DNA of 63,906 bases, filler included, from an uncultured bacterium (GCA_964637655.1; 3 parts of 3 records of this genome joined end to end with filler, not necessarily neighbours in it); one strand, 5' to 3'; shown: positions 1-63,906, counted from the first letter of the whole stretch. Notes: generated by a model not told the origin, from the letters alone. Numbers and translations are program-made.

Positions 1-165
1 GAACGCGGCGGTTTTCCCCGTTCCCGTCTGGGCGAGGCCGAGCACGTCGCGTCCCTCCATCACCGGGGGGATCGACTGCGCCTGGATGGGCGTCGGGGTT
101 TCGTAGCCGAGCGTGGCGAGGCCCGCGGCTACTTTCGGATGGAACTGAAACTTCTGGAACGGCAT
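1..165 (-). CDS. DEAD-box RNA helicase, N-terminal part (runs off window)
   Basis: Manual translation [55 protein letters not shown] contains the Q motif and Walker A (AQTGTGKT); SD AAAGGA upstream. Confidence 0.95.
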
Positions 166-345
166 ACAACAGTCCTTTCGTGCGGCGGGCACAGGAGCCG
201 GCCGCCGGCGCAGACACTCTGCGCCACGTGTTTGATTTTTCGCGTACCCGGATGTGAGGTCAGCAGATGAGCGAAACATTACGGCGGGGCGTTATCTGAC
301 CCGCGGCACTGCGCCGCGGGCACATCCCTTCGCACCACGCAACGG

Positions 346-374
346 ATTATACCACAGAATGCATGGAAAAGCAA
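346..374 (-). promoter_or_regulatory. sigma70-type promoter for the helicase
   Basis: TTGCTT-N17-TATAAT with TGn extended -10 on the minus strand. Confidence 0.7.
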
Positions 375-380
375 GCGGAA

Positions 381-1994
381 TTATGCGGGAGGAACAACGT
401 ACAGGCGGAGACGCCCGGTGACCGGGACGGCGTTATGCACCGGTCCGAAGAGCAGTTCTGCCCCGCACAGCGCGGGGGCGAACCGTGTGAGGAAATCACG
501 ACCCTGCGCCGTGTACTCCGTATCGATGACGAGGTGCGTGATACCGTATTGTTTCGCCCAGCGTGCGAACTGGGCGCGGTCGCGGAACTCCGGCATGATG
601 GCGACCGGGACCCGCGCCGCGTTCGCCACCACCCACGGGTCGGTGGCGCCGACGACTGCGTTGTCCGGCAGTGAGCGGACCAGCGCGGCATAGACCGCGG
701 GGGCGTGCGGGCCGTGCTGCGTCCGGCGTACATACCCTTCGACCTGCTGCATGTCTTTCCAGGCGCAGGCACTGAGCACAAAGACGAGGTAGAGCAGGAG
801 CAGGGCGCGCACCCGCGCGTGGCGGGATGCGGGAAGCGCGCGGAAGAAGAGCCCGTCGGGCGCCAGCGCGCGCAGCGCCACGGGGATGAGCAGGCCGAGG
901 ACGGGGATGAGGAAGCGCGGGGCATAGACCGACCAGAAGGAGACGAGCACCGCGTAATTGAGCAGCGCGGCGGTGACGAGCACGAACAGGTGGCGGCTGC
1001 CGTCGCCGCGCCAGTTGACCCCCACGACCAGCGGCAGGAAAAAGAGAAACAGCCACGGCAGGCAGAAATCATAGGCGTACTTGACGGCGTTGCCCGCCCA
1101 GCCGCGCAGGACGAGCGGCAGATTGCCCGCGATGAAGGCCGCAGGTTTCGGGTAGTCGTACTCGAACCCCTGCCAGATGGCAATGTCGTAGGCGGGAAGG
1201 CAGTAATGCGAGGAATGGATGTCGTAGAATGTTTCGCCCTGCGTCAGGTACGTATTGACCGGGACGATGGCGGCAAGGAGCAGGTAGGGAATGACGAGCG
1301 CGGCCAGTTGCGGCAGCGCGCGCTGCCGGCGGCGCACGAGCAGATAGATGATCGCGGCAAGGAGGAGGAGCAGCCCGTTGCCGCGCAGCAGGCCTGCGAG
1401 CCCGGCCAGCAGACCGCACCACAGCCAGCGCCGGGGGGGGGCGTCCGCGCCGGGCAGCGCCAGCACGAACAGGAACGTGAGCAGCAGCAGCGGGGTCTCG
1501 GTATGCAGCCCCAGCGAGTTGTCGAAGATCCACGGGTGCAGCGAGACGAGTAGCGTGCCGAGTGCGGCGACCAGCCCGTTCTGTGTCAGGCGCAGGATGA
1601 GCAGATACGCGGCAAGCGCGGCCAGCACGGCAAAGAGGGTGTTGGCCTGAAACAGGACGTCGCCGGAGTCGCCGGGATGCAGGAACGGGCAGTGATGAAA
1701 CAGTCCGTCGCCGGACCCGCCCGCGCGCAACAGCCATGACAGCAGCAGCGGATACAGCGGCGGGCGCTCGCCCCACGCGGCGTGCGACACGGGGAACGGG
1801 CGGTAATAGTGAAATTTGATATCCAGCACGTACCCGCGCCCCTCCGCCAGATTGCGTGCGATGTTGAAATATTCGTGGCTGTCCGGGGACCAGGCCGGGC
1901 CGTACGCCGCCAGCCAGCCGAGACGTAAACCGGCGACCGCCAGCAGGACAAGCAGGAGGGCGGCACAATGCCGCCACGGGAATACGGTTAGCAC
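381..1994 (-). CDS. ArnT/GT39-like (GT-C) polytopic membrane glycosyltransferase
   Basis: First-loop motif WSPDSHEY..IARNL, RPPLYP, many TM segments, RFLIP motif. Confidence 0.75.
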   Translation of the reverse strand: MLTVFPWRHCAALLLVLLAVAGLRLGWLAAYGPAWSPDSHEYFNIARNLAEGRGYVLDIKFHYYRPFPVSHAAWGERPPLYPLLLSWLLRAGGSGDGLFHHCPFLHPGDSGDVLFQANTLFAVLAALAAYLLILRLTQNGLVAALGTLLVSLHPWIFDNSLGLHTETPLLLLTFLFVLALPGADAPPRRWLWCGLLAGLAGLLRGNGLLLLLAAIIYLLVRRRQRALPQLAALVIPYLLLAAIVPVNTYLTQGETFYDIHSSHYCLPAYDIAIWQGFEYDYPKPAAFIAGNLPLVLRGWAGNAVKYAYDFCLPWLFLFFLPLVVGVNWRGDGSRHLFVLVTAALLNYAVLVSFWSVYAPRFLIPVLGLLIPVALRALAPDGLFFRALPASRHARVRALLLLYLVFVLSACAWKDMQQVEGYVRRTQHGPHAPAVYAALVRSLPDNAVVGATDPWVVANAARVPVAIMPEFRDRAQFARWAKQYGITHLVIDTEYTAQGRDFLTRFAPALCGAELLFGPVHNAVPVTGRLRLYVVPPA

Positions 1995-2082
1995 GGGGCA
2001 ACTCTACCACGCGCGGGCGGGCATGGTCAAGAAAAAATCACTTGCGCGCGGGCGGGTGCTGTGTTAGTATTGTGGGTGAGGT

Positions 2083-2187
2083 GCAACTGTTCAGCCACCC
2101 TCACCCTTCCCTCCCCGCCTGAGGCGGGAGAGGGTGATTGCCTTCCCCCTCTTTGCGGGGGAAGGTTGGATGAGGGTGAACAATTGC
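2083..2187. mobile_element. MITE/REP-like element, decayed copy
   Basis: Ends GCAACTGTTCA ... TGAACAATTGC (10/11 inverted), internal CCCTC..GAGGG hairpins, flanks GGTGAGGT/TGTGCGGT (6/8 direct repeat); resembles 51016-51160. Confidence 0.6.
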
Positions 2188-2238
2188 TGTGCGGTGGCGG
2201 CAGCGGAGGCGACCGCATCACATCCTGCAGGAGGAACT

Positions 2239-2574
2239 ATGAAGACGGTTTTGACGGCAACCCTGTGTGTGGCGCTGCTGGTGGCGACCATCGTCGGGAT
2301 TACGCTCGACGCGGTGGCGACGGTTTTCCTGGCGTTCATCATCCCCATCATCATGTTCCTGTCGACCTACTGGCTGGTGACGGGCCTGGGCAAGAAGATC
2401 ATTCTGCAGATGCGCAAGGCATTCGGGGAAAACGTGGTGCGCATCGTCAGTGCCATCATCGAGTATTTCGAGGTGCCGCTGACCATCATCCTCACCGCCT
2501 GCCTGACGCTTTTCATCCTCGCCATCTCGGCGGTGGTCATCCTGCTGCCGCGTCTCGAAGTGCTCGGACGCTGA
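2239..2574 (+). CDS. Small membrane protein (about 3 TM)
   Basis: SD AGGAGG before ATG 2239; hydrophobic ORF with GC-rich third positions. Confidence 0.75.
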   Translation: MKTVLTATLCVALLVATIVGITLDAVATVFLAFIIPIIMFLSTYWLVTGLGKKIILQMRKAFGENVVRIVSAIIEYFEVPLTIILTACLTLFILAISAVVILLPRLEVLGR

Positions 2575-2580
2575 TGCGGC

Positions 2581-3573
2581 ATGGCTGACCGCGGCTCGCT
2601 GGTCGATCTCGACCTGACCAGCGACGATCCGCGCGAGTTCATCGGTGAACTCGCGCGCCTGAAGATCACCCTGCTCGACCGCGAAATCGTCCGCGAGATC
2701 GCCGAGTCGGGGACCGGCAGTCGCGAGGTACAACAGCTGCTGACCGCGCGGCGCGCGTTCCAGGACATGCTCGCGCGGCTGGGCCTGTCGCTTACCGGGG
2801 CGACGGCGGCCACTGCGACCGCGCCGCCGGCGGCGGCAAAACCGGCCGCTGCTCCACCGGCAGCGGCTCCGGCAGCACCGGCGCCCGGCGGCACGCTCGC
2901 GGCGCGGCTGCGGCAGGAAAAGGCGAAGGCGACCGGTACTCCGCTCCCCGCGCCGGCAGCGGAGAAGGCGCCCGCGCCGGCAGCGGAGAAAACGGCGGCG
3001 TCGGCGGCAGCGCCGGTTCCCGCTCCCGTGCGCACGGTGCAGAAACTGTCGCTGGCCGAGCGGCTGCAGCGCGAGGAAATCAGGAGCATCGATGCGGAGG
3101 CGGCACACCGGCCGCAGCGGACGGTGATCAGCGACGACGATGACGGTACGCCGGCGCTGCCGCCCGCGCCGGCGGAAAGCGCCCCGGCCCCGCAGCCGTC
3201 GCTCGCGCTGCCGAAGCGGGCGCAGAGCACGCTCTGCGTCGAAGCGGTGGCGAGCATCGAGAAGAAGGCGCGCGAGGAGGGGTTCCTCGATACCAAGGAG
3301 ATGCTCTGGCTCAAGCGCGGGCGGCTGCGCGAGCAGCTGCAGCGGCTCGAGGAAACGGGGGCCGACCCGCGGCAGCTGACGCTGCTCAAGAACGAACTGG
3401 AAAAGATCAACTTTCTGCTCGACGGCGGGCTCGAACAGGTCAAGGCGCAGGGTGTGTCGGCAAAGGCGGAAAAGCAGGCGGCGGTGCGGCAGCAGCTGGT
3501 GAAGAAACAGGAAGCGCTGCGCACGGAACTGTCGGGGCTGTTTGACGAGATACAGGGCGGAAGCGAAGCGTAA
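2581..3573 (+). CDS. Hypothetical helical protein with Ala/Pro-rich linker
   Basis: 330-aa ORF in operon; PAPAAEK repeats; coiled-coil-like termini. Confidence 0.75.
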   Translation: MADRGSLVDLDLTSDDPREFIGELARLKITLLDREIVREIAESGTGSREVQQLLTARRAFQDMLARLGLSLTGATAATATAPPAAAKPAAAPPAAAPAAPAPGGTLAARLRQEKAKATGTPLPAPAAEKAPAPAAEKTAASAAAPVPAPVRTVQKLSLAERLQREEIRSIDAEAAHRPQRTVISDDDDGTPALPPAPAESAPAPQPSLALPKRAQSTLCVEAVASIEKKAREEGFLDTKEMLWLKRGRLREQLQRLEETGADPRQLTLLKNELEKINFLLDGGLEQVKAQGVSAKAEKQAAVRQQLVKKQEALRTELSGLFDEIQGGSEA

Positions 3574-3583
3574 GGAGCGGGGC

Positions 3584-3874
3584 ATGGCGTACCGGGATAA
3601 CGAGTGGGAAGAAGACGGCGCGGGCGATGACGATGACGACGCGCCGCAGGGGGAGACGCACTCCTACACCTGCGACGACTGCTACTACCGCTGGCAGGTG
3701 ACGGAATCGGTCGGGGCCGAAGGGCTGACCGACGATGACGACGGCGATGATGACGAAGCCGGCGACGGGGACGAGGAGGATGACGGGCTGCTCGAACCCG
3801 AGGAACCGGTCATCACGAAGTTCACCGACCCCGTCTGCCCGATGTGCGGCTCCCACTCGGTCAGCGAATCCTGA
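3584..3874 (+). CDS. Very acidic zinc-ribbon protein
   Basis: SD AAGGAG; CDDC...CPMCGS knuckle pair separated by a D/E-rich tract. Confidence 0.75.
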   Translation: MAYRDNEWEEDGAGDDDDDAPQGETHSYTCDDCYYRWQVTESVGAEGLTDDDDGDDDEAGDGDEEDDGLLEPEEPVITKFTDPVCPMCGSHSVSES

Positions 3875-4920
3875 TGCGCGCCGGCTTCCTGCCGGTACTG
3901 CTGCTGCTCGCGGGCTGCGCGACACTTGGCGGCCCGGGCGGGCAGGCCGGCACCGCGGGGTTCTCTGCGCTCGCCGATTTCAGCGAAAATTGTGCCGCCA
4001 TGCAGAACGGCACCCGCTGGGGGTATCTCCGCCCCGACGGGACGACCGCCGTCGCCGCGCAGTTCGACGAGGCACGCCCGTTCAGCGAGGGGCTGGCGGC
4101 GGTGCGCACCGGCGCCAACGCTGTCGGGCTGGGCGGTTTGTGGGGCTATATCCGCCCCGACGGCAGCTGGGCCGTCCCCCCGGAGGTGGCCGCCGCGCAC
4201 GAATTCCACGACGGGCGCGCGCGGGTGCGGGTCGGGTCACGCTACGGCTACATCGATGCCGCGGGGACCTTTATCATCAATCCGCAATTCAGTGACGCAC
4301 GCGATTTCCAGGAGCAGCGCGCGGCGGTGCTGCAGGCCGGCGCCTGGGGCTATCTCGACCTGCAGGGCACTATCGCGGTGCGCCCGCAGTTCGAAACGGC
4401 GGACGATTTCACCGCTGACGGGCTGGCGCTGGTGCGCACCGGGAGCATCATGGCCGGACTGGGCGGACGCTACGGCTATATCCGCCCCGACGGCACCTAT
4501 GCCATCAACCCGCAGTTCGCGCAGGCGTCGGCTTTCCGCGAGGGGCTGGCTGTGGTGCGGCGCGGCGAACAGCAGGAGTGCATCGACGCCGCCGGGCGCA
4601 CGGTCGGCATCGTGAACGTCGGGACCGCGGACGCGTTCCATGACGGGCTGGCCCGGGTCATCGTCAACGACCGCTACGGCTTTCTCGACCGCGCGGGCAA
4701 TTTCGCCATCAACCCGCAATTCGACCATGCGGGCCATTTCGCCGACGGGCGCGCGCCCGTCAGGATCGGCGACCTCTACGGCTATATCGACCGCACCGGG
4801 CGCGTGGTGGTGCCGCCGCGGTTCACCGAGGCGCGCGAATTCGCTGACGGGCGTGCGGTGGTCCTGCTCGGCGGGCGCTGGCGCGCCATCGCTCCGTCCG
4901 GCACCCTGCTCTGGCCGTAG
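3874..4920 (+). CDS. WG-repeat lipoprotein
   Basis: Lipobox LAGC; repeated (W/Y)G(Y/F)I....G...I.PQF..A..F.(D/E)G.A.V units; TGATG coupling to upstream gene. Confidence 0.9.
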   Translation: MRAGFLPVLLLLAGCATLGGPGGQAGTAGFSALADFSENCAAMQNGTRWGYLRPDGTTAVAAQFDEARPFSEGLAAVRTGANAVGLGGLWGYIRPDGSWAVPPEVAAAHEFHDGRARVRVGSRYGYIDAAGTFIINPQFSDARDFQEQRAAVLQAGAWGYLDLQGTIAVRPQFETADDFTADGLALVRTGSIMAGLGGRYGYIRPDGTYAINPQFAQASAFREGLAVVRRGEQQECIDAAGRTVGIVNVGTADAFHDGLARVIVNDRYGFLDRAGNFAINPQFDHAGHFADGRAPVRIGDLYGYIDRTGRVVVPPRFTEAREFADGRAVVLLGGRWRAIAPSGTLLWP

Positions 4921-4934
4921 CCGGGCCGCCGGCC

Positions 4935-6062
4935 ATGCATCTCGTTCACCTCATTACGCAACTGGAAAACGGCGGGGCGCAGCGCAACACGCTGCTGTCC
5001 TGCGCCGCGCAGGCGCGTGCCGGGCACCGGGTCACCCTGCTGGCGGGCGCGGGCGGGATGCTCGACGCGGACGCCGCGCGTCTTCCCGGGGTTGACTTCG
5101 TGCCGCTGCCCGAACTGCTGCATCCCGTGCGCCCGCGTGCTGACTGGCGCGCGCTGCGCGCACTGGTCGCGCGCCTGCGCGACCTGCAGCCCGACCTGCT
5201 GCATACGCACTCCTCGAAGGCGGGTATTCTCGGACGCGAGGCGGCGGCCCGCAGCGGGTTGCGCGCCGTGGTGCATACCGTGCACGGCTGGAGTTTCAAC
5301 GACCGGCAGCCCTGGCTGCAGCAGCGGTTCTTCCGCATGCTGGAACGGCGCGCGGCGGTGCAGAGCCGCTTTCTTGTCACCGTGTCGCAGGCGGACCGCA
5401 TCACCGGCATCCGCCACGGCATCGGGCGCGCGCAGCAGTACCGCGTTATCCGCAGCGCCATTGACTGGGACGCCGCGGTGGCGGCGACTGCGCGGCGGGC
5501 AGCCGTGCGGCAGGCGCTCGGGCTCGACGCCCGAACGCCGCTGGTGCTGATGACCGCCTGCCTCAAGCCGCAGAAGGCGCCGCTGCTCTTTGTGGACGTG
5601 GCCCGTCGTGTCGGGGATGCCGTGTTTCTCCTTGCCGGCGACGGGGCGTTGCGCCCGGCGGTCGAACGCGCGGCGGCTGACCTGGGGCCGCGTTTCCACC
5701 TGCCGGGCTGGCAGGAAGATGTCGCGGGTCTCGTCGCGGCGGCTGATGCCTTCGTGCTTACCTCGCGCTGGGAAGGACTGCCGCGCGCGGCGGTCGAGGC
5801 GGTGGCGGCGGGCACCCCCGCAGTAGTGACCGATACCGGCGGGGTGCGCGATCTCGTGCGCGACGGCGACAACGGGTTCATCGTGCCGTGCGACGATGCC
5901 GCCACGCTGGCACAGCGCCTGCGCACGGTGCTGCACTGGCCGCGCGACGCGGCGGCGCGCGCGGCGCGGCAGGAGCGCGCGGCACAGGCGTACCGCGGCG
6001 AGTTCGCGCTCGAGGCGATGTTCACGCGTTTGCAGGAACTCTACGCGGAGGCGGTGACATGA
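4935..6062 (+). CDS. Glycosyltransferase family 4 (GT-B)
   Basis: GGAQR, HTHSSKAG, HTVHGW, EGLPRAAVEA (EX7E). Confidence 0.92.
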   Translation: MHLVHLITQLENGGAQRNTLLSCAAQARAGHRVTLLAGAGGMLDADAARLPGVDFVPLPELLHPVRPRADWRALRALVARLRDLQPDLLHTHSSKAGILGREAAARSGLRAVVHTVHGWSFNDRQPWLQQRFFRMLERRAAVQSRFLVTVSQADRITGIRHGIGRAQQYRVIRSAIDWDAAVAATARRAAVRQALGLDARTPLVLMTACLKPQKAPLLFVDVARRVGDAVFLLAGDGALRPAVERAAADLGPRFHLPGWQEDVAGLVAAADAFVLTSRWEGLPRAAVEAVAAGTPAVVTDTGGVRDLVRDGDNGFIVPCDDAATLAQRLRTVLHWPRDAAARAARQERAAQAYRGEFALEAMFTRLQELYAEAVT

Positions 6063-7339
6063 GCCGCGGCGCCTGGCTGGTGCTGCTGGTGGCGTCGCTG
6101 CTGCTCATGGGCGCGTCGGGACATCTCTACAGCGCCGACGGGCTGGCGCTCTGGCAGGTGGCGCACAACCTGCTCGCGGGACACGGGCCGGTCATCGCGC
6201 CGAAACTTGCGGCTTTCGGGCACTGGCATGACGGGAAACTCTATGCCAAGTTCGGGCTCGGGCATTCGCTGCTGCTGCTGCCGTTCGTCGTTGCGGGGAG
6301 CGTGACGGGCGCGCTGGCGGGCAATCCGGCGGCGGAAGGTATGGCGGTGGCGTTCGCCAACACGGCGGTAGTGACGCTGCTCGCCGGTTTCTTCTGGCAA
6401 CTGCTCGGGACGTTCGGCATTGCCGACGGCGTGCGGCGCGACCTGACGCTGCTGCTGGTCTTCACCACCCCGCTCTGGGTCTACGCGAAACAGGATTTTC
6501 CCGAGCCGCTCTGCGCCCTGCTGCTGACCCTGACTCTGCTGCTCATCCGCCGCGGACGGCATCTTGCCGCCGGGCTGGCCGCGGGCGCGCTGCTCCTCGT
6601 GCGTTTCGACTGCGCCGTGCCGGTGGCGGCATTCCTCGTCGTCTATCCCGTGCGCGACCGCCACGCCGCGGCGCGTTTTGTGACGGGGATCATGCCGGGC
6701 GCGGTACTGCTGCTGCTGTACAATTTCGCGCGCTACGGGTCGTTCTTCACCACGGGATTCGGCGATCCCGACGAGACCTTCTCCACGCCGCTGCTGCTCG
6801 GGCTGGGCGGACTGCTTTTTTCGCCGGGCAAGTCGCTCCTGCTCTACGCGCCGGTGCTGCTGCTCCTCCCGGCCGCATGGCTGGCCATGCGCCGGCACGA
6901 AGAGCGACTCGCCTGGCTGCTGCTCCTCATGAGCGTTGCCTACACCGTGCTGCACGCGAAGTGGTACGCGTGGATGGGCGGGTGGTGCTGGGGGCCGCGC
7001 CGCCTCGTCCCGCTCCTTCCGGTCTTCATGCTGGCCATGGCGTGGTGGCCGGCAGCAACCTGGCTGCGCCGCCGCCTGCTCTTTGTGCTCGCGCTCTGCG
7101 GTCTGCTGGTCAATCTCGCCGGGGTGGCGGTCAACTACAACGACTACCTGCTGACGGAGTACCACCGGGTCGACACCATCTTTACCGCGGAGCACAGTCC
7201 CGTGCTCTGGCACTGGCGTCATATCCTCAGTCATGGCCATGACTTCCTGCCACTGGCCCCGCCGCTGCTTGCGGGGTGGGTGCTGTTCTGGAGCGGGACC
7301 GCGCTGCTTGCCCTGCAGCGCTTGCGTTTTTCCTCCTGA
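6059..7339 (+). CDS. GT-C-like polytopic membrane protein
   Basis: Multi-TM; YSADG, YAKFGLG, SPGKSLLLYAP, WCWGPRRLVP motifs; ATGA overlap with the GT4 gene. Confidence 0.7.
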   Translation: MSRGAWLVLLVASLLLMGASGHLYSADGLALWQVAHNLLAGHGPVIAPKLAAFGHWHDGKLYAKFGLGHSLLLLPFVVAGSVTGALAGNPAAEGMAVAFANTAVVTLLAGFFWQLLGTFGIADGVRRDLTLLLVFTTPLWVYAKQDFPEPLCALLLTLTLLLIRRGRHLAAGLAAGALLLVRFDCAVPVAAFLVVYPVRDRHAAARFVTGIMPGAVLLLLYNFARYGSFFTTGFGDPDETFSTPLLLGLGGLLFSPGKSLLLYAPVLLLLPAAWLAMRRHEERLAWLLLLMSVAYTVLHAKWYAWMGGWCWGPRRLVPLLPVFMLAMAWWPAATWLRRRLLFVLALCGLLVNLAGVAVNYNDYLLTEYHRVDTIFTAEHSPVLWHWRHILSHGHDFLPLAPPLLAGWVLFWSGTALLALQRLRFSS

Positions 7340-7380
7340 CGCGCTATAATTGAGTTGGAAGTGTGCGAGGGGGAGAAGCC

Positions 7381-8457
7381 ATGAAACTGCCTGTCCGTCT
7401 GCTGCTCATTGCGCTGCTGACCGTGCTGCTGGCCACCGTGGCGTGGCAGGGTGATATCCGCGTCTATGCCGAAGAGGGTGAAGAGGCCGCAACGGCAGAG
7501 AATGTACCGCCCGCGGCAGCAGAGAAGAAGACCTTCGACGATTTTATCTCGTATCTCTACGACCAGATGCCGCCGGTGCAGCGTGACCGCATCTCGCGCA
7601 ACGATTTTGTCCAGCTGACCAAGGCGATGCAGGAAGCAGCCGTGCGCCAGATGGAGAAAGCGGCGGCGGAGGCGCGGGGCGAGCAGGCGCAACAGATGCA
7701 GGAAATGGTGCAGAAGATGCGCGAGCAGATGGCGGAGCAGGATTACAGCGAAGCCATTGCCAAGATGGAAGAGATGAACCTCAAGGAGATGATTGCCGCG
7801 CAGCCGCAGTTCAATCCGGATATGCAGGACCAGCCGGTCGCCGATTCGCTGCGTGCCTCGTATGACAGCATGCCCGCAGAGATCCGGGAGCAGATGTCGT
7901 TCGAGAAATTCCAGCAGGCGCAGCAGGCGCAGTTACGGGCGATGGGCCTGGAGGCCGACGCGACCTGGGGAGAAATGAACGATGCTTCGCAGAAGATGAC
8001 CGACGAACTGCTGGCCAAGGTCAAGAGCGGCGAGGAAATCGACCTTGGCGAGTTCGCGAAAAAGTTCCAGGCGGCGATGGGCGAATCAGCGCGCTCGTTC
8101 TCGCCGCCGCGCCCGCAGGTGCAGATGGCGGCGGCAGCTCCGCAGGATACCAGTCCGGCGGCGGTGGCGCGGCGGATGATGGAAATTTCCCCGCTGGTCA
8201 CCATCAGCATGCGCCGCGGGCATTCGCTCGACGGCTACCTGCTGCCGAACGAAACGATGGGCAGGAACCCCGCGCAGTTTATCGGGGTGCGCCCCGCCAA
8301 CCACGGCAGCACGGGCATTTTTACCGGAGTGATGGTGATGCGGCGCAGCGATATCGCGTCGATCACCTTCTTTGATGACGAAGCGCGCGAACTCAAGGAC
8401 CTGTCGCTGTCCGAGTTCATGCGGCAGTACATGTTTACGGACGAACCCGCGGCGTAA
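7381..8457 (+). CDS. Exported hypothetical protein, Q/M/E-rich helical
   Basis: SD GGGGGAG, N-terminal signal/TM segment, GC-biased codon use. Confidence 0.75.
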   Translation: MKLPVRLLLIALLTVLLATVAWQGDIRVYAEEGEEAATAENVPPAAAEKKTFDDFISYLYDQMPPVQRDRISRNDFVQLTKAMQEAAVRQMEKAAAEARGEQAQQMQEMVQKMREQMAEQDYSEAIAKMEEMNLKEMIAAQPQFNPDMQDQPVADSLRASYDSMPAEIREQMSFEKFQQAQQAQLRAMGLEADATWGEMNDASQKMTDELLAKVKSGEEIDLGEFAKKFQAAMGESARSFSPPRPQVQMAAAAPQDTSPAAVARRMMEISPLVTISMRRGHSLDGYLLPNETMGRNPAQFIGVRPANHGSTGIFTGVMVMRRSDIASITFFDDEARELKDLSLSEFMRQYMFTDEPAA

Positions 8458-8477
8458 GGGGTTGATGCGGCGCCCGG

Positions 8478-8571
8478 TGCCCTCCGTAATCGCGGCATGC
8501 ACCGCCTCGTGCGGTTGGCCGCGACCAATGCCCTCCGTGGCGGTCGCGGCATGCACCGCCTCGTGCGGTTG
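8478..8571. repeat. Two-copy intergenic direct repeat
   Basis: TCGCGGCATGCACCGCCTCGTGCGGTTG identical at 8490-8517 and 8544-8571, each preceded by TGCCCTCCGT. Confidence 0.85.
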
Positions 8572-8597
8572 ACTTTTTCCCGCTGGTGGTGTATAAG
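8569..8597 (+). promoter_or_regulatory. sigma70 promoter of tRNA operon
   Basis: TTGACT-N17-TATAAG followed by GC-rich discriminator GGGCGGGC. Confidence 0.75.
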
Positions 8598-8610
8598 GGG
8601 CGGGCATTGA

Positions 8611-8687
8611 GCTGGCGTAGCTCAGCTGGCGAGAGCAGCTGATTTGTAATCAGCAGGTCGCAGGTTCAAATCCTGTCGCCAGCTCCA
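8611..8687 (+). tRNA. tRNA-Thr(UGU)
   Basis: Acceptor GCTGGCG/CGCCAGC, anticodon arm GCTGAT-TTGTA-ATCAGC, GGTTCAAATCC, CCA end. Confidence 0.97.
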
Positions 8688-8703
8688 GAAGACCGGAAAA
8701 ACC

Positions 8704-8789
8704 GGGCAGGTGGCCGAGTGGCTAAAGGCGGCAGACTGTAAATCTGCTGGCATCCGCCTACGGAGGTTCGAATCCTTCCCTGCCCACCA
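8704..8789 (+). tRNA. tRNA-Tyr(GUA)
   Basis: GGGCAGG/CCTGCCC acceptor, GCAGA-CTGTAAA-TCTGC, long variable arm, CCA. Confidence 0.97.
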
Positions 8790-8797
8790 TTTATCTC

Positions 8798-8873
8798 GCG
8801 GGCGTAACTCAATTGGTAGAGTTCCAGCCTTCCAAGCTGGATGTCGCGGGTTCGAGCCCCGTCGCCCGCTCCA
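8798..8873 (+). tRNA. tRNA-Gly(UCC)
   Basis: GCGGGCG/CGCCCGC acceptor, CCAGC-CTTCCAA-GCTGG, GGTTCGAG, CCA. Confidence 0.97.
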
Positions 8874-8912
8874 TAGTTTTCCGGGGCGGTGCGACGGTGC
8901 TGCCAATAGGGT

Positions 8913-8932
8913 GAGCCCCGTCGCCCGCTCCA
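8913..8932 (+). repeat. 20-bp duplicate of tRNA-Gly 3' end (att-like scar)
   Basis: GAGCCCCGTCGCCCGCTCCA identical to 8854-8873. Confidence 0.85.
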
Positions 8933-9020
8933 ATTAGGTGCCACTCTTTCACATTTTCACATTCTGTTTTTTGTAATAGAATGCCGGGCAAACAGTTGTG
9001 TTGAATGGTGAAATAATTAC

Positions 9021-9821
9021 ATGAACCAGACCGCACGCAAGAATGCCGAGCGCATCGTTCCTGAACAATACCGCACCCCTGACGAACAACTGCTCTACCT
9101 GCGCCATTGCTTTGCCTACACCGCCACCGCGGCGCTGTTGCCGCAGGGTGTGCGTGTGCTCGAACTCGGCTGTGGCGAAGGGTATGGCACCCCGCTGCTG
9201 GCTGCCGGCCGCCAGCTGACGGCGCTCGACTGCGCTCCCGCGGCGGTGGCACGGGCCAGGCGGCGGGCGGCGCTGCCGGCGGTGCCGTTTGCCACCGGCG
9301 ACGGTACCCGCCTGCCGTTTGCCGCGGCAGCATTCGACGCGGTCGTCGCGCTGCAGGTCATCGAGCATGTGGCTGACGATGCGGGGTTCCTGCGCGAAGT
9401 GCGGCGTGTGGTGCGCCCCGGCGGGCAGGCCATCCTGACCACGCCCAACCGTGCGACGCGCATCGCTCCCGGGCACAAACCGTGGAACCGTTTTCATCTC
9501 CGTGAGTACGAGGCAGCGGACCTGCAGGCACTGCTGCAGGCGGGCGGCGGCAGCGCTCTGGTGCGCGGCGTCAGTGCCACGCCGTGGATCGTGCAGCGGG
9601 AACGGTCACGCTGCGCGCGCGCGCAACGCCTGGCGGCGCGTGACCCGCTCAACCTGCGGCGGTGGCTCTCCCCGTCGCTGGAGACCGCAATCGCCGGCAT
9701 CCTGCATGCGCTGCTCCGGCGGCGCGATGCGGCACCGCTCCCGGTCTTCTCAGCTGACGATTATTTTCTCACGGAAGAAACCGCAGACGCCCTCGACCTG
9801 TTTGCCATCTGGCGCCCGTAG
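9021..9821 (+). CDS. Class I SAM-dependent methyltransferase
   Basis: VLELGCGEGYG, LPF..AFDAVV..QVIEHV, RPGG..ILTTPN. Confidence 0.92.
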   Translation: MNQTARKNAERIVPEQYRTPDEQLLYLRHCFAYTATAALLPQGVRVLELGCGEGYGTPLLAAGRQLTALDCAPAAVARARRRAALPAVPFATGDGTRLPFAAAAFDAVVALQVIEHVADDAGFLREVRRVVRPGGQAILTTPNRATRIAPGHKPWNRFHLREYEAADLQALLQAGGGSALVRGVSATPWIVQRERSRCARAQRLAARDPLNLRRWLSPSLETAIAGILHALLRRRDAAPLPVFSADDYFLTEETADALDLFAIWRP

Positions 9822-9854
9822 CCTGCGCACTTTGCGGTTGCGGGTGGGGATGAA

Positions 9855-9942
9855 TGGTGCCGGAGGAGGGGATCGAACCCTCATGGGGGCAGGCCCCACG
9901 GGTTTTTGAAACCCGCGCGTATGCCAGTTCCGCCACTCCGGC
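9855..9942 (-). tRNA. tRNA-Leu(CAA)
   Basis: GCCGGAG/CTCCGGC acceptor, CGGGT-TTCAAAA-ACCCG, long variable arm, GGTTCGATCCC, CCA. Confidence 0.95.
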
Positions 9943-10618
9943 GTTTTCTCTGTTTAGCTTCAACATCATCGTATAACAGTTGGTTATGACATCAATCTGC
10001 TACGACTTGTATAGTTCGTTGTGTCCCGTTGTGACCCTTGTGGACGCAAATACGACGCAAAATGCCAGCGAAACATCAACAAGTTACTTATACCATATTG
10101 TAGGCATGGCGGCAAGAAACAAAAACGGATTTCGCGAAATGGACTAAGCTGTTTTTAGCGTTATTCGCCGTCCCCTACGGCATATTGACTCGCGCGCTAT
10201 ATGCCACGTGGAGGTATCGCGATTTGACGGGAATAGGGGAACACTTTTCAGGGCGGTTTGTGAATAAAGACCGAAAGGAGTGTTGCCGTGCAGAAGGCAA
10301 AAAGGAAAACTGGAACCCGGAAGACCGCCTCGGAAAATTGTGTCAAAGGGAAGGATTACCGGAAGAGTTGAAACAGAAGATAACCAGGATGCACGTGAGC
10401 GAAAACGTGCCTGCAGAAGTGACAGATTGAATTCACGCGATTATCTCATGTGAAGTTACGGGGTGTATTTCATGGGCTAGATCGACAACTGTTCGCGCTC
10501 TTTGACATAAATACGGCCGTATCGCTGTGCTGCTGAAGGGACAAGTATTTCCCAAATTATCCGTTTCGTGTGCCATAACTTGATGTGCTACACACCTATT
10601 GAATGCAATACCTAGACA

Positions 10619-10647
10619 TTGACATGATTACTCAAAATAAATATACT
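10619..10647 (+). promoter_or_regulatory. Near-consensus sigma70 promoter of the methyltransferase operon
   Basis: TTGACA-N17-TATACT. Confidence 0.75.
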
Positions 10648-10718
10648 TAACTGGCGGATGAAAAACATCCGAGATAATTATGGCCGCTGATGCGGCAAGT
10701 TACGACACAAGGAACAAA

Positions 10719-11786
10719 ATGAAAAAAAAAGCGGTCTTCGGCAAAAATATTCAGGCAATCGATATTTTTTGCGGAATCGGGGGCCTATCACATGGATTGC
10801 AGCGAGCTGGCATTGAGATCCTCGCCGGTGTGGATTCTGACGCATCATGCAAGTACGCTTATGAGGTTAACAACAACGCTGTTTTTATACAAGCTGATGT
10901 TTGTGACTATCCCATCAACACGTTAAAAAATCGCTATGACCCAACTGCTATAAAGATTCTGGTTGGTTGCGCACCATGTCAAACGTTCTCTAAGCATTCG
11001 CACAGGAATACCGTTCGCCATGATGACAGTAGATGGAACCTACTATTAGAATTCGCTCGGATGGTCGAAGAAATTAAACCCGACATCGTGTCCATGGAAA
11101 ATGTTCCCGGTTTGCAAAAACATCAGGTATTCCATGATTTCATCGCAACGCTCACCAAGCTTGATTACCACATTTCATACAAGGTAATTCATTGTGAAAA
11201 ATATGGGATGCCCCAAATGCGCCGACGTTTGGTATTGCTAGCTTCAAAATATGGACATATTGAAATGCTCGGCGAAACACACAATGCCAAAACTGGGTAT
11301 ATAACCTTACGAGACGCAATAGGTGGATTACCAGCAATAGGTAACGGCGAAATATGTCCAAAAGACAAACTTCATAAGGCTTCATTACTATCAAACCTGA
11401 ATGAAAAACGTATCCACCAATCTTTTCCCGGAGGAACTTGGCATGATTGGGATAAGGATTTAATTCCGCGATGCTACAAAAGAAAATCTGGCCACACATA
11501 CACTTCGGTTTATGGGCGATTGAGTTGGGAAAAACCAGCGACGACGATTACCACGCAGTTTTACGCGTATGGAACTGGACGGTTCGGGCATCCAGAACAA
11601 CCACGTGCCTTGTCGCTTAGAGAGGGAGCACTTCTGCAAACATTTCCTATAAAATACAAATTCACAAAAGAAGGGGACGCGATTTCCATTAAGAATATCG
11701 GGCGACATATCGGCAACGCCGTGCCTGTTCGTTTGGGTGAAATCATCGGACAAACCATTTATCAGCACCTTAAGGAGACAACATGA
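10719..11786 (+). CDS. dcm: DNA (cytosine-5) methyltransferase
   Basis: Motif I DIFCGIGG, IV GCAPCQ, VI MENVPG, VIII PQMRRR, IX REGALLQTFP, X IGNAVP; SD AAGGA before ATG 10719 (alternative start 10680). Confidence 0.96.
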   Translation: MKKKAVFGKNIQAIDIFCGIGGLSHGLQRAGIEILAGVDSDASCKYAYEVNNNAVFIQADVCDYPINTLKNRYDPTAIKILVGCAPCQTFSKHSHRNTVRHDDSRWNLLLEFARMVEEIKPDIVSMENVPGLQKHQVFHDFIATLTKLDYHISYKVIHCEKYGMPQMRRRLVLLASKYGHIEMLGETHNAKTGYITLRDAIGGLPAIGNGEICPKDKLHKASLLSNLNEKRIHQSFPGGTWHDWDKDLIPRCYKRKSGHTYTSVYGRLSWEKPATTITTQFYAYGTGRFGHPEQPRALSLREGALLQTFPIKYKFTKEGDAISIKNIGRHIGNAVPVRLGEIIGQTIYQHLKETT

Positions 11787-13684
11787 ATAATTCAGAAGAC
11801 GGTGTAACCGGACGACGGTATGAAATTAGTATTGAACCACGAATCTTAGAATTACTGGGTCCGCACCTTTACACGAATATTTATTTTGTGTTAGCTGAAT
11901 TAATCGCCAACGCTTACGATGCCGATGCGCATAATGTGTATATAATTGAAAAGGATGATCGAATCGTTGTCGAAGACGATGGAAGCGGAATGTCATATCG
12001 TGATGGTGATATTGCAAATTATCTCCGTGTGGCTGCTGAAACCAGATCGGAATCTGATAACATTTTAACTGCCAGTGGTGTTCGCAAACGAATGGGTAGA
12101 AAAGGCGTCGGAAAATTGGCGGCACTGTCTGTTTCAGAAAAGGTTTTCGTCATGACTTCAAAAAATGGAGAAAAGTCGGGTTTTGTCTTGTCAAGGCATG
12201 TCGACTCCTCACGACTCTTGGAACCCCTTTCTGAAGATAATGTACTGTTTGAAAACGTCCAAGGCAATGGCACATCGGTCGTGATGTTGTCTCCGGAATA
12301 TGGGTTGCATAAAGCAAGGACAGCCATAATGAGGAACCTTCTAAAAATATTCCCCTTGATTGGTCCCGAATTCAGAATTCACATCATCAATGGGGCTGGG
12401 ACCGATGTTGTCGATAGTTTTGACAAAGAAATGATGGGCGATTTGGGTGGTGTCGTTCTCCTTGGCAATAACTTCCATCATCTGGCGGAATATTTCAAAC
12501 GCGATTACATACATGATCCGAAAGTTGAGGACAAGTTATTGATCTCAGAAGATAGTATCAATATCGAAATGCGTATTAACAACAAGCTAGGTATGGAATC
12601 AGACTACACTCTATCAATCGAAGGATGGATCGGATTCTATCGATCGACGCGCGGACGAAAAAATGACGCCAGCGATTTCCCGGACAATTTTATATCTCTT
12701 TTTTCGAATGGAAAACTTGGAGAATACAATGTCCTGCCGGCTGTGGGGAAAAACAGATTGACAGAAGTTTACGTGGTGGGTCAATTGCACGTCGATCTAT
12801 TTGAAGAAACGGAACTACCAGACATGGCTTTAAGCAATCGCCAAGGATATAAGACAAGCGATGCAAGGTATATCAAGGTCATTTCTCAAATAAGGGATAA
12901 TCTATTGCCACGTATTCTTGAAATGCGTAATGTTTTTGCCAACCACCGTAATACCCAAAATAAAAGGGCTAAATCTGATCGGATGAAAAAGGAGGAAGAA
13001 AACTTAAAAGAGAAAGCCGCAGAGTATATGAATACCGCGTCAACAAATGCAACAGAAAAAATCAAACAACTGATGGGTGCTTCAATGCCGGAAGGCATCC
13101 GTGCGATTATTAAAGACGAGTTAAACGGGGTCATGAACATTGTCGGTTTGAAACGGCGTGTGGATTCACAAAAAAAGAGAGTTTTGATTAGTCACGTTCT
13201 AGCAGATAAGGCATTAGCAGATACTATATTCTATATGCTTGTGTTCAATGGCGTTCCTGAAGAAGAGATCATCTATACCAGTTGTGATGATCACAGGTGT
13301 CGGCTTCCGGAGGATGAAAATATATTTGACTATTTGCGAGACTTTTTTGTCAATAGTTTGTCGGATGAAAAAGTATATGTCATCTACATTACAAGTGAAA
13401 CAATGGCGAAAAATTGGTTCGCCGTCGCCGAAGTTGGTGCTGGTTGGATTACAAAAAGCGATCACAAAATATTTAATATATTCGATCATAGACCAAATCC
13501 GCCCCTCAATGTTTCCATGCTTTACCACACGAGCAGGATAGATAACGGACGGGTCACAATGAATAGCGTCAAACATGATGAATTTGCTGTCAAAATCGGC
13601 AGCATTTGCAACCAATTGGGATATGCTGCCAAAGACAAAGACAGCAACAAAAGGGAACTGTTAAGGCACATAACAGTCACATGA
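11783..13684 (+). CDS. GHKL (MORC/MutL-like) ATPase fused to C-terminal TIR domain
   Basis: GHKL motifs ELIANAYDADA, EDDGSGM, GRKGVGK, GTSV; coiled coil; from ~13171 a TIR pattern RVLISH...DK...IFDYL...VIYITS...W...EVGAGW; ATGA overlap with dcm. Confidence 0.85.
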   Translation: MNNSEDGVTGRRYEISIEPRILELLGPHLYTNIYFVLAELIANAYDADAHNVYIIEKDDRIVVEDDGSGMSYRDGDIANYLRVAAETRSESDNILTASGVRKRMGRKGVGKLAALSVSEKVFVMTSKNGEKSGFVLSRHVDSSRLLEPLSEDNVLFENVQGNGTSVVMLSPEYGLHKARTAIMRNLLKIFPLIGPEFRIHIINGAGTDVVDSFDKEMMGDLGGVVLLGNNFHHLAEYFKRDYIHDPKVEDKLLISEDSINIEMRINNKLGMESDYTLSIEGWIGFYRSTRGRKNDASDFPDNFISLFSNGKLGEYNVLPAVGKNRLTEVYVVGQLHVDLFEETELPDMALSNRQGYKTSDARYIKVISQIRDNLLPRILEMRNVFANHRNTQNKRAKSDRMKKEEENLKEKAAEYMNTASTNATEKIKQLMGASMPEGIRAIIKDELNGVMNIVGLKRRVDSQKKRVLISHVLADKALADTIFYMLVFNGVPEEEIIYTSCDDHRCRLPEDENIFDYLRDFFVNSLSDEKVYVIYITSETMAKNWFAVAEVGAGWITKSDHKIFNIFDHRPNPPLNVSMLYHTSRIDNGRVTMNSVKHDEFAVKIGSICNQLGYAAKDKDSNKRELLRHITVT

Positions 13685-13698
13685 CAACAAGAGGAAAT

Positions 13699-14052
13699 AG
13701 CCAGAAGGTTCGGGGCCACCGGCCGACGGTGCGAAGAGTCCGTTGTGTGTTTGAACTTCCGCTTGGTCTTGGCCCGAATCCCGTGTTTACGCATCAGCCG
13801 GGCCGCCCGATTCTTGCTCAAGGGAGTCCCCTTCTGGCCGACCTCCTTGGCGACACGCGGACTGCCATAGGTCTTGCGGCCGGCCTCGTGTGCCGCCTTG
13901 ATCAGCACCAGCATTTCCGTTTCCGCCTGCTGGCGCTTGCCCACGGGTGCCTTGCGCCAGGCATAGAAGCCGCTGCGACTGACGCTGAGGGCTTGGCACA
14001 TCTTCCCGACGCTGTGCTGTTCACAGTGCTCCTCAATGAACGCATATTTCAG
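13699..14052 (-). pseudogene. IS3 transposase OrfB fragment lacking the DDE core
   Basis: MCQALSVSRSGFYAW...TYGSPRV...RLMRKHGI...TTDS...APNLL, then homology is lost. Confidence 0.85.
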
Positions 14053-14339
14053 CGGCGCGGCTTCGAGAAAATGGCCAGTGCTTTTTTTAGGATGTCACGT
14101 TCCTCCGTGACGCTCGCCAACTCCCGCTGTAGTTTGCGCAACTGCTCGTAGTGGGGTTTCAGCCGGCCGTGCCCCGGGAAGGCGTTACCGCCATTAGTGG
14201 CCAGCTGTCGCCGCCACTGATACAGCAGCTTCGCCTTGATCCCCAGATCTCGCGCCACCTCAGGCACGCTCTTCCCCGCCGTCAGGCGCACCGCCTCCTG
14301 CTTGAACTGCTTGTCATACTGCCTGCGTTCCCGTGTCAT
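14049..14339 (-). CDS. IS3 transposase OrfA (HTH)
   Basis: RRQYDKQFKQEAV...VARDLGI...LYQW...ERDILKKA. Confidence 0.9.
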   Translation of the reverse strand: MTRERRQYDKQFKQEAVRLTAGKSVPEVARDLGIKAKLLYQWRRQLATNGGNAFPGHGRLKPHYEQLRKLQRELASVTEERDILKKALAIFSKPRR

Positions 14340-14493
14340 CCTCCGTCCTCCTACTGGACGGGACTATACGCGCTTTCTCGCTGTCCACCAAACCGGGTAA
14401 GACCATTATTCGTCAACTAATATCAGACTAAGGCATTGCATTTTTGCGTGTTCTTCAGTTCTGCAGAACGTCCGAAAACTTGAAATAAAATTC

Positions 14494-14522
14494 TTGACAT
14501 GTCCAAATTGAAATAGTATAAA
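14494..14522 (+). promoter_or_regulatory. sigma70 promoter of the secreted-protein operon
   Basis: TTGACA-N17-TATAAA. Confidence 0.65.
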
Positions 14523-14695
14523 GGACACAATAATCGGCTACACATAAAGGCAGGGTGGATGAAGAATAACTCTGCAGCGACCGGCGCGCCGCCACCGGGT
14601 GACATGTTGTCGTTGTCTCTTCTTGCCCTAGGTGTATGTCGTCTATTTGTCAATCGCAGCGTGAAATCCATCGTTAAAATCGAAAAGGAATACCG

Positions 14696-16372
14696 ATGAA
14701 ACGTTCTGCCTGGGCCGTTGGTGTGTTTGCGCTCGTCGTGTTGATGGCGGGCATCGCTGTTGTTCGCGCGGAGTTCGCGACGCCAACCGGTGTGGTCATC
14801 AACGAGATCATGTACAACCCACCGTGGGATGACCAAGTCCAGATGACCGACGCGAAGTACGAGTGGATTGAGCTGGTCAACCCGACGCTTGGCGTGATCG
14901 ACATGGGCGGCTATCGTATTACGACAGATGCCGGCTATGAAATGGCGGTTCCTACTGGAACGAAAATCGAGGCCGGAGGCTATCTGATCATCGCCTCGGA
15001 TGCGCGTGCTTTTACAGGCGGGCTTCCGAACGGTTGGACGGTGACCTGCCCGGTGGTGGGCAACTCCGGCAATGACACGCCGATACTTGGAAACATGGGT
15101 GGCACGGTTCGTGTATATGACCGCGCCGGCGAACTGAAGGACGAAGTGACCTATAGCGACCGTTCCCCCTGGCCGTCCGGGCTGGGGAGCGGCAGCACGC
15201 TTGAATTGGTTTCGCCGTTGCGAGACAACGCTGATCCCGCGTCGTGGCAGGCGAGCACGGAGCGCGGCTATCTGGGCACGCCGGGCAAGCCGAACAGCGT
15301 GCTGGCTGGCAGTGAACTCTGGCAGGGGGCGGCGAGCGCGGTTCCGGCAACTGTCGGGGCGCTGGCGCGGCTGGAGTCGCAGGCGTTCACCGTGCGCAAT
15401 GACGACGCGCGGGCTATGGAAGGGGTGGCGCTGACGCTCCCCCTGAGTTGGCTCTGGTCCGGTCGCACGACCAATGTGAGCGTTGCCGGCGCGGAAGGCA
15501 CCGTGACCGTATCGGGCGATGGGCGCCCGGGGAAACCGTACGTGATACGCGTGACCGGCATCGATGTGGCGTCAGGCGCGCAGTTGACGCTGACGCTGGC
15601 GAAAGTGACCAGCTCGCCGCAGGCGGGCGCTGCCGACGAGTTTGTTGTAGAGGCCTCGGATGGGGAGCGCTGGTATCCGCTGCAGGCGAGCCCGAGCGTG
15701 ACCGTGACCGAGACAACGCGCAGAGCGGAACATATCGTTATCAACGAGGTATATAACAACGGCGGCGATTCGATCAGCGCCGACTATTGCGATTGGTTTG
15801 AGCTCTACAACCCCACCAGCGAGCCGGTCTGCATCGACGGCTGGTATGTATTCGATGCGTTGCCGCGACAGGCTCTTGAAAGCCCGCGTGAAGGGACGCT
15901 TAGGATTCCCGACCCGACCGCAGGTCAGGACTACGTGCTGCAGCCGGGCGGGTATATGCTGATCGTGCTGGACGAGCAGAGCTACCGTAGCGAGTTCCCG
16001 CAGGGAGCTGCCCCGGCGCTGGAAGGCAATCTCGATTGCCGCAGTCGTACAACAACCGGGCAGCGCATTCTCGACCCATCCAAGGACGGCCCGGCTCCCA
16101 ATTGCTCGGTTATCTGTAATTTTGGTTTGAACAAAAACCGTGATGAGTTAGTGTTGTATGACGGGGAGAAGATCGTCGACGCGGTAGCCTGGGGCAACGG
16201 CAACTCGTTCAACATGCTGACCAGCGAGCCGCTGATCTGCCGGCACGGGCTGTCGCTGGCCAGGAAACAGGATGGCTATGAGGCGCAGCAGCCGAATGGC
16301 GAACTGAGCGAACTGGTGGGCAACAGCTTCATGGCAAACGCACAACCTACGCCCGGGACGGCTAACCGATGA
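14696..16372 (+). CDS. Secreted protein with two lamin-tail domains (LTD)
   Basis: Signal peptide; two copies of VINE(I/V)..N...W(I/F)EL.NPT...GTPG/PTPG. Confidence 0.88.
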   Translation: MKRSAWAVGVFALVVLMAGIAVVRAEFATPTGVVINEIMYNPPWDDQVQMTDAKYEWIELVNPTLGVIDMGGYRITTDAGYEMAVPTGTKIEAGGYLIIASDARAFTGGLPNGWTVTCPVVGNSGNDTPILGNMGGTVRVYDRAGELKDEVTYSDRSPWPSGLGSGSTLELVSPLRDNADPASWQASTERGYLGTPGKPNSVLAGSELWQGAASAVPATVGALARLESQAFTVRNDDARAMEGVALTLPLSWLWSGRTTNVSVAGAEGTVTVSGDGRPGKPYVIRVTGIDVASGAQLTLTLAKVTSSPQAGAADEFVVEASDGERWYPLQASPSVTVTETTRRAEHIVINEVYNNGGDSISADYCDWFELYNPTSEPVCIDGWYVFDALPRQALESPREGTLRIPDPTAGQDYVLQPGGYMLIVLDEQSYRSEFPQGAAPALEGNLDCRSRTTTGQRILDPSKDGPAPNCSVICNFGLNKNRDELVLYDGEKIVDAVAWGNGNSFNMLTSEPLICRHGLSLARKQDGYEAQQPNGELSELVGNSFMANAQPTPGTANR

Positions 16373-17487
16373 CATTCCTTCGGAACAGCCTCCCCCTCTC
16401 CCATTGGGAGAGGGAAGGGGTGAGGGGCATTTGTATAGCTTTTGTGATAGTTTGTTTGCTGACAAGTTTGCCGGCATTCGCCGAACCGCGCTGGCAGATG
16501 CACCGGACGCTTCTGGACAGCCCGATGCTTGATGCGGCGTTCCCGGACGACAATACGGTGCTGATAGCCAACCAGAACGGGCTGGTGACGCTGAACACGG
16601 AAGCCGAGGTCCTGAAACGCCAGGGCATCGACAGTTCGGTGAGCTACCCCATCCTGGCGGAGAACGGCAGCTATGCGCTGGTGCATCATCGCCGGCGTGT
16701 GCCGCAGTTCAGCGAGAGCATCACGCTGTACAGCGTGTCCGGCGAGACTGGGGCGACGTTCCCGATCAGCGGGTCGCCCTATCTGGCGCCAAACGGTGAC
16801 TGGCTGCTGACGGTGGACAAATATGCGAACCGGGTGAGCGTCTACAATGCGCGCGGCGACAAGCTGCGCGAAGACACCTACCCCGAGATAAGCAACTACG
16901 GCATGAAATTCTCCGCAGACGGCCAACATGTGGCGCTGAACCTGCCGCAGAACGGCGTGGATGCCGTCGCAGTGGTGTATGACAACATTGGTCGGCTGCA
17001 GACGAAGGTGTGGCACATGCTGGGTCAGGCGCAGCCGGGGTTGACGCCGAACGGGGACACGCTGGTGCTGATTGCCCGGGCGGCGGTAACGATTTACGAC
17101 GAGACTGGAACAGAGAAGCAAAGGATTCAACGAGGCAGAAATGCGGGAGTTGGGATGCTGACGAGGGATGGGGAGGAGTTGTGGTTGGCAGAATATGATG
17201 GCCTATATCGGACGTCTTTAGCGGGAAGCACTGACAGCAGGTGCATATTCAATGGTGATACGAAAATTACATGTTTCGTTGAAGAACCAAGTGGTTGTTA
17301 TTTACTGGTTGGTTCCCTAATAACAGAAGCATCAACTACTGCATGGTATCGCTATAACCGTACTGAAGAACGCGTTGATTGGAAAGACTGCGACTCCGTC
17401 TTCTGTGATGCATACATAAGCAATCGCGGGATAATGTTCGGCGAGACTGAAATCGAGATGATTATGAATAGAAAATATCTGAGATGA
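16369..17487 (+). CDS. Exported beta-propeller-like hypothetical protein
   Basis: Signal-like segment (true start possibly GTG 16420); repeats such as LAPNGD, FSADGQ, LTPNGD, LTRDGE. Confidence 0.7.
   Translation: MTFLRNSLPLSHWEREGVRGICIAFVIVCLLTSLPAFAEPRWQMHRTLLDSPMLDAAFPDDNTVLIANQNGLVTLNTEAEVLKRQGIDSSVSYPILAENGSYALVHHRRRVPQFSESITLYSVSGETGATFPISGSPYLAPNGDWLLTVDKYANRVSVYNARGDKLREDTYPEISNYGMKFSADGQHVALNLPQNGVDAVAVVYDNIGRLQTKVWHMLGQAQPGLTPNGDTLVLIARAAVTIYDETGTEKQRIQRGRNAGVGMLTRDGEELWLAEYDGLYRTSLAGSTDSRCIFNGDTKITCFVEEPSGCYLLVGSLITEASTTAWYRYNRTEERVDWKDCDSVFCDAYISNRGIMFGETEIEMIMNRKYLR
16394..16414. repeat. REP-like hairpin
   Basis: CCCTCTCCC-ATT-GGGAGAGGG perfect 9-bp stem followed by GGGGTGAGGG; same style as the hairpins in the MITE copies. 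Confidence 0.65.
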
Positions 17488-17515
17488 TGTTGTTTGAATA
17501 ATTAAGGAGCGACCA

Positions 17516-17959
17516 ATGCAGATGCTAGGCGGAATAAAAAGAATAGTAATTAGCATTACGTGTTTGGTTGCTATAGTGATGTTGTGGTTCTACAATTACC
17601 TGCTATATTTCCCTTCAATTGTTGAACATTATCGACTTGCAATAAGAGGAGAAACTTCATATTTCGACATCGCTTATATTGTTCTTGTAATCACGTTAAG
17701 TATAGTCGCGACATTTTCTTTGAATACGCTTCGCATATGTTTATTTAGATACTTTGACAAAAATCTGATCAGAAATAGCATATATATCGCAATGGTTCTT
17801 TTCTATACATACGCTGTCTATTTGATGAGAATGTATGCTCCAATGGAAAAAGTGTGTTTCCGTGGGAATGAATTTATTGGAACTCTCTTGGCTCTAATTG
17901 TATTTATGTTTGTTTCATGGTTTTTGATTAGGAGACTGTATGGAAAACGGAAGGATTGA
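17516..17959 (+). CDS. Low-GC 4-TM membrane protein
   Basis: SD AAGGAG; four hydrophobic stretches; AT-rich. Confidence 0.7.
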   Translation: MQMLGGIKRIVISITCLVAIVMLWFYNYLLYFPSIVEHYRLAIRGETSYFDIAYIVLVITLSIVATFSLNTLRICLFRYFDKNLIRNSIYIAMVLFYTYAVYLMRMYAPMEKVCFRGNEFIGTLLALIVFMFVSWFLIRRLYGKRKD

Positions 17960-17975
17960 ATACTGGAGATATGAA

Positions 17976-20900
17976 ATGAAAAGCAAGAAATTCATAGCAA
18001 TGGTTGTCATAACGATGTTGTTTTGTTGTACTACTGCTGCAATGGCGTATGATCGAGTTGCTGCTGCCTCATATGCTACGCGAAACTATAATCGCTCATT
18101 TATGCCACTATATAACTCAGAGGGATTCTTCATTAATCCTGCTGGGGATTGCGCGAATTTTGTTTCGCAATGTCTGATTGCAGGAAATCTAACAATTGAA
18201 ATCCCGGGAAGCACCGGCGTATATACGAATAAATACTACAGTGGAGTAAAAACAGAACAGTATGCAGCAAATCTCTATACATGGCTGGTGAATCCTGTAA
18301 CTGGAAACTTCAAGAGAAATGGGGTTCTATTCCCAAACTATTCTAATGCGTGTCCGATTCAGCCGTGGCTGACGGTGGGAGATGTTGCATTTAAGTGGGA
18401 TTACTTGTCTTACGTATACAATTACACTCCCTTTCATTCTATGTTTGTGCACTCAATTGCTGGGAATAATGTTATAGTTGCTGAGCACACTCCGCAAACG
18501 TTTCATGCAGGAAGACTGGAAAGCATGTTGCCGAGTAATTATCTAGGTGATACGATTCACTTTATCGGATTAAGAGATGCTCCTGTTGTTAAGTATTTAG
18601 GCATATTCTCAATAGCAAATGACACGGCGATATTTGAATGGGTGTACGATAACGATTATGATACAGATGTAATTGGCTACAATAGTTTTGCCACAGATTC
18701 AACTACAGAGTACTACAGACACACGTACAGCGGGTTATTGCCGCAGATTTATACATTCCCATCAGCAACAAACATAGGCATGCGATATACTGGGATGGAC
18801 TTCGCTGAAGGAGTTAGAATTAAAGTCATATTTGATCAAACCATGAAAGCATCTCCGATTCAGGTGACATTTGGAAATGCCCCGGATTACAATCAGATTG
18901 AATTTGCAGCACAACCCGGATATAATAACGGATGGGATAAAACTCTATTCGAGCGAGATACATGGTATGGTGAATTCAAACCCGACCAGAATTACACGGC
19001 ACTTCAACATTCTGCCGAAGGCCCCGGCTGCAGATTCAGAATTGAGGCTCTATCAAATCTGAATGGCGATGAAATGGATGTCGACAACCGGCTGGACAAA
19101 TACACACCCGGGCCGGCGATTCTCCCGATACCCTCGCAATGGAATTCATTCACTTTTGATCCATATCGTCCCGTCATTCATGTATCGAGCAATCCAACCA
19201 CATTTAGCAGCCTGCAGGAAATTCATTCGGATCATGGTTTGATTCCGTATGGCAGAACACCGGCAAACTATCCGCGGATTGACCCGGCGGAAGCAATACC
19301 GTCAATAGCGTTGAAGGTCAGATTCCATGATGATGAGTATTACGAGGATTTTGTTGCTGCCGGGATGAGAATAGGTTCAAAAGTATACAGTGACACCTAC
19401 GTGTATTTCAGCTATCCGAGCGGCATTTCTCCCGCAAATCAAGTGATATATTCGAAAGCACGCATTCCCTATGAATCTACCACGAATTGGCCTGCTCCTT
19501 GCCGCTTTTATTACCGTTGCGACAAGCCATATTCTGTTCCCGGTTCTCCGATTGGTGTCAACTATCCTGGAAGCTACGGGATTCGCTGCAGAATATGGGA
19601 CGAAGCAGGCAACAGCAGCAGCCTGCCGTCGTCGCTGTTTTATGCGGATCCGACATTTATTCAGTCAGCGACTGAAGATCCGCTTTATAGTGATCAGAGC
19701 TGGATGAATGAATACCGGCTGTTTTACGGCTATCCGGCGCCGACGAATCGACGAATTGCTGTTGCATCGAGTTGCGATGGAAATATGTACGGCGCGATAA
19801 GACATGAACCGGGAGTTGCGACTATCGATGTCAGCGAGCACCAAACGTCAGGCGTTCTTGCTGCATCGCGTACGATGATGATGCCACAATTGGAATTGCC
19901 TCTGTGTGCAATGACTCGTGAGGAATATGACAAAGAGTTGGCGAAGTACTGCTCGTTGCATGGGAATACTTCGAGCACAGCAGATAGCGTATATACCGAG
20001 ATACAGACGCTGCTATCTGGCTCCAGTGATGAATATGCCGCCGAGAAGCTGAACACAGCAAGAACAACAGTGCAAATTGAAGAAGAATACTCAGCGCAGT
20101 GTGTAACGGCATTATCGCGGATTACATCAGAATATGGGCGCGACGCGGAAAATGCCTCGTTAGCCGCAAGTGGTGTTGACGCTGAAAAAATCGCGCAGAT
20201 AAAGGAAACTGCAGTGCGCGAAGTGCAGACGCGCTATGCGGCGGAAGAAGCACGTCTGGGGGCGGCACGGCGCGCGCGAATCTTCGAACTCCACGACCAG
20301 ACGAACATCCGCCTGCAGCGGCGGGCATGGGAAGTCCAGCAGGAACTGCAGGCGAAGGTTCGTGAGATCGCGTCGCGGATAACAGGCGACACGATAGTGG
20401 ACCCGGACCCAGCGCCGGAGGCGAATGCTCCGGCGATTGCGTTCGCAGAAGGATTTGCCGGGAGCACGCAGGGAATACTTGCGGACATCTGCGGCACGAT
20501 CAGCGACAGTAACGTGATGCTGTATGCTGCATACTATGGCGATGGGGCCAACCCGACAGCATGGCACCTGATTGGTGATACGCATATTGCCCCTGTGTCG
20601 ATCACTGCCAATACGGACGGCAGCGCCCCGATACTGGCGCGTTGGTTCACGGCGGAGATGTCACGCGGCGAATATTCGATCAAGCTCGTGGCGGTGGACC
20701 GCTTTGGCAACCGCAGCGAGGCGCAGACGACCATCATCACGGGAAGTGTTATCGGTGAGGCAGGCGGCATTGTCACAGCTGACGTGGTGCGCCTGACAGG
20801 GCGCACAGGCGAAGCAATGCCTGAGTACGGGCGCGGCGTGGTTCTGGCAGAGCCGATAGGCCTGATACTCGACGATACGGCTACCTTCACTTACCATTAT

Positions 20901-23900
20901 ACCGATACGCAGGCCGAAGGGTGTGATGAAAGCGAACTGAGGATCTCCTGGCTGGACCCGATTACGAACCAGTGGATAGCGCTGCCGACAACCATAAACG
21001 CGGCGGATAATGTTGCCACGGCGGCGGTGAAGACACTGGGGTATCTGGCACTGACCGCCCCGACGAGGAATATCATCTCGCCTAACAACAGCCCGGAAGT
21101 GAATGATGTATGGCAACTGCCGACGGCGAGCGGCATCGTGACGGATGTTGCGGGCGAGACGGTGTGGACAGTCACAATACCGTACTGGAACGGGCGGAAT
21201 GAGATAGGTGATTATGTCGCCGACGGCGAGTATGTGCTGCACGAGAGTGAAACGAGCCCAGTGACCCATGCGGTGATCGTCGATAACACTGCTCCTTTGG
21301 TGAGCGGACTACAGCTTGCGGTCGATGCGGCGGGAAACCTCAGCGTCACAGGCGCAGTGAGCGACGCCAACCTCGAAAACTTCAGGGTGGTGCTGGAAGG
21401 GAACTATGCCGGCGAGGAGAAGACGCTGGCGACGCGCTACGCCAACTGCGAAGGAGTGTTGGCGACGGGAAGCGTTGCCGGCGTGGCCGGGCAGCGCGTG
21501 GTGATCTATGCACGTGATTTGGCGGGGAATGAGGCAAGCGCCAGCGCGGAATTGGCATCGGCGGCCACGGTGAAAGAACTCTGGTGCGACCAGGGGTGGA
21601 TAGCCCCCGAGGTTGAAAGCCCGGATGTGCCGCACAGCGCGGAATTCAGTTGGGAACTGACCGGCGGCGCGGAGAGCGCGGCGCTGCGCATCGAGAATGA
21701 AACCGGGGCAGTGGCGACAGTGCGCGACGGCCTGACGGTCGGCGCCGGGATGGCGGCATGGCTGGGGATTGACAATGACAGTGCGGCGGTCCCGGCAGGG
21801 AAGTATGTATATCGTATTGCCGGCGCGGCCGGCGACGAGATCAGCTACCTGCGCTATTTCACAGTTCCGACAGGCGAGCTTGCCAACTATGTGAAGGCGG
21901 TCGGGGGAGCGGGCGAATACTGCATCGCGGACAACCGTATCGCGTTTGTGCCGGCTGACGGCACGGCGACAAGCTATCTCACGGAGGCGGGGCGCTTTGA
22001 GTCGCTGCAGGACATAGCCAAGGACGCGGAAGGGAATATCTGGGCGCTGGACAGCGGGCGCTGTACGCTGGAGAAACTGTCTTCGGCTGGTGCAACGCTC
22101 CTAAGCTGCGGCGGCTACGGCACGAACCCTGGGGAGTATCTGGACCCGGTGGCGCTGGCGAGCGGCGAGGGTGCGGTATATGTGCTGGACGGCGTAAGCG
22201 GGCGTATCGATCGGCGCGACAGCTGGGGGCGCCTGACCAACTGGAACTATGCGGTGGCTGGGGCGAAGGCGCTGGGTGTGAATGGCGCAACGCTGTATGC
22301 GCAGGCGAATGACAGCACCATCGTGGAATACGCGCTGGGCGGCGGCATTATCGAGGTCAAGGACCTGATCGCGAATATCAGCATCCCGACCCCGGACGCC
22401 ATGGTGCGCGCGAATGTGCCGATCTTCGGCCTGGCGTGCGGCAAGAACTTCCAGGATTATCGGGTGGAATACGGGCAGGGCTGGAATCCGGACACATGGG
22501 TGACGATGATCTGGTCCGAATCGCCGCAGAATGACGACATCGAACCGAACGAGCTGATCAGCGGCGACCGGACGATCGAGGGGAATCTCGCGACCTGGGC
22601 GACCGGCCTGACGGAATACGACTATAGCCAATATGACCCGCGCTGCGTGGATCAGGGGATAGACGGTCCGTATACGGTGCGGCTGACAGTGCGCAACCAG
22701 AGCGGCAAGGAAGCGCAGGACAGCGTGAAGGTGACGGTTGGCCGAGTGATGAGTAATACTTACGCGGGGACCGTGATCAGCGAGGACGGGCTGGTAGTGT
22801 TGGTAGTGCCGGAACAGTCCCTGAACCGCGACTTCCTCATCATGAGCATAGCGGGAACAGACCTGGCGCCGGCAGTTCCGGCGGATCAGGCGCTGCTGGG
22901 GAAGGTGTATGAGTTCCGGCCGGCAGGCACGACGTTTACGCGCCCCTGCACGATGGAGTGGTCGGTGCCGGCTTCACTGCTGGATGCTGACGGCGACGGG
23001 GTCGCGGATTACGACACGACGAGCGTTGGCATCTACCAGTACAACCCGGAGAGCCGGGTCTGGACCGGTATCGGCGGGAGCTGGCAGACGAGTGGCGGCG
23101 TGACGTACGTTGGCGCGGATGTCATGGGGCTCGCTTCGGGGCGTGGCTACTATGCCCTGCTGACGGACACTATGGCGCCGGCGGCGCCGGTGCTGCAGCA
23201 GGCGGTGAGCCCGACCGAGGCGGCAACGGCGGTGCTGCGCGGCAGTGCGGAGCCGAACAGCCATATCGAGATTTCAAGCAACGATACCGTGGCAGCGAAG
23301 ACGACCGTGGCGGCGGACGGCACGTTCTGGGCGCAGGTGGCGTTGGCTGAAGGGAATAACGTCTTTACCGCCGTGGCGATTGACGGGCTGGGACAGCGGA
23401 GCGGAGCTTCTAACTCGGTGACTGTGACGCGTCAGCGGAAGGAGCCGACGGTAGCCAGCACGTTGACCTGCCTGAATGCGAACTTCACGCCGCTGGCGAC
23501 AGCGGAAGTGGCGTCGAACACGGTTATTGGGCTGGAACTGACGGGGACCGATGCGGATGCGAATACGCGTAACCGTGCCGGAGTAAGCGTGACCTGCGGT
23601 GAACTGACGGCAACGGTGGAACTGATCGAGACTGGGCTGAACAGCGGAGTATACCGCGGGCAGTGGCGCGTGCCGTATGCGGCTGAACTGGCGGATGGCA
23701 CGGAGATCGTGTTTGCGGCGGTTGCGGATGCGAATTGCCGGGCGACGCTGGCCTATCGCGACACGCTGGCACCGCGCATCACGGCGCTGAGCATCGACGG
23801 TCAGGCGGCAACACGCGAGAATTTTGACGATGGCGGTCTTGGCGGCTGGAGCGCCGGGGCAGACGGACGCGTGGAAAACATTGCGCGCGATGATTCGGGG

Positions 23901-26900
23901 CAGGACCGCGTGCTGCGGGCGACCGCAACGCATACCGGGGGGAACTTCCGGCTCGATTGGGCTGGGGCGCCGTTCAATGTGGACGAGCGGCAGTTGCTGT
24001 CGTTTGACTATCGCATGTCACCCGAGACGAAGCTGAACCTGCTGGTGAAGGCGGACGGACGTTGGTATGACCTGCTGCTGACCGACGACCCGAAGCTGAA
24101 ATACTACGATGTGAACATGGAGGAATTGGCAGACCTGAACGGCCAGGCGGACGGCGCATGGCATTCGGTGACCGTGGACCTCGGCGCGGAACTGGAGCGG
24201 GTGACGCAGTCGCGCACAGTGGAAGCGCTCTGTTTCGCGGATTGGGACGTGCAGGGCTTCATGAAGCTGGTCCCCGGCGGTGCGAATCCGGTTGGAGCAT
24301 GGCTGGAACTGGATAATGTGAGCATCAGCGGCGCGATCCGGACGCCGGTGACGGCGCGTGCGGAGGTCGCGGACGCGTCGGGAGTGGAGAATATCGGCTG
24401 GCAACTGGCGGATAACGGCGTGCCCGCGCCGGAGATAGCGTGGGCAGGCGCGGCATACGAGCTGCCGGCAACCGAAAATGTGGGGCTCAGCACACTGACA
24501 GCAACGGCGAAGGACGCGCGCGGCAACAGCGCAAGCGCGGTGATGCCGGTATTCATCGATAATGCGGCGCCGCAGATCGGGGAGCCGCGCGAAACCCATT
24601 TCTCGGCGCACGGCACGCTGCGGCTGCCTGTGTTCGAGATCGGGAGCGGGGTTGCCACAAGCAGCGTGGTTCTGGAGATTGGCGGCACGCAGCTGACGGT
24701 ATCAGATACGCGGCTGGTTTACCGTGACGGTGAACTGCAGGTATCGGGAAGCGGTTTTGCGTTCGCCAACGGCGCGGATGTGTCTGTGCGGCTGGTGCAG
24801 TTGTACGACCGGGCCGGGAACGCCGCGGCGGATCTGCCGAAGGAATGGACGCTGCCGTGGCGCGAGGAGCGCGTGCTGATCACCGAAGTGGACGCGCAGG
24901 GAGACGATTTTGGCAACGATGGCGGCAGCTGGATCGAGCTGTACTGCGCGGCCGGGCCGGTGGAGATCAGCGGGGCCTCAATCACCGATTACGAGCACAA
25001 TACCGATCCCGGCATGCCGCTGGCGAATGCTCCAGTGACAATGCAGACCGGCGAGTACGCGGTGGTGCATATCGGGCAGGGAGCGGACGAGACAGACGAT
25101 GGCAGCGGCGGCTGGACCGACTGGAACAGCAACGGCATACGCGACCTGTATTATGCCAACGGGATGTCAGTGCGTCAGATCGAGGATGGCGTGGCGCTGC
25201 TGTACAACGGTGTCATGGACGCGGTGGTCTGGAAGCAGAACCCGTCGGTGCCGGTGAACGAGTACGAATGGGACGATTTCTTCACGCTGGTTGATGAGGG
25301 AGCGTGGGAATACTCTGGTGGCAGCTTCGCGCAGATGGTCGCGGACCTTGCCGGCGGCAGCCATATCGCCCGCAAGAGCCCGACGCTGGACACCAACCGG
25401 CGCGAGGACTGGACAGCGATCGCGAGCGGCACACCGGGAACAGAAAACGTCATCGTGGTCGACCTTATGCCGCCCGGCACCCCGACCGGCGTGAGCGCGA
25501 CCGGCGGCGAGCGCAGCATCTCGGTGGCATGGAATGCGGTGGCTGACACGGATGTGGCCGCGTATCAGGTCTATCGCAACGATATTGCGGGTCCGGCGGC
25601 GACGGTGGCCGGGCTGGCGTGGACCGATGCCGGCGTGACGGTGGGGACGACGTATCGCTACAGCGTGGCGGCGGTCGATGCTAGCGACAATGTGGGGCGC
25701 GCCAGCGGCAGCGTGGGCGCAGCGGCGTTCGCGACCCCAAGCGCGCCTGTGCTCCTGCAGCCAGACCCGGAGCGCGTGGGTGTTGCAGAGCTGACGCTGA
25801 ACGGTATCGCGGAGCAGGCGGGGAGCGTGGCCATCAACACGGCAGCCGGTGAACTGGCGGCGACGGCCGACGTGCCGGCCGGCAGCGGAGAACTGCTGCT
25901 TGGTGCTGATGAACTGGTGAATGTGTACGGTTGCCAGTATCGCGTGGACGAGGTGCAGACGGCAGAAGGGGTGCGCGCAGTATCGTACTACACACTGGCA
26001 ACCCCGCCGGAGATGAAGATGAGCACCCCGTTCGCGAATCGTATGGGCGGATGGGAATCGGCTGACGGGTGGGACGATTGGCGTTCAGACGGCATACTGC
26101 GCAATGGTGCCGGCCACCTGCTGGTGTATAACTATCTGCAACTGCAGGATTACACTCTGCGGCTGTGCGTGCGGCCGGTGAGCGGGAACACTGCTTTCTG
26201 GTTTGGTGCGCGCAACGACAACGGCTATCGCATCACATTCGATGCGAATGGCGGGCCGGCGAAGCTGCAGCGGACGCTGTACGGTGCGATGACCGAGTTG
26301 GGTGCGTGGTCCGGCCCGGCAGCAGGTGTCTGGTCGGAGATTGCGATCGCGAAGAAGGGGACGCAGTTGCTGCTGCTGCAGGACGGGGCGGCGGTGTTGA
26401 GCGTGAGCGACAACCAAGCCCTCCCGAGTTGGTGCAACGCGCTGTACATTGACAACCGCGGCGGCAACGCGGAATATGACTATGTGGAAGCCTTCCGGGG
26501 AGACCTGGTGGGTGTGGTGGCGACACGGCCCCTGGCGCGGGTGCATACCGGCGCGGTCACGGGAGTACGTGTCGACGGCGATGCCGGTTCCGGAACCATG
26601 CAGTGTGAGGTGGAAGACAGCGGCACAACGGCGCAGCCGGTTACTGAGTCGGGAGTGACGGTTGCCGGTGACAATTACCGCGTGCTGGCAACGCTGTGGC
26701 GCGGCAACGACGACGGTGCTGCGCCGGTCCTGCGCGCTCTGCATGTTGATCGTGCGGCAGGGTTCAGTGCGAATGTGCCGCTGGAGGTTGGGGATAACCA
26801 GTTTACCGCCGCGCAGACAGTAAACGGGACGATCTATACGGGAAATACGGTAAGCGTGACGTGCGTTGACGTGCCGGCGCTGCGGATTACGGAAATCGGG

Positions 26901-28042
26901 CTGGAGAACGGGACGCTGAATGGCGGCTATGTCGAGATCGAGAATGCCGGCAGCGAGCCGGTAATGCTGACGGACCTGCGCCTTGGTGTGGGGACGGCCG
27001 ACAACGAGTCACTGGGCATCTATGGCGACGCAGGAATGCCGGTAGGGCCGCTGGCCCCGGGTTCCCGGGCACTGTGCCACGCCGCGCGTCCCGACATCCT
27101 CTCCGAAAACGAGGCGACGGGCGACCTGAACGGTAACGGTGTGCTGGACGTGAGCTATGAGGATTGGCTCGACCTGAACGTACAGCAGACGCTGATGCTG
27201 GTCTGGCAGGGCGCGATCGTAGACGCCGTGCCGATGATTGGCGCAGGCGAGCAGAACGCCGCAGAGCAGCAGGCAGACCTGATGCGGACGCTGACCTCGC
27301 AGGGATATTGGCAGGGAAGCCGTCTGGCTGCCGGGAACACGCGGCTGGGGCGCACGGCGCTGTCGCGGCTGGAGGGGACGGAAGGGAATCAGGCGGTCGA
27401 CTGGCTGCTGACTCGCCCGACCCCGGGCGCGGCGAACAGCGCCTTACCGGTTCCGGCTGCCGGGCAGGTGCTGATCAACGAACTGGCACTTGATCCGTCC
27501 GCGCCGTGGGTGGAGATTCTGGGGATCGTTGGCGAGTGTGATGCCGGCGCGCTTTGGCTGACCGATTACGACGGCGAGGAGATCGGGCCGCTGACGGCAT
27601 CGCCGCAGGCGCTGACAGCGGGCGGGCGGCTGGTTGCCGCGCTGCCTGTCGACCGGCTGGAGAACGCGGACGGGCTGGTGGCGATTTCGGGTTGGCAGGC
27701 ACTGGACGCAGTGGTGTGGCAGATGCCCGGAATCAGTATCAGCTATGACGAGTTGGAAGATTATCGGACCATTTGTGATGCGGGACAGTGGCTGGGCGAA
27801 CTTGTGGAAAAGTCGCAGGACGCTATGCTGCTGGGACGCATACCGGACGGACAGGAGAGCAACAGCGCGGCTGACTGGCGAGTCGTTCTGCCGACGCCGG
27901 GCGCGGTAAACGCCCGCGACGAGCAGGGCCCGCAGGTGACGGTGAGCGTAACCCCGGCGCAGTTCGAGCCGCTGGGAACACAAGGTGAGACGTATTGCGT
28001 GATCACGGTCACGGTGCAGGATCCGACCGATGCGCAGACGCG
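17976..28042 (+). CDS. Giant secreted protein (>3300 aa, truncated by contig end): N-terminal putative amidase domain, coiled coil, Ig/FlgD-like, NHL-like, FN3, several LTDs
   Basis: Signal peptide, then YDRVAAASYA...GDCANFVSQCLIAG...H (Amidase_6/NlpC-P60-like); WNGRN..G..V.DG.Y FlgD-like; PPGTPTGVSA FN3; ITE../INE..PTPG LTDs. Confidence 0.85.
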
Positions 28043-28142
28043 NNNNNNNNNNNNNNNNNNNNNNNNNNNNNNNNNNNNNNNNNNNNTTAATTAATTAANN
28101 NNNNNNNNNNNNNNNNNNNNNNNNNNNNNNNNNNNNNNNNNN
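28043..28142. other. Artificial contig linker
   Basis: 44 N + TTAATTAATTAA (stops in six frames) + 44 N. Confidence 0.98.
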
Positions 28143-29170
28143 CGCGTCAATGGCTGCGCCGCATAGGTTGCCACTGCTGCCGGTTCCGCCGGCACGAGCG
28201 GATTGGCCCGGAACCCTAAACTGTCAAAAGCGACGCGCAACCCGAAACGGTGGGTATTGCCCAAATCACCGCGCGGCACAAAAGCATAGTCAAGCGTAAA
28301 GCCCGCGTACTGGAACGCCCCTCCGACACTCATGGCGTCCATGCCATGAAAGTCGGTTCCCGCCTCGTAGCCGGTGCGCAGCGCAAAGTAGTCGGTAACC
28401 TGATACTCAATGCCGCCGCTGACATAGGCCGTGGCATCGTTCGGGAAACTGATGTCGGCGGCCAGCAGCAGGGCCGGTGTCCAGTGATACGCCACGCCCC
28501 CCTTGAGCACCATGGGCAGTTTCGCCGCCTGCCTGACGAACGTTATCGGCGGCCCGAGATTCAGCGCCGCCAGCCCGAAACTCCATTGTCGGGTTGGACG
28601 ATACAGCAGCCCCAGGTCAACTGCCCAGCCGCGGGCCGTGGCATCCGCCAGGCGCTCGTCGAGGTAGCGCCCGGTAATGCCCAGCGCCACCTGCGGGTAT
28701 ACCGCCCAGGCCGCACTCAGGCCGACAGCGATATCCTGATTGCTGAAGGAGTTCAGGTCGGACAGTTCCGTGCGATAGTTGTCCGTAACCTGGGCCGCGA
28801 TGACGTCAGCCCCGAACGTATACTGCGGGCCGTACGGGATGGCCAGCGCAACATACTGGTGGGTGATGCCGCCAAACTCACTCAGATGCTGCGCGGCCGC
28901 CTGGAACGAAGTCAGTTGCGCCAGACCGGCCGGATTCCACCGCGCGGCATACACGTCGTCAGCGATGCCCACGTAGGTGCCGCCCAGCGCCGCCGCCCGC
29001 GCCCCCGCCCCGAGTTTCAAAAACGCCGCACCGGAAGTACCGTCAGCCCCGGCCAGGGCGACCGTACTGGACAGCAGCACCAGTGCTGCCACTATTCCCG
29101 GCAACGCGCGCAGCCACCTGCCCGCTTCGCGATACGGCCATTGCCGGGTGCAGCATTCCTGATGTGTCAT
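28143..29170 (-). CDS. PorV/PorQ (UPF0164)-family outer-membrane beta-barrel, 3' end truncated
   Basis: GAAFLKLGAGARAAALG...WNPAGLA...DYAFVP.GDLGNTHRF. Confidence 0.9.
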
Positions 29171-29180
29171 CTGCCTTCTC

Positions 29181-30644
29181 CTATCGGATCATGGTCAGTT
29201 TGCGGACCACCGTGCCGGCCGCTGATTGCACGACATACACGTAGGTGCCGCTCGCCACCATTTCTCCGGACTCGCTGCGCCCGTCCCAGCGCGCCACATT
29301 CTCCGGCGCAGTAACCGTGATTTCCTCACCCGCGCGCAGGGTGCGCAGCAATTGCGCGGCGATGTTGTAGATGGCGATGACCATGCCCGGATCGGACGGC
29401 AGCTGGTGGATGGTGACGTCCCCGTCGCGGTCGGGATAGTACGGGTTCGGCCAGCTGCGCACGCGCTCGAGATCGGCAACCGCAAGCGCCAGCCAGGTCG
29501 CCTGCACCGCTATCGCCGGCACGGTGTCGGCCCCGTCCGGATCATAGGTCACCGTGAGCAGGCCGCCATTGCCCACCCGGATGGCATCGCTCTGTGACAG
29601 CCCCTGCGTAAATCCGACCGTGCCCGTAAAACAGCCCGTGGTCAGCCCGGTCTCCGTCAGGAGCACCGTGATGCCGGTCGCATCGGCAGTCGAAGTGACA
29701 CGCACCCTGACGGTGTTGATCACGCCCGGCGGCGTATCCTGCACTGCGTCCGTCACCGTAATGCGCATCGGCCCGGCCAGTCCATGGTAGACCGCCTGAT
29801 CGAGAATCAGGTGGTAGTCGACAACCATGATCGCCACCGTATCAGTAATCCCGGCGTCGCTGATGCCGAGGTGCACGGTATCGAAACAGTCGCTGAGGGT
29901 CAGCACGCCATGCCACACCCCGTGGCTCCACCCCGCCGCCGCCAGCATGCCCGGCGCCACGCTGCCGGTATCGACCTGCAGCGTCGCTGCCGTGACGTAG
30001 GCATCGATGGGGTTGCTGTCGCTGTCGTAAGCGGTGACCGTAATGGAGAACGCCACCCCGGCATACACTGCCGGCGGCGCGCCGATGCCGAACGTTGCCA
30101 GCAGCGGCGCCGCAGCCAGCACGAAGTGATGCAGTTGCTGTCCCGCCCGCCTGATGGTGGCGGTGGCGGAATCACACGCCGTGGCAGTGGCGGTGGAAAC
30201 CGCGCCAACCGAGACGGTGTCAGTAACCACGCCGCCACCGCCCGGAATCCACACCGCCACCCTGAACCGCAGCACCTGATCCGCCGCCAGCTGCTGTACT
30301 GCCGGCAACGGCGCACTGCCAATGCTGTCGTACAGTTGCGTGTGCCAGTTCAGCCGCGAAACCGCCGCCAGCGTCACCGTGTCAGGCAGACCGGATTCGT
30401 TGGTGGTGCTGAACGGCAGCCATACCGTGTCGCCGGCAGTGGCGATCAGCCAGGTATCGCCGGCAACCGCCAGCCAGTTGCCCATGACCATGTCGCACTG
30501 CGCCGTCACGACAGACGCACTGGTTTGTCGGGTCAGGGTGCACGAATTGGTGATGAGCGTGCCCACCGGCGTCATGGCTGCGGCGGCGCCCGACCAGGCC
30601 AGCACGAGGCAGACCACCAGCATGCCGGGCAGGACACGCGTCAT
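29181..30644 (-). CDS. Secreted Ig-like protein with N-terminal GTLITN strand and C-terminal FlgD/T9SS-type CTD
   Basis: Signal peptide, then MTPVGTLITNSCTL; C-terminus WPNPY...IYNIAAQLLRTL...WDGR...VASGTYVY...RKLTMIR. Confidence 0.85.
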   Translation of the reverse strand: MTRVLPGMLVVCLVLAWSGAAAAMTPVGTLITNSCTLTRQTSASVVTAQCDMVMGNWLAVAGDTWLIATAGDTVWLPFSTTNESGLPDTVTLAAVSRLNWHTQLYDSIGSAPLPAVQQLAADQVLRFRVAVWIPGGGGVVTDTVSVGAVSTATATACDSATATIRRAGQQLHHFVLAAAPLLATFGIGAPPAVYAGVAFSITVTAYDSDSNPIDAYVTAATLQVDTGSVAPGMLAAAGWSHGVWHGVLTLSDCFDTVHLGISDAGITDTVAIMVVDYHLILDQAVYHGLAGPMRITVTDAVQDTPPGVINTVRVRVTSTADATGITVLLTETGLTTGCFTGTVGFTQGLSQSDAIRVGNGGLLTVTYDPDGADTVPAIAVQATWLALAVADLERVRSWPNPYYPDRDGDVTIHQLPSDPGMVIAIYNIAAQLLRTLRAGEEITVTAPENVARWDGRSESGEMVASGTYVYVVQSAAGTVVRKLTMIR

Positions 30645-30720
30645 ACACCGCGCCCCGCTACGCCACACAAGGTGCCCCGGCAGACCGGATCAGGCGCATG
30701 ACAGCGTCGTTCCTGTCTGC

Positions 30721-31728
30721 TTAGCGAATCATCACGCGCACGTAATTCGCGCCGGCATTGGCCGCGGCTACACTCGCGTTGATAAAACGCACCCAGCGTA
30801 CTGCCGCCAGGCCCGCCGGCACGCCGCTCGTCCAGCCCGCCGCGCCATAACTGAAGTCACCCTGTTCCGCGCCCGCCCATTGCGCCAGCCATCCGGCCGC
30901 CGTGTCATAGCCGAGGAATTTGAGGTTGACCGTATCGATGCAATCGTAGATGACAATGTTCACGCCCGCACCTGACCCGATGTTCACATACGCGAGCTGA
31001 TAGGTGATCGTCGCGCCCGGTTTCAGCCCTGACGGCAGTCCGTCCTTCGTGCAGGTGCCCGTCTTGTTCAGGGTGAAGATCGCGCCGGCGATGGTGACAA
31101 CGTCGACCGACCCGGTATTGGAGCCGCTGCTGGCCAATGCTTCCGCATACGAACAGCTGTTGTCATCGGCGCTGTAGGCGGGCGTTACCGCGAAGTTGCG
31201 CCCGATGGTAAAGAACACGCTCACCGAGTCGCCGTCATCCGTGGTGCCGCCGGCGGCAGCGGGAATGGTCACCTGCACATGGAACTGCGCCGTGCCGTCT
31301 TCGCTGATCGGGCCGACGATGACGCTGTCAGCCGGATCCCAGACCGACGTCATGCTGCTGTGGGTGTCGGGGCCGCTCCACACCGTCACGATAAACCCGG
31401 AGTCAGTGCCGTGATAGACGATAACCGGCATGACCCAGACACTGTCCGTGGCATTGCCGGTATTGTAGACGTCATAGGTAAAGGTCGCGGTTTCACCGAA
31501 ATTGCCGCTGAACGCTTCCACCGGCTTGCCCAGCGTATCGCCGTAAATCGTCTCGACGGCGGAGCCGGTCGCATGGGCGATCACCGCGGTAATCGACACC
31601 GCCGCAATCGTACAACTGTTGGTAATCATCGTGCCCGACGGAACATCGGACAGTTCGGCACGCGCCGCGGACGGCAGTAACAATGCCGCCACCATAACCA
31701 GCATCAGCCATGTAGTGTTTCGTGTCAT
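30721..31728 (-). CDS. Secreted DUF11-type protein (candidate fibre subunit)
   Basis: SD AAGGAG, signal peptide ending ARA, N-terminal PSGTMITNSCTI, C-terminal TLNKT..PGATITY...N.G...NIVIYD...VRVMIR. Confidence 0.85.
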   Translation of the reverse strand: MTRNTTWLMLVMVAALLLPSAARAELSDVPSGTMITNSCTIAAVSITAVIAHATGSAVETIYGDTLGKPVEAFSGNFGETATFTYDVYNTGNATDSVWVMPVIVYHGTDSGFIVTVWSGPDTHSSMTSVWDPADSVIVGPISEDGTAQFHVQVTIPAAAGGTTDDGDSVSVFFTIGRNFAVTPAYSADDNSCSYAEALASSGSNTGSVDVVTIAGAIFTLNKTGTCTKDGLPSGLKPGATITYQLAYVNIGSGAGVNIVIYDCIDTVNLKFLGYDTAAGWLAQWAGAEQGDFSYGAAGWTSGVPAGLAAVRWVRFINASVAAANAGANYVRVMIR

Positions 31729-31892
31729 GGTGCTTTTCTCCTTGCTGCAAAATCGGCACTACCAAGTTATGCCGTACTGCTGCATCCTGCTGCCCTGCTG
31801 CCTGACCGGCACGTGCCAGCCAGACGCTGCTGTTGCTGCGCCAGTTCCTCCCTCTGCACGACGGCACACACGTCGATTATTTTCACGTTACC

Positions 31893-31956
31893 ATTGTACC
31901 CGCAGCGGGAGGATGCAACCATTGGTAAGATGCACTTTTATCTGCCGATAATCCGC
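31893..31956 (-). promoter_or_regulatory. Conserved regulon promoter, copy 1 (DUF11 subunit gene)
   Basis: GCGGATTATCGGCAGATAAAAGTGCATCTTACCAATGG-N20-TACAAT. Confidence 0.7.
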
Positions 31957-32033
31957 ATCGGGCGGCACTGCCCGGCGAGCGGGGGGGAGAGAGAGCGGGG
32001 GCGGCTGCCGCACGGCATGCCCGATGACCCCGG

Positions 32034-33287
32034 TTACTCTGCGCCGAACACTTTCATTTCCGCGAGTGTGACAAAGCGCCACTCGGGATGCTTCACATAC
32101 ATGCGGTCGCCCTGCATCACCATGACCTTGACATACCGGCAGAGCGATCCCGCCACTGGCGTACTGACGGTCAGGATCGGGTCACCCCGCTGTGAATAAC
32201 TGGCAACTCCGCCTGCCGCATTGAGCTGCCAGGCAAGCAGTTCCCACTGTTCGCCGTCGCTGCTGCCCAGCAGGCGGAATGATTCCGGATAGGCGAGTTT
32301 CCGCCACACCGTAACCACCCGCCACACCGGCACGGCACGGCCCAGGTCGACGGTCGCCCATTGCGCGGCGGCATTGACTTCGCCGGAATTGATCATCCCG
32401 GTAAAAAAGCCGTCGTCACCGTCAGTGATGTTCGCCAGCGGATCGCTGTCGCGCTGCACCTCCGGTTCGTTATGATATTCGGTGAAAGTGCCGGTCACCG
32501 GCCGGTGCAGGGCGAGATTATTTTCCGGCATGGTCACCCGCTGCTCGCCCGAATTGACGGTATACCCGCTGCTGTCACTGCTCTGGATGAGGTAGCGGTA
32601 TTCCGTTGCGGGACACAATCCGGCACACTGCACGGCATGGGTGCGCTGTACTGCGGTTCCGTCATATTCCGTCAGCCAGACCGTATCACCCGCCCGTTTC
32701 AGCCCGAGGTGATAATCTGCCGGCAGATTGGTGGTCCAGGCCACGGTCAGGGTGTGCGGGTCCACCCGCGTCGCCTTGAGCTGTTCATAGCGCAATGACG
32801 GCAGGCCCGCGGTAACAAAGGTGCCCGTCACCGCATCGTGCGCGACAATGGCATACTGGTACACCGTGCCGCGCAGCAGATTGCGCAACTGCTGGTGATG
32901 CTGCGTGACGGGAGTGAAATTCATGAGCGGGGTCATCGGCCGGTCGAGCGGACCATACAGGATCTCGTCGGTGACCGGGACATCTGTTGTCCAGGTCAGC
33001 AGTGCCGCCTGCTCGCCCAGCACGGTAACGGTTGCGTTCGTGACGTGCCCGCGGCGCGCCCCGGACGACGCGGTTACCGGGGTCAGCAGCCAGTCCAGCG
33101 CACGCGTGTCAGCCGCCTGGGCGGCTGCTGGTGAGGGCAACAGCAGCACCACCAGCGCCAGTCCCAGCATGCCCAGCATCAGCCCCACGCGCAGCAGCGC
33201 ACTGCGGTTGGGCCCTGATGCCCGGCAGTAACTGCGCGCCCACGCGGCCGGGACATGGTGCCGCCGGCTATCTGATAAGCGTCTCAA
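32034..33287 (-). CDS. Exported protein with two FN3-like domains and a discoidin (F5/8 type C) domain
   Basis: Two WTT..P...H..L..L...T.Y.Y units; NLALHRPV...ITDGD...WATVDLG...RYVKV...AEMKVFG; start uncertain. Confidence 0.85.
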   Translation of the reverse strand: MRRLSDSRRHHVPAAWARSYCRASGPNRSALLRVGLMLGMLGLALVVLLLPSPAAAQAADTRALDWLLTPVTASSGARRGHVTNATVTVLGEQAALLTWTTDVPVTDEILYGPLDRPMTPLMNFTPVTQHHQQLRNLLRGTVYQYAIVAHDAVTGTFVTAGLPSLRYEQLKATRVDPHTLTVAWTTNLPADYHLGLKRAGDTVWLTEYDGTAVQRTHAVQCAGLCPATEYRYLIQSSDSSGYTVNSGEQRVTMPENNLALHRPVTGTFTEYHNEPEVQRDSDPLANITDGDDGFFTGMINSGEVNAAAQWATVDLGRAVPVWRVVTVWRKLAYPESFRLLGSSDGEQWELLAWQLNAAGGVASYSQRGDPILTVSTPVAGSLCRYVKVMVMQGDRMYVKHPEWRFVTLAEMKVFGAE

Positions 33288-36200
33288 GTTTCACCTCGAC
33301 GCTGCTGCCGGTGGACTGCCCGCCCGTGATGGTCCAGCGGACATTCGTCACCGGCGCCGCCTGCGAGCTGTCCCACGACACGCCCGAATCATGCGAATAA
33401 TCGATGACGGCCTGATAGCCGCGTGCCGCGACCGTGTCCGCGGTACCGGGCAGGTATTTCAGGTCGCTGGTGATGGCGTCGCTGATGACCACATTCTGCG
33501 CCGGCCCGAACCCGTTATTGTGCGCGCCAATCCGCCAGGCCACGCGCGCGCCCGGCCGCGGCAGGATCGGCATGCCGCCCAGCGACACGGTATCCTGGTA
33601 TTTGTAGGGCAGCAGCATGGGTGCCGTGGCGGTAGCGGAAGCCAGCGATTCGTTGCCGTAAGTATCGACACAGGTCACATGGAACACATACGTCTCGCCC
33701 AGGGTGACAGCCACCGCGCGATAGCCCGTCGTATCGGTCAACGGCATCAGTGTCAGGCGCTGCGCGAAGCCATTACCGTCGGTGTCGACATACACATGGT
33801 AGCCGAGCGTATCGCCCGGCACGCTGTTCCACACCAGCCATACGCCCGTGTCGGGCACTGCCGTGTCGGCAGTTGCGGTCAAGCCCGTCGGGGCCTCTGG
33901 CGCGAGGTTATCGATCCCGAAACAGGCGGTGGTGTCGCCGGTACCGGTATCGAGCGCGTCACAAACACTCGCCCGCAGCAGGATTCTGCTGCTCATCCCG
34001 CTGTAATCAGTCCCGGTCTGCCAAATCACTGCATGGGTCTCTCCCGTCGCTGACGAGCTGATCCCGGCCAGATTCCCGACGATGGTCGGACTCAGCCAGG
34101 TAACACCGGAATCAGTCGAGTAAGTGAACCAGACCGTGCAGGCGTCGGCAGTGCTGTCGGCAACAACGAAGGTGCAGGTGACGTTGCCGGTGTAGGTCTC
34201 GCCGGCGACCGGTGCCCGGATGTCGAGCAGCGGGCCCACGTTGCTGAGGTAGTTGACGGCAATGCCCGCCTCCCCGTAGCGGGCATAACGGTCGTAGACA
34301 TACGCGATGACCGCATCGTTTCCCGTAAGGGCAACCGTACCGCTCCACGTCCCGTTCGCCGCCGCCAGCACGATGCAGGTCTCCGCGCTATCCGTGCTGT
34401 TGACGTAAAGGAATACCGTGTCACCCGCCGTAGTCACCGCGGTCGTGCCCGTGACCGTAACAACCATGATGTTGGTGTCGTGATTGGTGGCGGGGAAAGT
34501 GATGCCGATGGTCGGCCATGGTGTCAATTCGATGTATTCGCCATAGGTGATGGTGTCGCCATTGCCGGAATTGTCCGTTGCCGTAAACTGCACGGTCAGG
34601 GTCTCGCCGCCATGGTCAAACCAGACCGCGGAGGTGTCGCAGGTGTAGGTGGTGCCGCCCGCAGGGGTCATGGCCAGCCAGGCGCCGAAAATCCCGGTAC
34701 TCTCCCAGGCGTAGCGGATCTTCGGGTATCCGGCCGCCAGACCGCTCAGGGTGTCAGACACGCTGACCGTAACCGTCAGCGGTATTGGTCCGCTGGTATC
34801 GCAGATATCGGTGCGCGAGATGCCATAGAGCAGCGGCGGGGTGATGTCGAACATGGCGGCCGCAGTTTCGGAAGGCAGCGATTCGTTGCCAACCGCATCG
34901 ATGCAGGTCACATAGAATACATAGGTGCAGCTGAGCGTCAGGAAAGATTCTTCCACAAAGTATTCCGTGGTGTCGGTTACCGGCGAAGACGTCAGCCGCT
35001 GCGCGAAACCGTTCCCGTCGGTATCGACATACACATGGTAGCCGAGCGTATCGCCGCCAACGCTGTTCCAGGCCAGCCAGATGCCGATATCGGGATCGGC
35101 AACCATATCTGCGGTCGCGCTGAGTCCGGTGGGCGACGCCGGGGGCTGCTGGTCGATGCCGATGGCCCCGGTGGTGTCCGCCGCCCCGGTATCCCGCCCA
35201 TCATAGGCGAACATCCGCACCAGGATCTGACAACTGGTCGTGTCGGGCAGGTCGGTGCCCGATGCCCAGACAATGGCATAGGTCTCGCCGTCAGCGTCTG
35301 CCGCCACCCCGTTGACACTGCCGGAACTGATGGTGGCGTCCTGCCACGTCACTCCGTTGTCCGCCGAATACTGGACCGTCACGGTGCAGGCATTATTGTC
35401 AATGTCATAGATGCAGTAGGTGATGGTGACGTTGCCCGTGTAGGTTTCGCCGTCGACCGGCACCATGATGACGATGGGCGGCGCCAGATTGGGAATGTAG
35501 ATTACCGTGATACTGTCGTACCGGGTGCGCCCGTAGCGGTCAAGCAGTTGCGCGGTTACGATGACCGTGCTGTCATACCCGCTGAGGGCGGCGGTTCCGC
35601 TCCAGTCGCCGTTCGCCGCCGCAATGACGATGACGGTTTCGGCGCTGGCGTTGCTGTTGATGAAGAGGTACACTGTATCCCCGGCGGCAGTGGCGAAGGT
35701 CGTGCCGGTAACGCGGATGACCCCGACGATGGTATCGTGAGTATCGGCCGGGAAGAGTATATTCACCTGGAGCGGGGGCGAGGTATCGATATATTCAGCG
35801 TAGGTTATGGTATCGAAATTATTCGCCTGATCCAGCAGCAGCACCTGCCAATTGAGGGTTTCGCCGGAATGTTCATCCCACACTTCGGGGATGGCATACG
35901 CATACGAGTCGCCGGCGACCAGTTCCATGTTCTGCCAATTGCCGTACATGCCCGTACTGCTCCAGGCATAGCGAATTTTCGGATAGAAGGCCACCAGTCC
36001 GGACACCGTATCAGTAACCTGAATGGCAACCGTCAGCGGGGTCTCGCCGCTGGTGTCCGAAATATTGCTGTGGACTTCGTCATGTATGGCTGGCGGCGTA
36101 TAATCAAATATCACCGTTGCGGTTTCCGTGACCCCGCGCGGATACGTGACGGAAACAGTGGAGGTGCCATTGCCGCTGTTGCCTTGGGCATAGCCGATGG

Positions 36201-39200
36201 CGATGCCGTTTTCATCCGTCACCCCGATTGGCTGGCTGCAGCCGTGCTGACTGTTGGCGTTGGTGATTGCCACCCGGTGGCCCGGCTGGGTATCGCCGGA
36301 GTTCAACAACAGGGTTACGGTGATGGCCACGCTGTCGGCATTACTGAAGATGGTTGCCGCCCTGACGGTTGAGGCGTAGAGGGCGCTCTGGTTGGGCAAA
36401 CCGGGACTGCCCTTGCCCGTTTCCCCGTTCATCGGGAAAATCGAGTCGCCGTTGGCCCAGCAGACCGCCGCCCGCGCACTGCGATCAATCCATATTCGTT
36501 CCATCGCCACCTGGTAGCCGCCGATATTACCACCCGCGTACCAGATGCCGGTGTAGGGGGCGTCAACAATCTCATTGACCGTGCGTGAGTCATAGTAGGC
36601 AATAAACGAGTCGCCGGGCGGGGCGTCGAAAAGATCCATGGCACCATTGAGGTAGTCGGCCGGCGCCGGGGTGGCCAGTTCCGCATCCTCGATGAGGAGG
36701 TAGCGATGCGGCCCGATGACTTTCCCGGCCAGGGCGGCGTTGCTGGCGATGGTATTCACGCCGTCCTTGTCGCCGAAATGAAAGGAGGAATCGGTGAATG
36801 ACAACGTGTCCATGGTGGGGTTGTAGATTTCCACATATTCGTTGACAAAGCCGCTCCACCCCACTTCGCTGATGACGGGAAAGCCAAGCCGCGTGGTGTC
36901 GTAGTATTTATACGGACCGGTGGGAGTTGACTGGTCGTTGACGGTTACCGTGTGCGTGCAGGTATTGTAACTGCCCACCTTGAAGACAACCGCCGCCTTG
37001 CCGTTGCTGTCAGTGTAGCCGGTGATACTGGTGAGGGTGCTGCCCGCCAGGTAGCGATAGCCGGCTGCTTCCAGCAGGTAAGAATCCGAGCCGTCGCCGG
37101 TGATGGCGAAATTCACCTTGGTGCCGTACACTGAATCGCTGCCCGACTTGGATATTGCCGTCAGCAGATAGGTTGCCCCGACGAAATTGCGCGGGTTGAT
37201 GGCGGGGATAAATGTGACGCTATTGACGTTGACGGTGGTAAGCTGCGGCGAGGCGGTTTTCAGGTTTACTGTGCTGACTCCGTCGTTATCGCTCTTGACG
37301 ACGAACGTATCGGTGCCTGTCGTCGCGCGCGCCACCGCCAGCGCCCCCCAGTTGACGCCGCCACCGGTATGGCCGTAGATGACATTGATCTCGCCCGTGG
37401 TGGCCAGCAGTGCGGTGACGGGCACCTGAATGGTCTGACCGGCAATGCTGACAGCCCCGAGCGTGCCATCGATGGCTGAAACGCCGATATAGCCGGGATT
37501 GGTGGCGACGGTGTTCTGCGGTGCGGTCCACCCCGTCGGGATGACAAAGTCAACCCGACCGTTGGCAAAAGAGTCGGTACCCGCCCGATAGGTGATGGTC
37601 CACTCGCCACGGCCGCTTTTGGCTACCCGGTTGGTCGGGCTGATTGAGCCGTAGCCGTCGAAGCTTGGTTCCGGCGCCGACCGCGAGTTCTGCGGGTCGC
37701 GTCCGGCGGTCTTGACGAAGTCGTTATAGTTGTTGTTGGAATCGAAGCCGTTGCCCGCAAACCGGTCGGCGCCGGTCAACATCGACTCGGCCGTTGCAAA
37801 GGCATTGGCCTTGCGCACCATCGAGGCCGCTTCACGGTCGACCGGGATATCCGCAAACGCATCTACCTCCGGGTAGGCGGCGCTCCCCCAGCCGAACAGG
37901 TCAGCGATCCCCGCAGTGGCGCCGGTATCGATGGCCACGTGGCCGCCGGTGGCAAGCATATTGTCGCCGTCCCAGGTGGCGTCGGCCGGGACCAACCCGG
38001 TATAATCATTTACATCGGCAATCAGATAATACCCCCGCCCCTGGATGACGGCGGTCACGCCTAAGGTGGTCAGCAGAATCCCCGCACTGCTCCGCAGATT
38101 GGTTGTGGCATTGCCATAGCGCAGTCGCCAGCCGCTGATACTGACGCTGCAGCTCAGGGTGTTGTACAGTTCGATGAACTCGTCTTTGCTTTGGCCGGTG
38201 TAGGAATGGCCCACCTCGCTGATCTTGATCGCCGTCATCGGGATCAGAACGCTGAACGCCGGTGCGTTCGCCACTGCGGCCGGAATATACTTGTCCTGAG
38301 CGGTCTTGATGGTAACCGACTGGATGCAGTTGGCGACGTGCTTCCCGGTCCCGCCGTCGAAATTCAGCCAGTTGATCGTGACCAGACCGGTTTCGCTGCT
38401 GGTGATCATGCTCCCGTAAATCGTTACGATGTAGGAATCGGCGGCACTGCCCGAACCGGTAAGCGTAACCATCTGGCTGCCAGTGAAACCGGGCCCGGAG
38501 CAGGTCACATTTGCCACGGCGGCGGCCCAGCTCATAAGCGCTGGAATGGTGATGGAGATGGTGTCCATTACCGGCCAGATGGATGAGCCCTGCATAACTA
38601 TGCCGACCGTTTGCTGACTGTCGCCCGCATGGGCGAAGGCGCCGGCAGGTTGGATAATCACAGCCGTACCGAACCCGCTTTGCGGGGTAATTGAAATTAC
38701 GGCGGTCCCGGTCATCGCCGACGCCAGCGGAATGACATTGGCATTCGCCGCCTTCGGCGTGCCCAGCCGGTCGAGTCCGATATCGCTCCAATGCGCGGCC
38801 AAACTGTCGCCGCGATTGGGGAGTGATACCCGCTCGAACAGGTGGTTGTCAGTCCAGGCCGCGGTGGCGGGGACTTTATTGAATCTATCCGCCACTTTGC
38901 TGCCGTCGTAAAGGCCCACCGCATCCAGGCCACCGTCAAGTTTCATATTGTTTTCGTCAAAATCACAGGCGAAACCGTAGGTCGCGTCAAAGTCGCCGGG
39001 CTTCCGCGCTATGATGAGGTAAGCCCCCGGCACGAGACTGCCGGCAAGATTTTGCGTTGCGGTCGGGGCGCCGGCGCCATTATCGTAGTAGTACAACTTA
39101 TACCCGGTGAGGTTTTGCGTTACAGCACTCTGGTTGTAGAGTTCGACATACGAGGCATTGGCAGCAGTGCAGGAATTTACTTCCGCGATAATGACCGGAG

Positions 39201-40986
39201 TGTCGGGGTGATACGTCACACGGATGACATTGCTGTCGCCGACGGTGTTGATGGTAAAGGTCTGATTGAGCACCCCGGCCGTGAATCTGTTTGATTGCGC
39301 GGGCGCGATGGTGCCGCTATCGACAGACAGGTCCACGGTCGCGGTGAAATCGGTATAGACCGCGCCGAGCAGGTCGCGCGCGGTGATGGTCAGGGTAAAC
39401 GCGCCGTTGACCGGCGTATCGCTTGGCACGGACACCGAGAACGAGGCGACGCGGCTCTGGTAGGTGAACTGGTTGCTGCTCACCGCCGCGTCCATATCGT
39501 TGATATCCGGATCGAGCGTAAAACAGGGGTCGGGGAGGGTCAGAATCAGCGTTTCGTTGTGGGCGGCGCCGGCGGTAGGGGTGACCACTATGAAGAAGCG
39601 CTGGCCGCCGGGCGGAATGGCGATTTCCAGGTTGCCGCCGTTATCCTCCCACCGTGAACTCCCGCCGTTCCACGTCAGGGGATATGACCCGGCAGCATCG
39701 CTGGTATGCGGGTCGAAATTGCCGTTATCGTCCATATCCTGCCAGAGCGCGAGCGTGTAATCGGTTGCGGGGGTCAGGGTCCCGGCATGGGTTAGCCGTA
39801 CATCATTGAGCGTATACGTGCAGCCGCCGTTATCAGGAATGGTAAAAGCCATGATCAGGTTGTTGCTGGAGTTGTAGCGGATGTAGCCCGCCGCCTGCTT
39901 GACTATATTCAGTTCCGCAGTCGATATTCTGGTGTTGATTGTTTTCAGATTGGCGTTGGTTTGCGTTGCCGAGAGGTAGGGAGTCCATGTGTCATCAGCG
40001 GTGGTGCCCGGGTCATAATCGATTTTGAAGCCGCTGTCGCTGCGCAGTTCGATTTTGAAGGTCTGGCCGTCGGTCAATACCGCGGTATCCGCCAGTCCGG
40101 CGGTGATGACGAAGTTCCACGGGGCGAATGCCGTCTGGTCCCAGGTCGCGCCCGTCATCCGGTAGCATTGCCGCGCGGCATCCCACGGTATCGTGCCGAC
40201 CGATACGTCGCCGGCGCTCCATGTGCTGTCGCAGTCCACATCACGCCACAGGGCGAGATAGGGCACGTCGCTATGGTCGGCGGTACCGGCGGCCTTATTG
40301 ATAACCACGCCGATGAGGCGCGGGCCGGTATCGAGCCGTCCGGCATACAGGGTGTTGCTGTCGCTGGTCCCGTGCCGCAGCGGGCCGCTATCGACATTGG
40401 TCATATACAGTTTGGCGCGCGGATACTGGCACGCATGGGTGCCCGGGGTGGCCGGCGCGGCGCTGCTGTAATCGAGCGTGGTCAGGGTCCAATTGCCGGC
40501 GATATAGACGGTGGTGTCGTCTCCGACCCACGCCTTTCTGACGATAGCGCTGTCGGAGAATTTCACCCCCAGGCACTGGTCCACGGTGACGGCGGCGCTG
40601 TTCACCAGTCGCGCCCCGTCGTTGGTGCCGCCATCCCACTTGGTCCAGGCGGAAGCAGTGGGAAAAGCATGGGTGGTGAAGGTGCAGGTGGTGCTGCCGG
40701 CGGTCAGCGCCTCGCCCGGCTGGATGGTGCCTGACAAATTGAAGGTGATATATGAAGTATTGCCATCGCCAATCGCGTACAACTTCCACCCGGTCAGATC
40801 CACCGGGCAGGATCCGGTATTGTATATTTCGATATAGCGGTCGCTGGTGATGTTGAATTTGGGATCGCACATTTCCGCAATAATGACGTCAGCAGCGGCG
40901 GGCGCGGAGAACCACAGGCACACCATCACCACCAGCAATACCACGAGACCGGGCCATGCTCTCTTCACCTTTCGCTGGTTGTTCAC
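33268..40986 (-). CDS. Giant secreted adhesin-like protein (~2570 aa): four LTDs, Ig-like/FN3 repeats, C-terminal DUF11-type domain
   Basis: GTG start with SD GAAGGGGAAGG; signal peptide; IIAE/ISE..Y(I/V)E(I/L)YN LTDs; C-terminal PYKY...RPGARVAWRI...NNG...NVVISDAI...KLETLIR. Confidence 0.88.
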   Translation of the reverse strand: MNNQRKVKRAWPGLVVLLVVMVCLWFSAPAAADVIIAEMCDPKFNITSDRYIEIYNTGSCPVDLTGWKLYAIGDGNTSYITFNLSGTIQPGEALTAGSTTCTFTTHAFPTASAWTKWDGGTNDGARLVNSAAVTVDQCLGVKFSDSAIVRKAWVGDDTTVYIAGNWTLTTLDYSSAAPATPGTHACQYPRAKLYMTNVDSGPLRHGTSDSNTLYAGRLDTGPRLIGVVINKAAGTADHSDVPYLALWRDVDCDSTWSAGDVSVGTIPWDAARQCYRMTGATWDQTAFAPWNFVITAGLADTAVLTDGQTFKIELRSDSGFKIDYDPGTTADDTWTPYLSATQTNANLKTINTRISTAELNIVKQAAGYIRYNSSNNLIMAFTIPDNGGCTYTLNDVRLTHAGTLTPATDYTLALWQDMDDNGNFDPHTSDAAGSYPLTWNGGSSRWEDNGGNLEIAIPPGGQRFFIVVTPTAGAAHNETLILTLPDPCFTLDPDINDMDAAVSSNQFTYQSRVASFSVSVPSDTPVNGAFTLTITARDLLGAVYTDFTATVDLSVDSGTIAPAQSNRFTAGVLNQTFTINTVGDSNVIRVTYHPDTPVIIAEVNSCTAANASYVELYNQSAVTQNLTGYKLYYYDNGAGAPTATQNLAGSLVPGAYLIIARKPGDFDATYGFACDFDENNMKLDGGLDAVGLYDGSKVADRFNKVPATAAWTDNHLFERVSLPNRGDSLAAHWSDIGLDRLGTPKAANANVIPLASAMTGTAVISITPQSGFGTAVIIQPAGAFAHAGDSQQTVGIVMQGSSIWPVMDTISITIPALMSWAAAVANVTCSGPGFTGSQMVTLTGSGSAADSYIVTIYGSMITSSETGLVTINWLNFDGGTGKHVANCIQSVTIKTAQDKYIPAAVANAPAFSVLIPMTAIKISEVGHSYTGQSKDEFIELYNTLSCSVSISGWRLRYGNATTNLRSSAGILLTTLGVTAVIQGRGYYLIADVNDYTGLVPADATWDGDNMLATGGHVAIDTGATAGIADLFGWGSAAYPEVDAFADIPVDREAASMVRKANAFATAESMLTGADRFAGNGFDSNNNYNDFVKTAGRDPQNSRSAPEPSFDGYGSISPTNRVAKSGRGEWTITYRAGTDSFANGRVDFVIPTGWTAPQNTVATNPGYIGVSAIDGTLGAVSIAGQTIQVPVTALLATTGEINVIYGHTGGGVNWGALAVARATTGTDTFVVKSDNDGVSTVNLKTASPQLTTVNVNSVTFIPAINPRNFVGATYLLTAISKSGSDSVYGTKVNFAITGDGSDSYLLEAAGYRYLAGSTLTSITGYTDSNGKAAVVFKVGSYNTCTHTVTVNDQSTPTGPYKYYDTTRLGFPVISEVGWSGFVNEYVEIYNPTMDTLSFTDSSFHFGDKDGVNTIASNAALAGKVIGPHRYLLIEDAELATPAPADYLNGAMDLFDAPPGDSFIAYYDSRTVNEIVDAPYTGIWYAGGNIGGYQVAMERIWIDRSARAAVCWANGDSIFPMNGETGKGSPGLPNQSALYASTVRAATIFSNADSVAITVTLLLNSGDTQPGHRVAITNANSQHGCSQPIGVTDENGIAIGYAQGNSGNGTSTVSVTYPRGVTETATVIFDYTPPAIHDEVHSNISDTSGETPLTVAIQVTDTVSGLVAFYPKIRYAWSSTGMYGNWQNMELVAGDSYAYAIPEVWDEHSGETLNWQVLLLDQANNFDTITYAEYIDTSPPLQVNILFPADTHDTIVGVIRVTGTTFATAAGDTVYLFINSNASAETVIVIAAANGDWSGTAALSGYDSTVIVTAQLLDRYGRTRYDSITVIYIPNLAPPIVIMVPVDGETYTGNVTITYCIYDIDNNACTVTVQYSADNGVTWQDATISSGSVNGVAADADGETYAIVWASGTDLPDTTSCQILVRMFAYDGRDTGAADTTGAIGIDQQPPASPTGLSATADMVADPDIGIWLAWNSVGGDTLGYHVYVDTDGNGFAQRLTSSPVTDTTEYFVEESFLTLSCTYVFYVTCIDAVGNESLPSETAAAMFDITPPLLYGISRTDICDTSGPIPLTVTVSVSDTLSGLAAGYPKIRYAWESTGIFGAWLAMTPAGGTTYTCDTSAVWFDHGGETLTVQFTATDNSGNGDTITYGEYIELTPWPTIGITFPATNHDTNIMVVTVTGTTAVTTAGDTVFLYVNSTDSAETCIVLAAANGTWSGTVALTGNDAVIAYVYDRYARYGEAGIAVNYLSNVGPLLDIRAPVAGETYTGNVTCTFVVADSTADACTVWFTYSTDSGVTWLSPTIVGNLAGISSSATGETHAVIWQTGTDYSGMSSRILLRASVCDALDTGTGDTTACFGIDNLAPEAPTGLTATADTAVPDTGVWLVWNSVPGDTLGYHVYVDTDGNGFAQRLTLMPLTDTTGYRAVAVTLGETYVFHVTCVDTYGNESLASATATAPMLLPYKYQDTVSLGGMPILPRPGARVAWRIGAHNNGFGPAQNVVISDAITSDLKYLPGTADTVAARGYQAVIDYSHDSGVSWDSSQAAPVTNVRWTITGGQSTGSSVEVKLETLIR

Positions 40987-41050
40987 GCCTTCCCCTTCAC
41001 CGGCAGTGTCGCGCACGCGTCAGCCGCACACCATGATCAACATACTCATA

Positions 41051-41114
41051 AGTATACCCGCCCGGGTACTATCCAACCATTGGCAATTTCCACTTTCGCC
41101 TGACTTTTATCCGC
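41051..41114 (-). promoter_or_regulatory. Conserved regulon promoter, copy 2 (giant adhesin operon)
   Basis: GCGGATAAAAGTCAGGCGAAAGTGGAAATTGCCAATGG-N20-TATACT. Confidence 0.85.
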
Positions 41115-41135
41115 TGTGGTGCGCCGGGCAGCCGG

Positions 41136-41588
41136 CTACGCGGCGCATGCTGCCGGCAGGGTGCTGACACTCGTGGCTGATTCCCCGCTTGCCGGCACCA
41201 GCTGGCGCCGGCGCCCCGCGCCCGAAGCGAGATGGCTCGCCACCTTGGCCAGCAGAATCGTGCTGACTAACGGCTTGATGATGTAGTCATTGCCGCCGCT
41301 CTGGTACGCCCTGGTGACATCGGCCGATGCCCCGTGGCGGGAGAGCATGATGACGGGGATTGCCCGGGTGTGGGGATTGGCCTTGAGCTGGCGGCACACC
41401 TCGTGTCCATCCACATCCGGCAGTTCGCTCGCGAGCAGGATGAGGTCCGGCCGGTTGGCCACTGCCTGCGCCATCCCGAACCTGCCTTCCACCGCTGCCG
41501 TCACTTCGTGGCCGGGCTGCTGGCGGAAAATCATTTTGACCTGGTTCCGCATCCGGTAATCATCGTCAATCATCAGAATCCTGACCAT
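41136..41588 (-). CDS. Stand-alone receiver domain, atypical (phosphoacceptor Asp replaced)
   Basis: ILMIDDD...PDLILLASELPDVDG...IPVIMLS...DYIIKP. Confidence 0.88.
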   Translation of the reverse strand: MVRILMIDDDYRMRNQVKMIFRQQPGHEVTAAVEGRFGMAQAVANRPDLILLASELPDVDGHEVCRQLKANPHTRAIPVIMLSRHGASADVTRAYQSGGNDYIIKPLVSTILLAKVASHLASGAGRRRQLVPASGESATSVSTLPAACAA

Positions 41589-41641
41589 GCGTTCCCTCGC
41601 CCGAATAGCAGTGGCGGTGCACACCTCTGCCACCTGTCACA

Positions 41642-41704
41642 AGTATACGCGCCATGCTTGCGGCAACCATTGGCCCGATGCGCTTTGGCTTGACTTACAT
41701 GCAC
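41642..41704 (-). promoter_or_regulatory. Conserved regulon promoter, copy 3 (receiver gene)
   Basis: GTGCATGTAAGTCAAGCCAAAGCGCATCGGGCCAATGG-N19-TATACT. Confidence 0.75.
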
Positions 41705-41737
41705 CATGGCGGGCGCCAGCAGGGGCGTACGGCAGAC

Positions 41738-41764
41738 AAAAGCCGGGCGGGGTTCCCGCCCGGC
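41738..41764 (-). terminator. Intrinsic terminator after csbD-YtxH
   Basis: GCCGGGCGGG-AAC-CCCGCCCGGC stem followed by TTTT on the minus strand. Confidence 0.7.
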
Positions 41765-41779
41765 CGCTGCTGTACCTGA

Positions 41780-42112
41780 TTACTGCTGTTCGCGTGCGGT
41801 ACGGTACGCTTCTGTGCCCGCATGGACAGCAGCGTCAACTGCCTCCGTGCGGTTCTGCACCGAGGCCCGGCCCCGCTCAACTTTCCCGGCCACATAGTCC
41901 CGGGCGTGTTCAACCTTCCCGACCACATAGTCCCGGGCGTGATCATACTTCTCCACTGAACTGGCACGCAATCGCGCCGCATCTTCCGCCAACTTGTGCC
42001 GCGTTGCCGCTCCCGAAGCCGGCGCATACAACAGCGCCACCGCTGCACCCGTCAACGCTCCCAGCATGAAGGCCAGAGGCATCCCTCCGTATGTTGCACA
42101 TTTCATGGTCAT
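41780..42112 (-). CDS. YtxH-domain general stress protein
   Basis: FMLGALTGAAVALLYAP.SG..TR..L; 11-aa repeat HARDYV.GKVE. Confidence 0.88.
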   Translation of the reverse strand: MTMKCATYGGMPLAFMLGALTGAAVALLYAPASGAATRHKLAEDAARLRASSVEKYDHARDYVVGKVEHARDYVAGKVERGRASVQNRTEAVDAAVHAGTEAYRTAREQQ

Positions 42113-42137
42113 GTTTCGCCTTTCTATGGCCGCCACG

Positions 42138-42305
42138 TCAGGTACGCAGGCGCTGCGTGGCCCTGTCGGCGGCTTTCTCGACTACCCGTTCCGCATGGCC
42201 GATAGCCTGGTCCCGTTTGCCCTTCTGTCGCAATTTGCTGTTGCCCGCCAGCACCCCGGTCGCTTCTTCGATGCGTCCTTTGATGATGTCTGTCTTTCCA
42301 CCCAT
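42138..42305 (-). CDS. csbD: CsbD-family stress protein
   Basis: DIIKGRIEEATG.LAGN..L...G..DQ..G; SD AAGGGGG. Confidence 0.88.
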   Translation of the reverse strand: MGGKTDIIKGRIEEATGVLAGNSKLRQKGKRDQAIGHAERVVEKAADRATQRLRT

Positions 42306-42331
42306 GATGCTCACCCCCTTTTCCTGTGTCA

Positions 42332-42395
42332 AGTATACCCGTAACGGGTATTCACGCCCATTGGCAAGTTGCCCATTGTCCTGACCATTTTCCTG
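42332..42395 (-). promoter_or_regulatory. Conserved regulon promoter, copy 4 (csbD-YtxH)
   Basis: CAGGAAAATGGTCAGGACAATGGGCAACTTGCCAATGG-N20-TATACT. Confidence 0.8.
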
Positions 42396-42416
42396 CACTC
42401 TCCGTCCGGTTGTTCA

Positions 42417-43211
42417 TTATTGCCGGTACCGCTCGAGCAGCTGCCGGGCCGTCACGTTCTTCGGTTCGAGTTGGAGGCAGTACTCCCAGCACTGGATTGC
42501 CTGATCGCGATAGCCCTGATAATTGCGGCAGATGCCGAGGTACAGATAGGCCGGCGCACTGGTGGGCGTATGCCGCAGCAGGGTATCGTAGTAATATCCC
42601 GCATTGGCGTAATCGCCCAGTTGAAAATACGCCGCGCCGAGATTGTTCAGGCAACTGGTGTTGCCGGGTTCGAGCGTCACGGCCTGCAGATACCGCACCA
42701 CCGCGCCGGCATAGTCGCCGTTGGCGAACGCGCTGTTGCCGGTCATGAGCAGGTAGGCAACCGTCGGCGCGGGGGCCGGCACGGACGCGGGTGCAGCCAG
42801 TACGTCCATCGTCAATACGACCCGCCGGTTCAGCGCCCGCGCCTGCTCATCGACATTTTCGTAGCGCGGCTGCTCCTCGCCGAAACTTGACTCGATCAGC
42901 CGCTCCCGCGCAATCCCCTCTTCGTTCACCAGATACGCCATGGCCCGGTCGGCCCGCTGGCGTGCCAGCTGGTCGTTGTAGGCGTGCGACTCAAGGTCGC
43001 AGGTATGGCCGACCAGATACAGGTGCTGCTCAGGGTTGGCCCGAAGCATTTCCGCCACCCCGTGCAGCACCAGTTGGGAAACCGGCAGGAGTTCCGCCTG
43101 ATCGATGGTGAAATAGATGCGATGGACATCCTGCACATCCACGGCATACGCGTTCCCGCACAGCATCATCAGCACCGCGATACCCGCCAGTCCCGTCAGC
43201 ACATTTCTCAT
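42417..43211 (-). CDS. Exported OmpA-like peptidoglycan-binding domain + TPR protein
   Basis: IYF..D...GHTCD...N..LA..RA...FGEEQP...NRRV, then three TPRs. Confidence 0.9.
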   Translation of the reverse strand: MRNVLTGLAGIAVLMMLCGNAYAVDVQDVHRIYFTIDQAELLPVSQLVLHGVAEMLRANPEQHLYLVGHTCDLESHAYNDQLARQRADRAMAYLVNEEGIARERLIESSFGEEQPRYENVDEQARALNRRVVLTMDVLAAPASVPAPAPTVAYLLMTGNSAFANGDYAGAVVRYLQAVTLEPGNTSCLNNLGAAYFQLGDYANAGYYYDTLLRHTPTSAPAYLYLGICRNYQGYRDQAIQCWEYCLQLEPKNVTARQLLERYRQ

Positions 43212-43259
43212 GGTGCCATTGCCCCCGCCATACGCCGCATTCGTTTTCTTCCGTCAGCA

Positions 43260-43323
43260 AGTATACCCGCAATCGCCGGGTGCGACGATTGGCTTTTTCC
43301 GCATTGTATTGACTTTTCGCAAC
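43260..43323 (-). promoter_or_regulatory. Conserved regulon promoter, copy 5 (OmpA-TPR)
   Basis: GCGAAAAGTCAATACAATGCGGAAAAAGCCAATCG-N20-TATACT. Confidence 0.75.
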
Positions 43324-43447
43324 TATTCTCCTTCTCCCGCGGTGCAAAACGGGAGAGGGCAGGATGCCTCCGCGGGTCTCCGCATCTGAAGGCCTGCGGA
43401 GCCTTCCCCGCCTTCTCCCCCGACGGGGGAGAAGGTGAAGTACATAC
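43319..43447. mobile_element. Degenerate MITE/REP-like element
   Basis: Begins GCAACTATTC (cf. GTAACTATTC); hairpins TCTCCCG..CGGGAGA and CCTTCTCCCC..GGGGAGAAGG; right end decayed. Confidence 0.45.
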
Positions 43448-43521
43448 AGCGGCCTGAGAATGTGTGAAATATTGTCATTCCCGAGATATGCTATCGGGAA
43501 TCCAGAACTGCTGAGCAGTTT

Positions 43522-44081
43522 TTCACCGCTGAGCACACAGAGCACGCAGAGAGAAACATGGAGACGGAAAAGGACAACTCATCAGCAGGGGCAAACTATT
43601 TATGCCGTGGTAGCTGCGGGCTTCAGCCCGCGCAATACTGTTGCTGGTGCAAGCAGCGATAATCCCCCATACTCATTCACGACAGACAGCAGCACGAACG
43701 GATGACGCGTGCGCGCTCCGCGTGCTCTGTGTGCTCTGTGGTGAAAGCCATGACGCTCTGCAGTCCGTGCCGGTACCGCAAGGAACGGCAACTGCTTTAC
43801 CACTACGGAGCCAGCAGATTTTCTTCACCGCAGAGCACACAGAGCACACAGAGAGAAACATGGAGACGGAAAAGGACAGCTCATCAGCAGGGGAGAATTA
43901 TTTATGCCGTGGTAGCCGCGGGCTTCAGCCCGCGCAATACTGTTGCTGGTGCAAGCAGCGACAATCCCCCATACTCATTCACGACAGACAGCAGCACGAG
44001 CGGATGACGCGTGCGCGCTCCGTGTGCTCTGTGTGCTCTGTGGTGAAAGCCGTGACGCTCTGCATGCCGTGACGGTACCGC
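43522..44081. repeat. Tandem duplication of a ~258-bp palindrome-bounded unit (period 302 bp)
   Basis: 43522-43779 vs 43824-44081 near-identical; each has TTCACC.C.GAGCACACAGAGCAC ... GTGCTCTGTGTGCTCTGTGGTGAA inverted arms and an internal GTAG-REP hairpin. Confidence 0.9.
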
Positions 44082-44167
44082 TATAATGCATTTTTTCACA
44101 CCTGCTGAATAGTTACGTTATCCCGCGCCGGCACCGGTCGGTCCGGTTCATGCCGGTCGTGGGCCAC

Positions 44168-44953
44168 TCAGTGCCGCGGTGGATAATTGTCACTCGAACG
44201 TTTGTTGAATGACTTTGGTTTGGTCAGCGCGGTCAGCACCGCCGGCTGCCGGTCATCATTGGCCGCACGGGCTCGGGACGCCGCCGGGACAAATGGTGCT
44301 GCCGGGCCCGCACCAGCTGCCGGAGCAGCCGTGAGTTGTTCGAGCCGGGCAATGATATCGAGCGGGTACAACGGCTTTTTGAGGAACGCGTTCATCCCGC
44401 ACACGGCGGCTATCTGCTGCGGATCGCCATCACCGGCATACCCCGATATGCCGATGATCGGGATCGCGGCGGTTTCCTGGAATTTCCGCAGGTACCACGC
44501 CGCCTGATAACCGTTGACCTTGTTCATCTTGATATCGAGGATGATCACCGCCGGTTTCACCCGGTGCACGGCATTCAACGCGGCCACGCTGTCGACAAAC
44601 GCCTCGACCGCATAGCCGGCACAACTCAGCAGATCAGCCAGTTCGTCCGCAAATATCTCATCGTCATCGACAATCATCACTTTCATCGGGGCGGCTTTCG
44701 CTCCCGACAGCACCGCCGGCTGTGCATCAGCGGGTTGGTCCGGCATGACCCCGGCAGCAATGCCGCAGCATGCCGGTGGCGCTTCCTGCCCGGCATGCCC
44801 GCCAGTTCCGGCACGTCGATGCTGGCCGGTGGTGCGCGCCGGGCAATAATATGCAAGGTCGGCACCGGCATCGGCAAGCGCGTTGTCATCCGGCAGTACA
44901 CCCGGCATTGCCAGCGCAAACCCCTGAGCGTTCTCGATGATCTGTACTTTCAT
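44168..44953 (-). CDS. Receiver-domain protein with low-complexity extensions, no output domain
   Basis: KVMIVDDD...VIILDIKM...IPIIGISG...FLKKP; SD GGGGGAG at the long start. Confidence 0.82.
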   Translation of the reverse strand: MKVQIIENAQGFALAMPGVLPDDNALADAGADLAYYCPARTTGQHRRAGTGGHAGQEAPPACCGIAAGVMPDQPADAQPAVLSGAKAAPMKVMIVDDDEIFADELADLLSCAGYAVEAFVDSVAALNAVHRVKPAVIILDIKMNKVNGYQAAWYLRKFQETAAIPIIGISGYAGDGDPQQIAAVCGMNAFLKKPLYPLDIIARLEQLTAAPAAGAGPAAPFVPAASRARAANDDRQPAVLTALTKPKSFNKRSSDNYPPRH

Positions 44954-45045
44954 GTACCCGTTCTCCCCCCCTGCAATAGTAGCCGCAGCCGCGGCCTGAA
45001 CACACCGGTCAAAGCACCATGCGACAGGTGGAGAATAGTGTCCGG

Positions 45046-45243
45046 CTAACCTTCCCAGTGCAATTCAATGAACAATTCAAGTTTGATGCGGTTGACGCAC
45101 GGGCCCACGCCCCGCCCGCCTACGGGTAGCGCAATGGTCGCGCGTCGGATGTCGGGCAGGTCAGGTGCCGAACCCGGCACCAGCAACGCCTGCCGGGCGA
45201 CCACTCGCCCGCGTCTGGTTTCGCTGCTGCCTGCTTTGGCCAT
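45046..45243 (-). CDS. Small hypothetical protein
   Basis: SD CAGGAG before ATG; no recognisable family. Confidence 0.35.
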   Translation of the reverse strand: MAKAGSSETRRGRVVARQALLVPGSAPDLPDIRRATIALPVGGRGVGPCVNRIKLELFIELHWEG

Positions 45244-45496
45244 GAACACTTCTCCTGGTGGCAAATATTCCGCCGTTCACTACCTTCGTTGTCGTGATAG
45301 TATGGGCGCCCGGTTGCCGGACACGTGCCGGCAACTGCAGTCCCATGGCCACGCCGGTGACAGCACGGCGGATGTTCCCTACCGGTGGCACGGTGCTCGC
45401 CCGTGCGGTGACAGGTTTGCCTGCCCTTGCTGCCGGCGCATTATGCCGCCAGCCGGCGGTCAGGCGCGACTTCGGCCGGTATCCCCTCATGATCAT
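45161..45496 (-). CDS. Small basic hypothetical protein
   Basis: Strong SD AGGAGGAG before ATG 45496, directly below regulon promoter copy 6. Confidence 0.4.
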   Translation of the reverse strand: MIMRGYRPKSRLTAGWRHNAPAARAGKPVTARASTVPPVGNIRRAVTGVAMGLQLPARVRQPGAHTITTTKVVNGGIFATRRSVHGQSRQQRNQTRASGRPAGVAGAGFGT

Positions 45497-45540
45497 AACG
45501 CTCCTCCTGCTTGCTTGCTTCGGTCCGGATATCCTCAAGT

Positions 45541-45604
45541 AGTATAACCACTATCAGACGATCAGCCCATTGGCAGTTTCCGCTTTGTCCTGACTATTAT
45601 CCGC
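45541..45604 (-). promoter_or_regulatory. Conserved regulon promoter, copy 6
   Basis: GCGGATAATAGTCAGGACAAAGCGGAAACTGCCAATGG-N20-TATACT (closest to consensus). Confidence 0.85.
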
Positions 45605-45684
45605 AAGCCGCAGCCGGCGAAACAGCCGCGCGTCGCGCTGGTCGTGCCTGCTCCCGCTGCAGTTACCCGGCAGCGTGCAACCGG

Positions 45685-45996
45685 TCAAGTATGTTTTTGC
45701 CGGAACAGCACACTGCTGGCCATCACCACCAGCCAGCAGGTGAACATGGCCAGCAGCGTGGCATATTCAAACGTACTGCCCGCTGCCTGATTGCTGCGAA
45801 TCACCTGAAAAAACGGTGCGACCACGACTGCCGTCAGGCCATAAACCGCCTGCGCAAACCATGTTTCCGGACCGGCCCCAGACAGTTTCAGGACAAACCG
45901 CAGCGCCAGCAGCGCTTCCACCAGCAGCAATAGCGACCAGGCAAGACGAATGCCAATGTTTTTCGGCTTTCCCGCAACGGCAGTGGCGGTATACAT
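45685..45996 (-). CDS. YggT-like small membrane protein
   Basis: EALLALRFVLKL.GA.....F...VY..T...VAPF...EYATLLAM. Confidence 0.8.
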   Translation of the reverse strand: MYTATAVAGKPKNIGIRLAWSLLLLVEALLALRFVLKLSGAGPETWFAQAVYGLTAVVVAPFFQVIRSNQAAGSTFEYATLLAMFTCWLVVMASSVLFRQKHT

Positions 45997-46063
45997 GCGC
46001 TGTTCCCTGCTCTCCGCGCGTACCGGTTGCGCCGGTACCGCGCACGTTTCAGTGCCTGATCAC

Positions 46064-46127
46064 AGTATATCCGCAGCGGTTGCTCACGACCAGTGGCAAA
46101 TGCCGCAATTCATTGACGTTTATCCGC
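46064..46127 (-). promoter_or_regulatory. Conserved regulon promoter, copy 7 (YggT-like)
   Basis: GCGGATAAACGTCAATGAATTGCGGCATTTGCCACTGG-N20-TATACT. Confidence 0.78.
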
Positions 46128-46146
46128 AGCACTATCCCGTGTCAGG

Positions 46147-46623
46147 TTATGGCACATGCGCGGCGATCCAGACGCCCATAACGTGCGCGATAACAATGAC
46201 GAGCACCGCCACCCCGAGATGTTCGCCGATAACTTTCCACGGGCGCTCCCGCTGATTGCGGGCGATGCAGTAGCTGAGAACAGCCAGCACGGACAGGCCC
46301 CACGCCGCACTCACCACGATCGCCGTGGCGAGCGGCAGCAGCAGCACCGGAATGAGGAAGGTCAGGGCAAACCCGAACTTGGTCAGCAAGGTCATCAGCG
46401 TTGAGCGCCAGACCTCGCGCGGCGTATGCGCGTTTTCACCCTCCTCGGCAACGTGGATGCCCAGCGCATCGGAAAACGAATCAGCGACGGCAATGGTCAT
46501 GATCCCACCCATTACCACCGCCGTTGATTGCGTCTCCGCATGCAAGCCGACCATCAGCCCCAGCGTGGTGATGGCACCCGACGTCAGGCCGAACGAAAAC
46601 CCCTTGCTAATCCGCCGCGGCAT
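46147..46623 (-). CDS. VIT1/CCC1-family membrane protein
   Basis: SFGLTSGAITTLGLMVG...IAVADSFSDALGIHVAEE. Confidence 0.85.
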   Translation of the reverse strand: MPRRISKGFSFGLTSGAITTLGLMVGLHAETQSTAVVMGGIMTIAVADSFSDALGIHVAEEGENAHTPREVWRSTLMTLLTKFGFALTFLIPVLLLPLATAIVVSAAWGLSVLAVLSYCIARNQRERPWKVIGEHLGVAVLVIVIAHVMGVWIAAHVP

Positions 46624-46843
46624 GTATCGTCTCCCGGTCACCCGGGGTGCGGTCGCCGCCACCGTGCGCAGCCCGCCGGGCCGGTCGTACAACCTGCACC
46701 AGTTTGCGCACCAGCGCGCGGCGCGACGTCACTGCCGTCAGTCCCGCCGCTGATGCCCCGCACGCCGTCAGCACGTCTTCAGCCGGCCGGTTGTGCCACC
46801 CCTTGTCCGGCGGTGACGCGCTGACCGCATCCTGCGGCATCAT
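46607..46843 (-). pseudogene. N-terminal remnant of a cation-transporting P-type ATPase
   Basis: WHNRPAEDVL...AAGLT....RR resembles Cation_ATPase_N; ATGA-coupled to tal; rest of gene absent. Confidence 0.5.
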
Positions 46844-47991
46844 GCGACAGTGCTCTCCAGCAGGGCATGCAACCCTGACCTTTGCGCGAGGGTTGCCAGC
46901 AACGCGTCGAACGGCTGGCTGAATTTGGCGACCCCTTCTTCCGCCAACTGCCGGGTGAGGGTGTCGAGGTTGATGCCCAGCTGCCCCAGCAGCGCCAGCA
47001 CGTGACGGGCTTCCTCCACCGCCTGTCCGAGCCGTGCCTCCGGCCGGCCGTGGTCGCGATAGGCCGCAAGCGTTTCGCGGGGAATGGTGGTGACCGTACC
47101 CGGGGCGATCAGGGCCTCGATATACTTGATGTCACTGTAGTCCGGGTTCTTGGTGCCGGTACTTGCCCACAGCAGCCGCTGCACCCGGGCGCCCTGCGCG
47201 GCCAGTTCGCCAAATCGTTCGCTGCTGAACAGTTCCCGGCTGAGGTGATACGCCATGGCCGCGCTGGCGCTGGCGACCTGCCCGCAGGCCCTGGTCGCGA
47301 GGTCGGCCGGCGCACCGCCCCGGGCGATGATTGCCGCCAGCAGCGGGTCCACCAGCGCATCGATACGGCTGACAAAGAAACTGGCCACGGAAGCCACATA
47401 CTGCACCGGCTTGCCCTGCTCCACCCGCACCGCAATGCCCTCGATATACGCCTCGGCCACCTCGCGGTAGCGCGACACCGCGAAGAGCAGGGTGGCATTG
47501 ACGTTGATCCCCTCGCTGATAAGCAGCCGGATGGCGGGCAGCCCGGCGTCTGTCGCCGGCACCTTGATCATGACGTTCGGCCGGTGCAGCGCGGCCCACA
47601 GTCGGCGGGCTTCGTCCACCGTCCCGCTGGTGTCATACGCCAGATCAGGATTTACCTCCAAACTGACATAGCCGTCCCGGCCATCGGATGCATCATAGAG
47701 CGGGCGGAACACTTCGGCAGCACTCTGCACATCATGCTGGCTGATGGCTTCGTATATTTCGCCGGCACTCTTCCCCGCCACGGTCAGGTAGTTGATATGC
47801 TTGTCGTAATCATGGCTCCCGTCAATCGCCGCGGCGAATATGGCCGGGTTCGAGGTCATGCCCCGCAAACCATCCTCGTCGATAAGACGCTGGAGCCCGC
47901 CGCCGGTGAGCAAATCACGCCGGATATAGTCCAGCCACACTGACTGCCCGAGTGTCGCCAGTTGTTGCAGTGGATTCGTCTGCATTGCCAT
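46840..47991 (-). CDS. tal: Transaldolase
   Basis: GQSVWLD, GMTSNPAIF, VSLEV.P, NVMIKVPAT, SVASFFVSRID, QRLLWASTGTKNP. Confidence 0.96.
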   Translation of the reverse strand: MAMQTNPLQQLATLGQSVWLDYIRRDLLTGGGLQRLIDEDGLRGMTSNPAIFAAAIDGSHDYDKHINYLTVAGKSAGEIYEAISQHDVQSAAEVFRPLYDASDGRDGYVSLEVNPDLAYDTSGTVDEARRLWAALHRPNVMIKVPATDAGLPAIRLLISEGINVNATLLFAVSRYREVAEAYIEGIAVRVEQGKPVQYVASVASFFVSRIDALVDPLLAAIIARGGAPADLATRACGQVASASAAMAYHLSRELFSSERFGELAAQGARVQRLLWASTGTKNPDYSDIKYIEALIAPGTVTTIPRETLAAYRDHGRPEARLGQAVEEARHVLALLGQLGINLDTLTRQLAEEGVAKFSQPFDALLATLAQRSGLHALLESTVA

Positions 47992-48078
47992 AGCCTTCGC
48001 TTTCCGGTACGGGCTTCACCTGCTTCCCGTCACGGAAAACAGGCAATAGCCGGCCTGAACAGGTGCCGCTACTCTACC

Positions 48079-48142
48079 ATTGTAGCCGCGATGGTCAGCG
48101 GTGACCATTGGCTGTTTCCTCTTTGGCTTGTCGTATCTCCGC
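48079..48142 (-). promoter_or_regulatory. Conserved regulon promoter, copy 8 (tal operon)
   Basis: GCGGAGATACGACAAGCCAAAGAGGAAACAGCCAATGG-N20-TACAAT. Confidence 0.8.
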
Positions 48143-48268
48143 AGCAGCTACAGCAGCCGGGGCACAACCGGGTCACGCTGCTGTCAATGAGGATCCTCGT
48201 GTTTTCCGGCAATGCCCGCGCTGGTCAACCATGCGCGTGCCGCGCAGCACATCGCCCGGTAACATCCG

Positions 48269-49138
48269 TCATATGTCACCGCTGACGTGCATGAGCGCCT
48301 CGAGTTTGCGGGGAGCTGTCGGCTGACGGAAGTAAAGCGGGGTCTTGTCGGTGAGATTGCCGGGGACCGCCTCCTCGAAAACCGGTTTGGGCGGCGCGGT
48401 ATACATCACCCCGAGGCAATAGCGGTCTTTTTCCACTGCTTTGGCAAACGCCGCTGCGCGGTTGGTCGGGTCCCAGGCATCGTCCAGATAATAGGTATGA
48501 TCCTGGTACCATTTGTAAGTATTGGTTTTATTGAAAGTGATGCATGGTTGGAAAATATCGACCAGACTGTACCCCTTATGGCGGAGCGCGGCCTTGACGA
48601 TGGTCACGGCCTTGGGGATATCGCTGGAAAAGGCGCGCGCGACGAATGACGCATCGAGCGCCAACGCGACGGCGACCGGATTGAAGGGTTCATTGATTAC
48701 GCCCGCAACCTGCACCGGCGTGGTAAAGCCCCGCTCCGAAGTTGGCGAGGCCTGCCCCTTGGTCAGGACGTACACCATGTTATTGTGCACGAGTTGCGTG
48801 ATATCCGGGTTCCGGCGGATCGTCGCGAGGAAATGGTTGCCCCCTTCGCCGTACATATCGCCATCGCCCCCCTCGGCGATCACGGTGAGGGTCGGGTTCG
48901 CGGCCTTGATACCGGTCGCGACCGGCAAGGCCCGGCCGTGCAGGCCGTTGAACATGTTGGTGCGAAAATACTGCGGCGTCTTGGCCGCCTGGCCGATGCC
49001 GCTCACCACGACGAGGTCGCGGGGCGCAAGGCCGAGTTCCGCGCACGCCTGCCTGACGATTTGCAGAATGGCAAAGTTCCCGCAACCCGGACACCAGGCG
49101 ACGTCGCAGCCGGCAAGGTCAAAGGGAGTGGCGCTCAT
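48269..49138 (-). CDS. korB: 2-oxoacid:ferredoxin oxidoreductase beta subunit
   Basis: [31 protein letters not shown]. Confidence 0.93.
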
Positions 49139-50889
49139 GCGGTCGGCTCCTGCCCGATGATTTTCGCCAGGTCGGCGGCGAGCCCGTCGGCGGTAAAGGG
49201 ATGGCCGTCGTAGCGGAGGATGCGCTCGTCGATCCTGACCCGGCCATATTGTTCGAGCACCCGGCCGAACTGGGCGGTGGCATTGCCTTCGACGAGGATT
49301 CGCCGGCGACTGGTGGCGCAGAATTCGCCGGTGCCGGACGCGAGCGGGAACACCTGGGTGAAATGCAGCACGCTGACATCCTGCCGGTCGAGACGGGCGA
49401 CCGCCTCGCACACTGCCGCCAGTGACGAGCCCCAGCAGAGCACAAGATGCGCGCTGTCCGGACTGCCATACAGCGAGGGCGGAACCGCCCCCGCACTGAC
49501 GCGTTCGGCCTTGCGCAGGCGCTTCTCGACCATGTTCTTGCGGACCTCGCTGTCCTCGGTGATATAGCCGGTTTCCGTATGCTCGTCACTGTCACATGCG
49601 ACGATGCCGTCGCCGTGGCCCGGAATCCCGCGCGGTGAAATCCCGTCCGGCGTCAGGGCATAGCGACGATAGTCCCCGTTCGTCCTGACGATTCGTACCG
49701 CGGGTGGCACGTCGGCGACAGCGAAGGGCGCGGTCAAGGCATACGTGTCGAGCAGGTACTGGTCGGTGAGGACGAATACCGGGACCTGATACTCATCGGC
49801 CGCAGCAAACGCGCGGCGGGCAAGTGCAAATGCCTGGGTCAGTGAGCCCGGGGCGAAGATGATGCGCGGGAACTCGCCGTGACCCGCATACAGCGCGAGG
49901 TCGAGGTCGCCCTGTTCGGTGCGCGTCGGTAAACCGGTTGCCGGGCCGGGGCGCTGCCCGAGGTGAATGACTGCTGGCGACTCGATCATGCCCGCGAGGC
50001 TCACGGTCTCGGTCATCAAACTGAACCCGCCGCCCGAGGTCGTGACCATGGCCCGGGCGCCCGCATACCAGGCGCCGAGCGCCATATTCAGCGCCGCGAT
50101 TTCGTCCTCGGCCTGTTCGACAACCACGCCGAATTCACGCCCTTCGCGGGCGAGGAAATTCAGGACCGCAGTCGCAGGCGACATGGGATAGGAGGAAATG
50201 AAGTTGCACCCGCCGGCCAGACAACCGAACCCGACGGCATCCGCCCCGTTGAACAGGAGCATGTTGTTTACTTCGGGGTCCGCCGTGATCCGGCAGGACA
50301 GCCGGCCATCAGCCGCCAGCGCGGCGCCGGCCGCGTAACCGCTCCGGGCTGCAGCAAGATTCTTCGCGACGATATCAGGCGTTTTGCCCGCGAAGTACCT
50401 GGCGAGTTGGCGCTCGATGAGGCCGGCTTCGATGCCGAACAGACCAAGGAGCGCACCGGCCGCAACGGTATTCTCGAACAGCGGTCCCCCCGCTGCGACG
50501 GCAAGCGCGGCAAAGGGAATATCAAACGCCGGCCGGTCGAACGGAACCTTCGCCCGATCAGCGATGATTGCGGTTTGTTCCGTTACTGCCCGGCCAAGAT
50601 GCGGCAGCGCATCCCTATCGAGCGGCACGCAGATATCAATACGGTCGAGCGGGGCAGCGACAGGTTTGGTCGCGACCCTGATCATGGTCGAGTTGCTGCC
50701 GCCCCGGATCCGCGACATGAGTTCGCTGGTCGAAAACACCTGATAGCCGGCAGCCGCAAAGACGCGGTTGAGGAACTGTTCGATGGTCTGCAGTCCGCGA
50801 CCCGCCTCGCCGCACAGCACAATCGTGAGGTCATCCCTGAGTACAACCGGTATGCGTGGCGTGTCGATGGCTCGCCTCCTTGGCGTCAA
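49135..50889 (-). CDS. korA: 2-oxoacid:acceptor oxidoreductase alpha subunit (gamma-alpha fusion)
   Basis: [43 protein letters not shown]; start codon ambiguous (see findings). Confidence 0.93.
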
Positions 50890-50901
50890 TCCGTTATCAC
50901 C

Positions 50902-50964
50902 ATTGTAGCAGCACCCCCGCTATTTGCCATGGCTGCTTTCCGCATTGCCTCGACGTTTTTCCGC
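50902..50964 (-). promoter_or_regulatory. Conserved regulon promoter, copy 9 (korAB)
   Basis: GCGGAAAAACGTCGAGGCAATGCGGAAAGCAGCCATGG-N19-TACAAT. Confidence 0.72.
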
Positions 50965-51015
50965 AATTGCGCACACGTACGGCCGTGATTCGTTCCCCGT
51001 AATGATCCCCGTAGC

Positions 51016-51160
51016 GTAACTATTCAGCCCGTCTGTCCCCTCGCCCGCTGTTCATAGCGGGAGAGGAAGACGCGCAGCGTCAGGTGAGGGTTGCAAGGCG
51101 CACACATTATTCACCCTCACCCCTGCCCACTGCAGGCAGCGGGAGAGGGTGAATAGTTAC
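51016..51160. mobile_element. MITE, 145 bp, perfect 11-bp TIR and 8-bp target duplication
   Basis: GTAACTATTCA...TGAATAGTTAC flanked by CCCGTAGC at 51008-51015 and 51161-51168. Confidence 0.9.
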
Positions 51161-51350
51161 CCCGTAGCAAGCTGGCCGGCATGCAGCCACGCGCATCTTC
51201 CCGGACGACACGCCTGCGCTGCCAGCTGCGGCGACCTTGCAGAGCCACCTGATGCGGCGCGTCTCCCAGCATCGTACTCCCTGCATCGTCAAGCGCGGCT
51301 TTTCGGGGCTCCCGCGATGGACAGCAGGCGCGGGGGCCAACGGGCTGAAC

Positions 51351-51414
51351 AGCGAAATACGTCAGACAAAAGCGGAAATCAGCAATGGTCAATTGTCCGG
51401 ACAGCGGGTATACT
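51351..51414 (+). promoter_or_regulatory. Conserved regulon promoter, copy 10 (M48 peptidase, plus strand)
   Basis: AGCGAAATACGTCAGACAAAAGCGGAAATCAGCAATGG-N20-TATACT. Confidence 0.78.
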
Positions 51415-51444
51415 GTGCCTATATGCAGGGCGGGGAGCCTATTG

Positions 51445-52257
51445 ATGAAAACGTATCAGGGCGTATTGGCAGTTGCGGTCGTGGCGGTGGCGGTGTGGAT
51501 TGGCGCTTGTGCCAATGTGCCGATTACCGGGCGGCAGCAGTTCAATATCGTTTCCGAGCAGACCCTCATCTCCACCTCGCACGATGAGTATCAGCAATTC
51601 CTGAAGGAAAACACCCTGAGCAGTGACGCCGCCGCGACCCGGCTGGTCAAGCGCGTTGGCGCCAACATCCAGCAGGCGGTAACCCGCTATTTTGCCGACC
51701 AGCAGCAGGCCGCGGCACTCGACGGCTATGCCTGGGAATATAATCTGGTCGTCGACACGGAAGCAAATGCCTGGTGCATGCCCGGCGGCAAGGTGATGGT
51801 CTACACGGGCATATTGCCCATCACGCAGAATGAATCCGGACTGGCCGTGGTGCTCGCGCATGAGATTGCCCACGCCGTGGCGAAGCATGGCAACGAGCGG
51901 CTCTCCAATGCGCTGATGATTCAGTTGGGCGGTCTGGCTCTCGACCAGGCCTTGCACCAGAAACCGCAGGAGACCCGCGACATGTACAATCAGGCCTACG
52001 GCATCGGCAGTGAGGTGGGACTCATGCTCCCGTTCAGCCGCGTGCAGGAAACGGAAGCGGACGAACTGGGCCTCATTTTTATGGCGATGGCTGGTTATGA
52101 CCCGCAGCAGGCAGTCGCCTTCTGGGAACGGATGGCCCGACAGGCGGGTTCCGCGCCGCCGCAGTTTCTGAGCAGCCACCCGTCGGACCAGACCCGCATC
52201 GCCAATCTCAACAAGTTCATGCCGCAGGCCCTGACCTATTACCATCCGGCCAGTTGA
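51445..52257 (+). CDS. M48-family metallopeptidase lipoprotein
   Basis: Lipobox IGAC, NAWCMPGG, HEIAH, FSR.QETEAD, SSHPS. Confidence 0.93.
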   Translation: MKTYQGVLAVAVVAVAVWIGACANVPITGRQQFNIVSEQTLISTSHDEYQQFLKENTLSSDAAATRLVKRVGANIQQAVTRYFADQQQAAALDGYAWEYNLVVDTEANAWCMPGGKVMVYTGILPITQNESGLAVVLAHEIAHAVAKHGNERLSNALMIQLGGLALDQALHQKPQETRDMYNQAYGIGSEVGLMLPFSRVQETEADELGLIFMAMAGYDPQQAVAFWERMARQAGSAPPQFLSSHPSDQTRIANLNKFMPQALTYYHPAS

Positions 52258-52320
52258 CGGCGGGCGGCGGCAGTGTCCACTACATCTGTTCGTGCCGGCC
52301 GGATCGGCAGGAGATGACTG

Positions 52321-53208
52321 ATGGCGTCCACAACAAATGAGCCAACACCCGCCAGGCCCGTCAAGAGCACGTCGCTTGAACACGTGCTCAGTCAAAACGA
52401 GAACATCAAAGCCACCGTTGAGCAGGCCGCCGGTGAACTGAACTCGGTAAACGAAACGCTCAAGCAGGACGACAACAGCCGTGTTCCTGTGCGGACCGTC
52501 AAAGCAGCCATCGCGCAGAACGAAGAGGTCGAGCACAAAGTTGCCAAAGTCGCAGACGATCTGCATCAGGTAAACAAACAACTTGTCGAGGAAGTGGCGG
52601 AACGGGTAGTCGTCGAATCCGCTCTCGCCGACACGCAGATCGAATTGGCCGGGGTGCGCGACGATTTGGCGAAAACGCAGGCCAAAGAACAAACAGCAAG
52701 CAACCTGGCGCTGCAGGACCCGCTTACCGGCATGCCGAACCGTGCGGCATTTGCCCTGGCGCTCGACCACGGGCTCATCCAGGCAAAACGGCACCGTTGG
52801 GGGCTCGCCGTGCTGTTTATTGACCTCGACAAATTCAAGGACATCAACGACTCGTATGGCCATGAGGTGGGCGACCAGGTGCTGATTATGGTGGCAAAAC
52901 GCCTGCACGCCACCCTCCGCGAAGAAGATATGGCCAGTCGCTGGGGCGGCGATGAGTTTGTTTGTCTGCTGTTGGAAACCAACCAGGAAGCCGACGTGGT
53001 CCACCTGGCCGGGGAACTGGTCAGCCGGATTGCCGATGACTGCGAGTTGAAGGGGACGGTGCTTTCGGTGAATGCCAGTATTGGTATTGCCATCTATCCG
53101 GCACATGGTGAAACGGCTGACCTCCTGCTCCAGCATGCCGATGCGGCAATGTATAAAGCCAAGGGCACAAAGCAGCGGGTGGCACTGTTCCGTGAGCGTG
53201 ATCCGTGA
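52321..53208 (+). CDS. Diguanylate cyclase (coiled coil + GGDEF)
   Basis: DPLTGMPNR, DLDKFK.IND.YGH..GD, RxxD I-site REED, GGDEF. Confidence 0.95.
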   Translation: MASTTNEPTPARPVKSTSLEHVLSQNENIKATVEQAAGELNSVNETLKQDDNSRVPVRTVKAAIAQNEEVEHKVAKVADDLHQVNKQLVEEVAERVVVESALADTQIELAGVRDDLAKTQAKEQTASNLALQDPLTGMPNRAAFALALDHGLIQAKRHRWGLAVLFIDLDKFKDINDSYGHEVGDQVLIMVAKRLHATLREEDMASRWGGDEFVCLLLETNQEADVVHLAGELVSRIADDCELKGTVLSVNASIGIAIYPAHGETADLLLQHADAAMYKAKGTKQRVALFRERDP

Positions 53209-53275
53209 TGTTCCGGTTGGTGATTGCCGGCGGGGTACACCCCTGTGACCGCGCGCGGTCGCGGCGGAGGAATAC

Positions 53276-54640
53276 ATGCAACACTATGACCTGATAGTGC
53301 TGGGCGCGGGCGTGGCCAGTTCCGTTGCGCTCGCCGCTGCGGGCAGGGGGCTGCGCACCGCACTCATCGATCCCGGGCCGGCGGGCGGGACCTGCCTCAA
53401 TCGCGGCTGCATTCCGACCAAGGTCATGCTGCACAGCGGCGAAGTCGCGCGCACGGCGCGGGACGGTGCGCGGTTCGGCATCAACAGCCGGGTGGAGAGC
53501 GTCGATTTCGGCGTTATCCGCGAGCACGTCAACAGCATTGTCTCCTTCTGGCGCGACCGCCTGGAAAAGCTCCTGGCCACCACCGCCAACCTCGATTTTT
53601 ACCGCGCACCGGCGCATTTCGCCGGCGACCGGATTGTCGAGTGCGGCGGCCAGCGCCTGGTCGGCGACCGGCTGGTCATCGCGGTCGGGGCGCGCGCGCT
53701 GCGACCGCCGATTCCCGGGCTCGACGGCATCAACTACTACACCAATGAGAACGTGCTGACCATGCCGTCCGTTCCCGCCTCGCTGGCCGTCATTGGCGGC
53801 GGCTACATCGGCATGGAATTCGCCTGCTTTTTCGCCGCACTGGGCAGCGCGGTAACCGTCATCGAGCCGCAACCCCAACTCCTCTCCGGCATCGAGCCGT
53901 CGCTGCGCAAGCATTTCAACCACAGCGTGGCGACCCAGATGCGCGTGCTCACCGCCACCTCGGTGGCGGGAGTCGCGGCGGCGGGCGAAGCGAAGGAACT
54001 GCGCTGCCGTCAGGCCGATGGCAGTGAACTGACGGTGGCGGCCGCGGAGATTTTCCTCGCGGCGGGTCGTCAGGTCAATACCGACACGCTCGCTTGCGCC
54101 GCGGGCGGGATTGCGCTCGACGCGCGCGGCTACATTGTGGTTGACGAGTTCCTGCAGACGAAACAGGAAAATGTCTGGGCCATGGGTGATTGCGCGGGCA
54201 CGCCCGCCTTCCGCCATATCGGCGAACACCAGGCGGAACTGCTGGCGGACAATCTGTTCAATAATCGCCGCCACGCGGCGGATTACTCACTGGTCCCCTA
54301 CGCCGCCTTCACCTATCCCGAAATCGCCTCGGTCGGCATGTCGCACGAACAGGCCGTCGCCAAAGGGTATGACGTGGTTGCGCGCCAGCTCAATTACACA
54401 GGCAACGCCCGCGGCCGGGCCATGGGCGTGCCCGGCTTCTGCGCCGCGGTGATCGACAAAAAGTCGCAGCAGCTGCTCGGGTTCCACATTATCGGGCCGC
54501 ACGCCTCCATCCTCATCCACGAGGTGCTGCCGGTGATGACCCGCAAACTGCCGGTCAGCGCCATCACCGACGCCATCCACATCCATCCCGCACTGTCGGA
54601 ACTGGTGCAGTGGACCTTCACCCTCGGCCGCGAACTATGA
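53276..54640 (+). CDS. Pyridine nucleotide-disulfide oxidoreductase (dihydrolipoamide dehydrogenase family)
   Basis: GGTCLNRGCIPTK, IGGGYIG.E, HPALSE. Confidence 0.92.
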   Translation: MQHYDLIVLGAGVASSVALAAAGRGLRTALIDPGPAGGTCLNRGCIPTKVMLHSGEVARTARDGARFGINSRVESVDFGVIREHVNSIVSFWRDRLEKLLATTANLDFYRAPAHFAGDRIVECGGQRLVGDRLVIAVGARALRPPIPGLDGINYYTNENVLTMPSVPASLAVIGGGYIGMEFACFFAALGSAVTVIEPQPQLLSGIEPSLRKHFNHSVATQMRVLTATSVAGVAAAGEAKELRCRQADGSELTVAAAEIFLAAGRQVNTDTLACAAGGIALDARGYIVVDEFLQTKQENVWAMGDCAGTPAFRHIGEHQAELLADNLFNNRRHAADYSLVPYAAFTYPEIASVGMSHEQAVAKGYDVVARQLNYTGNARGRAMGVPGFCAAVIDKKSQQLLGFHIIGPHASILIHEVLPVMTRKLPVSAITDAIHIHPALSELVQWTFTLGREL

Positions 54641-54821
54641 ACGCCTGACCGCAGCTGAGGCGATGGGATGTCTGCCGGGCAACTATGTGGCAGAACATCA
54701 TGGCAATAGTATTGTAACCCAGGCGTCGAAAGCCCGCGCACTTACCGCATAGCCGCATTGTCGACCGCACGCACGCGGGCCGTTTTGACCATGCCACTGC
54801 CTTCACCACCGGGCACTGCCT

Positions 54822-54921
54822 NNNNNNNNNNNNNNNNNNNNNNNNNNNNNNNNNNNNNNNNNNNNTTAATTAATTAANNNNNNNNNNNNNNNNNNNNNNN
54901 NNNNNNNNNNNNNNNNNNNNN
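54822..54921. other. Artificial contig linker
   Basis: 44 N + TTAATTAATTAA + 44 N. Confidence 0.98.
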
Positions 54922-54922
54922 C

Positions 54923-55702
54923 GGGCAGATCACCTCGCTCGCCATCATCAAGGGGGTTTTCATCCCCTCGGTCATCAACCTGCTCATCCCGCTTGTCGTC
55001 TGCAGTCATGCGCTGCGCGGCAAAACCATCGTCGCGCCGGATTTTGTCGAACGCCGTCGCGTCATCAATGCCACGCCGTATGAAAAGAACCTGATGTTCT
55101 TCCTCGGGGTGGCCGCGCTGATCTCCGTCCCGGTGTTCAAGGCCGTCACCCACCTGCCGCCGTTCATGGGCATTCTCTTTGCCCTCGGCCTGCTCTGGCT
55201 GGTCGGTGAACTGATCCACCGCGCCAAAGATGACGACGACAAGGAGCACCTGACCCTGGTGCACGCACTGACCCGCATCGACATGGGCTCCATCGTCTTT
55301 TTCATCGGCATCCTGCTCGCCGTCGCCACGCTCGAACATACCCACATCCTTTCCGCGCTGGCCGCGTGGCTGACCGCGACCATCGGGCGGCTCGACCTTA
55401 TCGTCATGGTCATCGGCATCATCAGCGCCATCGTCGACAACGTGCCGCTGGTCGCCGCCTCCATGGGGATGTATGACCTTGCCACCTACGCCCCCGACAG
55501 TTTCCTCTGGGAATTCCTCGCCTACTGCGCGGGGACGGGCGGGTCGCTGCTGATCATCGGCTCTGCCGCCGGGGTGGCGGCCATGGGGCTCGAAAAGATC
55601 AATTTCTTCTGGTATGTGCGCAAGATCAGCGGCTTTGCGCTGCTCGGCTACTTCGCCGGCGCCATCGCCTACATTATCCAGTACACGCTGCTCCACTCCT
55701 GA
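54923..55702 (+). CDS. nhaD: NhaD-type Na+/H+ antiporter, C-terminal part
   Basis: GQIT, HLPPFMG, SAIVDNVPLV, AGTGGS.LIIGSAAGVAAMG. Confidence 0.92.
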   Translation, partial: GQITSLAIIKGVFIPSVINLLIPLVVCSHALRGKTIVAPDFVERRRVINATPYEKNLMFFLGVAALISVPVFKAVTHLPPFMGILFALGLLWLVGELIHRAKDDDDKEHLTLVHALTRIDMGSIVFFIGILLAVATLEHTHILSALAAWLTATIGRLDLIVMVIGIISAIVDNVPLVAASMGMYDLATYAPDSFLWEFLAYCAGTGGSLLIIGSAAGVAAMGLEKINFFWYVRKISGFALLGYFAGAIAYIIQYTLLHS

Positions 55703-55717
55703 CCGGGCGGGACGGGC

Positions 55718-57178
55718 ATGGCTGAACGCGCGGCCCCTGTCACCGGGACCCGGCATGGGACGGCGGTCGCCCTCCTCTTCGCCATCGCCCTCATCCTGCG
55801 CCTCGCCTACCTGCCGCTCGTTGTGCACCTGCCGTTCAACGACATGGCCGACTACCTCGATTTCGGCGCATCCCTCGCCCGCGGCGAAGGGCTGGGCGAC
55901 GACTACCACTACCCGCTCTACGGCTATTTCCTTGCCGGGTTTATCCGCCTCTATCCCGCTGACCCGCAAATCGCCATCCGCGTCGTGCAGGCGGTCATCG
56001 GCGCCGGCATACCGGTGGCCATTGCCGCCATCGCCACGCACCTGTTTTCACGTCGCGCCGGGCTGCTCGCCGGCGGCATCGCCGCGCTCTACCCCGACTG
56101 CATCATGTACTGCGCGCTCGAGACGCCCGAAACCGTTTACCTCTTTCTGCTGACCGCGTTCTTTGTGTTCGCTGTGCCGCTGGTCGAGGGGGACAGGCGC
56201 TGGCGCACCGTTGTGCCGGCCGGCATCCTGCTCGGCCTGCTGCCGCTCGCCAAGTCGCTCACCGTGCCGCTCTTCGCGCTCGTGCCGCTGCTCGTCCTGC
56301 TGCGCCGCGACCGTCACACCCTGCTCTGGCCTCTCGCCGTGCTCCTCACGCTCGCCCTGCTCCTTGCCGCACCCTACTGGTACCGCAACCATCGCGTCTA
56401 TGGCGGGCTCAATCTCACCTCCCCCTTCTTCGGCACCCTGCTCTACAAGGGGAATCATCCGGGCACCAACTACGAGTCGAACTACCCGGAACTCACCCCC
56501 GCGCTGCGCTGCTACGCCGAGGTCAAGCCGGTGTATGATGCCCTCGCTTTGCGGCTGCCGCGGCGGGTCCACCCCGTCAACCACGGCACGGTCAGTGCCT
56601 ACCTGCTGCGCGAGGCGCAGGCGGATATCGCCGCGGCACCCGGCACCTTCCTGTACAATACCGCCGCCAAGATCGGACTTTTCTTTTTCCGCAACCGCGA
56701 CTGGTTCCTCTACACCGTCCCGCATTTCGGGTTTGCCCGCGGCCCCTTCTACGACACCCTCGTCTACGGTCTGCTCCTCTTCGCGGTTGCCGGTTATGTG
56801 CGCGTGCGCCGCCGCCCGGGTGCCTGGCTCATCATCGGCTTCGTTGCCGCCACCGCGCTCGCCGTGGGCATCACCGTCTACCTCACCCGCTACCGCCTCC
56901 CGATCATCCCGTTTGCCATCGCTGGTGCCGCCGGTGCCTGCCTGCACTATCCGCGCGCCGCGCGTGCCGCCGGTCTTACGCTGCTGCTGCTCGCACTGCT
57001 CACCCTCGCGCAGTACCGCGGGCTGGACGACGAGCGCGTGACGCTGGCAAAGTTCTTTGTCATTCTCGGGGAACGCAAGAGCGCGGAACGTTATCTTGAC
57101 ACGGTCACCACCCCGGCTGCCGTGGCGGAGCGTACACGCCTGCGCGCCCTCTTCGCCGCGCATAACGTGCCGTTCTGA
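55718..57178 (+). CDS. ArnT/GT39-like membrane glycosyltransferase
   Basis: NDMADY..G..LA.G.G, YPLY, LYP...ETPE, RNHRVYG, RYRLP. Confidence 0.78.
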   Translation: MAERAAPVTGTRHGTAVALLFAIALILRLAYLPLVVHLPFNDMADYLDFGASLARGEGLGDDYHYPLYGYFLAGFIRLYPADPQIAIRVVQAVIGAGIPVAIAAIATHLFSRRAGLLAGGIAALYPDCIMYCALETPETVYLFLLTAFFVFAVPLVEGDRRWRTVVPAGILLGLLPLAKSLTVPLFALVPLLVLLRRDRHTLLWPLAVLLTLALLLAAPYWYRNHRVYGGLNLTSPFFGTLLYKGNHPGTNYESNYPELTPALRCYAEVKPVYDALALRLPRRVHPVNHGTVSAYLLREAQADIAAAPGTFLYNTAAKIGLFFFRNRDWFLYTVPHFGFARGPFYDTLVYGLLLFAVAGYVRVRRRPGAWLIIGFVAATALAVGITVYLTRYRLPIIPFAIAGAAGACLHYPRAARAAGLTLLLLALLTLAQYRGLDDERVTLAKFFVILGERKSAERYLDTVTTPAAVAERTRLRALFAAHNVPF

Positions 57179-57182
57179 AAAA

Positions 57183-57500
57183 TCAGTTGTCGATACGGAT
57201 AATGGCGTAATACCCGGTGGTCAGCCCGAGGAAGGTCATCGGCTGCCGTGCAACAAGGTGCCCGCCGTCCAGCACCGGATTGTCATCACGCAACCGTCCG
57301 TGGGCTGCGACAAACCGGTAGCGTGCCGGCTGTGCTGCCGGGCGGAACATCATGGTGAACCTGATGCCGATGCCCAAACGCGTTTCGCGCGTGAAGGATG
57401 CCAGTTCTTCGTTGCGCGCCGTTGCCTCGTCCAGCATCGCCTCGCCCACCTCCTGCGCGTGGCGCGGGGTGCGGTACGTGCGCGTGGCGGTGCGCGTCAC
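57183..57500 (-). CDS. Hypothetical protein
   Basis: GTGA overlap with the aldolase stop; fills the gap to the convergent gene. Confidence 0.5.
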   Translation of the reverse strand: MTRTATRTYRTPRHAQEVGEAMLDEATARNEELASFTRETRLGIGIRFTMMFRPAAQPARYRFVAAHGRLRDDNPVLDGGHLVARQPMTFLGLTTGYYAIIRIDN

Positions 57501-58117
57501 ACCTTTTTCATGCGGTCAACAAAATGCAGCAGCTCCGCCCGCACACTCGCGCTCTGATACTGCAGCGGCAGGTCCGCACCCCGCGCGGTCACGATGGCCC
57601 GCGCGAGAAACTCGAAGGCGATGGTCTTGAGCAGCGCGTCGTTGAGGTCCTTGCCGATCGCGGTCAGTCCGTGGCTGCCCATGATCACCACGTCATGCTT
57701 CGCCGCCGCCTCGCCTGTCAGTTTCGCCAGTTCGGGCGATCCGGGATGCGCGTAGCCGATGCGCCCGATGCTCTTGAGGTAGTACATCGTCTCAGGCACC
57801 AGGTTGATGTTCAGTTCCTCGTTGCTGCAGGCCAGCAGCGTCGCGTAGTGCGGCTGGCTGTGGAAGACCGCACCCGTCGCGGGGCGCGCCGCGTAGCAGT
57901 TCAGGTGCAGTTGCGTTTCCATCGAGCAGCCCGCCGGCGGCTGCGACGCGCAGCGGAACGAGATGATGTCGTCGGGGCGCAGAAACCCGAGATAACTCCC
58001 GCTGGTGGTGATATGCACCATGTTGTCGGGTGTGCGCGCGCTCAGGTTGCCGCTCGCCCCCGCCAGCAGTCCGTGCTCGAACGCGATGCGCCCGCAGCGG
58101 ATGATTTCCTCTTTCAT
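57497..58117 (-). CDS. Class II aldolase/adducin family protein
   Basis: GNLSAR, ITTSG, SME..LH, VFHSQP, SHGL. Confidence 0.9.
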   Translation of the reverse strand: MKEEIIRCGRIAFEHGLLAGASGNLSARTPDNMVHITTSGSYLGFLRPDDIISFRCASQPPAGCSMETQLHLNCYAARPATGAVFHSQPHYATLLACSNEELNINLVPETMYYLKSIGRIGYAHPGSPELAKLTGEAAAKHDVVIMGSHGLTAIGKDLNDALLKTIAFEFLARAIVTARGADLPLQYQSASVRAELLHFVDRMKKV

Positions 58118-58127
58118 GCAGTGCTCC

Positions 58128-58499
58128 TCACTGTTTCACCGGCAGCACTTCAACCCAGTAGCCGTCCGGATCCTCGATGAAATAGATGCCCATTTGTTCG
58201 TTCTCGTAGCAGATGCAGCCCATGGCCCGGTGCTGCGCCTGCGCCGCGGCGAAATCATCGGTGCGCAGCGCGAGATGGAACTCGTTATCCCCGAGATTGT
58301 AGGGCTCCGTGCGGTCGCGCAGCCAGGTCAGTTCCAGCGTGTGCGACGTGGTCCCGTCACCGAGATAGACGATGATAAACCGCCCGTCGTCGGGTGTAAT
58401 GCGCCGCACCTCGCGCAGCCCCAGCGCCTCCGCGTAAAACGTCATGCTCTTTTTCAGGTCGCGCACATTGATGTTGTTGTGACAGAACGTGAATTGCAC
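58128..58499 (-). CDS. gloA: Lactoylglutathione lyase (glyoxalase I, VOC)
   Basis: HNNINV.DL.KS..FY, LELTW, HLA, YFIEDPDGYWVE; SD GGAGG + GTG. Confidence 0.9.
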   Translation of the reverse strand: MQFTFCHNNINVRDLKKSMTFYAEALGLREVRRITPDDGRFIIVYLGDGTTSHTLELTWLRDRTEPYNLGDNEFHLALRTDDFAAAQAQHRAMGCICYENEQMGIYFIEDPDGYWVEVLPVKQ

Positions 58500-58520
58500 A
58501 ATAGCCTCCGCGCAGCCGCT

Positions 58521-59426
58521 TCAGGGCTGCAGGATGTCCGCCAGCGGTACGCCCGACTGCGCGACTCCCGCCACCTCGGCATCCGTCAGTTGCCGGTTGA
58601 ACACCGCAAAGTCGTCGGCGTAGATGCCGTCGCTGTTCCACTTCCAGGCCCCGCCCGCACCCGGATTCTGCATGGCCCCGGGACAACTCCCCAACTGCAG
58701 TATGTCATCCGTGGTGGCCGGGTTGCTGCGGTCCGGGTTGCTGAGATTACCGCTGGTGATACTGCTGTCGCACAGCACCGGCACACCGTCAAGATACGTG
58801 AAGAAACCTGCCGGCCCCCAGGCCTGGGCCAGATGATAGAAACGCCCCGCCTGCATGCTCTGATTGAGAGTCGAGGAGACCGCGCTGCGGTCCGGCCTCA
58901 GAAAATGCATGCACAGTTTGTACTGATGGGTGGGGTAGTAAAACGCGCTCGGATAGTGCCGGCCGTAGGCCCAGATAAATGAGCGGTCCTGCTGATTGTC
59001 GATGCGCACCCAGGCCATCACCGTCGCTTCGCGCAGGAACGCCGCTCCCGGCATCGCATAGGTGAGCGGCGCGTCAATGTAGAGCCGCCGCGCTTCGCCG
59101 AACTGACCGGGTATCAGTTCCACCGGTCGGGACGAGGTGGTGCCGTTATCCTGCACGGTCCCCGCATCGAACGGCTCGAACACATACAGGTCTGCGCTTT
59201 GCAGGGTGGTGGGCGGCGCTGCCGCTTGTGCCGTCTGCGGCTGCGCATACTGACGGCGAACGAAACGTGCCGGATCATTCTGCTGCAGGCGCCCGCTGCC
59301 GAGATACCATACCGCCCCGCCCACCGTGAACAGGCCGACAATCAGCAGCACCCCGATGATAATGCCGATGGTCAGGAGCTGCCACTTCGTCATCCCCGTT
59401 CCGCCCTCGCCATCCTTGTTTTCCAT
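58521..59426 (-). CDS. Membrane-anchored LamG/ConA-like protein, paralogue A
   Basis: N-terminal TM; TVMAWV, YHLAQAW, YLDG, DDFAVFNRQLTDAEV. Confidence 0.85.
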   Translation of the reverse strand: MENKDGEGGTGMTKWQLLTIGIIIGVLLIVGLFTVGGAVWYLGSGRLQQNDPARFVRRQYAQPQTAQAAAPPTTLQSADLYVFEPFDAGTVQDNGTTSSRPVELIPGQFGEARRLYIDAPLTYAMPGAAFLREATVMAWVRIDNQQDRSFIWAYGRHYPSAFYYPTHQYKLCMHFLRPDRSAVSSTLNQSMQAGRFYHLAQAWGPAGFFTYLDGVPVLCDSSITSGNLSNPDRSNPATTDDILQLGSCPGAMQNPGAGGAWKWNSDGIYADDFAVFNRQLTDAEVAGVAQSGVPLADILQP

Positions 59427-59491
59427 CGCTCGCCCCCTTGCGTTATGCTGTTATGCCGACACTCACATCGGGCTTGGCGTTCCGCGTCGGG

Positions 59492-60391
59492 TCAGGGCTG
59501 CAGGATGTCCGCCAGCGGTACGCCCGACTGCGCGACTCCCGCCACCTCGGCATCCGTCAGTTGCCGGTTGAACACCGCAAAATCGTCGACGTAAATGCCA
59601 TCCTGGTTCAGTTTGAAGCCCGGGCCGCTTTCATTGCCACTGGTTCCGGGATAGCCGCCAAGGTACAGGACATTGTCCTGGGCGATGGCCGATTGCAGGT
59701 TTTGCATGTTGCCGCGGTTTCCGGCTTCGTTCATTCCCGGAATCCCGTCGAGGTAAGTACAGAACCCGTTCTGGCCCCATGACTGCGTCAGGTGATAATA
59801 GCGCCCTGGCTGCAGTGCCGGAGCCAGGGTGGCGGAGAAAACCGATGCATTGAACCTGAGAAAATGCATGCACAGTTTGTATTGATGATCGGGATAATAG
59901 AACGCACTCGGATAGGAACGGCTGTAGCACCAGAAGAACGTGCGGTCGCGCGGATTGTCCACACGTACCCAGCCCATCACTGTCGCCTCACGCAAAAATG
60001 CGGTGCCCGGCACGTTATAGAGCAGCGGTGCATCGACAAAGAGCCGCCGCGCTTCGCCGAACTGACCGGGTATCAGTTCCACCGGTCGGGACGAGGTGGT
60101 GCCGTTATCCTGCACGGTCCCCGCATCGAACGGCTCGAACACATACAGGTCTGCGCTTTGCAGGGTGGTGGGCGGCGCTGCCGCTTGTGCCGTCTGCGGC
60201 TGCGCATACTGACGGCGAACGAAACGTGCCGGATCATTCTGCTGCAGGCGCCCGCTGCCGAGATACCATACCGCCCCGCCCACCGTAAACAGGCCGACAA
60301 TCAGCAGCACCCCGATGATAATGCCGATAGTCACGAGTTGCCACTTGCTCAGCCCTGCCGTGCTCTTGCTCTCCCCGTTATCCACCGTCAC
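59492..60391 (-). CDS. Membrane-anchored LamG/ConA-like protein, paralogue B
   Basis: Same architecture as paralogue A; SD GGAGG + GTG. Confidence 0.85.
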   Translation of the reverse strand: MTVDNGESKSTAGLSKWQLVTIGIIIGVLLIVGLFTVGGAVWYLGSGRLQQNDPARFVRRQYAQPQTAQAAAPPTTLQSADLYVFEPFDAGTVQDNGTTSSRPVELIPGQFGEARRLFVDAPLLYNVPGTAFLREATVMGWVRVDNPRDRTFFWCYSRSYPSAFYYPDHQYKLCMHFLRFNASVFSATLAPALQPGRYYHLTQSWGQNGFCTYLDGIPGMNEAGNRGNMQNLQSAIAQDNVLYLGGYPGTSGNESGPGFKLNQDGIYVDDFAVFNRQLTDAEVAGVAQSGVPLADILQP

Positions 60392-60492
60392 ACCTCCATG
60401 GTCGTCTGGTCTCCGCCCCTTGATATAGACGCACCAGGCGCGCTAAGGTTACCATATTCTGCTGTTTGGCGGGCATACTGCGCTTCCCCCGC

Positions 60493-61389
60493 TCAGGATG
60501 CCGCCTGCAGCACTGCCCGGGCAGCCGCGGTCACGAACGGATTGGCCTGCCGCCGGCCCGTTGGTCCCCAGTCGATCCACGTGCCGCCGGTCGTAATCGT
60601 CGGCGCCGGCCGCCACAGCCGCCGCTCGAGCGGGAAACCCCCGTCAGGCAGCCGCTTCCCCGCAAGCAGGTCAAGCGCCTCAGCACAGCGCGGGTCATGC
60701 AGATAGCCCCCCTCGTGCAGCACCGTCAGCGCGAACAGCAGGTTGTAGTGATAGAAATGCGGGTAGTGAATGAGCGCGAACCGCGGGTCGATCAGCCGCC
60801 CGGTGCGCCGGCGCCAGAGCAGGCGCCGCGACAGCAGCACCTCCGCCGCCCGGTCCGCCGCCTCCTTCGCCCGCCGGTCCTTGTTCACTGTCGCCCAGAG
60901 CGCCAGCGCCCGCAGCGGAATCACCGTCTCATGCAGCGACGAGTGGCGCGCCCCGGGCCGCTTGTCGCAGTTCCAGCCGCCGTCAGGCCACTGCCAGCGG
61001 ATAAGCCGGTCGACCAGCTCCGCCGTGCGCCCGTCCTCGAGCCCGAGTTTCAGCGAATACCAGACCGCATACCCTTCCTGCCCGGCGCAGCGGCGGAAAC
61101 GTTCCTCCTGCCCGGGAATGAGCAGCGAGCGTGGCGGCCGCAGGTGGCGCGCGTCGAACAGGTAGGTATAGAACTGGTCGCGCAGCGGCAGCAGTTTCCG
61201 GTCGCCCGGCGGATGCCCGAGTTCCGCGAGCTGGTACAGCGTCCAGTGCGGGCCCATCCACTTCTGGTACGGGTTGGTCTGCCCGCGCTGCGGTGCCGTG
61301 ATGATCGGGCCGCGCCGTGCCACGGCCGCAAGTTCCCGGCAGCGCTGTTGCCGCAAGCGCTGCGCCGTCTCCATCGCCTGTCCCTTCAT
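60493..61389 (-). CDS. Prenyltransferase/squalene-cyclase-repeat-like hypothetical protein
   Basis: PYQKW.G.HW.L, WQWPDGGWNC, KRLPDGGF QW-type repeats. Confidence 0.7.
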   Translation of the reverse strand: MKGQAMETAQRLRQQRCRELAAVARRGPIITAPQRGQTNPYQKWMGPHWTLYQLAELGHPPGDRKLLPLRDQFYTYLFDARHLRPPRSLLIPGQEERFRRCAGQEGYAVWYSLKLGLEDGRTAELVDRLIRWQWPDGGWNCDKRPGARHSSLHETVIPLRALALWATVNKDRRAKEAADRAAEVLLSRRLLWRRRTGRLIDPRFALIHYPHFYHYNLLFALTVLHEGGYLHDPRCAEALDLLAGKRLPDGGFPLERRLWRPAPTITTGGTWIDWGPTGRRQANPFVTAAARAVLQAAS

Positions 61390-61416
61390 GTTTTCGCCTC
61401 TCTGACACCCGTCTGC

Positions 61417-61875
61417 TCAGCTGAAGTTGAGTGTCCCCTGCAGCAGCCCGAGCACTGCGACCGTCGCTCCCCAGACCGCGCAAATGGCTGCCGACCAGAG
61501 CGCGAGACGACTGCCGCGCCTGGCGGTCGAGCGCCAGCCGGCCAGGAAGGTCAAAGCCAGCAGGGCCAGGGCGACCGCCAGCCGCCCCTCGCAGTGACGG
61601 TAGCACTGGAACATCGAAAACTGGCGCCAGGAAAATATCGCGGCGGTCAGATACGCGAGCACGAACAGCACCGTGTACACCGGCCCGCCCCATGCGGGCC
61701 GCAGCCGCATGGCAGCCGCCGCCTGCACACAGAAACAGGCGGCAAAGAACGGCACCATCCAGTGATGGTGGACCTCCCGGATGAACCAGGGACTGAGCAG
61801 GCCGAAGAGGGCGATGTTGCCGGCCGCGACCGCAGCCGCGATCAGGAAGGGCGTCCGTACCGTCAGCGGATTCAT
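61417..61875 (-). CDS. Membrane protein
   Basis: About five hydrophobic segments from MNPLTVR. Confidence 0.6.
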   Translation of the reverse strand: MNPLTVRTPFLIAAAVAAGNIALFGLLSPWFIREVHHHWMVPFFAACFCVQAAAAMRLRPAWGGPVYTVLFVLAYLTAAIFSWRQFSMFQCYRHCEGRLAVALALLALTFLAGWRSTARRGSRLALWSAAICAVWGATVAVLGLLQGTLNFS

Positions 61876-61894
61876 CAGCGCACCGCTGCCTTCT

Positions 61895-62563
61895 TCACGA
61901 TGCAGCCGCAGACGGGAATAGCGCCTGCAGCAGCCGATGGCGCAGCAGGAAGCGGGCATAGTAGTAGGTTTCGCGCAGCAGGAACCGCGTCCGGCTTGCC
62001 GTCCCGACATAGCGCGTGGTCGGCGTGGGGGACGGATAGGCATCGAGCCCCAACACGTGTGCTTCCGCGATGGCGCGCCGCATATGCAGCGGGTCGCTGA
62101 CAATCAGGAGGCGTTTCGCTCCCCGTGCAGACAGCAGCTGTCGCGCCTGCGCGAGGTTCTCACGTGTAGAATGCGAGGCGGTTTCAATGGCAATAGCATC
62201 AGCCGCCACGCCGTGTGCCAGGCAGAACTGCCGCGCGGCTTCCGACTCGGCCAGCGTATCCCCGTCACCGATCCCGCCGGTCAGCACCAGTAAAGGGACC
62301 TGTCGGGTCGTGTACAGGGCAAGCGCATGCTGCAGGCGCTGGGTAAAGACCGGGGTCGGCTGGCCGTTATCGATCGCCGCCCCGAGAACGATGGCCGCAT
62401 CCGCCGGGGCCGTGTCGGTTATCGTGCTGTAGCGCGCGATGCTGACGGCCAGATACAGGCACCAGAGCAGCACGAGCACCGCGAGAACCACTGCCGCATG
62501 CCGGCACCAGCGGTGATGCGAGCCGGCCAGTCTCCGTCCCAATGCAGCCCCGCGTGTCAGCAT
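61895..62563 (-). CDS. YdcF/DUF218-family protein
   Basis: AAIVLGA, LTGG, E..S.STRENL, VSDPLHMRRA, LRE. Confidence 0.9.
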   Translation of the reverse strand: MLTRGAALGRRLAGSHHRWCRHAAVVLAVLVLLWCLYLAVSIARYSTITDTAPADAAIVLGAAIDNGQPTPVFTQRLQHALALYTTRQVPLLVLTGGIGDGDTLAESEAARQFCLAHGVAADAIAIETASHSTRENLAQARQLLSARGAKRLLIVSDPLHMRRAIAEAHVLGLDAYPSPTPTTRYVGTASRTRFLLRETYYYARFLLRHRLLQALFPSAAAS

Positions 62564-63000
62564 GTCGTGTGGATGAGCGCCGCAACCGGCCGGCCCGCAT
62601 CGCGCAGTTGATTGAACAGAATGACCGCCGCCGGGGTCGGCAGGAGACGCACGCGCTCGCGCAGCGACTCCGGCAGCGCCGTCACCGTCACCGCGCCGCT
62701 GTAGCCGGTTCCGACAATGATGAGCGTCGCTTCGCCGGCGCTGCCGCGCGGACACAGTGCCGCCAGTTCAGCACCCGTCACCTGATGCTGTTTCCCGGGC
62801 CGCAGTCGAAAACTGCCGTCGGCAAACAGATACAGATCAGCAACAGGGAGGGGGATGGCCGAATAGACCGTAAACCCGAACCAGTGGCAGCCGACGCGCT
62901 CGGCAGGATTGGCCGCCAGCCAGAGTGCCAGCAGCACGATCAGCGCCAGCGTTGCCCGGCGCTGCCGTGGCGTTTCGACCAGCCGCCGCATGATTCGCAT
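62557..63000 (-). CDS. Mth938/DUF498-like protein with N-terminal TM
   Basis: IIVGTGYSG...LPTPAAV..FN.L...VAALIHTTC. Confidence 0.82.
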   Translation of the reverse strand: MRIMRRLVETPRQRRATLALIVLLALWLAANPAERVGCHWFGFTVYSAIPLPVADLYLFADGSFRLRPGKQHQVTGAELAALCPRGSAGEATLIIVGTGYSGAVTVTALPESLRERVRLLPTPAAVILFNQLRDAGRPVAALIHTTC

Positions 63001-63205
63001 ATTGCCTCCCCGATGCTTCACTTCCCTCATATCATCCCGGCTGCTATTCTTCAACCGGCGCGTCGTGATGCTTGACGCGGCACGGTGGCGCATAGTAACT
63101 TCACGGGTACGGGAGCTGCCCGTCCCGCAGGAGCGCGTGATGACCAGGCAACCGGCATGAGCACGATCCGCATGAGCCGCCGCCGGACAGCCCCGGGCGG
63201 TCACC

Positions 63206-63906
63206 ATGGATAAGCAGCAACTGCTTGCGTATACGCGCACCATCGGCATCGACCTCACCGGGGTCACCACGCCGGAACCGTTTCCCCGCTATCTCGACGA
63301 ACTCGCCGCCCGCGCCGAACACTACCGGGCGCGCTACGCCCACCGGCTCGAGACCTGGCACACCCATGCCGAGCCGCTGCGCCTCCTCCCGGGCGCCCGG
63401 TCGGTCATCGTCATCGGCTACTATTACCTGGTCGACGAGCCCGGGCAGCAGGACGAGCCGTGCGGCCGGCTGGGACGCGTCGTCAGTTACGGCCATCCCG
63501 GCATTTTCAAGCGCGCAAAGCTGCTTTGTGCCTGGCTGCAGCGGCAGGGCTTTCAGGCGGTCATGGGAGCGCATCGCAAGGAGGCAGCAGTGCGCGCCGG
63601 GCTCGGGCTGATCGGCAACAATGCCCTCGTCTGCAACCCGCAGTTCGGTCAGTGGGTCGCCTACCAGAGCATCGTCACCGACGCGCCGCTGGACCCCGAT
63701 GCCCCCGCCACCGGCGACCTGTGCGGCAACTGCCGCCTCTGCCTCGACGCCTGCCCCACCGGTGCACTCTACGAACCGCACCGCCTCGATCCGCGCCGCT
63801 GCGTCACCTGCCTGCTCACCTCGCGCGACGTGCCCGCAGAACACTGGCCGGCGATGGGCACGCGCATCCTCGCCTGCGATGCCTGCCTCGAAGCGTGCCC
63901 GAAGAA
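63206..63906 (+). CDS. queG: Epoxyqueuosine reductase-like 4Fe-4S protein (runs off window)
   Basis: Manual translation: LLPGARSVIV, AAVRAGLGLIGNN, CGNCRLCLDACPTGAL, RRCVTC, CDACLEACP. Confidence 0.82.
   Translation, partial: MDKQQLLAYTRTIGIDLTGVTTPEPFPRYLDELAARAEHYRARYAHRLETWHTHAEPLRLLPGARSVIVIGYYYLVDEPGQQDEPCGRLGRVVSYGHPGIFKRAKLLCAWLQRQGFQAVMGAHRKEAAVRAGLGLIGNNALVCNPQFGQWVAYQSIVTDAPLDPDAPATGDLCGNCRLCLDACPTGALYEPHRLDPRRCVTCLLTSRDVPAEHWPAMGTRILACDACLEACPK

Follow-up and report, generated by a model that had tools for sequence, protein, structure and literature searches.

A putative multi-chain surface adhesin joined through a split DUF11/CLIPPER domain in an operon of an uncultured bacterium

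What do a giant tip-like protein, a short shaft-like protein and a protein with a sorting domain do side by side in one operon, when the first two end, and the last two begin, in what look like parts of one and the same Ig-like domain? The question is raised by a group of minus-strand genes (Table 1) in the window analyzed here, a stretch of 63,906 nucleotides, filler included, from an uncultured bacterium (GCA_964637655.1). The original prediction read these genes as a candidate new pilus, a fibre held together by strand donation and isopeptide bonds, with a giant adhesin at its tip and a base tethered to a PorV-like barrel. The domain family concerned, DUF11/CLIPPER (PF01345), is of the CnaA-like type, forms its isopeptide intramolecularly and occurs in the stalks of fibrillar adhesins, with K715/D748/N806 as the triad in 9IFR (PMC12617251; 9IFR). 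CnaA-like domains join their first and penultimate strands (PMC12617251), which corrects the assumption of a bond between the first and last ones. Judging from sequence, we consider it probable, if far from certain, that the operon encodes an adhesin whose separate chains are connected by a split DUF11/CLIPPER (CnaA-like) Ig domain and locked by isopeptide bonds, with a C-terminal sorting domain (CTD) and a PorV-family barrel serving export and/or anchorage.

Table 1. Features of the putative split-domain adhesin operon, in coordinates of the window.
Feature	Position	Strand	Remarks
Giant LTD tip protein	33268..41016	(-)	2582 aa, secreted; Lamin-tail domains and FN3-like repeats
Tip acceptor, truncated DUF11/CLIPPER body, residues 2445-2582	33271..33684	(-)	ends ...ETLIR before the Asn strand
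Accessory secreted protein, FN3/purple-acid-phosphatase-N-like and F5/8 type C (discoidin)	32034..33287	(-)	family matches
Putative shaft or adaptor: signal peptide, donor hairpin, Ig-like middle domain, truncated acceptor	30721..31728	(-)	335 aa
Shaft donor hairpin, residues 30-61	31546..31641	(-)	N37 (31618-31620) and C39
Shaft middle Ig-like (CARDB/PapD-like) domain, residues 62-216	31081..31545	(-)	AF2 model
Shaft acceptor, truncated DUF11/CLIPPER body, residues 217-335	30724..31080	(-)	ends ...VRVMIR
Putative base or anchor: signal peptide, donor hairpin, Ig-like domains, T9SS type A-like CTD	29181..30668	(-)	495 aa
Base donor hairpin, residues 33-66	30471..30572	(-)	N41 (30546-30548)
Base C-terminal sorting domain, residues 398-495	29184..29477	(-)	T9SS type A / FlgD-Ig-like
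PorV/PorQ-family outer-membrane beta-barrel	28091..29170	(-)	NF033709

The tip and the shaft end in the same kind of domain. An acceptor-domain HMM built without the shaft matched the shaft C-terminus (residues 210-335, E 8.9e-28) as well as that of the tip, and in both the first strand bears a Lys, followed about 33-41 residues on by an Asp of catalytic type: K222 (31063-31065) and D262 in IVIYD (30943-30945) in the shaft, which also has C226, and K2472 (33601-33603) and D2513 in VVISD (33478-33480) in the tip. Both domains stop at the protein C-terminus, lacking an Asn-bearing penultimate strand of their own. The family profiles match the window proteins below cut-off (PF01345, 14.4 bits for P0003 and 18.6 for P0005 against 24.6; TIGR01451, 19 and 20.6 bits against 24), and relatives with the same terminal domain pass PF01345, with 30.8 bits for P0061 (profile positions 6-83 of 114) and 51.1 bits for P0089. 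The putative donor is equally circumscribed: when the window is translated in six frames, the ten-residue motif GT[ML]ITNSCT[IL] occurs exactly twice, each time just past the signal peptide, in the adjacent shaft and base genes. The tip protein (LTD match E 2.3e-37, in three stretches) has no donor motif and a single acceptor-like domain, at its extreme C-terminus, and the acceptor HMM found no acceptor domain in the base, in any of ten base homologues, or in the PorV-like protein. The motif count and the HMM support complementary ends as originally described, with an acceptor-only tip, a shaft bearing donor and acceptor, and a donor-only base with a CTD near a PorV-family barrel; shaft N37 and K222, tip K2472 and base N41 also proved to lie where the original prediction had put them.

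One part of that description needs amending, since the donor, taken to be a lone N-terminal strand, does carry the Asn but is a two-strand hairpin. In an AF2 model of the shaft computed with a 20-row alignment (mean pLDDT 83.5), the N-terminal strands span residues 34-43 and 46-57; after them come a middle domain that is complete and a C-terminal body modelled with confidence (pLDDT >92). The AF2 shaft models are monomers, given without coordinates, and do not distinguish docking in cis from docking in trans. Residues 61-216 of the model aligned (VIA-align) to generic Ig-like domains with Z of 8-9.

Conservation of the proposed bond-forming residues was followed among 169 related proteins searched with a terminal-domain HMM, 93 of which terminate no more than 5 residues from one and the same domain end; after all eight internal full-length copies, a G..L..N.A.V strand follows within about 10 residues. 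Of the 93 terminal domains, 87 keep the Lys, with Gln in 2 and a gap or fragment in 4, and 89 keep the Asp, with Val in 2, Glu in 1 and a gap in 1. The Gln pair and the Val pair belong to the same two shaft relatives, both of which retain the donor Asn. Family representatives are less than 50% identical, with Lys and Asp nearly invariant, and 86 of 89 scorable acceptor-only proteins retain both. The donor Asn is present in 18/20 members of the shaft family (Asp in the other two), in 7/9 of the base family (Ser in the other two) and in 6/6 base proteins of a second lineage; Ser replaces it in the base of locus L002. Because of the Asn to Ser changes in some bases and the loss of Lys and Asp in two shaft relatives, a covalent lock would not be universal. 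By a crude signal-peptide test, signal-peptide proteins of 329-361 aa with a truncated terminal domain have the donor in 15/15 cases, and among those of at least 645 aa about 17 of 20 are without it.

Sequence comparison also supports the donor hairpin as a homologue of the strands absent from the truncated domain. In nine fused homologues, all ten internal hairpin-middle domain-body units come right after the last strand of a domain body. P0123 is a one-chain tandem (body-hairpin-middle-body-hairpin-middle-body), and P0063, P0106, P0115 and P0116 correspond to a tip fused to a shaft, still with an open body at the C-terminus. Since the hairpin of all ten internal units belongs to the upstream body, with no slack before the middle domain, hairpin and downstream body would lie at opposite poles of that middle domain.

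At the other end of the operon, the window base (P0002) matches the T9SS type A sorting domain (TIGR04183 / PF18962) weakly (TIGR04183, 19.1 bits against a cut-off of 23), and 9/9 members of its family match at E<=0.01 (best 3.9e-06); the base of locus L001 matches FlgD_ig, CHU_C and Por_Secre_tail, each with less than 27 bits. Minus its hairpin, the base is the C-terminal module common to unsplit giant CTD adhesins: in genomes G001-G005, open frames of 1705-9673 aa match it from query residue 41-61 through to 551, and in these proteins FN3 repeats like those before the tip acceptor lead straight into the base-type module. The barrel predicted to follow the base is borne out at family level, with the full-length PorV/PorQ profile NF033709 passed at 151.6 bits (cut-off 90, E 3.7e-44) and the equivalog cut-offs of PorV (NF033710, 54.4 against 250 bits) and PorQ (NF033711, 85.2 against 220) not reached; the last 16 codons of its gene are masked as N (3' end, 28099-28142). 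The synteny put forward as a check was found, the gene order recurring in four genomes of another lineage (G001-G004): tip-(F5/8C)-shaft-base-PorV-like in L001/G001, L013/G002 and L014/G004, and the same genes in a variant order in L015/G003. Locus L002 shows it in part (F5/8C-shaft-base), and a PorV-like gene comes after the base gene in L001, L013, L014 and L015. This comparison covers loci from two lineages, not the neighbourhoods of the large low-GC group of terminal-domain proteins. The conserved F5/8 type C/FN3 gene between the tip and shaft genes had gone unmentioned, and its homologues occupy the equivalent place in L001, L002, L013 and L014. The promoter ascribed to the shaft gene was not found: a scan of the minus strand across 27900-41600 yielded no sigma-70-like site, and upstream of the gene there is only a 305-nt spacer with a good Shine-Dalgarno sequence.

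The idea that such a fibre would dispense with machinery is not supported either. A T9SS-like apparatus is probably needed, as genomes with the same operon encode a SprA-like translocon and many CTD cargo proteins. The SprA-like matches, found in 5/5 second-lineage genomes, are partial (E 1e-21 to 1e-28, frames of 1390-2253 aa) and below cut-off, and the PorU catalytic domain had no match in these genomes, where the CTD part alone was matched. T9SS cargo is anchored to cognate barrels of the PorV/PorQ/PorP type. The base resembles such cargo in its type A-like CTD and in the PorV/PorQ-family barrel gene next to its own; the tip and shaft differ from it, with no CTD and no recognizable outer-membrane export signal.

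We infer the following assembly. The tip and shaft each end in a body that holds the isopeptide Lys and the catalytic Asp and is short of its last two strands, and the mature shaft and base begin with the matching two-strand Asn hairpin. This hairpin would enter the open body of the preceding chain (that of the shaft entering the tip, that of the base the shaft, and perhaps that of one shaft another), rebuilding a complete domain, upon which a Lys-Asn isopeptide would lock the joint; the T9SS-type CTD of the base and the adjacent PorV/PorQ-family barrel would provide export and/or anchorage at the outer membrane. The joined product would share the topology of a fibrillar adhesin made as one chain, running from passenger and stalk to C-terminal anchor module and CTD. 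The shaft might polymerise into a long fibre or serve as a single adaptor. The shaft and base donors of the second lineage diverge more than those of the window, a difference that would be in keeping with a 1:1:1 chain and not with a polymer. If true, covalent end-to-end joining by a split Ig domain would be an assembly principle so far undescribed for DUF11/CLIPPER, and our literature search found no published description of this split-domain assembly. Its novelty is nonetheless limited, and a new pilus in principle was an overstatement, given that isopeptide-locked donor-strand exchange is already known from BsaA (10.1101/2024.11.04.621531) and archaeal threads (PMC9715654).

Comparison with these and other systems shows what the operon shares with each. 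The stalk domains of DUF11/CLIPPER proteins are of the same family, show Lys, Asp and Asn in the same order, the Lys lying on the first strand and the Asn on the penultimate one, and occur in long surface proteins with sorting domains (PMC12617251); here, unlike there, two polypeptides share the domain and the bond would be intermolecular, the survey apparently covering intramolecular bonds only (PMC12617251). In Clostridium perfringens BsaA, an N-terminal segment enters the sheet of the next subunit and an Asn-Lys isopeptide forms spontaneously, with an acidic catalyst and no sortase (10.1101/2024.11.04.621531), so that the N-terminal donor and sortase-free lock proposed here have a parallel there. 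BsaA differs in its TasA-like fold, N-E-K triad, SipW processing, secretion associated with type IV pilus genes and setting in a Gram-positive matrix fibre, and it lacks a CTD, a PorV and any tip or base whose ends are one-sided; in the window, no TasA-type family appears among the Pfam/NCBIfam matches, and the triad would be N-D-K in a DUF11-type domain. The archaeal thread (Saci_0406) combines donor-strand complementation with a proposed intersubunit isopeptide involving Asn, but in a homopolymer of unrelated fold, in which Asn57 of subunit n is linked to the N-terminal amine of subunit n+2 (PMC9715654). Logic and polarity are shared with chaperone-usher pili (type 1 and P pili), where the tip adhesin consists of an N-terminal binding part and an acceptor-only C-terminal pilin domain, and N-terminal extensions are donated (PMC11821415). 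These pili are, however, non-covalent, with a single donor strand, a periplasmic chaperone and usher, another pilin fold, and neither the Lys/Asp/Asn triad nor a CTD; a Pfam search of 25 ORFs of the window gave no chaperone or usher match. Bacteroidota type V pilins (FimA/Mfa1) are lipoprotein precursors that undergo protease-triggered C-terminal strand exchange. A pilus of this type does not fit the shaft, whose signal peptide ends in ...PSAARA without a lipobox cysteine at the cleavage site and whose donor is N-terminal. Sortase assembly does not fit either, with the tip ending in ...ETLIR, the shaft in ...VRVMIR and the base in ...KLTMIR, and no LPXTG or hydrophobic tail. SpyTag/SpyCatcher is reportedly an engineered split CnaB2 with a Lys-Asp bond, a Glu catalyst and a single strand split off; it, too, divides an isopeptide Ig-like domain between partners that ligate covalently and spontaneously, whereas the split here would be natural, in a CnaA-like domain and with a two-strand tag.

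Must the hairpin act on another chain at all? It might instead fold onto the C-terminal body of its own shaft, making a circularly permuted CLIPPER domain with the middle domain inserted; the tip domain would then be degenerate, the base hairpin part of its own first domain, and the three products independent surface proteins of a T9SS-like system. We regard this as unlikely, even if CnaA/CnaB folds tolerate domain insertions (PMC12617251), the hairpin reaches a pLDDT of about 75 in the AF2 monomer with the deeper alignment, and C39 and C226, jointly invariant among the five closest shaft proteins, could form an intrachain disulfide. It leaves unexplained why acceptor-only proteins should retain Lys and Asp and why bases with no acceptor should keep hairpin and Asn; it also sits poorly with the hairpin of the internal units belonging to the upstream body, and AF2 with a shallow alignment left residues 16-70 of the shaft unplaced. 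Joining between chains could also dispense with the bond, as in chaperone-usher, TasA or cannulae-type filaments, Lys, Asp and Asn being merely structural. The bases with Ser for Asn and the two shaft relatives that keep the architecture after losing Lys and Asp point that way, as do BsaA oligomers, which are SDS-stable without the bond (10.1101/2024.11.04.621531). We nevertheless give this little credence, for Lys and Asp are nearly invariant at such low identity and lost only jointly, and experiments have established the isopeptide in the parent domain family, where Lys, Asp and Asn follow one another in the same order (PMC12617251).

Less probable still is that the truncated terminal domain is mainly a sorting signal, another type of CTD that the PorV-like barrel or a T9SS-like translocon would recognize, with the hairpin serving an unrelated role. 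Its homology is to DUF11 repeats within stalks, not to CTD families, and it would remain unexplained why Lys and Asp are conserved and why, in unsplit proteins, the hairpin adjoins the end of the body exactly. Such a signal would nonetheless suit its extreme C-terminal position in 93 proteins with very diverse passengers, its Ig-like sandwich, which T9SS CTDs share, its last strand, which like that of the base CTD closes with hydrophobic-x-hydrophobic and then a basic or polar residue, and the want of another export signal in tip and shaft. Under the split-domain assembly that we prefer, the domain could have a sorting role in addition to joining the chains.

The terminal domains of the window's giant tip protein and of its shaft both stop short of their closing strands, and strands equivalent to the missing ones stand at the N-termini of the shaft and of the base, so that the three proteins have complementary ends; this split domain is a real feature of the proteins, and from it a mode of assembly can be proposed in which separate chains would complete one another in trans. 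The genes concerned form, with two others, a head-to-tail arrangement of five on the minus strand (see the table). The Lys and Asn residues that the original prediction had assigned to the shaft (K222, N37), tip (K2472) and base (N41) are all correctly located, and the Asp partners that match them are D262 in the shaft and D2513 in the tip. Translated in six frames, the window contains the motif GT[ML]ITNSCT[IL] at two places only, each directly behind the signal peptide of the 335-aa or the 495-aa protein. The shaft had also been credited with its own promoter, of which a promoter/terminator scan, with site counts no higher than the shuffled expectation, found none on the minus strand upstream of that gene. 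The sequencing runs comprise four DNA runs of one wastewater study. The final 16 codons of the PorV-like gene are masked as N; the first of two pairs of 44-nt N runs (12 bases between the members of each) overlies the 3′ ends of this gene and of a convergent giant gene, and both C-termini are masked. The secreted protein between tip and shaft, with F5/8 type C (discoidin) and FN3/purple-acid-phosphatase-N-like regions, is conserved at this position in at least five loci and has neither donor nor acceptor.

Features of the window and of two related loci (L001, from a genome-contig scan; L002, from a metagenome scan)
Feature	Coordinates	Strand	Evidence or remark
Tip, 2582-aa secreted protein	33268-41016	-	three Lamin-tail-domain (LTD) stretches, E 2.3e-37
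FN3-like and F5/8 type C protein, 417 aa	32034-33287	-	
Shaft, 335 aa	30721-31728	-	
Base, 495 aa	29181-30668	-	
PorV/PorQ-family barrel, 359 aa	28091-29170	-	NF033709, 151.6 bits (cut-off 90)
Shaft C39 codon	31612-31614	-	donor Asn +2
Shaft C226 codon	31051-31053	-	acceptor Lys +4
First pair of N runs	28043-28086; 28099-28142		
Second pair of N runs	54822-54865; 54878-54921		
LTD-type surface proteins, two	14696-16372; 17940-28094	+	
Two response-regulator receiver proteins and an OmpA-TPR protein	41136-41633; 42417-43211; 44168-44953	-	directly upstream of tip
Low-GC island	10680-13684		GC 0.44 (vs ~0.62)
WG-repeat protein (7 repeats) adjoining GT4 glycosyltransferase	3844-4920; 4935-6062		
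PMT-like mannosyltransferase	381-1994		
F5/8C protein, L001	8220-9794		
F5/8C protein, L002	207-1355		
Further shaft-base-PorV-like set, L001	14554-19728		after the first set; no second tip

The C-terminal ~120 residues of tip and shaft are alike and similar to DUF11/CLIPPER repeats. According to PMC12617251, DUF11 belongs to the CnaA-like isopeptide domains, its triad in 9IFR being Lys715-Asp748-Asn806, and in CnaA-like domains the bond links the first strand with the penultimate one, for which reason the piece missing here amounts to two strands. The terminal domains of the window tip and shaft score under the Pfam and NCBIfam DUF11 cut-offs, and two terminal-domain relatives pass the DUF11 cut-off, P0061 with 30.8 bits over profile positions 6-83 of 114 only and P0089 with 51.1 bits. 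A shaft-family profile matched 473 proteins at E<=1e-3 among 1.84 billion representatives, the best 150 of the 473 being taken; of 169 proteins examined, 93 have their C-terminus no more than five residues from the common domain end defined by a terminal-domain HMM. These 93 range from fragments up to 2582 aa and bear differing passengers (beta-helix, TIG, DNRLRE, LTD), while in all eight internal copies that reach the HMM end a G..L..N.A.V strand follows within ~10 residues. Of the 93 terminal domains, 87 keep the Lys, two having Gln in its place and four, in fragments, a gap; 89 keep the Asp, against two with Val, one with Glu and one with a gap. The two proteins with Gln are also the two with Val, and each retains the Asn in its own N-terminal strand. 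That Lys and Asp are so strictly kept in a domain without an Asn strand of its own points to a partner that comes from elsewhere. The family appears in the sources only as “hypothetical protein [bacterium]” or “uncharacterized repeat protein (TIGR01451 family)”, and the nearest ESM Atlas clusters, which serve as leads only, consist of unnamed proteins about 370 aa long and have DUF11 on 18-24% of their members. Foldseek and VIA-align searches of the PDB led only to tandem Ig domains of a generic kind (integrin legs, antigen I/II, complement MG domains, PapD-like), 9IFR being absent among the matches listed; against PDB sequences, the tip C-domain profile reached only E ~0.3-0.4, to AbpX and 9IFR, and the protein P0033 had no match.

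The donor had been described as a lone N-terminal strand with an Asn; strand and Asn are there, yet the piece is a two-stranded hairpin, two strands being what the terminal domains lack, and the AF2 model of the shaft agrees. This model (20-row alignment, pLDDT 83.5), which was read without coordinates and does not tell cis from trans placement of the hairpin, has N-terminal strands at 34-43 and 46-57, a complete middle Ig domain at 62-216 and a confident C-terminal body at 218-334 (pLDDT above 92); with five sequences the pLDDT was 56.8 and the N-terminus was unplaced. By signal-peptide calls from a crude heuristic signature, the hairpin is present in 15 of 15 signal-peptide proteins of 329-361 aa that end in the truncated domain and absent from about 17 of the 20 in the long class (>=645 aa), where P0125 and P0064 show a strand resembling the donor and P0156 is a doubtful case; a regular-expression donor match in P0034 is spurious. 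The base family keeps the hairpin in nine aligned sequences, with Asn in seven and Ser in two; Asn stands in all six base donors from a second lineage, represented by five genomes (G001-G005), and Ser in that of L002. Neither the window base nor any of ten homologues has an acceptor domain at E<=1. The C-terminus of the family is a T9SS type A-like CTD, TIGR04183 matching nine of nine members at E<=0.01 and the window base itself with 19.1 bits against a cut-off of 23. Shaft residues C39 and C226 are both invariant in the five closest shaft proteins; a Cys also stands in the base donor, and none in the tip acceptor. An extra disulfide at shaft-shaft and shaft-base joints is possible, and a donor-acceptor Cys39/Cys226 pair was set aside, there being no co-variation beyond the closest relatives.

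Natural fusions of three kinds reveal the homology of the ends. In P0063, P0106, P0115 and P0116, a complete body is followed without interruption by hairpin, middle domain and a terminal truncated body, an architecture that, judged by sequence, equals a tip fused to a shaft with its end still open. Across ten internal hairpin-middle-body units in nine proteins, the strand at which terminal domains stop stands directly before the unit in every case. P0123 (716 aa) runs body-hairpin-middle-body-hairpin-middle-body in one chain and would be the covalently continuous, unsplit equivalent of a shaft polymer. Without its hairpin, the second-lineage base is what many giant CTD proteins of the same genomes ordinarily have as their C-terminal module: open frames of 1705-9673 aa match it from query residue 41-61 through to 551, and in these giants FN3 repeats resembling those before the tip acceptor pass straight into the base-like module. 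A search with the window base for longer relatives returned two matches at ~20% query coverage and thereby no unsplit relative of this base. Taken together, the unsplit relatives indicate that tip and base, with or without shaft, correspond to a single conventional giant adhesin divided into two chains, the break falling inside a CLIPPER domain.

The predicted order of tip, shaft, base and PorV recurs in three second-lineage genomes (G001, with the locus L001; G002; G004). L001, the one related locus from the genome-contig scan, belongs to an uncultured bacterium, is at 28% identity and repeats the gene order of the window: tip, F5/8C protein, shaft, base, PorV-like gene; the PorV-like protein of its further set carries a C-terminal TPR region, and G001 has three acceptor-bearing genes in all. 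Shaft and tip matches occur in four of the five genomes, G003 having the variant order tip end, base, PorV-like, shaft, base, PorV-like, and in G005 a base with its hairpin stands on its own, right where a contig begins. The short contig L002, the one yielded by the metagenome scan, holds F5/8C protein, shaft and the start of a base. As to the T9SS, all five genomes have many CTD proteins and a SprA-like open frame whose partial matches stay under the cut-off (E 1e-21 to 1e-28; frame lengths are 2100-2253 aa in four genomes and 1390 aa in G003), and PorU was matched through its CTD part only.

In the proposed assembly, the shaft hairpin would, after Sec export, complete the open body of the tip and the base hairpin that of the shaft, whereupon Lys and Asn would react with Asp as catalyst. 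The chain would terminate in the base CTD, which with the adjacent PorV/PorQ-family barrel would provide for export through a T9SS-like translocon and/or for anchorage; no known export signal was found in tip and shaft. We consider assembly in trans likely, and a covalent lock overall is favoured with less assurance; the Ser for Asn in two of nine base homologues and in the L002 base, the sub-threshold scores of the window proteins and the want of a known export signal in tip and shaft speak against the scheme. Docking of the hairpin in cis within the shaft appears unlikely, since the unsplit stalks leave no slack between hairpin and middle domain and would thus place the hairpin and the downstream body at opposite poles. 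A complex prediction in which the tip C-domain, base 32-190 and shaft 25-335 were combined, with the shaft as partner, scored 0.59 against 0.54 and 0.51 for controls, of which a base swap kept the shaft-tip pair, and weighs neither for nor against binding.

How far such a chain might extend is a separate matter. In the window, shaft and base donors differ so little that either should fit the shaft body, and this near-identity and the two L001 shaft-base sets per tip favour chains longer than three; against longer chains, the second-lineage shaft and base donors are more distinct. True polymerisation of the shaft into a fibre, as opposed to its use as a one-time adaptor, is a tentative proposal, to which we give somewhat less than even weight. 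More speculative still is a general role in covalent docking, in which the truncated CLIPPER body would be a “catcher” of wide natural occurrence, with the N-terminal hairpin as its “tag”, for modular, freely combined isopeptide-linked fibres free of sortase, chaperone and usher. In the periplasm, diverse CTD-less proteins (LTD adhesins, beta-helix, TIG/DNRLRE) would then become covalently attached to shaft subunits and a CTD-bearing base, and a T9SS-like translocon would export one covalent chain led by a CTD acting in trans.

That a spontaneous isopeptide can lock a donor-strand exchange has already been published, for BsaA of C. perfringens, with a bond N35-K74 and E56 (preprint, 10.1101/2024.11.04.621531), and for archaeal threads, in which the N-terminal amine is reported to bond to Asn57 (PMC9715654). 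The present system has the same tip-first, N-terminal-donor logic as chaperone-usher pili, and its split body and hairpin, if the chains join as we infer, would be a natural counterpart of SpyTag/SpyCatcher. What is new is that the fold is a CnaA-like CLIPPER domain, split by nature and with a tag of two strands, that tip and base are one-sided, that the system is linked, in a diderm, to a CTD of T9SS type and a barrel of the PorV family, and that the unannotated family is so broad; in searches of open-access article texts, neither a split DUF11/CLIPPER domain nor trans complementation nor a T9SS link was described. If the scheme is true, this would be the first natural CnaA/CLIPPER-type isopeptide Ig domain split between proteins as a covalent connector, here in bacteria with an outer membrane, and a further route to pili or adhesin stalks beside the chaperone-usher, type IV, type V, sortase and TasA-type ones. 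It would also account for T9SS-like display of giant adhesins that have no secretion tag, give a function to a large unannotated family (473 cluster representatives) and offer hairpin/body pairs as candidate orthogonal protein-ligation tools.

Elsewhere in the window, the plus strand encodes the two LTD-type surface proteins, one of them the 3384-aa giant P0170, convergent with the PorV-like gene; neither acceptor domain nor donor motif was found in either, and P0170 was rejected as the window's unsplit counterpart, its FN3/FlgD-Ig similarity being weak. The response regulators and OmpA-TPR protein are possible regulators or envelope partners. The low-GC island, with a C-5 cytosine DNA methylase and a HATPase_c_3-domain protein, was probably acquired as a module for restriction or defence.
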